Assembly: GCF_039877785.1 (NCBI RefSeq)
Contig: NC_092066.1
Span: 5,251,152-5,315,151, forward strand
Direction: 5' to 3'
DNA length: 64,000 nt
From: Chaetodon trifascialis
Lineage: Eukaryota
This document shows, in pieces, positions 1-64,000 of this stretch (its first letter is position 1; the number at the start of each line of letters is the position of its first letter). The translations under genes were made by a program, and so were the position numbers. A model generated the notes under the pieces. The model had not been told where the DNA came from. It saw nothing but the letters and a program-made list of their open reading frames with translations, and did not search any database.

Positions 1-11621: not shown

Positions 11622-11814
11622 CCTCAGCATCAGAACAAGCGCTCCCCCCTGTTAAAGACATCCTGAAGGGCATCCTGAAGAAGATTCCCAAGAGCAGGCG
11701 CTTCAGACGTCTGGAGTGGGATGACGCTCCAAGGAAAAGGATCAGGGTGGCGCTCGGGGTCCCGTTTGTCTATCGACTATACCGAATGAAGAAGGCCGAG
11801 CTCATAAAGGCCAA
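11622..11814 (+). CDS. tep1: TEP1 c1 exon 11 (ASASEQALPPVKDILKGILKKIPKSRRFRRLEWDDAPRKRIRVALGVPFVYRLYRMKKAELIKA)
   Basis: tcctccag| ... CCAA|gtatgt. Confidence 0.75.
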
Positions 11815-11846
11815 GTATGTCTGATATTCTTCAGATTTACTACATT

Positions 11847-12430
11847 TTAGATAAACGCTTTTGGTGCATTTCCATTACACAGTTCCAGCTCTACTCGACT
11901 CGGTTCTGCTCTACTCTACTTGGGTTGGTTGAGTTTCCATTACAGTTGAGTACTTCATAGTACCTCCTCAACGTAGGCGGGGTCGTCATACCACGGCTGC
12001 ATGAAACTGCCATGACGTTAATTTGTACGCGACGCAAACAGAGCCGACAAACAATGGAGGACATCGAGGCGATGTTATATTCTTTCATCTGCCATCAAAC
12101 CCAGAAAAGTCTGGACCTCGTCGACGGACCACGTTGATATTTTACGAGCAGCCATTTCCCTCAGGTGAGAATAAAGAATAAAGTCAGAGGTTGCAATGGA
12201 GGGGGCGGGATTGTTTTTCCGGTGTTGGACGTCGCAGACCAGTGACGACACTCTCCGGCCAATCAGTGGCCGACAGGCTGTTGACGTCACACATATAGCA
12301 TCGCTTCTACTCGCTTGGAACCTCACCAGAGCAGGTACTAAAGATAGTATTGGGTACCAGGTACTATCCCTAATGGAAACACAAAACAACCGGGTAGAGT
12401 AGAGTCGAGTCGAGCCGCGCTAGTGGAAAT
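11847..12430. mobile_element. Non-autonomous DNA transposon (MITE-like, ~585 bp) with ~45-bp terminal inverted repeats. It is present in TEP1 copy-1 intron 11 only.
   Basis: The start gcatttccattacacagttccagctctactcgactcggttctgctctactctac is the reverse complement of the end gtagagtagagtcgagtcgagccgcgctagtggaaatgtggcat. The orthologous copy-2 intron (56289-56396) lacks it. Confidence 0.7.
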
Positions 12431-12500
12431 GTGGCATTTGTGTGCTAGTATGAAGTATACTGAGTTATAAACATAAGTGTTTCTGTGTCTGTACATTCAG

Positions 12501-12777
12501 ACAGAGGCAGTACACTGTCGCTCTGTTGGACCGCTACCGCAAAGCCCTAGAGACGGCGGTGCAGATATCCTGTCGGTACAACATTCCCCCGCTTCCTGGA
12601 CGCACTGTCATCCTGCTCTCCAGAAACATAGGGAGCGACTGGCCCCTGAAACAGGACTTCTGCCTGCCACCAGAACCCAATCAAAAAAATGAGGAGGAGG
12701 AGGAGGAGGAGGAAGGCGAGGAGTTCTGGAGGAGACAGAAGAAGAAGAAGGATGAGGATGAAAAGCTCACTCCTTCC
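12501..12777 (+). CDS. tep1: TEP1 c1 exon 12 (KQRQYTVALLDRYRKALETAVQISCRYNIPPLPGRTVILLSRNIG...EEEEEEEEGEEFWRRQKKKKDEDEKLTPS)
   Basis: cattcag| ... TCC|gtatgg. It contains a Glu run. Confidence 0.75.
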
Positions 12778-12904
12778 GTATGGGCCTGCTTTCTTCTGAT
12801 TAGCAATAACGCAAAGGGCATCAGAGTTGTCTGATTCACTTTAAAAAGGGCTGTTTTACTGCATTGCTTTTAACTCTCCTTTCCCCATTTTCACATGCTC
12901 TCAG

Positions 12905-13057
12905 CCGATGGAGGTGGCAGCTTTGCTCTCTCTGATGATTGGCAGCAGTGCGGAGGACTTTCAGCTCTTCTTAATTGATTGGAATCACAGTCAAGAAATC
13001 AAGCTGGAGTCTGATGTTCTCTTGGATAACGTCCGGACGGTGATGAAGCAAGTAAAG
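12905..13057 (+). CDS. tep1: TEP1 c1 exon 13 (PMEVAALLSLMIGSSAEDFQLFLIDWNHSQEIKLESDVLLDNVRTVMKQVK)
   Basis: gctctcag| ... AAG|gtcagg. Confidence 0.75.
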
Positions 13058-13196
13058 GTCAGGGCTTTTCAGTGATTACACAGAATTGAAGGCTTTGTCC
13101 AACTGAATTATATTTCTGTGTTGTAGAATAACAGGAGAAGTGTGGTTTGAAGGAGGTTAGTTTTTTCCTTTAGTAATGAATCCTTCTCTTTCACAG

Positions 13197-13262
13197 ACAT
13201 ATAACGACATATCATACCAAGACAGAAATTTCCTCTCTACAGTGTTCCCCAAGAAAAACAAG
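13197..13262 (+). CDS. tep1: TEP1 c1 exon 14 (TYNDISYQDRNFLSTVFPKKNK). Its donor is GC-type (AAG|gcaagt).
   Basis: ttcacag| ... AAG|gcaagt. The paralogous site in copy 2 is the canonical AAG|gtgagt. Confidence 0.6.
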
Positions 13263-13284
13263 GCAAGTTTATTTGTACATATGT

Positions 13285-16030
13285 AGTTTATGTGTTCTCT
13301 CTGGGAACCATCACCTTATCGTGGTGGAGAGGATTGTGTGTCCCAATGAACCTGAGGGCTATGTTGTCTGGAGCCTAGTGCTCCTGGTAGGGTCTCCCAT
13401 GGCAGATTGGTTTGAGGCAAGGGTCCAGACTAAGAATGGTTCATACAGACCCCATGAAAGAACAGCAACGAAGAGGTGATACCTGGCCCGGAGGATACTC
13501 ACAAATCCTTGGCTGAGTGTATCCATAGTCCTTCTGGGGGACTTCAACACACACATGGGCAACGATGGAGACACCTGAAGAGGCGTGATTGGGAGAAATG
13601 GCCCCCCTGATCTGATCCCGAGAGGTTGTTTGTTATTGGATTTCTGTGCTAGTCATGTACTGTCCATAATGAACACCATGTTCAAACATAAGGACGCTCA
13701 TAAGTGTACATGGTACCAGAGCGCCCTAGGTCGAAGGTTGATGATCGATTTCGTTATCGTATCATCTGACCTGAGGCCGCATGTTTGGACACTCGGGTGA
13801 AGAGAGGGGTGGAGTTGTCAACGGATCACCATCTGGTGGTGAGTTGGGTCCGAGGGTGGGGGAAGACTTAAGACAGACCTGGTAAACCCAAGCGTGTGGT
13901 GCGGGTGAACTGGGAACGTCTGGAGGAGGCCCCTGTGCAAGAGATCTTGAACTCATACCTCTGGCGGAGCTTTTCTGGCATCCCTGTGGAGGTTGGGGGC
14001 ATCGAACCTGAGTGGGCGATGTTCAAAGCTTCCATTGCTGAAGCTGCGGCAGAGAGATGTGGTCTAAAGGTCTTGGGTGCCTCAAGGAGCGGTAACCCTC
14101 GAACACCATGGTGGACGCCGGTGGTCAGGGAAGCCGTCCGAGTGAAGGAGTCCTTCCGGGATATGTTATCTCGAGGACTCCAGAGGCAGTTACAAGGTAC
14201 CGACAGGCCTGATGGGCAGCAGCTTCTGCCATAGGGGAGGCAAAACAGCGGGTGTGGGAGGAGTTCGGAGCAGCCATGGAGAATCACTTTTGGTCAGCAC
14301 CAAGGTGTTTCTGGAAAACTGTCTGGAACCTCAGGAGGGGGAAACAGGGAACCATCCAAGCTGTGTACCGTAAGGATGGGACACTGTTGACCTCTACGGA
14401 GGAGGTAGTCGGGCAGTGGAAGGAGCTCTTTGAGGAACTCCTGCATCAGACCGATACGCACTCTATTGTAGAGGCAGAGCTGGAAGCTGATGGGGGATCA
14501 TCATCAATTACCCTGGTGGAAGTCACTGAGGTAGTTTAACAACTCCGCAGTGGCAAAGCCCCGGGGATTGATGAGATCCGCCCAGAAATGCTGAAGGCTC
14601 TGGGTGTTGAGGGGCTGTCTTGGATGACATGTCATTGCGTGGAAGTCTGGGACAGTGCCTAGGGAGTGGCAAATTGGGGTGGTGGTCCCCTTGTTTAAAA
14701 AAGGGAACCACGGAATGTGTGCCAATCATAGGGGTATCACACTACTCAGCCTCCCTGGTAAAGTCTACTCCAAGGTGTTGGAAAGGAGGGTTCGGCCGAT
14801 AGTCGAACCTCAGATTGAAGAGGAACAATGCGGATTCCGTCCTGGCCATGGAACAACAGACCAGCTCTTTACTCTCGCAAGGATCCTGGAGGGGGCCTGG
14901 GAGTATGCCCATCCGGTCTACATGTGTTTTGTAGACTTGGAGAAGGCATATGACTGGGTCCCCTGGGAGATATTGTGGGAGGTGCTGCGGGCGCATGGGG
15001 TGAGGGGCCATCCAATCTTTATATGCCTGAAGCAAGAGCTTTGTTCGGGTACTCGGCAGGAAGTCGGACTTGTTTCCGGTGGGGGTTGGCCTCCGTCAGG
15101 GTTGTGCCTTGTCACCAATCCTGTTAGTGATATTCATGGACAGGATATCAATGCGTAGTCGGGGGGAGGAGGGATTGCAGTTCAGTGTGCTGAAGGTCTC
15201 ATCACTGCTTTTTGCAGATGCTTTTTGCAGATGATGTGGTCCTGTTGGCATCATCGGTCTGTGACCTGCGGCACTCACTGGATTGGTTCACAGCCGAGTG
15301 TGAAGCAGCTGGGATGAGGATCAGCACCTGTAAATCTGAGGCCATGGTTCTCAGCAGGAAACCGATGGATTGCCTACTCCGGGTTGGGTCCTTGCCCCAA
15401 GTGAAGGAGTTCAAGTACCTCGGGGTCTTGTTCACGACTGAGGGGACAATGGAACGTGAGATTGGTCGGAGATTCGGAGCGGGGGGGGGGGGGGGGGGGG
15501 GGGTATTGCGTTCACTCTACCGCATCGTTGTGACGAAAAGAGAGCTGAGCCAGAAGGCAAAGCTTTCGATCTATCGGTCAATCTTCGTTCCGACTCTCAC
15601 CTGTGGTCACAAGGGTTGGATCATGACGGAAAGAACTAGAGCCGAAATGGGTTTCCTGGCTGGCGTCTCCCTTAGAGATAGGGTGAGAAGCTCAATCATC
15701 TGTGAGGGACTCGGAGTAGAGCCGCTGCTCCTTTGCGTTGAAAGGAACCAGTTGAGGTGGTTCGGGCATCTGGTAAGGATGCCCCCTGGGCGCCTCCCCA
15801 GAGAGGCGTTCCAGGCACGTCCAGCTGGGAGGAGACCACGGGGAAGACCCAGGACTAGGTGGAGAGATTATATCTCCACACTGGCCTGGGAACGCCTCGG
15901 GATCCCCCAGTTGGAGCTAGTTAATGTGGCCCGGGAAAGGGAAGTTTGGGGTCCCCTGCTTAACGAGTTAATGTCAACAAAAGACTGCAGTTCTAAGGTG
16001 AAGATGATTTAAAAAAAAAAAAAAAAAAAA
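13285..16030 (+). mobile_element. 5'-truncated, degenerate LINE (apurinic-endonuclease remnant plus RT with FADD motif) ending in poly(A). It sits in TEP1 copy-1 intron 14 only.
   Basis: ORFs 13896..14234, 14252..14539, 14655..15158 and 15212..16012 carry RT motifs (GITLLSLPGKVYSKVLERR, FVDLEKAYDWVPW, LLFADDVVLLASS). Frameshifts are present. The poly(A) is at 16010-16030. Confidence 0.85.
15478..15508. repeat. Poly-G homopolymer (~31 nt) inside the LINE RT ORF
   Basis: It is translated as GGGGGGG and replaces the segment that reads IGAAATVM in the sister LINE at 54510-54540. Confidence 0.9.
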
Positions 16031-16077
16031 GTGCAGCAGAGCCTGCCTCCCTGACCTCATATGCTTTTGTGTCTCAG

Positions 16078-16199
16078 GTGGACAACATCATCATGTTGAC
16101 TGACAACTGGATCCCTAATGGTCTCGAGTGGGTCATCAGAAACTACAAGCAGGATGTCAACAACAAAGCCCTCGTTGTGCATATCTTCCTGTCTGCGCG
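16078..16199 (+). CDS. tep1: TEP1 c1 exon 15 (VDNIIMLTDNWIPNGLEWVIRNYKQDVNNKALVVHIFLSA)
   Basis: gtctcag| ... CG|gtaatg. It lies just downstream of the LINE poly(A). Confidence 0.75.
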
Positions 16200-16414
16200 G
16201 TAATGCTTCAATCTACTGCTGTAGCTGCCATTACTGCTACACCTTACATTGTATCTTCTATTGGGAAGCTCAGGTTGCGCTCAGACAAATCACAGTGACT
16301 GACGAACTTAAACATTAAACAGAACACTCATTCAGCATAGACAGGCAAGTAGCTAGTTTCTGTTTCCCTTCTTGTTTCTAAATTATCCTGAATGCTTGTG
16401 TTGTTGTCTCACAG

Positions 16415-16480
16415 AGAGCCAGAGTATCTCCCTGACAGCAACCATGTGCAACTGGCAGGCTTCAGTGAACAAATGCTGAG
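16415..16480 (+). CDS. tep1: TEP1 c1 exon 16 (REPEYLPDSNHVQLAGFSEQML)
   Basis: tctcacag| ... GAG|gtaaaa. Confidence 0.7.
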
Positions 16481-17041
16481 GTAAAAAAACAGATTTCAAC
16501 AAGTTGTAGAAATGGAAGAATCGTGCTTGAAAACAAACCTTGGCTTTCTGTTTATGATATGCTGTATTGATAATTGGAGGAACTTACTCATTTATTGTTT
16601 CAAAGAATTCAACATTTTGGGAAATGTGCTTATTTGCATGCTTGTATCCGTCTGTTAAATATGAAGCACAAAGACAGGAAAACTGCCAGCCTGGCTCAGT
16701 TTGAAGGTTAAAACCTACCAGCACCTCTACAGCTCATTAATTGTTATGTATTTTTTTGTTTAATGCAAACAAAAAGTAAAGCATGATAACCATCAAGAAG
16801 TCACCGGTCCTGGCCGAGACCTAGTCCAGCACATAAACCCATTAAAAAGGCAATTTGTCTTTTTTACACTTCCAATTTTGCACAAATTAAGCAAATAGAG
16901 ATTAGTGTTAATTAGTGAGCTTTAAAGGCACTGGCAGGTGAATTTTGGTACCTTTTGTTAGGCTCTGTTTCCAGTCTCTATGCTAAATACCACCTGCTAT
17001 AGATCCCACAATCTGGAACTATTTCTTTGACTGTGTATCAG

Positions 17042-17185
17042 GTTTGTGGCAGAACGAGGATCATCCAGGCTGCTGGACCATGTGGAGCACTTAGACAAAC
17101 TGTACAACATCCCACCACCAGAGGGAGCCAAAGCCCCTCAGGTCACCAGCAATGTTGAGCCAATACCAGCCACTCCTAAATTAAG
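17042..17185 (+). CDS. tep1: TEP1 c1 exon 17 (RFVAERGSSRLLDHVEHLDKLYNIPPPEGAKAPQVTSNVEPIPATPKL)
   Basis: gtatcag| ... TAAG|gtaatt. Confidence 0.7.
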
Positions 17186-17293
17186 GTAATTTTTATGTCA
17201 AAGAAGCAGTTCTGGGCAGTCTTATAACTTGAAGATCTGCCGTCCAAGTGTACTTTTTCCTGCCTTTTCCTCAACGCCTTTCTCTGCCCTCAG

Positions 17294-17585
17294 GTGGCGA
17301 GGCATACGTGTGTTCATCTCCTCCACCTTCAGAGACATGCACGCCGAGCGCGACATCCTGGTGCAGAGCGTGTTCCCGCAGCTGCGGCGTCGCGCTGCAT
17401 CACACTGCCTCTACCTGCAGGAGGTGGAGCTGCGTTGGGGTGTGACGGAGGAGGAGTCGGGGCGGGCCGCCGAGCTGTGCCTGTCAGAGGTGTGTCGCAG
17501 CCAGATGTTGGTAGGAATCCTTGGGGAGAGGTACGGCCTGGTGACTCCCAAACCTGCCCTCCCTGACTTGCCGCAGCACAGCTGG
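17294..17585 (+). CDS. tep1: TEP1 c1 exon 18 (RWRGIRVFISSTFRDMHAERDILVQSVFPQLRRRAASHCLYLQEVELRWGVTEEESGRAAELCLSEVCRSQMLVGILGERYG..., DUF4062)
   Basis: ccctcag| ... TGG|gtaaga. It matches ORF 17229..17615. Confidence 0.85.
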
Positions 17586-18113
17586 GTAAGACTTGACACC
17601 ATGAAGCAGAATTAATAAGTAGAGCTGTGTACACAATGTACTCACTGCTGCTTAGATATATAAATGAAGTACTGATGCTTTATTCAAGATGATTAACAAA
17701 AGAAAAATGAATTGATCGCAATCCTAAAGGGACATTTAATAATCTGATATTTACAGATCTCAACCTGCGACCATCAGCATTCAAGTTTGTTGAATGTAAT
17801 TATTTTAATGCAGGTCTTTGTCACTGAAATGCTTTGTGAAACTAGTTAGCTGTTGCATCATAGATCAGTTGAAAATGAGGGGAAATACAAGTACAAATCG
17901 GAAAAATTGTCATTTAAAGGTAGAAATGTCAGAGACTAGTGAAGTAACTGTTCCGTCATTGTTGATGGTGAACAGGTATTTAGGTGATTTTGTGGTACAG
18001 AGAAAGAAAACTCAAACTGCCTTTAGTACCTTAAAGAGAAATGATGAAAATAAATGTCAGTTTGAATTTGAAATATTCTTCAGAGTACTGACAGAAGTAT
18101 GATTTGTGTGCAG

Positions 18114-18235
18114 CTTGCCTCGGCGCCGGCGGGCCTGTCCATCACCGAGCTGGAGATCCGTCAGTTCCAGGCTCTTTACCCCGACACAGCCCACCAGCGA
18201 ATGTTCTGCTACTTCAGAGACCCAAACATCATCAA
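18114..18235 (+). CDS. tep1: TEP1 c1 exon 19 (LASAPAGLSITELEIRQFQALYPDTAHQRMFCYFRDPNII)
   Basis: gtgtgcag| ... AA|gtacgc (weak donor). Confidence 0.65.
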
Positions 18236-18424
18236 GTACGCCATGAAGTTTTCTCTTATGCATTTTAAGTTTAAATGAACGAGTCATTTAAATATATTAC
18301 TAACTCCTTCAGATTCGTCCCATTATGTTGAGATGAGGTTTTTGTACAGTATTTGTGATTCCATAAGTTGACAATACAAACAGTTTGCTGGTATTTGAAG
18401 TTTTCATTTCACTGTCCTCCTCAG

Positions 18425-18538
18425 ATCAGTTCCAGTGTCTTGGAAGTCCGACTTTGCCACTGAATCAAAGGAGGCTGAGTCTAAAATGGCCTCTCTGAAG
18501 ACAATGATCCGGACCAGTGAAGTCAAGGTCACTGAAAA
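18425..18538 (+). CDS. tep1: TEP1 c1 exon 20 (KSVPVSWKSDFATESKEAESKMASLKTMIRTSEVKVTE)
   Basis: tcctcag| ... AAAA|gtgagt. Confidence 0.7.
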
Positions 18539-18708
18539 GTGAGTCCTCGTGGTCATGATTCTCCTTCACTGAAGCTGTGGCACTAAAACAGTAGTTCACT
18601 ACACCTTTAGTCTGTTTTCAGACTGCAGGCATGAATCTAGCTTTTTTCTTTTGCTCATATGTGACTAAGTGACTTAGCTGAGGCTTCTTGTCTGTGTTTC
18701 TGCCACAG

Positions 18709-18826
18709 TTACTCGTGTGCCTGGGGAGGCGTTGTGGACGGGAAACCCTATCTGAAAAACCTGGAGGACTTTGGCAAAGCCGTGCTGGTCGACCTGTGGA
18801 CGGCTATAGTAAAGCAGTTTGTGGAG
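18709..18826 (+). CDS. tep1: TEP1 c1 exon 21 (NYSCAWGGVVDGKPYLKNLEDFGKAVLVDLWTAIVKQFVE)
   Basis: ccacag| ... GAG|gttagt. Confidence 0.75.
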
Positions 18827-19131
18827 GTTAGTTGTGGTGGAGGAAGTATGGAAATCATGTACTGAAGAAAACATAGCAATACCACACTTCAAAAATACTC
18901 CTTTACAAGTCCTGCATTCAAAATTTTAACAAAAGCATGAAAGTATAAAAGTGTTTAATTGATATCGATATTTTATTTGTACAATATTTGAGTGTAGTGG
19001 AGTAAAAGTTTAGATACAGCAGATAACTTAGAACAGAAATGCGCAAAATTCTACTGCACTTGAGTAAATGTACTTAGTTACTTTCCACCACTGCTGGAAA
19101 CAACTAGAAATGACAAAAATTGCAGACACAG

Positions 19132-19371
19132 CTAACAAACAGTAGATTACGAATGAACGCCACTTTATTCTCCATGCTGAAGGAGGACAAGGAGGCCGAA
19201 GCTGTGTCTAATGTGACTGAGCAGGAGGTGCAGCAGGGGGCGCTGCAGAGGCAGTTCTTCGGCAGGGCAAAGGTGATGGCCGGGGCGGTTGCGATTGTGG
19301 AGCTGAGCCAGACCAAAGGAGGGATGATGGTGGTGGAGGGCGGACCTGGAGAGGGAAAAACAGTCTTCATG
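19132..19371 (+). CDS. tep1: TEP1 c1 exon 22 (LTNSRLRMNATLFSMLKEDKEAEAVSNVTEQEVQQGALQRQFFGRAKVMAGAVAIVELSQTKGGMMVVEGGPGEGKTVFM, NACHT Walker A)
   Basis: Acceptor acacag| (conserved in copy 2) and donor ATG|gtaaat. An alternative acceptor lies 6 nt upstream at ttgcag|. Confidence 0.7.
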
Positions 19372-19658
19372 GTAAATTTCTATTTTATTAGCATTTCATT
19401 AATAAATGTGCCAGTAGTTTCCTGCTTTAATTGATTAGTCATTTGCTCTCTTGGAAATGTCAGTAAATTATTAAAAACTATTTGTTTCAGTTTCTCAGAT
19501 GACAAAAGGCAAAAATTCAATTTATGACGATATTAAACCAAGAAAATAGCAAATCCTCACATTGGAGACGGTGGAAGCAGAAACGTTTTAGCACTTATGT
19601 GCAAGAAAGTGTGTAAAACATGAGCGAGTGGGAAACATATTTATCTCTCTCCATACAG

Positions 19659-19846
19659 GCCGCTTTCGCAGACACGCTCAGGACTGGAGTTAAATCCAAG
19701 ACAAACCTTGTCTGTGATGTCATCTCCTACTCTACAGCTGCCAGCCAATCAGCACGCTCTGTGGAAAACCTGCTTCGATGCCTTGTTCAGTGGCTGAGGA
19801 AGATGAAAGATACTGAGGAGGAATCGCCTCTTCCCCATTCTTACAA
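19659..19846 (+). CDS. tep1: TEP1 c1 exon 23 (AAFADTLRTGVKSKTNLVCDVISYSTAASQSARSVENLLRCLVQWLRKMKDTEEESPLPHSY)
   Basis: atacag| ... AA|gtagcg. Confidence 0.75.
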
Positions 19847-19952
19847 GTAGCGTTTGAGTTTGAATCCTTACAGTGGTTCAGATTTACAGGAACGTCATTT
19901 TATCTGTACACTCAGTCGTGATTCCCTTTCCTGTAATTACTTGTGATCACAG

Positions 19953-20091
19953 AGATTTGCTGTTAGAGTTTCACTCCAGTTTGAGCGACGTGAAGAAAAA
20001 GCCTCTGGTGCTGCTGGTTGATGGGGTGGATCTTGTCCGAGACGGCAGAGGTCAGCTCAGCTGTGACTGGATACCAGAGCAGCTTCCACAG
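19953..20091 (+). CDS. tep1: TEP1 c1 exon 24 (KDLLLEFHSSLSDVKKKPLVLLVDGVDLVRDGRGQLSCDWIPEQLPQ, NACHT Walker B)
   Basis: atcacag| ... CAG|gtgagt. Confidence 0.8.
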
Positions 20092-20254
20092 GTGAGTTAC
20101 CTGCATAGAAAACTGAGGGAAAACACACCTGAGGTGAGGTCCACAGCATGGTTTGGATGCAGGACAAAAATTTGGTTAAAATTTTGTGTATTACGGTTGA
20201 ATTTTTAGGGATTTCTCTGCAACAGTAAAACTGAGATTCTCTTTTTCTTGCCAG

Positions 20255-20434
20255 GGTGTTTGTTTGGTATTGAGCGTCACATCCAAAGCGCCGCTGTTAC
20301 AAACCTTGGCCAAGAAGAGGAGCACTGTCCTGTTTTCCCTGGGACAGCTCACCATGCCGGACCGGAAGGAGATAGTTCAGAAGGGACTCGACGAGTTTGG
20401 GAAGAAACTCAGCGACTCTGCGTTCAACAACCAG
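20255..20434 (+). CDS. tep1: TEP1 c1 exon 25 (GVCLVLSVTSKAPLLQTLAKKRSTVLFSLGQLTMPDRKEIVQKGLDEFGKKLSDSAFNNQ)
   Basis: ttgccag| ... CAG|gttctt. Confidence 0.8.
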
Positions 20435-20519
20435 GTTCTTCTTATTTGTGTTTTGCTCTGTATTCATCACGGTGTTGAATTCATCTTTTATCCTAAAACT
20501 ATACTGTCTGCTTCTCCAG

Positions 20520-20612
20520 CTCCAGACGCTGATAATGAATAAGGGAGCAGTGAGTCCTCTGTACCTGCACCTGGCCTGTGAGGACCTGAGGAACTTCGCA
20601 ACCTTTGACAAG
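20520..20612 (+). CDS. tep1: TEP1 c1 exon 26 (LQTLIMNKGAVSPLYLHLACEDLRNFATFDK)
   Basis: tctccag| ... AAG|gtttaa. Confidence 0.8.
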
Positions 20613-21114
20613 GTTTAATATCACTTTTTCCAGTCACTTCCACAATGATGGTGGTTTTTCCAGTGTCAGCTGCAGCAGAGCTTTGTGTTGGGTGGATGCT
20701 GACAAGGATCCATGCTCATATTAGCATGTTAACACACTCATGATGATGATAGCACAGCCCAGTTAATTAGAAAATGATTGCATTCTGTTACACAGCGTCC
20801 CAACGTTTTTTGAGTCAGGGTTGTATGATGATGTTTAGCAGGTATAGCCTGTTAGCATGCTGACATTACCCATTTAGCACTATACACAAAGCATAGCTGA
20901 GGCTGATGGGAATGCCTCAGTTTTGCAGGTGTTTGATCACAAACCAAACTATTGGACACATTTTGACACAAAGATGCTGGCAAATGGGCAAATGGTGCTA
21001 ATCTTGATCATTTCATTGAAATATTTGACCACCCTGCTGCCAGTTTAACTGGTGCATGTACATGACTATCAACATCTTGATAGAAGCAAGGATTTTAATG
21101 TCCTCTTGTCTTAG

Positions 21115-21250
21115 TTGAAGGAGAGCCTCCAGGAGCTGCCTCATTCTCTGGGCCAGTTGGTGCAATACAGCCTGAACAAACTCTGCTCACAGTACAGAGG
21201 TATGCTGGGACTCCGCTGGGCCCTGGCAGCACTCACTGTCAGCACCACGG
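21115..21250 (+). CDS. tep1: TEP1 c1 exon 27 (LKESLQELPHSLGQLVQYSLNKLCSQYRGMLGLRWALAALTVSTT)
   Basis: tcttag| ... ACGG|gtaaga. Confidence 0.75.
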
Positions 21251-21404
21251 GTAAGAGGTTTTATAGAAGTTTTAGCATTGTTTTTAAATTTTCTAAAGGG
21301 CTAGATATGGTAAATAGACAGCTAATGCAACACAGAGGGGAAAGGGATGTTATCAAACGACATTATCTTCGGTCGTCTCAACATTTTCTCCTCTTGGTCG
21401 ACAG

Positions 21405-21564
21405 GCATGCGGGAGAGAGACTTGTACTCTGTACTGAACACGTGCAGTGACCTCTCCTCAAGGGACGCTCAGGTCACATGGCAGGAAGTACTGTGTCTGT
21501 CCAGGAAGCCAGAAGCACGCATTCCCATGGCAGCTTTCACTCGTATAGTTCAGAGTTTAAAAAG
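21405..21564 (+). CDS. tep1: TEP1 c1 exon 28 (GMRERDLYSVLNTCSDLSSRDAQVTWQEVLCLSRKPEARIPMAAFTRIVQSLK)
   Basis: cgacag| ... AAAG|gtattg. Confidence 0.75.
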
Positions 21565-21798
21565 GTATTGAAATTGGAAAAATCCCAGTATTGTTGCACC
21601 TAGATGAATACACTTAATCCTCAATATTTGACCATTTTGACCAAAAGGCTCCATACTGATGGTGTGCTTTTAGATTTCCTCCATGTTTGAAGGATACACA
21701 GTATGGAGAAAACATCCTGTTTAGATTTAATGTAAAATTATGGACAATAATCCTAAAGGAGGAAGTGTTATTTAACCTAATTGGAATCTTTTCTGCAG

Positions 21799-21932
21799 CC
21801 TGATTGGTCTGTCTCATTGCCACAACACTGACGACTTACTAGTTCTAACCAATCCAGAGGTGAGGAAGGCCTTTGAGGACTTCCTCCTTCCAACAGAAAG
21901 TGACAGAACCAGAGCTCACCTTGTACTGGCAG
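21799..21932 (+). CDS. tep1: TEP1 c1 exon 29 (SLIGLSHCHNTDDLLVLTNPEVRKAFEDFLLPTESDRTRAHLVLA)
   Basis: tctgcag| ... GCAG|gtaaag. Confidence 0.75.
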
Positions 21933-22028
21933 GTAAAGTACACACAGTCTCTTTCAATACAACCTAAGTAAGTCTTGGTCACCGTATATATATTTTAACT
22001 AGTATCACTGTGCTGTCTCTTCATATAG

Positions 22029-22117
22029 CTCATCTGTGGGCCCTTGCTGACCAGTGGGGCACAGATACCTTCCTTCACTGTGAGGCCAACTCTGTCAAGC
22101 ACCTTCCCTCCACCCTG
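22029..22117 (+). CDS. tep1: TEP1 c1 exon 30 (AHLWALADQWGTDTFLHCEANSVKHLPSTL)
   Basis: tcatatag| ... CTG|gtcagt. Confidence 0.7.
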
Positions 22118-22616
22118 GTCAGTTATCTCCCGTCATCACACATAATATAAAAGCAACACAAAATGAGCAACAGTACTTTGTTACTTTGAGGTACAAACTA
22201 TATAAATTCACCAATAAACTCTCATTTGTCAGTTCTTAAAAAACTTTGCAATAGAGAAGCAATCAGCTGCACACTGACCTTCACGTGTACTCGCTTTATT
22301 TAATCAAAGGTTCAGTTTCCTCGGCCTTCATCAGGTACGACTCCACTGAAGTTTTAATTAAATCTCACCTACCTACTCTCACTTTCTGGTTCCTTATCAT
22401 GTCCTACACATCCGTCATCACAGACAGAATTGGAAAATTTTCCTTTCAATATAATCACATTAAAACATGTTTGTCAAGCTCTTGAATGTGTTTGAATATT
22501 GCTTAGTGCCATATGAAATGCTTCTCTTACATCCTCGTTGAAGGAATCCTCCAGAGAACCACAGTTATTCATGATGTTTACTTTAGACTTCAACTCCTTT
22601 ATTTGGCTTTGTTCAG

Positions 22617-22731
22617 AGTCAGAGTGGCCAACAGGAGGCGCTTCAGTCCCTGCTCTCCAACTACTACTTCCTGTATGCTAATGTGCGCCACGGCCTCCTG
22701 CACCAGCTCCTGGAGACCTACAGCTTGTATG
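22617..22731 (+). CDS. tep1: TEP1 c1 exon 31 (SQSGQQEALQSLLSNYYFLYANVRHGLLHQLLETYSLY)
   Basis: tgttcag| ... TATG|gtgagc. Confidence 0.7.
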
Positions 22732-22865
22732 GTGAGCATGCACAACAATAGCTTGTCATTGTTTAGATGGTTCTTCCTTTAATCCTTCACATGTTTCCTC
22801 TTAAACAAATTCCCACAAACTGTGTTTTATTCCTTCTTCATACACCTTTCTCCTTGTGCTCTCAG

Positions 22866-23079
22866 TTGGCTTCCATGCTGATCTCAAGGACTGCCAGAGT
22901 TTCCTGCAGCGTCACGCTCTCCTGCTCTCTTCCTGGCCGATTCTTTTCATTCAGCAAGCCCTCATCGAGCCTTCTTGGACCTCTGCTTGCACCTGGGCAC
23001 AAGACCTGATGTTAGAAGAAGAAGAGGCTCGGGTAGTTGAAGTGCTAAACACTCACAATCAGCCCCTTCAGGAGACCAG
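22866..23079 (+). CDS. tep1: TEP1 c1 exon 32 (VGFHADLKDCQSFLQRHALLLSSWPILFIQQALIEPSWTSACTWAQDLMLEEEEARVVEVLNTHNQPLQET)
   Basis: ctctcag| ... CAG|gtaagc. Confidence 0.7.
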
Positions 23080-23247
23080 GTAAGCAGGTTGTCTGCAAAG
23101 TGGTTTAGAAGAAGTGTGTTAGAAGTTCTTCCCAAATCCACTCTTTGGGACTGAGGCTGACTTTTGAGAGCTTTATTTATTTTTTGCCTTTTTAGCTTAA
23201 TATTGGTATATAGGAATGTGTTAATGGCCTTGTGTGTTTCGTCGCAG

Positions 23248-23368
23248 TAAGCTGGTGTCGACCTTCACCTCTGAGCCGACCTGTTTGGTTGTGAGCTTGG
23301 ATGAAAAGCTGATGGTGGTTGGCACTGGACAGGGAACACTGTATTTCATCAACATGCAGACTGGACAG
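23248..23368 (+). CDS. tep1: TEP1 c1 exon 33 (SKLVSTFTSEPTCLVVSLDEKLMVVGTGQGTLYFINMQTGQ, first WD40 blade)
   Basis: gtcgcag| ... CAG|gtatgc. Confidence 0.8.
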
Positions 23369-23692
23369 GTATGCACAAATTTTCCAGCATATATGTACTT
23401 TTCTTCTCGTTGTGTCACACAGAAAATCTGCGACATGTTTACTGTACACAGACCGTAGTGACCGTTTGTAAATGCAGCAGTTCGGTAATCAGAGTGCTCC
23501 TCTACCCTGACCTCATGTTTCCTTCTGTGCTGCGGCACAGCGCTCACAGCCATACTTTCCTTGTCTAGTCTTTTTTTATGGACATACATAGAAAACAGAG
23601 TAGAAACCAGGATTTAAGTCTACACAATGTTCAAATTACTAAATTACTTATTAAAAAAAGTCTAATATCAACGCTCTTGTGGCTGTGAACAG

Positions 23693-23817
23693 GAAGTGAA
23701 ATCGCTGGTGAGCAGCTGCGACGGCATCTCGAGCTGTGTCTTTCTTAAGGATGAACGTCTTGCTACCACCTCCTTCGATGGACGGATAGAGATCTGGGAC
23801 ATCGAGAATGGCTGCAG
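23693..23817 (+). CDS. tep1: TEP1 c1 exon 34 (EVKSLVSSCDGISSCVFLKDERLATTSFDGRIEIWDIENGC)
   Basis: gtgaacag| ... GCAG|gtcaga. Confidence 0.8.
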
Positions 23818-23931
23818 GTCAGAGGAGGGTTGGAGGGACACTTCACAAAATGCCTCAGAGTGTACAAATCTTCAGATTTCTCAGATGTAGCACAAATTAA
23901 TGATGTTTGAATTCACTTGTGCTCCTTGCAG

Positions 23932-24031
23932 GACTGCTGTTATTGATGCCCACACCAATGCGATAACAGCGAGTGATATCACGTCAGACAGGAAGCACCT
24001 TGCCACTGTGTCTTTAGACTCCATGCTGAAA
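23932..24031 (+). CDS. tep1: TEP1 c1 exon 35 (RTAVIDAHTNAITASDITSDRKHLATVSLDSMLK)
   Basis: ccttgcag| ... AAA|gttagt. Confidence 0.75.
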
Positions 24032-24281
24032 GTTAGTCGTTGTGTGCAGAATTGTTTCCTGATGCTTGAGTTTCTGCCTTTTCTTGCTCCTTTTATTCTG
24101 TGGGATTTTAAACAGTTTTTTCGCCCAGGAAGAGTAGGAACTACATTTTTGCAGTTATTGAGGATCTGAATATACGTTGCCATAAATTTTGCTGTCAGCT
24201 GTTATTCAGTTGTACACATCACTGAAACAGTCAACAGTAACCTTCCTTACTCATGCTGACTGAATGATCTTCTGCTGTTAG

Positions 24282-24437
24282 GTGTGGTCCTCAGCTAAAG
24301 GGCACGAGGTCGCGGCCCTGCCCAGCTCCAGCCCTTTGAACTGTGTGACCTTTCACTGCGAGGATCACCTGCTGGCTGTTGGTAGCTGGAACGGGAACGT
24401 GATCGTGTGGAACTGGCTCCAGAATGAAACTCTTCCG
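24282..24437 (+). CDS. tep1: TEP1 c1 exon 36 (VWSSAKGHEVAALPSSSPLNCVTFHCEDHLLAVGSWNGNVIVWNWLQNETLP)
   Basis: ctgttag| ... CCG|gtgagt. Confidence 0.8.
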
Positions 24438-24750
24438 GTGAGTTATTGTGAGGAGAGGCCAAAGACGCATAGGAATAGGGAGCTAAAGTTAGCTTCATGT
24501 TCACTCTTTCAAAATAAAAGTAGTAATTCTGACACTGTAAAGGATGAAAAGCCAGACCTGTGCAGCCCACTCATAATCTTTACATGAGGCTAGCAGCTCA
24601 AGGCTACATTAGCCACCACTGGCATAACACACCTGAATGTTGAGCTGAATTTTGGTGGTTGAGTTGCATTGTGGGTAATGTTTGCAGCCAGGTTTTGACA
24701 GGTTTTATTTAAAAATACAACCGCCATTATTCCTTTGTCTGTTCCACCAG

Positions 24751-24966
24751 CCTCTGTTGGGTCACCAGAGCTCAGTGCGCAGTCTCTCCTTCTCCACCTC
24801 CTCCTCCTCCATGCTCTGCTCTGGTTCTGTGACTGGAGAGGTCAGGGTGTGGTCGGTGCCCACCTCCACCTGTGTGGGATGTTTCCAGGCTCACTCTGGA
24901 GCCACCGAGGCCCTCACCTTCCTGAAAGAAGGCAGCATGCTGCTAAGCGCCGGCTCCGATCACACG
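24751..24966 (+). CDS. tep1: TEP1 c1 exon 37 (PLLGHQSSVRSLSFSTSSSSMLCSGSVTGEVRVWSVPTSTCVGCFQAHSGATEALTFLKEGSMLLSAGSDHT)
   Basis: tccaccag| ... ACG|gtgagg. Confidence 0.8.
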
Positions 24967-25128
24967 GTGAGGCATCGCTGCCTGTATACAATGAGCCAGG
25001 ATCTGAGAAATTAAACTTAGCTCCACGGGCCAGAGTGGCTGGATTATGATAATATAATTACTGCACATTTACTGCTTTACTCACCTAATTATTACTAATT
25101 ATCATTTTCTTGTCCTTCTGTAAAACAG

Positions 25129-25185
25129 CTCCAGCTGTGGTCGGCGGGACTTGGACGTTTGGTCTCCACATTAACAAGTGATGAA
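25129..25185 (+). CDS. tep1: TEP1 c1 exon 38 (LQLWSAGLGRLVSTLTSDE)
   Basis: taaaacag| ... GAA|gtaagc. Confidence 0.65.
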
Positions 25186-25299
25186 GTAAGCTCCTTATTT
25201 ATCTTGTGTATAAATGTTACCTTCAAGCTGCTCAGCTTATCTTCATCATGTCCTGCTGTTTTTTTGTGTGTTTTTTTTGTTTTTGTTTTTTTTTTAAAA

Positions 25300-27712
25300 C
25301 ATATCTTTATTTATTTTTTGTGTTCAAACAACAACAAACACTTTGAACATATGGCAGTAATGAAAGTAATAAGAGAAAAAAAAATACTAATACAGTTGAA
25401 ATAAATAATTTTTTTAAAAAAGGAAGAATAAATTACATCAAGGAATTAGTGAAATTACTGAGCAACAGGTAAATACAAGGAAGGAATAGAAGGGAGAAAA
25501 AGAAAAAAAAAAAGCACACTCTTGTCAGTACCTTAAATGTTATGTATTTCCCATTGCCACATCTGTATCTCCAACTTCCAACAGTTCTAGAAACAACTTC
25601 CAGATGTCATAAAATTCAGAAGGCTTCTTTCTGACAATATAGGTCAGCTTCTCAAGAGCCAAGCTCGACGTTAAGTTATTCAACCATTGGTTAAAAGAGG
25701 GGCAGCTAACATTCTTCCAACATAATGCAATACAGCGTTTGGCCTGCAGTAAACAATGGTCAACCATTTTTCTTTCTCTGTGAGATAAAGGACAGTCCTC
25801 TGGATAAATGCCTAAAATGCAAAGCTTAGGACATAGAGGTACAGGGGAAGTTGTGATTTGAGAGATATATTTTAACACAGAGCTCCAAAATTTTTGGATT
25901 TCTTTACATTTCCATAAACAGTGAAACAATGTACCCTGGTGGTTGTTGCATTTATAACAAAGATCAGGTACATTAGAATCAAATTTATTTAATTGTACAG
26001 GGGAAATATATGTTCGCATTATCCAGTTAAATTGTACCATTCTCAATCGAGTGTTGATGGTTTGAGTATGTGTTTTTAAACATATACTACTCCATTCACT
26101 GAGTGAAATGTCCTGTTCTAAGTCACTTATCCACTCCCATCTCTTACTGTCCAAGTTGTCATTATGATTTTCAACCAGCATATTATAAAACCGGGAAACC
26201 AATTTTTTTCCAAAACAGTCTTTTGTGACGTGTTTCTAAGGTAGATAATGGAGGTTGTTGTATTGAATTGTTTAAGTGAGACAAAATAAAACTTCGAAGT
26301 TGTAAATATTTAAAGAAATGTTTCTGTGGTATATCAAACTTAGTCTTTAACTCACTGAATGACATTAGAGTACACTCCTCATATACATCCTGCATTCTTA
26401 TTATACCCTTGTTCAGCCAAGTTTTAAAGCCCATATCGTTCTTTGCCGGGGCAAAGTGATCGTTACCCCAGATCGGGGCAAAACAGGACAACCTTGGAGA
26501 GTCACACAAGAATTTTTGTACTACATGCCAAACCATAATGGTATTTTTTACAAAAGGATTAGTAGTATCTTTCTTTAATGTTTTTAAAGATGCTGAGTAT
26601 AAATAGCTGTTCAGTGATAAACCTTTTGAGGATTGTTTTTCAATTTCTAACCAGGGCATGACAACGTCTTTAGAAAACCAGAACATTGTGGCCCTCAACT
26701 GTGCAGCCCAATAATACCATTCTAGATTAGGCAGTTGTAGCCCACCCCTATCGTAAGGTAGATATAAGAGGGAGAGTCTGAGTCTTGGCTTCCTATTGTT
26801 CCAGATGAAATTGGAAAGAAGCTTTTGGTCTTGGGAAAAAAAGAAGGAGGAGGGGCTAGTGGAATTGATTGAAAAACAAATAGGAATTTAGGTAATATAG
26901 TCATCTTTATTATGTTTATTCTTCCCAAAATAGAGAGAGGTAGCGTTGTCCATTTCGAGATTTCTTCTGACACGCTAAGTAACAAAGGTTCATAATTGGC
27001 TGAGCTGAGATTATTAATCTTTGGGGTTATTTTGATGCCCAAGTACTTAAATCCTTCAGTGGCATTCATAAATGGATGTGATACTAAAGGTTTCTTCCTT
27101 TCGTTTTCATTTAAAAACATTATAGATGACTTTTCTTTGTTTACTTTAAACCCGGATATATTTCCAAATTGATTGAACAGCTCCAAGAGAGATGGTATCG
27201 ATTCTGCAAGTTGTGATAAGAATACAATAGTATCATCAGTGTACATCGCTGTATTGTGTTCTAAATCTCCAATCTTAATACCATGAATTAAGGGATGAGA
27301 TCTGATCGCTATTGCTAATGGTTCCATGGCTATTACAAAAAGAAGAGGTGAAATTGGTGACCCCTGCCTAGTGCCCCGAAATAACTCAAAAGGCTGAGAG
27401 ATGAAATTATTAGTAGATACCATTGCAGAGGAATCAACAAATAAAATTTCGACCCAACGACGAAAGTGATCCCCAAATCCAAACCGTCTAAGCACCTCGA
27501 GTAGATAGGGCCATTCGACTCGGTCGAACGCCTTTTTGGCGTCAAGTGTTAAAATTTCAGTGTCCGGGGACTCTTCACATTCATGAATTATGTTAAGAAC
27601 TCTCCTCACATTGTGGAACCCCTGTCGCTTTTGCACAAAGCCATTCTGGTCTCCATGTATATTTGTGTGTTTTTTTAACATAAATCTCATATTTCTCTCC
27701 AAATCAATTGCT
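25300..27712 (-). mobile_element. 5'-truncated L1-clade-like LINE (RT plus C-terminal Cys-rich domain) in TEP1 copy-1 intron 38
   Basis: Minus-strand ORFs 26722..27702 (RT: DAKKAFDRVEWPYLLEVLRRFGF, GTRQGSPISPLLFVIAMEPLA, MYTDDTIVF), 26183..26698 and 25540..26202 (CYKCNNHQGTLFHCLWKC zinc knuckle). An A/T-rich 3' end on the plus strand lies around 25260-25400. Confidence 0.8.
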
Positions 27713-27728
27713 CCACTGGATGTTTCAG

Positions 27729-27867
27729 TACGAGCAGGAGCCTCCTCTGAAGAAACGGAGGTCTGTAGCCTCTGAGCCTGCTGCTGCTCTGTGTGTGGCT
27801 GTCAATGGAGACTACGTCGCCGTGGGCTACCACGGCAATGGCATCAGACTTTTCAGTCTTAACCCAG
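27729..27867 (+). CDS. tep1: TEP1 c1 exon 39 (YEQEPPLKKRRSVASEPAAALCVAVNGDYVAVGYHGNGIRLFSLNP)
   Basis: tgtttcag| ... CCAG|gtgtgt. It begins ~20 nt after the 5' edge of the minus-strand LINE. Confidence 0.7.
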
Positions 27868-27977
27868 GTGTGTTTTTATGTCTTTCCTCTTCTCTGCATG
27901 AGTGTTGTCCAAAATGAAGATAGTGTGCTTTTAATATAGATCTGGTAAACGAGCGTAACAGTCTTCATTTGATTGTA

Positions 27978-28229
27978 GTTGAGGAGATTTGGGCCTCCGA
28001 GGACCTGGACGTGTCTACGCTGAGCCTGCTGTGGCTCGTTGAGAATGCAGAGCAGACCGAACCAGAGCTGCTGCTGTCTGCAGGAAGTGACAAACGTGTG
28101 AGGATCTGGAAGAAGAAAGAAGGAGAGGACGGAATGCTAGTCGGCCTGGAAATGTTGGGGCTGTCCAATGTGCAGTCAGGCCCCATCCTGGCATTGGCAC
28201 AAAACTCCACATACCTGGCTACAGCTACA
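27978..28229 (+). CDS. tep1: TEP1 c1 exon 40 (VEEIWASEDLDVSTLSLLWLVENAEQTEPELLLSAGSDKRVRIWKKKEGEDGMLVGLEMLGLSNVQSGPILALAQNSTYLATAT)
   Basis: attgtag| ... ACAG|gtgagt. Confidence 0.75.
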
Positions 28230-28477
28230 GGTGAGTGTTCCAGATGGTAAATTTAAAATACGACTTTCAAAGGCAACATACTTATGTTTCTGAGGGAGAA
28301 GCTGTTTTTTTCAGCCTCCTCTTCTGAAAATGTAACACTTTCTGCTTGTAACTCTTTGGTATTCACCTGTCAAAAATATTGCGTTATCTCGCACTGTCAT
28401 ATATGCTCTGTAATGTTGTCAAGGAATGTTCTATGTTTTTCCATATTTAATAAAAATAAAAATACAGTTAAAAAAAA

Positions 28478-29352
28478 AAAAATTGCGTTATCAACGCATT
28501 AACGCAAATTGATTTCAACATCATTTTTTTTATCGCGAGATTAACGCTCTTTGTGACCTAGTGAACTTGTAGTTTTTTATAAGCTGTGGCCACTGCTAGT
28601 AACGTAAGAAAAACTACAGGATCCAGTTGTAAACCAGAAACAAAACAATAGGCACGTCCCACGCACGTGTTTTGTCTTGCCTGCTCACTCGCTGTGTGGA
28701 TGTCAAGCGCGAAACGCCGAAATGGATGCGAACAAGATTCTGAATGGAAAGTTCATTTTCAAAAAGTTGCCAGATGGGTCGACACACAAGACCAAAGTTA
28801 TCTGTGTGTATTGTTGGTGTGAACTGAGTTATCACCGCAGCACATCCAGTCTGAAATACCACCTGATGGCCAAACACACGGCGAATGCGAATTCTCCGCC
28901 GCCTCCTTGTCAAAACCAGGCGACAATGGATGGCTTTCGACAGAGGCATATGGATGCTATTATCTTCAAAGGAGTCCTAGTTTACAATGATGTGCACTTC
29001 ATAACCTTATCTTGTATCACCCTGTTTTGATCCCTTAGAAAGGGTTGTTGAAGGGGCTTTTTGTCATCTGTTTGACACTGTTAAATTGTGAGAGATTTTA
29101 TTCATTCAAATGTGAATGACTGCTCAAAGTGAGAATGTTAGTGTGAAATAAAACACTACACGTTGCTGTTTTCAATTAAAAACATTTGCACAAAGCAAGC
29201 CGATCCACTTTTCCATGTTGATAACAGTATTAAAATGATAATTCAAGGGACATTTAGAATAGATGAAAATGTGCGATTAATTTGCGATTAATCGCAAGTT
29301 AACTATGACATTCATGAGATTAATCGCGATTAAAAATTGTAATCGATTGACA
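28478..29352. mobile_element. Non-autonomous hAT-like element with subterminal GCGATTAATCGC-type palindromic repeats and a BED-zinc-finger ORF remnant (TEP1 copy-1 intron 40)
   Basis: ORF 28677..29030 holds KVICVYCWCELSYHRSTSSLKYHLMAKH (Cx2C...Hx4H BED pattern). Repeats appear at 28480-28545 (ttgcgttatcaacgcattaacgcaa) and 29265-29330 (gcgattaatttgcgattaatcgcaag...attaatcgcgattaa). Confidence 0.55.
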
Positions 29353-29390
29353 GCACTAGTATTCACTCTTCTGTATTTCCCTTGAATTAG

Positions 29391-29542
29391 ATGATTGGAT
29401 GATCTTTCTGTGGCAGCTGAACACGCTGCCCCTCAACCACTCCGTTGACCCTTTTGAACTCCTTCCGGGCCACAGTGCAGGAGTCACCTGTCTGGCCTTC
29501 AGCCCTGATGGTAAAATGCTGCTTTCTGGCGGAAAGGATCAG
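29391..29542 (+). CDS. tep1: TEP1 c1 exon 41 (DDWMIFLWQLNTLPLNHSVDPFELLPGHSAGVTCLAFSPDGKMLLSGGKDQ)
   Basis: The acceptor cccttgaattag| was chosen because it keeps the frame from exon 40 (phase 1). The nearer acceptor tggcag| would be out of frame. Donor CAG|gtacgg. Confidence 0.6.
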
Positions 29543-30198
29543 GTACGGTGTGTTTGTGCTGCAGTGTTGTGACAGTGTCAGGATTTTGTTTTTAATACAA
29601 ACACTGACTATTAATACAAAACATTTGCTGTTGAGTTGACATGACACAGTATATGATATCACAGAGTGTCTTGATGCAACTCTCTGATCAGTTTGAAGGA
29701 TGCCGTTTGTGGTGCTGTTGAACTGAATGAAGAAAGGTGTCTCTGTAATGTAGCCCGGTGGCTCCCAGCCTTTTTCCTATCATTTAGTGAACAGGTGTCA
29801 ACAAAGTGACACATTTTATGTTTAATTAATTATTAATATTAATTGCATAACAATAACAGCAGAGAACAACTGATTAAACTGTACAATTAACCCACTTAGT
29901 GAGCGCAATAACTGCAGGAAGTTTGTGTAAGACAAGCAATTTTGCATTGAGATGAGTTTCCTGATATTTTTATACAACTTTTTATACAATTCTTTGCCAG
30001 TTTTTTTGTATTTGTATGTATTTCTTTGGTTGTGTGAACTGTGTACTTTCTAATGCAGGGTGAAGCCCCTTTCATGTAGCTTGTGTTCAGGTCTTTATCG
30101 TGTCCTTTGGCGACCCCTAGTTGGGGTTGGGACCCTCAGGCTGTGAACCAGTGATTTCAGTCGATATACTGCAGTACTGACAGGTGTCTTTCTTTCAG

Positions 30199-30306
30199 TG
30201 CCTGATGGTGTGGGATGTGAGCGGGTCACCTGTTTTCCTCTCCAAGGCTTTTCCTCATTCCCACAAAGACTGGATCACCAGCTGCGCTTGGACTCCAGAC
30301 TATGTG
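30199..30306 (+). CDS. tep1: TEP1 c1 exon 42 (CLMVWDVSGSPVFLSKAFPHSHKDWITSCAWTPDYV)
   Basis: ctttcag| ... GTG|gtaaat. Confidence 0.8.
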
Positions 30307-30458
30307 GTAAATCCTCATCACATTTTGTGTTGTATAGAAATTTAAGTATGCTGAGTTACAGATCTATTACCTGAAAGTCTTATCACTCTGTTCTGCCATC
30401 TACAGCACCATTGTGTTTCCTTTAACTTGTCTTCATCAAGCCTCCCTTTTCTGCTGCA

Positions 30459-30563
30459 GGTCAGCACCTCAGTCGATGGGCGGCTTTGTGTCGTGGATCC
30501 GCAGACGGACCAGTGCCTCAGAGAAATTTCCTGGGGGAGTCCTCTTACATCTGTCAGCTGTGT
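30459..30563 (+). CDS. tep1: TEP1 c1 exon 43 (VSTSVDGRLCVVDPQTDQCLREISWGSPLTSVSCV)
   Basis: gctgcag| ... GTG|gtgagc. Confidence 0.75.
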
Positions 30564-30652
30564 GGTGAGCAGATCTATCTTTCGGAGAAAAAACAGCATG
30601 CATTGTTTCCCTCTCTTCAAACAAAACGAGATGTTTGGTGCTTGTGTGTGCA

Positions 30653-30782
30653 GGGACAGTATGTGATCGCCGGCTGTGCAGAGGGAGCGCTGCATGTTTG
30701 GACTCAGGAAAAGAGCGCAGAAATCTGCCACATTGCTGCACATGAGCAGCGTATCAACCACTGCGCTCTCCTACTACACACA
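30653..30782 (+). CDS. tep1: TEP1 c1 exon 44 (GQYVIAGCAEGALHVWTQEKSAEICHIAAHEQRINHCALLLHT)
   Basis: gtgtgcag| ... ACAG|gtgaac. Confidence 0.75.
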
Positions 30783-30892
30783 GGTGAACTGTCTGGAGTG
30801 CACATATACTTACTCTTTGTAATTGTTCTCTTTCGCTTTGTTCCTAGTTTGATATTAATAGTTCCTTTTTTTAATTTCTGCATTGTTTTTAA

Positions 30893-30978
30893 GACAAGAC
30901 CAAAGAAGTGAACCCTGAAGAAATGACTGTTCTCACTGCGTCTGATGACGGCTCAGTGAAGCTCTGGAAGCCACTACA
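30893..30978 (+). CDS. tep1: TEP1 c1 exon 45 (DKTKEVNPEEMTVLTASDDGSVKLWKPLQ)
   Basis: tttttaag| ... CAG|gtctgt. Confidence 0.75.
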
Positions 30979-31275
30979 GGTCTGTCGGTCCAAATAAGAT
31001 TAGAAAGTGCTTTAAAAGGGTTTTTCACAATTCAGTGAAATATTTCCTTTATATGTATGTGTATCATTTTTGTCCTGGTCGTGTTTTTTAGCGTTAATCA
31101 CACATTTTCTTTGGCTTGGACTCATCTAAAGTTCTAGTGTAGATACAGGGCTGAAATGACTTCCTTAAGGTTTTTAATCATAATAAGAGTGGAGACTGTC
31201 ACTTATTTTTCTATTTTTTGTTTCCTGTCTCACTTTCTTCATGTATTTATCTGTGTTTGTATATTTTACATGCAG

Positions 31276-31402
31276 GTGGAGCACTACAGCACCTTCCAGG
31301 GTCACAGCGGTGCGATATCTGGAGTTGTTTCCAAAGAAGGACTCCCAGAGTTCCTCACTGTCTCTGAAGACCGCTCATTACGGTGCTGGACATTGACAAT
31401 AG
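31276..31402 (+). CDS. tep1: TEP1 c1 exon 46 (VEHYSTFQGHSGAISGVVSKEGLPEFLTVSEDRSLRCWTLTI)
   Basis: catgcag| ... ATAG|gtaatc. Confidence 0.8.
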
Positions 31403-31944
31403 GTAATCCTTAGTAATCTGCCTTTATGTGATATGATATGTTGTGCGTGTACCTTTTTCTTTGAAGAGCTCTGTGCTTTGCTTTTTTTTACCCTCAAAAA
31501 ATTTGGCAGTGCATTCTTTTGGCCTTGAATGGTGTCTTCAGGTATTCCTTTCAGGCTGCATTCAGCCCCAATAACCCTCACAACTAAGGTAGAGCAGCAT
31601 AACCCAGGGCAGAAAAGTCAGCAAAGTACTCATGCTCATTGCTTTATGGCATGACGTGAGTGAAGTGAGTGAATCAACATTTTATCAGTTCAGGTCTATA
31701 AAAGTGAGGGGGACAAAAATCCTCATTTCTTGTGAATGTGATGCCCTTGATCACACCAAAAATGTTATGGGTTGCACTTTATATTAAGGTAAACATATTC
31801 ACTATGAACCAGCTGCTTATTAGCATGTATATAGTGGCCTTTTTCTGGAGGTTAGGGTTATTAAGAGTTAGGGTTACGTTATTAAGATCATAATTGGTTA
31901 ATCTGTGGTGTGTCCCAGTTCACCAGTGTGTCCTCTCTTTCCAG

Positions 31945-32075
31945 AGGGTCCTCCGTCAGAGAAGGGCCCAGTCACAGCTCTCTGCTTCTATCCCAGAGAT
32001 GCTTTGCTTCTTGTTGGTTATGAATCCGGTTTTCTCGAGTTATGGCAGCATGAGTCCGTTGTCGGCTGCAAGCAG
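31945..32075 (+). CDS. tep1: TEP1 c1 exon 47 (EGPPSEKGPVTALCFYPRDALLLVGYESGFLELWQHESVVGCKQ)
   Basis: ctttccag| ... CAG|gtgaag. Confidence 0.8.
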
Positions 32076-32163
32076 GTGAAGACACGCACCAGAAAGTGGA
32101 TGTATACCACAGACAGGTGTGCGGTGTTTGTGTAATTGCATGGTGTGTCTGTTTGTGTGTCAG

Positions 32164-32285
32164 ACCTCAGACAGCGGCATCACAGCGATCTGCTCCATGC
32201 CCGACGGCCAGTTTGCTGTCAGCTACATGAAACCTGCTGTTGATGTGTGGAAGCTAGTGTGGAATCAACAACAATGCACAGCGAG
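32164..32285 (+). CDS. tep1: TEP1 c1 exon 48 (TSDSGITAICSMPDGQFAVSYMKPAVDVWKLVWNQQQCTA)
   Basis: gtgtgtcag| ... GAG|gtaaac. Confidence 0.75.
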
Positions 32286-32758
32286 GTAAACAGAAGCAAA
32301 ACAGTCACGCTGCGAAGCTGCCATGCTGGCCTGCAGTACACTACTAAGAAAGCAACAGAATAAAACAATGAACACATTTTTATTGATACCAGTGTTCATT
32401 TGTAGGTGACAAACAAATGTGATAGAAAAAAATGCAAATATAGATTGAAAGTTATCAGCCTCAACCTGTTCAAAATATGAAAAAGTAGTAAAGAAACATG
32501 CACATGAGGAACTATTTTGATGTTTTCACGCCTTAAATTATCTGAAAGTAGCAACTCCACTGTAACCGCCCAACAAGTCATGTGCACGTGCACTCCCTCC
32601 TAAAAGCAGACAATTAAAATAATACACAAATAAGTGTTACTGAACATCGCTGATAAGCTGATTGAGAGCGGTGTTTCCGTGTGGACCTGAAATAAGGTGT
32701 GAGCAGTTCGATTACACACTAACCAGTCTCGCTCTGTCCTGTGTTCTGTCGCTCCCAG

Positions 32759-32902
32759 CCCGGTGAAGGTAAACACCTACAAAGTGAACACCCCAGTGGT
32801 CCGCCTCAACTACTGCTCCATCCTGCTCGGTGTGTCACACGATGGAAGAATATTTGCCGTCGCGGCCGATGAGGAACACATGTGGTCCCAAACAATCACC
32901 CA
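32759..32902 (+). CDS. tep1: TEP1 c1 exon 49 (SPVKVNTYKVNTPVVRLNYCSILLGVSHDGRIFAVAADEEHMWSQTIT)
   Basis: gctcccag| ... CA|gtaact. The donor is placed just before the in-frame TAA. Confidence 0.65.
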
Positions 32903-33215
32903 GTAACTCCACATACTGTTCTCTGTGTACCAAATCAGTCAGCGCAGTTTTAGTGAATCACTGTTGTTTTCATAATTTTTATGTGACTTTTAGTTTTGAC
33001 TTGTTGAATTGAGACAGAGGCATAATTTATTATTACATTAATTATTAGTTATCAATTCATGGTGATCAGAGAGATCTGATTCATGATCAGAGAGTTGTCT
33101 AGAATGCTGCTGCTGATGTTTGTCACATTTCCTGATTACATTAGCTCTAAATGATTGCTGCTGGGTTTTGCTTCTTGTACACTGATTGTGGGATTATGTA
33201 TTGTCTCTGTTGCAG

Positions 33216-33315
33216 ATGGGAGCAAAAAGTCCGAATTATGGGTTTGATCCCGAACGATGACAAAAGCATGTGGCTGGTGGGCGAATCAGAGGGAGAAGTT
33301 CAGATTAGCTCTATT
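33216..33315 (+). CDS. tep1: TEP1 c1 exon 50 (QWEQKVRIMGLIPNDDKSMWLVGESEGEVQISSI)
   Basis: gttgcag| ... ATT|gtgagt. Confidence 0.75.
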
Positions 33316-33620
33316 GTGAGTTTGCATTTTCTGTTGCTAATAATATAAGACTACTACAAATGTGCTCATTTTAACTCTCAGACTTATGAAAAGAAAACAT
33401 AATTGTCAATTAAATGAGCTTGTCTTTTTACAGAAAGTCATTTCTTCATCATTCCAGTTCAGATTTTTGTGACAAATTATTAAAAGAAAAATGGCTTTTT
33501 TATTCTGTCTGAGCAGCGCCTACATTTCAATTCAACATGAAGTCAAACGTCAAGTGTGGTGCACCACAAGCTTTGGTTTCAGTAAATGTTGATGATGCCT
33601 CTGTCCTCTTTTTTTCTCAG

Positions 33621-33732
33621 TTTGCAATGGGCCCCAAAAATTCATTATGTTCAGCTTTCAGCTCGATAAGTCTACAGGCCTACGATGAGGAGAAGAAGGG
33701 GAGCGTGATATCAGCCATAACAATGAGCAGAG
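33621..33732 (+). CDS. tep1: TEP1 c1 exon 51 (FAMGPKNSLCSAFSSISLQAYDEEKKGSVISAITMSR)
   Basis: tttctcag| ... AGAG|gtacta. Confidence 0.7.
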
Positions 33733-33801
33733 GTACTAAACATCTACAGTTTTTACTAACATTTTGCACAGCGTACCAACCTTTTTGAATTGGGGTTGTA
33801 C

Positions 33802-33805
<4 letters not shown>

Positions 33806-33894
<89 letters not shown>
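33806..33894. repeat. (TG)n microsatellite (~44 units) in TEP1 c1 intron 51
   Basis: Direct reading. Confidence 0.95.
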
Positions 33895-33896
<2 letters not shown>

Positions 33897-33955
33897 CAGT
33901 CTCTGATTTGGTTTCCGTATTGTGTGATTATCCAATGGGCTTTACATTCTTTCAG

Positions 33956-34038
33956 ATTTTGTGGTGTGTGGAGACATGAAGGGCAACATGTGGTTCATTC
34001 AGCCTCCTGAGCCTTCCACCTGGAGCAGCAGAAAACAT
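33956..34038 (+). CDS. tep1: TEP1 c1 exon 52 (DFVVCGDMKGNMWFIQPPEPSTWSSRKH)
   Basis: tctttcag| ... CAT|gtaaga. It lies just downstream of the (TG)n microsatellite. Confidence 0.75.
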
Positions 34039-34467
34039 GTAAGAGCTGAAATACTCTGAAACACAACATGAGGGATGAGCTTATGTGTGGAAAACAAAAA
34101 AGACAGACTCAGAGAAAACTACATTTACGGTTGAACCTTTCTGCATAGTTTTTAATGAATTATTGCAGCTTGGTGTTTCTCACAAAAGGTAGTGAGGTGG
34201 ACTTTCAACAAAGTCTGCAACACTGTTTGATCATTGATCATGAGTAAAGAAAAGCCACAAATCCTCACATTTGACAAGCTGGAACCATCACGTTTGCCAT
34301 TTTTGCTCAGTAAATCGATTAGCGGTTCTCAGAGTTGCTGATTAATTTTCTCTTGATTGACAAATTGTTTCAGCAGAACTTTCAACTGACAAGCTGAGCT
34401 GTAAAAATCTTAAGTGACAAAAAGAAAAAATCACCTGCCTTGTCAGTAAGCAGCAGCCATGTCTTTT

Positions 34468-36812
34468 AGGGTTGTGTATTGCCAAGAATCTGGCGATACC
34501 ATATTTATCACAATACAGGGGTCACGATTCACTATAATGTGATATATTGCGATACTGTAAACAGGGTGATATATTGCGATTTTTAAAAATCAAATTTTTG
34601 GAAATCTTATGCAAAAAAACATCACCACATGCATAAATCTTTTTAAAACTTTTTTATGAAATTGGAAAAGTGCATTACCATCATCCATGGCTGTAACATC
34701 CAACATAACATTTTATCAGATGCCTTACTTTTCGTGCAATGTGAGCAAAGGAATCAACATTTGCCTGAACATTTACCTTATCAGGAAATTAAGACTGTAT
34801 ACTAGTCCTTGTAACATCCATCAATATAACACTATTAACAGCAAATGAGGTAATATCTGTTCATATTAGTAAGAAATAATGCTTGCAGGATTCCTTTAGA
34901 ATACAATAAACAAATACAAACAAGAAGATCATCTGATCATTTTCACTAGGATTTCACTCTGTATGTATATCAGTGCTTATTTTTTTAATGTCAAAATAAA
35001 AGTGCTTGCAGGATACCGGAAGAAAACAAATGTAAACAAAATCATCACGTCCTATTGACCTGGATTTCACATTATTCCAGTCCGTGTCTATATCAGTGCT
35101 TATTTTGTAATGTCAAATAAAAGTGCTTGCAGGATTCCAGAAGAAAAAATTAAACAAATGTTAACACAAGCATCAGGTCCCATTAACCTGGATATCACTT
35201 CATTAAAGTTTGTATGTATGCCTGTGCTTATTTTTTAATGTCAAGGTTTTTGTGGAGGAAGACGAGCTGGTCAACATGTTCAGCTTTCAGGGCACTTCTC
35301 TGTGCATTTACTATGTCTCCTGCAGAAGAGACAACTCTCTCCGCTGAGACGCTTGTGCCAGGAATGCACAGAAAACACTTTGCTTCTCTGGATAGCTGAG
35401 GGTACTCTTGTTCATGTTCATGTTTTTTTTTTTTTTAATTTACTTACATTCTGTTGCTTCTGTATGGCAGCCACCACCGCATCAGTCAGTTTGGAATAGG
35501 TCTCTTTGGCCTCTGCATCAGAGAGAAAGGGTAGGTCCTTAAACCTAGTATCGAGAGCCGATGCCATGAGCAGTGTCTCCCTCTCATTGGCATATCTCTT
35601 CCCCAGATCTTGTGCTATAGCAGCCTTAATGTCCTTCACTGTCTGTGAATCATCCAGGCTGTTTTCTGTGGCCATGACTAGCTTGGCATGAAGAGGTGCA
35701 ATAATGGAAAGAGTGGGTATGCTCTCCTCTGACATCACTAAGGTGGCATCCTTCATTGGCTTGAGTGCCTTGAGCACTTCCTCTGCACATGTGATATCAG
35801 TATCATTGATGAGGTCCTTTTCATTCCTTCTGACTTCTGGTGAAAGGAGTGCTGCATAGATGGCTGGTGGTTGTTCTATGAATCTGTCTACCATGTCGTA
35901 AGAACTGTTCCATCTTGTGATGACGTCTGTGATCAGTCTGTGTTTTGGTAGCTGGAGCAGGTCTTGTTTGTGTTTTAGCTGGTCGCTTGCTATAGTGCTA
36001 CGACACACCTGATCCTGCCGAGTAGTCGAGCCACTGTTGGTAGTTTCAGTTCTTTCTGTGAGGCGAGATTCAGGATGTGTGCAAAACATCGGACATGGGT
36101 CATGTCTGCAAGTCCAGCCGCTACAGTCATATTTGATGCATTGTCTGTGACAATCACTGGATCTTTAGCGTCCAATCCCCATTCAGCAACGGCCTCCTTT
36201 GCCATGTTCTCTCCTGTGTGACTGCCATGCATCGCTTGTGTTTGTAACACATGTGAGTCCAGCTTCCACTCATCCGTTAAGTGATCCGCTCTGATCGTTA
36301 CGTACGATTCAGTGGCCCTCAATGTCGATGCGTTGCACGTCAAAGCGACTCTCTCGGCTGAGCTAAGAGAGTCCACCACCTTTGTTTTTACCTCATTGTG
36401 GGACCTGGGAACAGCAATGTCAGTCAGAGTATTTGACTTTCGCATGGCATATGTTGCAAACGGCATGGCTCAAATTCTGTAGTCCCTTCTTTGTTGTGGA
36501 ATCCAAAATGCGCCCACACTTCAGCTTTGTAGGCCGCAGGAGCTGGTCTAACTGTCTCCTCCATCAGCTAACATTAAGTGAGCTAATGCTAGCAGTGTGG
36601 GCTGCCGCCTTCTTCTTCCCTCTGCTATTGAGTTGGAGCGGAAGAGTTCATACTGCCATCTAACGGTCAGGAGTTTAAATACAACACAAAATAACCGCTG
36701 CCATGATGTACAGTAAACTGTTAATTAAATATCGATACTGTGTTTTTGAATATCAATACAGTATTGTAAAAGATAATATCGCGATACTTAAGTGTATCGA
36801 CATTTTCTTACA
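34468..36812 (-). mobile_element. hAT-superfamily DNA transposon (degenerate transposase with hAT dimerisation region) in TEP1 copy-1 intron 52. Termini read TAGGGTTGTG...CACCCCTA.
   Basis: Minus ORFs 35990..36466 (DPVIVTDNASNMTVAAGLADMTHVRCFAHILNLASQ) and 35418..36089 (hAT C-terminal region). Terminal/subterminal repeats at 34468-34600 and 36700-36812 share ATATCGCGATAC-type motifs. Confidence 0.7.
34960..35270. repeat. ~125-bp tandem repeat x3 (gtgcttattttttaatgtcaaaataaaagtgcttgcaggat...) inside the hAT element
   Basis: Three near-identical units start near 34975, 35097 and 35218. Confidence 0.8.
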
Positions 36813-36938
36813 CCCCTAGTGACTTAAGTCCAAATCCTCCCATCAGGCCCGGATGGGAAACGAAAGCAAACATCAGAAAGAGCTGGACGTCGCTTCAGGC
36901 TTTGTATTCTTTTATTAATGATGGTGTTTTATCCGCAG

Positions 36939-37043
36939 GCTCACAATGACAGGATCAGCGTGCTGAGACTCACTGACAACATCATCATCTCAGCCTCCTA
37001 TGACCGGACAGTGAAGCTGTGGGACAGAAACACCAAGAAGCAG
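36939..37043 (+). CDS. tep1: TEP1 c1 exon 53 (AHNDRISVLRLTDNIIISASYDRTVKLWDRNTKKQ)
   Basis: atccgcag| ... CAG|gtacat. Confidence 0.8.
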
Positions 37044-37541
37044 GTACATCAGAGTCCCCAAAGAATAGTTTGACATCTTATTCGCTCTGTGGTGGAGAGG
37101 TTGATACCGCACTCTTGTCTGTATGTTGAATATGACAGACAGGAGACTGTTAGCTTAGATCAAAGACTCAACTGCTAGCCTGGTTCTGTCCAAACTTAAA
37201 TGGAGAAGTGTCGTTTTTACACCAAGGTTTTTCTGCAGATGAAACTAATTTAACAAAAGGTGATAATTAGTGAGCTTTAGAGTCGCTGGGGGACAGATTT
37301 TGTTAACTTTGTGCAGAGCCAGGCTAGCTGTTTTCCCCTGTTTCCAGCCTCTATACTAAGCTAACTGGCTGCTGTGGTGTCGATCTTCTCATCTAATTCT
37401 CAGTAAGAAAGCAAATCTGAAAGTTCTGTTCTTTTCTTATGCAGCATTCTGTCTACTTTATTCCTTCACCTTAATTTTTTTGTTATTTTAAACTGTCTTT
37501 CAGTAACTGTTACCTTCTGCTCTCTCCCTCTCCTCCTCCAG

Positions 37542-37661
37542 GTGGGTATGTTTGTGTGTGGAGGACCTGTTGTGTACTTGGAGGTAAACCCTGTAGAACC
37601 CACCGAACTGGTTTGCGGTGACGGACAGGGAACGCTCTTCTTCCTCTTCGGGAAAGATTGA
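37542..37661 (+). CDS. tep1: TEP1 c1 terminal exon 54 (VGMFVCGGPVVYLEVNPVEPTELVCGDGQGTLFFLFGKD, stop TGA 37659-37661)
   Basis: cctcctccag| acceptor. This is the last WD40 blade. Confidence 0.8.
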   Translation: MGMFVCGGPVVYLEVNPVEPTELVCGDGQGTLFFLFGKD

Positions 37662-38539
37662 TCCTCAGGATATTCCCCACTAGATTGAGCAGTTAAGAAA
37701 AGCGCTTCATCGCTACGCAAACCTGTGATTGCCAGGAATGTTTGCTGCCTCCTTGCTTCAGTGCCTTTGTATTTAAAAAAGAAGTTGAAATATTTACACT
37801 ACATATAGAGATAATGATCTATGTAATAATTGCGATGTCATGTTTACATGCCTTTAGATGGCAAAAAACTTGCAAGTGTAACAAGCAAGTATAAAAAAAT
37901 AACTAAGTTTGAAAATGTTAGCAGTTATTTTTCCTATGAGGTGAATTATTTCTGTTATTTGTAAGAGGATGCAAATAGAAATGTGGAGTATGAAACACTT
38001 GAAGTGGGAAAATGGGTGTGAGAACCATAAATAATCTTTTCTTTGACATTAAAATATTACTCTCATCAGCACTTTGTTGTTCGTTGTTGTTACTTTCTAC
38101 ACATTTAACACATTATTCAGCAACAGATATCTCACCAGGCTTGAAGGCTGGAACAGGATTTGCATTGAAGTCGTAATGTTTCATCTGTATTCATGGTACC
38201 AGAAAAGGGGTGGAGACAGCCTTGTTATTGCCAGATTTGTGTGAATGGTTGCATTCACACAAGAAATAGAAATCACATAATACTGTTGTAGAATATTTCA
38301 AGAATTGATTTTTTTATTTTTAAAAATATTCCACTATTCCATGACTGGCATGTCTGGCAGTGTTTACAGGTATTATCCTTTTCCTTTTTCTATGTATTCA
38401 GTTTGAAAATTTTGCTTTGCTGATCAAAATTAATGATAATTTACAGGAAGAAAGAAATGGATGGATAAAAATAAGAACAAGGCTCAACAAGGATGTATAA
38501 AAATAAACAATTATGTACGTACAAGTAGCTGAAGAAATG

Positions 38540-41000
38540 AGTGTACATATAAATATTACAGTAGGGCGGTATCCAAATTTTGATACCGTCAAACCTTCCC
38601 CACATTTTCCCGGGGTATACGGTATTACCGGCCAATTAAAAATCACTTTGCAGGGCAGCCTGACATGCGCGCAGTTCAGACGGTCAATGCTCACGCTAAG
38701 AAGCACCAATCCTAACTTGTAGCAAACCAGAATGACGGGGAGAAACTCAGCTGAAAGCCTCCACCAAGCATTGCCACCCAAACGAAACATAATTCATACC
38801 CCAAGAAATTATATGCGCACGTAACGAAAACACGAAAATAGCGCACGTCAACGGTACTGAATCTGCTGATTTCACCACTTCACGCAAACCACAAAAGCCC
38901 GCTATCATATGAAAGCAGAGAGTCTGATGATCACGAAGATATCTGAGTGAGTGCCTCCTCACTGTCCGACGAAAATTCGGCGAGCTAGCAGCTAAAGAGT
39001 AGCAGAAAAAAAAACTTTGCTAAATCATACAGTATGTCTTACCTTCGCTGTTTTGTGGTCAAAAGTTATATTCCAGCCCGAAAAAACGCTGCTAATGTCT
39101 CCTCCTATGACTCTGCGTTAGTTTGAGATCAATCGCGAAGGTCCTGGTTATTTACATTAAGAGGAGGGGGTTTCTAGAGTGGAGGGAGCGCTCTTCATGC
39201 AATAACCTATCTCTGGGGTTACTTCCTTCTGGATCGTCATTGGTGTTTCTATGGTGAATTTGGGCGGGTCGCTGAGCTATTGACGGGTCGCTGAGCGCAC
39301 ACAGAGGACTCTGCTGAGCAGCCTGAAGTCTTATTTTACTGTTTTATTTGCATTTCGTCCTTTTATGAGAGCTAAGAACAATAGCAAGCAGAAAAAAGGC
39401 TGAAAAAGTGTTTTCAACAGAGGCGTTTCTCTGTATGCTTGTGTAACCCAGTGGTCATTTAGCCAGTCTGTGTATTCAGCGTTAATAGACACACTGTCTC
39501 TTTAAGAGTCCCAACAATAAGCTCCGGTGTAGAGTGGTGATCTCAGAGCAGGAGATTTCGCGGGTTCGCTTGACTTTTATGCTGAGTAGAGAGAAGACAC
39601 AGCAAGCTGTAGCCAGTCTCTAGCCATCTTACATGTCAAGTCACATCTTTTATGATGTTTCCTACTAGGTGAGCACATATATATTTAATGTGTGTGGTTG
39701 TGCTTGTGTTGTGAAAAGAGGTAATTTGCTGGTGTATGTGTAAATGTGTGTTTTTCAGTGTTAAAATGTTAATCTCTATCTTAAACATTAATTGCTAGTT
39801 AAGATGCTAATTGCTAAGTCATAGCTGACAGCTAACAGCCTTTTAAATGAGTCATTATGATGGTTTAGAGTTGTTTGTGTGTGTTTAATATTAACACTGT
39901 AAACTCTACCCACAATGTATATGAGTTTAAAACTTCGCTTGACTCTAATGCTGAGAGATGGGAAGACACAGCAAGCTGTAGCCAGTCTCTTGCCGTCTTA
40001 CATGTCAAATCACCACTTTTCTGATGTTTCCTGCTAGCCGATGGGTGTGGACCGGAGCCAGGTAGAGACTGCTGTTTCCCGGACGTGTCGTTGCCACCAC
40101 CCAGCTATGCGCGTGGATCACTTGAGTATCAAAAAAACTATTCTTTTTATAGAGCTCTAAAGTATTTTTTTTAATATATATATATTTTAGTTACAGGTAT
40201 CCAATTTTTTTTATTTTATTTTTATTTTTTTCCTTCCTGGACTAAGTAATACCAGATTGCGAATAACCACAATCTGTGGAGAGGCTTAACTGTTCATTAT
40301 CCAAGAACAAAAGGACTGATTTAGTTTTGATAAAAACTGAAAAGACATTGCACAACATTTTTGGGTTTTGATATTTCAGCAACTACATTGTTTTCATTTA
40401 TTTTTGTTGTCTGATTAAGTCAGATCATTTATAGTGAAGCCGAAGAGAATTTATTTTGATATATTACTCTTTTTGTGTGTGTGTGTTTAATATTTTGAAG
40501 TGATTATGTCACAACAAATAAAAGACATATATTGAGTTGAACAAACTGACATTTGATTTACAGGAAAGGTATGTTCCAGTCCAACAATTTTTTTTTTTTT
40601 TAAATTGGAATTAGGTAGCATGCTACTGCCAGACCCTGGAATAAAGTCCTTGTTGAGAACATTAAATCTATCTGGTCCCATCTCTACTTTTTGTTATTTA
40701 AGGAGGGACAAATTGCTACTCAGTTACACTTGGACAAGATAACGGTGCTCTGCCCAGATGCACCCAAATGAGTGCCTGGACATACCTGTGTTAAAACATA
40801 GCATTTACTTTTGCACAGTCACCTTTATCTCGGGTAAAAATTCAACCAGATACATTGAACGGAGTGGACTTCATTTATGTTATGACGATGCTCCAATTAT
40901 GTTAGGCCCCTATAGACCTATACGCGCAGCTTTTTTTTTAATGACGTAATGAAATTGATAGGGTTTATGGTTGCCAAATCACGTTATGCTGTTTATTGTG
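38540..41000. mobile_element. Unclassified DNA-transposon-like element downstream of TEP1 copy 1. It contains a ~400-bp internal direct duplication (39520-39680 / 39900-40040). Parts of it (38540-39430 and 40770-40990) recur inverted at 60400-61482.
   Basis: Direct sequence identity: 38563-39430 matches the reverse complement of 60690-61480, and 40780-40950 matches the reverse complement of 60470-60640. Confidence 0.6.
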
Positions 41001-42738
41001 GTCTATTTCTGTGTTGATAACCTGGCTAACCCGGTAGCTCGTTAAAGCTAATAATTGCTAATAGCAAGCAGTTGCTCACACGTGTACGTTCATAGTATAA
41101 GCCTATAACATTGGTTGATGTAAGCTAAGAGGAGGATTCATTCTTATTTCATTGATTATTTACCATATTATTTCATTGGTTAATTACTACTACTGGTGGC
41201 CCAGTGTACAGTTAAAATAACATGCTGTACTGATAATTTCTTTTCTCTGTGTTACAGAACCACACATAAACCTACACACAGGCTCCTCAGACACAGTTTC
41301 ATACTGTACTTTATTATTGATGGACAATAAAAGAATGAAAGGAACATCATCTGGACTGCATTTTAACTGATGCCCCCCTGCGGCCCCAAGTGTTTCCGCC
41401 CAGCACATATACAGTCTTTAGAATAATCTCCAGAACAAAACTAAATGTAATCGCCGCAGCCAGGGGTGAATAAGCGTTCGCCGGCTCATTAAATGCAACG
41501 AGACCACAGATAAGATGTGAGAAGTGAGCTTCTGAAACCATCAGTCGACTCTCGAACAGTTGATCAGCAGATAAACAGGCCTCTGGCTCTCGTGTGTGAG
41601 AGTTAACTGAGTGCATTCGGAGACTTCTTCTTTCACTTTTGTCACTTTGATGCTTTACTGACCAGATGATCAATCAGCTAATCAAGAAAATAAAGAGCAG
41701 ATTACACTGCTTGTTGCAGCATGACACTAATACATGAACTTCATGTGCGAGCGTGTACTATTTAAGATCCTGAAATTCCAGGCTTTCCCTAAATCTCAGC
41801 TGCTCGACTGGGTGGACCAGAACGGCAGTTACACAGCCGAACGGCCACACCTATAAACTGTGGGACAGCACTGAAAACTTCTTTCTCTATGACCAAAACA
41901 AAAGAAAGACACGTTTTGAGCTCTATTTGACATCAACGAATGTTATAACTAAATGTCACCTTTCTCTCTGCTGGTTATCCATCACAGTCAAACATCATGT
42001 CTGCTTTTACCGTGTCAGGGAAGCATTACTGTCGTGTGGATTTTCAAATAAGCACTTAAAAGTGCTTATATTATAAACATGCAGTGATGACAAAAAAAGG
42101 CAGGATCTTCACTGATGGTTGACTAATCGCGGTAAATTTCAAGTCTCAGAAAGTCTGGTCTCGTGCTCTACTGAAATTATGGGAAGCCAGTAGCTCCATG
42201 GAAGTTGAGAAAGACCAAAATTGTTCAGCATTACTGCACACTTTGAAAATGAAAGTTGATAGTAAGTGGGCTGAAACATGCTTAAACACGTGTAGACATT
42301 TAATAACTTCATGGTTATATGTAAAGATAAGAAGCTCTACTGCCAAATATTCACATTATTTAATTGTAAAATCTTTTCTTTGCTCCATAACTTGCGACAG
42401 ATTTTCACTCTCATACTTTACACTTATCCATATGGCAGTACCTCAGCAGTGGTTGGCAAGATCATGTTGATCATATCATGGAAAAGGACAATGGGTCTCT
42501 AATTATCCACAGTGTGTAGTGATACGTGCTCTAGTACAGAACAACCCTCCCTTCCTTACTTTCCAAACGTCTTAGCTCAGCCGCCACATGTTTTCCGATC
42601 TGGAAATAGCCACATGAATGTTTCCTGCCATATGCACAACATCTGATTTTAATCTCACCTGCATGAATTTGCATGTTTACCATCCGTTTTTCATCTGTAT
42701 TTTATTGTTATGCAAATACATCAACTGAACTTTGTTAC

Positions 42739-43814
42739 CTCTTATGGTAGACGCAGAGGCAAGCCAGCCTGGCGATGGTCTCCCCCTGCACCAGATCCTC
42801 CAAACAGATGGAGCACTCTCCGCTGTCTTTACTGAGCACATCCGCTGCACACACACAAAGTAATCTTAAGAGTGTTTCCAGCTTTTGAACAACACAGCCG
42901 TCTGGGCCATTTCTGACACATGATACTTACTGTTGTAAGGTAAGGGTGGAGATGTGAGGCAGCTCAACAGGTGATCCTCAATCCGACCCCCCGGGAAGGG
43001 CTTTGAGCAGAAGGGACAGCGGATATCTGTGAAGAGCGGAGACACAACAGAGGTGAGATTAACACACTGTCACAGCGGGAAATAAATGATGGATGTGCAT
43101 CACATTGAGCGTGAGTGCTGCATTTGGACATTTCGATTACACAAGCTGACTTGGCAAACCGAGGAGCCCGCTGAAACACAAATGACCAGTGTGAATGCTG
43201 CACTCTCATCCCAGAGATGGTGTGAATGACGGTGCCTCAGGTGACCAAAAATAGTTTGAAACTTCATTTGACTGCATGCACCAGGCTAAACAGTGACAAA
43301 AGCTGGAGGGGAAGCCGCTGCGAGAGTCATGAGTGGATGGGACGTGCAGGCAGGAACAGTGCCTTGCTGCCCTACATTCTCCTCCTCCATCTATGAGCTG
43401 CTGCCAGCAGTGAGCAGGCATGTGAAGTTGTGACCCATTTCCCTACACTTGCTAGAGGCGAGCCTGGGAAACCCACCACACTGGTGTGCTTTGTCTCCTC
43501 TCTGGGTTGATGTTCCGTCTTCCTCGGGTTTCCCCTCGCTGTTGTTGTCGTCCATGGGTGACGCTTGGCTAATGCTGGAGGGAATGCTGTGGTGGTCAGC
43601 GGGGCTGCCATTGGCGCTCGCCCCATGCTGCCCCAGGTCCGAGTTGCTGCCCTCCTCTGATCAGCTCCGGTTGGCCTCCGTGTCCTTGAAGCTCCCCGAG
43701 AAGTCCACCATGAGGCTGGTGGATAGGAATCCGATAGGAATCCCGCTTTGTGCCATCTCTTCCAAAAGCAGAGGGAACCGGGTCTTCTTGTAGGCGACTT
43801 GCTCTTGTCCCCAT
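42739..43814 (-). pseudogene. ZNRF-like copy 2, truncated. Exon 3 (~42739-42844) and exon 2 (~42931-43026) are intact. Exon 1 starts at 43814 (MGTRASRLQEDPVPSAFGRDGTKRDSYR...) but is hit by a ~1 kb deletion relative to copy 1 (3880-4925) that removes its 3' part and donor. Exon 4 is absent because the duplication breakpoint falls in intron 3.
   Basis: ORF 43596..43814(-) shares only the first ~28 aa with the copy-1 exon-1 ORF and then shifts frame. Sequence around 43440-43500 joins copy-1 positions ~3880 and ~4925. Nothing homologous to the exon at 1656-1713 occurs upstream of 41437. Confidence 0.65.
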
Positions 43815-44837
43815 CTCCAGTGAGCTAGCTAATTCAGCTGGCTAGCCAAGCTGCTTTCTCAAAGCGAACCACCACAAAACCAGAATCAGAAATCAGAATC
43901 AGAAAAAACTTTATTGCCAAGTACGATTTTACACATACGAGGAATTTGTTTCGGTGAAGTTGGTGCATGACACATCTAGTAAAAATAACCCAGAAAGCAA
44001 AAATCCATTGAATCAACATTGCGATATGGTCATGGCTTAAAATTGAATCAACACTGATGTCAGACATTGAAAGTAACATGGTAAGCGCTCGTTATGATCA
44101 ACATTGAAATAATGTTAAATTTTCAATCAGGCTAAACATTGATTCAATATTTATTCAACTACATCATTTTCAACATTGAAACAATGTAGAATTGTCAATT
44201 AATCTGAACATAGAATCAATATTGATTCATTTATAAATGCATTGAAATTACATTGATTCTACATTGCAACAATGTTATTAATTAAAGGACCATTACAGCA
44301 CTTTTCAGCCATCATCTGTAGGTTTTAAATATGCTTCATGCAAGGCAAATTGCATGAAGCATACGCGATTTGAAGCGTCATTTTGCCGGGCGACGCGATG
44401 GACGCCCCATCGCGTTATCGCTTCATCGCTCGAGTTGAAATAATTGAACTTTTGCGGCGGATTCGCGTGAAGACGCGCCGCGACAGCCCATCAGCGTTGA
44501 GATCGTCATCGACGTGCTGACGTACGGACGTGGTCGACGAGAAAATGAAATGGCGGAAGAAATGTTGTTGTTGGGCGGGTTTTTGTACCAGCGTCAAAAC
44601 TGGAGCGTCTGGCGCGACGCGATTTCATTTGGAGCGCGATTAAACAATTTTCATCGCGTTTGGTGGGAACGTAGCGTTAGCCTGGCAGGGGGCAAGTAAA
44701 GCCTGGTGGCCCGCCAGGCTTATAATACACTGGGGGAAACCCTGAACCCTCAGCGTAGCCTCTGCACACGGACACACTAGCGTTAGCTAGCGTTATCTAG
44801 AATGCTAGCGCTAGCTAATGCTAACGACGTTAATAAG

Positions 44838-45195
44838 CTACAACCATCCATCCATCATCTATACCGCCTATCCCTTTCGGGGTTGCGGGGGGCTGGAGCC
44901 TATCCCAGCTACAATGGGCGAGATGGGTACACCCTGAACCGGTCGCCAGCCGATTGCAGGGCCACATGCAAAGACAGACAAACATTCACACTCACACCTA
45001 CGGACAATTTTTTAGAGTCATCAATTAACCTAATGAGCATGTTTTTGGTCTGTGGGAGGAAGCCGGAGTACCCGGAGAGAACCCACGCATGCGGGAAGAA
45101 CATGCAAGCTTCACACAGAAAGGCCCCGCCTGACCCGGGGATCGAACCGGCAACCTTCTTGCTGTGAGGCACGCGCACTACCTGCTGCGCCACCG
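44838..45195 (-). mobile_element. tRNA-derived SINE (teleost type) with a 3' (ATGG)n tail
   Basis: The minus strand reads GGGCTGCACGGTGGCGCAGCAGGTAGTGCGCGTGCCTCACAGCAAGAAGGTTGCCGGTTCGATCCCCGGGTCAGG (A/B-box-like tRNA head), then ...CAGGGTGTACCCATCTCGCCCATTGTAGCTGGGATAGGCTCCAGC...GATGGATGGATGG. Confidence 0.8.
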
Positions 45196-45689
45196 TGCAG
45201 CCCTAAGCTACAACCTCACGGTAATAATTCACAAAGTTGACATGCTGGTGAAAATACATTGTGTTCTCATTAGGACTTACCAGTTTGTCTTCTTTTGTCA
45301 CTCGAAGATAATAAAAGCCGCTAAAAGCTGTCAACCGCTGCCAACTGTTGACTGGTTTGAACTGGTTTGGTCTCAGGAGAGAGCAAGTCTCGTGGGCGGG
45401 GGCACAGGTGCACAGCCACAGCATGCCATACATTGACATCATGTCTATTTAATGTTGACATTTCAACATTGAAAACCCAGCATCTATACAATGCTGATTC
45501 AACAACATTTTTTCAAATGTTGAAATGGTAGCTCTAATTCAATACTGAATAAACATAGATTTTTCAACTTCAACCAAAAATAACCAATTTCACCAAAATT
45601 CAACGTGGAATCACTGTATTTTGCTATCTGGGAAGCTATTACAGAAGTAAAAAATATAACAATAAGTAAAAAATATAACAATAAATATA

Positions 45690-46414
45690 TATACACAAGT
45701 CTGTTTTTTTTTTTGTTGTTGTTGTTTTTTCTGGAAACAGTCTGTTTTTTCAGAAGAAGTCCAAGCTGAGCATTAATGTTATGCAGAGTTACGCAGTGTC
45801 AGTGTGACAGATGAGGCAGTGGTGGAGTGTGAAGAGTGTCGGGGGGTTCCAGGCCTTGTTAATAAGGCTGACAGCAGACGGGAAAAAACTTGTGGCATGA
45901 GGTTTTGGTCCTGATGGACCGCAGCCTCATGCCAGAGGGAAGTGTCTCAAAGAGTTTGTGTTCGGGGTGGGAGGGATCAGCCACAATCTTTCCTGCACGC
46001 CTCAGGGTCCTGGAGGTGTACAGGTCCTGAGGAGACGGGAGATTGCAGTCAATCGCCTTCTCTGCAGACTGAATGACACGCTGCAGTCTGCCCTTGTCCT
46101 TGGCGGTGGCAGCAGTGTACCAGATGGTGATGGAGGAGGTGAGGATGGAGTCAATGATGGCTGTGCAGAAGTGCACCATCATTGTCTTTGGCAGAGTGAA
46201 TTTCTTCAGCTGCCGTAGGAAGTACATCTTCTGCTGTGCTTTCTTGAAGAGGGAGCTGATGTTCGGCTCCCACTTGAGGTCCTGGGAGATGATAGTTCCC
46301 AGGAAGCAGAAAGACTCCACAGTGTCAATAGTGGAGACACAGAGGGTGATGGGGGCAGGTGAGGCTGAGTTCTTCCTGTAGTCCACAACCATCTCCACTG
46401 TCCTGAGTGGAAAC
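45690..46414 (-). mobile_element. LINE 3' fragment (RT C-terminus) on the minus strand
   Basis: ORF 45859..46398(-) reads ...VESFCFLGTIISQDLKWEPNISSLFKKAQQKMYFLRQLKKF..., a common fish LINE ORF2 tail. Confidence 0.75.

Positions 46415-64000: not shown

Follow-up and report, generated by a model that had tools for sequence, protein, structure and literature searches.

Positions 41436-43883 on the minus strand of the 64-kb window (the whole stretch of DNA analysed here) most probably represent a non-processed partial pseudogene of the ZNRF-family gene at 1656-5285. We put the probability of this reading at about 0.87, and we consider the fragment a by-product of the duplication that copied the whole of the adjoining TEP1 gene. 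The fragment, hereafter copy 2, has lost its coding capacity. It begins abruptly inside an intron, contains no terminal exon and carries several disabling lesions, all of them derived relative to an outgroup.

The intact ZNRF gene

The parent gene (copy 1) encodes a ZNRF-family E3 ligase of 261 residues. Its four exons are intact, and all the introns have GT-AG borders.

1656-5285, minus strand: parent ZNRF-family E3 ligase gene
5285-4760, minus strand: exon 1
3419-3324, minus strand: exon 2
3239-3134, minus strand: exon 3
1713-1656, minus strand: exon 4, encoding SCIDSWSKVKPCCPEHPFD and the stop codon; sole copy in the window, outside the duplicated block

The copy-1 protein is 95% identical to its Anabas testudineus orthologue over 100% of its length, and its residues 174-261 align end to end with chain B of PDB entry 5YWR, the ZnF-RING portion of ZNRF1 (E=5e-34). 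It scores 30.8 bits against the Pfam zf-RING_2 profile, whose cut-off is 27.3. The RING is of the ZNRF-type C4HC2H variant, with ligands 6-8 (C244, C255 and H258) supplied by exon 4. Fish orthologues of the parent are annotated as ZNRF1 or ZNRF2, and like the members of that family it combines an MGxxxS N-terminus, a C2HC zinc finger and a C-terminal C4HC2H RING. The N-myristoylation motif is defined as MGxxx[ST] in PROSITE PS00008. Both copies start with MGTRAS, a putative motif of this type. ZNRF1 and ZNRF2 reach membranes through N-myristoylation, as described in a source that also gives the motif definition (PMC10869362).

Geometry of the duplication

The DNA of the window comes from a percomorph fish. 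Self-BLAST and a gapped global alignment of the window revealed a direct segmental duplication, with an offset of 39,605 bp at its left end. The E-values of 0 place the match between the copies far beyond chance. The major blocks are all colinear and on the same strand, with the two copies on one molecule.

1831-20177 and beyond: copy 1 block
41436 to the window end: copy 2 block, direct orientation, same strand as copy 1
41435/41436 (copy-1 1830/1831): left boundary of the duplication in copy 2, in ZNRF intron 3, 117 bp from the parent exon-4 acceptor, with an abrupt start of homology

Within the ZNRF part, the copies correspond as follows.

Copy-1 1831-3242 = copy-2 41436-42847: aligned block, 98.9% identity
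Between copy-1 3242 and 3243: 2-bp (TG)n gain in copy 2
Copy-1 3243-3884 = copy-2 42850-43491: aligned block, 98.9% identity
Copy-1 3885-4919: 1,035-bp gap in copy 2
Copy-1 4920-4940: aligned with 21 bp of copy 2
Copy-1 4941-4972: 32-bp gap in copy 2
Copy-1 4973-5182 = copy-2 43513-43722: aligned block
Between copy-1 5182 and 5202: 19 bp of copy 1 replaced by 8 bp in copy 2
Copy-1 5202-5354 = copy-2 43731-43883: aligned block

To the left of 41435/41436, between 37.7 and 41.4 kb, the sequence is that of the region downstream of TEP1 copy 1. At the junction, this unique sequence meets ZNRF intron 3 without a gap. A preliminary description of this DNA had proposed a truncated duplicate with a breakpoint in intron 3, and both self-BLAST and the alignment bear this out. 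At the other end, the match between the copies is still running at the last bases of the window, where copy-1 position 20177 pairs with copy-2 position 63997. The counterpart of copy-1 20178-41435 would fall past the window end, a pattern consistent with a tandem unit spanning 1831-41435. Overall divergence between the copies is about 2.5% and varies from 0.7 to 7.9% per kb bin, with 0.7-1.9% in copy-1 1.8-11 kb and 2.3-7.9% in 11-20 kb. Gene conversion might explain this unevenness, and the sequence of events would then be harder to reconstruct.

Missing exon 4 and the half RING of copy 2

Copy 2 contains, in order, an intron-3 remnant, exon 3, intron 2, exon 2, an intron-1 remnant, an exon-1 remnant and 69 bp of 5' flank.

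41436-43883, minus strand: whole ZNRF pseudogene, aligning to copy-1 1831-5354 at 94-99% identity apart from indels
42739-42844, minus strand: pseudo-exon 3, half RING (C218, C221, C236, C238, H241), one synonymous difference (CTG>CTC)
42931-43026, minus strand: pseudo-exon 2, C2HC zinc finger (CPFC...HLLSC), identical to the parent exon, splice sites intact

Copy 2 is devoid of exon 4 because the duplication boundary falls inside intron 3. A second exon 4, which would have contradicted the proposed loss of the terminal RING exon, was searched for on both strands of the whole window, using tblastn (word size 2, E up to 1000) and blastn (word size 7), and none was found; the best other matches in the window are at chance level (E≥0.2). 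As proposed earlier, the last zinc ligands are lost with this exon. Nevertheless, they are three ligands (C244, C255 and H258) of a C4HC2H domain rather than the last pairs of a canonical RING-H2. Thus, copy 2 holds only ligands 1-5 of the eight that make a complete RING, all in exon 3. Taken by themselves, its exons 2 and 3 reach 19.3 bits on Pfam zf-RING_2, under the 27.3 cut-off.

The remains of introns 1 and 3 and the whole of intron 2 are colinear with the parent at 98.9% identity, and pseudo-exon 3 keeps its AG acceptor and GT donor. The zinc finger of copy 2 can be aligned to the ZNRF1 structure sequence by way of copy 1, although its DNA is not translatable in frame. At about 1.1% local divergence, only some two changes are expected in 202 bp, and the perfect state of pseudo-exons 2 and 3 is therefore uninformative on selection.

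Lesions in exon 1

Copy 2 is further damaged in exon 1.

43492-43814, minus strand: pseudo-exon 1 remnant, with its ATG at 43814
43491/43492: junction of the 1,035-bp deletion (copy-1 3885-4919)
43723-43730: 8-bp filler replacing 19 bp (net loss 11 bp), frameshift at codon 29
43663-43661: nonsense change CGA>TGA at ancestral codon R55
43596-43598: stop of the frameshifted ORF, after 72 codons
43512/43513: 32-bp deletion in pseudo-exon 1

The largest deletion takes nucleotides 367-526 of exon 1 (160 nt) together with the GTAAGT donor. It extends over 875 nt of intron 1, among them a block that is conserved in Anabas. A loss of about 1 kb, taking with it the 3' part of exon 1 and the donor, had been recognized in the preliminary description, whose coordinates were good to a few bases: a start at 41437 for 41436, the ATG at 43814, and deletion borders at '~3880 to ~4925' for 3884/4920. 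Overlooked were the 11-bp net loss, the CGA>TGA change, the 32-bp deletion, the 2.5-kb insertion and the CpG decay described below.

Copy 2 retains the first 28 codons, MGTRAS included, with a single K>R change. Past codon 28, the 72-codon ORF has left the ancestral frame and resembles no ZNRF sequence. The frameshift, the TGA and the loss of the donor leave no uninterrupted frame from the N-terminal region through the zinc finger to the RING. The suggestion that what remains is a myristoylation-motif N-terminus with a zinc finger and half a RING thus holds for the DNA, in which the motif and exons 2 and 3 are present; it does not hold for a product, as exon 1 is frameshifted at codon 29 and cannot be joined to the following exons. 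It had also been suggested that a functional E3 might arise if a new 3' exon were captured. However, the frameshift, the nonsense change and the 32-bp deletion in exon 1 mean that such a capture could not restore an E3 ligase, and in addition the promoter-proximal CpG island is split and decayed.

Outgroup polarization

In Anabas, the ZNRF gene lies head-to-head with a gene encoding a 2,603-residue protein, which indicates that this arrangement is ancestral. Positions 11038-11260 of the Anabas locus (L001) match copy-1 4247-4025, and the Anabas protein holds the exon-1 residues deleted from copy 2. The possibility that the 1,035 bp are an insertion in copy 1 is ruled out by the presence of that sequence in Anabas. 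With this outgroup every lesion is assigned to copy 2 as the derived state. Substitutions within the exon-1 block are mostly derived in copy 2, with 18-30 there and 2-5 in copy 1; 13 of the copy-2-derived changes are CpG transitions. As a second outgroup we considered a more distant fish, whose TEP1 locus (L002) has neither an adjoining ZNRF gene nor alignable downstream DNA.

Repeat insertion and decay of the CpG island

Immediately beyond the 5' flank of the pseudogene, copy 2 harbours an insertion that splits the bidirectional ZNRF/TEP1 promoter region.

43884-46415: 2.5-kb insertion of composite repeat sequence, private to copy 2 and lying 69 bp upstream of the pseudo-ATG
45859-46398, minus strand: retrotransposon-tail-like ORF within the insertion, matching Pfam PF09004

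The insertion site is uninterrupted in both copy 1 and Anabas. The two halves of the split CpG island have fared differently: the number of CpGs goes from 31 to 17 on the ZNRF side of copy 2 and from 24 to 23 on the TEP1 side (Fisher p=0.003). Copy 2 shows 12 changes from CpG to TG or CA, against 0 the other way round (binomial p=5e-4), and the CpG observed/expected ratio drops from 0.87 to 0.55. The loss of about 45% of the CpGs in the ZNRF half, through CpG>TpG/CpA transitions, with retention in the TEP1 half, is the signature expected of germ-line methylation. This suggests that the ZNRF half was methylated and hence silenced.

The TEP1 neighbour

TEP1 was delineated by tblastn with a 2,618-residue fish TEP1 protein (P0254).

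7669-37646: TEP1 copy 1, residues 256-2614, complete gene inside the duplicated unit
46416-64000, plus strand: TEP1 copy 2, 5' part, running off the window, with residues 256-1300 at 48753-63909

No frameshifts or stops distinguish the two TEP1 copies in their shared exons. We considered reciprocal loss, with TEP1 copy 1 broken by a 580-bp insertion in an exon, and rejected it: the insertion is MITE-like, with terminal inverted repeats, and is intronic. Rfam and tRNA scans of the window gave no matches.

Proposed origin and alternative explanations

We propose that a direct segmental duplication, most likely tandem, copied a unit of ~39.6 kb with its left breakpoint in ZNRF intron 3 and its right end ~3.8 kb downstream of the divergently transcribed TEP1. 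It would have taken all of TEP1, ZNRF exons 1-3 and the common promoter, and left out ZNRF exon 4. The ZNRF fragment would thus have been unable from the outset to encode a complete RING. Freed from constraint, it would then have accumulated the 1,035-bp deletion, the 19-to-8-bp replacement, the 32-bp slippage-type deletion, the CGA>TGA change and the 2.5-kb repeat insertion, and the ZNRF half of the split island would afterwards have lost its CpGs.

False tandem duplications occur in heterozygous fish assemblies, and with only ~2.5% overall divergence the copies might be divergent haplotypes of one locus misplaced in tandem, the 'pseudogene' being a null or structural-variant allele. We regard this as very unlikely. 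The window is without N runs, the left junction is gapless, and at least seven large indels or TE insertions, private to one copy or the other and present on both, separate the copies within 20 kb, which argues for real paralogues; local divergence also reaches 5-8%. Furthermore, an allele should keep exon 4, because a haplotig would not end exactly where the sequence passes cleanly into that downstream of TEP1. The duplication in the assembly is therefore probably genuine.

The fragment might still be in use, either by giving rise to a non-coding or antisense transcript at the split bidirectional promoter or through splicing of exons 2 and 3 into a chimeric gene. In favour of this, neither pseudo-exons 2 and 3 nor any of their four splice sites is damaged, the adjoining TEP1 half of the island is undecayed and may be active, and chimeric genes are known to arise from partial duplicates (PMC3449122, PMC4546093). 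Nevertheless, a copy as young as this, at 1.1% divergence, would be expected to have intact exons 2 and 3 in any case. Exon 1 has lost its donor, CpG decay of the methylation type affects the ZNRF side of the island, and the repeat insertion parts the fragment from the rest of the promoter. Taken together, these features make such a use very unlikely. An exact look-up of the 72-residue ORF in public assemblies, including the Logan assemblies, gave no match; the parent exon-1 ORF was likewise unmatched, the species being seemingly unrepresented, so that this look-up is uninformative. The retention of MGTRAS and the first 28 codons might alternatively point to a short functional protein, such as a myristoylated N-terminal peptide serving as a dominant-negative competitor of the full-length ligase. 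This we find extremely improbable: after codon 28 the ORF is out of frame and unrelated to ZNRF, the promoter is disrupted, and the lesions match neutral decay exactly, comprising CpG transitions, deletions of the slippage type and, in the former reading frame, a nonsense codon. Copy 2 is thus best explained as a pseudogene that is probably silent and without function.

Relation to known systems and significance

Copy 2 keeps the parental intron-exon structure, and its disabling lesions are derived, as is typical of non-processed pseudogenes. In contrast with ZNRF1 and ZNRF2, it comprises DNA for exons 1-3 only, without ligands 6-8 and with no ORF beyond ancestral codon 28. It is a relic of the family and no member of it at the protein level. 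The family member from which it derives differs in location from human ZNRF1 (16q23) and ZNRF2 (7p14), as this fish paralogue adjoins TEP1.

Gene duplicates are reportedly divided by Katju into complete, partial and chimeric classes. Copy 2 resembles the partial duplicates found at the boundaries of segmental duplications: it is DNA-mediated, direct and intrachromosomal, with a breakpoint inside the gene, introns kept, one gene end missing and subsequent decay. We see no essential difference from this textbook case, the additional feature being that the same event fully duplicated TEP1. The ~39.6-kb offset is close to the median duplication span of young human duplicates, 36 kb (PMC4546093). 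Decay of a truncated duplicate is a common, ordinary outcome of such duplications and does not challenge existing knowledge. The loss of CpGs resembles the erosion of CpG islands that follows promoter silencing or methylation: it is one-sided (C>T and G>A), restricted to the dead copy and polarized by the outgroup. Here the erosion, putatively due to methylation, stops at the repeat insertion that splits the bidirectional island and leaves the TEP1-facing half intact.

There is a slim chance that the relic and the repeat insertion have remodelled the promoter of TEP1 copy 2, with a methylated ZNRF half and an active CpG island in the TEP1 half, or that pseudo-exons 2 and 3 have been exonized into a chimeric or antisense transcript. 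Promoter remodelling, if true, would place the second TEP1 in a different regulatory context, in the manner of regulatory sub- or neo-functionalization.

In annotation, 41436-43883 is best given the label of ZNRF pseudogene, and a short RING-less protein should not be predicted there; the gene at 1656-5285 is the intact one. The locus offers a clean, small example of a segmental duplication in which one member of a head-to-head gene pair, TEP1, is duplicated in full and the other, ZNRF, in truncated form. The truncated copy gained multiple lesions within roughly 1-2.5% sequence divergence. The locus also exemplifies how, once a bidirectional CpG island has been split, erosion can be confined to its dead half.

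Structure of the intact ZNRF gene

The minus strand of copy 1, one of the two copies of a direct segmental duplication, carries an intact four-exon ZNRF-family gene. It codes for a protein of 261 residues, with GT-AG borders in all introns and consistent phases.

Exons of the ZNRF gene of copy 1
5285-4760, minus strand: exon 1, ATG at 5285, donor GTAAGT
3419-3324, minus strand: exon 2
3239-3134, minus strand: exon 3
1713-1656, minus strand: exon 4, ending with the stop codon

Along its entire length the product shares 95% identity with an Anabas testudineus protein; identity to a Scomber scombrus protein is 94%. It scores above the Pfam zf-RING_2 cut-off (30.8 vs 27.3 bits). Residues 174-261 give an end-to-end alignment with chain B of PDB 5YWR, the solved zinc-finger/RING of ZNRF1 (E=5e-34). 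Exon 2 provides the zinc ligands of the C2HC finger (C179/C182/H194/C198), and the RING ligands come from exon 3 (C218, C221, C236, C238, H241) and exon 4 (C244, C255, H258), a C4HC2H pattern, which NCBI also names in its title for the Anabas orthologue. The protein begins with MGTRAS, a match to the N-myristoylation motif as defined in PROSITE. This motif is known in ZNRF1/2 (PMC10869362). This is a standard ZNRF1/2-family gene.

Two blocks of its intron 1, 3740-3894 and 4025-4247, are 90% and 84% conserved with Anabas, at least as well as the coding exons, and may act in regulation or as alternative exons. The 4025-4247 block was lost from copy 2 through a 1,035-bp deletion.

Extent of the duplication and the TEP1 genes

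The window contains A, C, G and T only, with no runs of N, and at the protein level its genes are best matched by percomorph fishes. Self-BLAST revealed a direct, colinear duplication whose copy 1 spans 1831 to at least 20177 and whose copy 2 starts at 41436 and continues to the window's final bases, with a left-edge offset of 39,605 bp. The duplicated unit encompasses ZNRF exons 1-3, the bidirectional promoter, the entire plus-strand neighbour TEP1 (telomerase protein component 1; DUF4062, TROVE, NACHT and WD40 regions) and ~3.8 kb of downstream flank. If the copies are in tandem, the unit would be 1831-41435, and the junction at 41435/41436 would join TEP1-downstream DNA to ZNRF intron 3. 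The data fit this putative tandem adjacency; copy 2 runs on past the right edge of the window.

TEP1 genes, private insertions and repeats
5546-37646 and 46616-64000, plus strand: TEP1 (about 2,600 aa), inside the duplicated unit
43884-46415: private insertion of copy 2
about 52089-55801: private insertion of copy 2, reverse-transcriptase ORFs of a retrotransposon (52-56 kb)
60405-61474: private insertion of copy 2
about 61935-63336: private insertion of copy 2
about 13296-16048: private insertion of copy 1, retrotransposon reverse-transcriptase ORFs (13-16 kb)
11859-12438: MITE-like element of 580 bp with terminal inverted repeats, copy 1 only, in a TEP1 intron
25540-27702: LINE in a TEP1 intron, reverse-transcriptase ORFs
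35418-36466: hAT-type transposase-like ORFs

With a 2,618-aa fish TEP1 as a guide, residues 256-2614 map to 7669-37646 and residues 256-1300 to 48753-63909. In Anabas, ZNRF is head-to-head with a 2,603-aa gene, the start codons being about 250 bp apart. The 16 exon blocks shared by the TEP1 copies contain no frameshifts or stops, with a pN/pS of about 0.54. At Anabas-alignable sites, copy 1 has 18 derived changes and copy 2 has 31, an asymmetry that is not decisive. Since all of TEP1 is inside the duplicated unit, Chaetodon trifascialis appears to have two TEP1 genes. One exon (12499-12672 vs 56395-56568) differs by 12 nonsynonymous and 1 synonymous changes, clustered in about 11 codons (NIGSDWPLKQD vs TIKTYWCLDHD).

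Over 13.2 kb aligned, 2.5% of sites differ between the copies. Divergence is uneven (0.7-1.9% per kb at 1.8-11 kb of copy 1, 2.3-7.9% at 11-20 kb); this pattern (1831-20177 vs 41436-63997) may stem from gene conversion that evened out the 10 kb nearest the promoter, or from rates that differ between regions.

The 72% match of 14675-15960 with 53715-55016 represents two independent elements of one family and lies outside the duplication homology. The repeat fragments downstream of TEP1 in copy 1 (38554-40960) match, inverted and at 87-95%, an element that interrupts a copy-2 TEP1 intron (60463-61477), all being scattered members of a single TE family. Long dinucleotide microsatellites (9474-9537, 33802-33895, 50315-50394) produce many spurious self-BLAST hits, and an Anabas microsatellite (15168-15223 of the orthologous locus) likewise matches them.

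Lesions of the ZNRF copy

Block boundaries were set by gapped alignment of the copies.

Alignment of the two ZNRF copies (minus-strand genes)
copy 1 1831-3242 = copy 2 41436-42847: aligned, 98.9%
(TG)n tract just upstream of the exon-3 acceptor: 2-bp gain
copy 1 3243-3884 = copy 2 42850-43491: aligned, 98.9%
copy 1 3885-4919: 1,035-bp gap in copy 2
copy 1 4920-4940: 21-bp matching stretch
copy 1 4941-4972: 32-bp gap in copy 2, TTCCG direct repeat on its flanks
copy 1 4973-5182 = copy 2 43513-43722: aligned
19 bp of copy 1 replaced by 8-bp ATTCCTAT in copy 2: local duplication
copy 1 5202-5354 = copy 2 43731-43883: aligned
42931-43026, minus strand: pseudo-exon 2, intact, identical to the parent
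42739-42844, minus strand: pseudo-exon 3, intact, one synonymous change

This alignment confirms, to within a few bases, the coordinates of the preliminary description (41437, 43814 and a deletion from ~3880 to ~4925), together with the loss of the terminal RING exon through a breakpoint in intron 3: the boundary, at 1830/1831, precedes the exon-4 acceptor by 117 bp, and exon 4 therefore never belonged to copy 2. Sensitive protein and nucleotide searches of the whole window found no exon-4-like sequence elsewhere, the finding that was to have refuted that description. The lost exon does supply the last RING ligands, as three ligands of a C4HC2H RING and not as RING-H2 pairs.

The deletion of about 1 kb, proposed to have removed the 3' part of exon 1 and its donor, is also borne out; it takes nucleotides 367-526 of the CDS, the donor and 875 nt of intron 1. 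Pseudo-exon 1 bears further lesions. Replacement of 19 bp by 8 bp causes a frameshift at codon 29, so that the ORF from the ATG at 43814 ends after 72 codons; ancestral codon R55 has changed from CGA to TGA (43663-43661); and the 32-bp deletion removes codons 105-115. Thus, of the N-terminus, finger and half-RING exons described as remaining, exons 2 and 3 are intact and exon 1 is multiply disabled, which makes rescue by capture of a new 3' exon impossible. With these three corrections, the earlier interpretation is supported.

A 2.5-kb composite repeat (43884-46415) is inserted 69 bp upstream of the pseudogene ATG and includes a retroelement-tail-like ORF (45859-46398) matching Pfam PF09004.

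Polarity and CpG decay

The orthologous locus of Anabas, used as an outgroup, has no interruption where the copy-2 insertion sits and retains both the intron-1 block (11038-11260, corresponding to 4247-4025 of copy 1) and the exon-1 residues missing from copy 2. Of 37 sites that differ in the three-way exon-1 block alignment, Anabas shares the copy-1 state at 30, and 13 of these are CpG transitions; a stricter, BLAST-anchored count gave 18 derived changes in copy 2 vs 2 in copy 1. By this outgroup comparison, every lesion is derived in copy 2.

Exon 1 and its 5' flank, compared over 371 aligned bases, contain 31 CpGs in copy 1 and 17 in copy 2. A CpG of copy 1 is TpG or CpA in copy 2 at 12 sites, the reverse occurring at none (binomial p=5e-4), and observed/expected CpG falls from 0.87 to 0.55. 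Beyond the repeat insertion, the part of this island that faces TEP1 (446 bp) kept 23 of 24 CpGs, with a ratio of 1.1 in both copies (ZNRF side vs TEP1 side, Fisher p=0.003). This asymmetry was not seen in the remaining duplicated blocks. These base changes suggest germ-line methylation, and hence silencing, of the ZNRF half of the island in copy 2 but not of its TEP1 half.

Origin of the partial copy

We favour, at a probability of about 0.87, an ordinary origin by segmental duplication. One breakpoint would have fallen inside ZNRF, yielding a complete TEP1 duplicate and a ZNRF duplicate truncated at its 3' end, which would have been without three RING ligands from birth and then decayed neutrally. 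A haplotig mis-assembly might mimic such a duplication, but the junction is gap-free, both copies have many private TE insertions and local divergence reaches 8%, and we consider it improbable. Slightly less probable again is continued use of the ZNRF fragment as a non-coding or chimeric transcript: all four splice sites of pseudo-exons 2 and 3 are preserved, and the intactness of these exons is what chance predicts at 1.1% local divergence. Production of a short myristoylated peptide from copy 2 is very improbable.

Under the preferred duplication origin, the ZNRF copy belongs with partial duplicates arising from breakpoints inside genes, a recognised class in Katju's scheme of complete, partial and chimeric duplicates (PMC3449122). 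The 39.6-kb offset is close to the 36-kb median span of young human duplicates (PMC4546093). Unlike ZNRF1/2 family members, copy 2 has neither a complete RING nor an open frame, the defining features at the protein level, and it is filed as a non-processed pseudogene.
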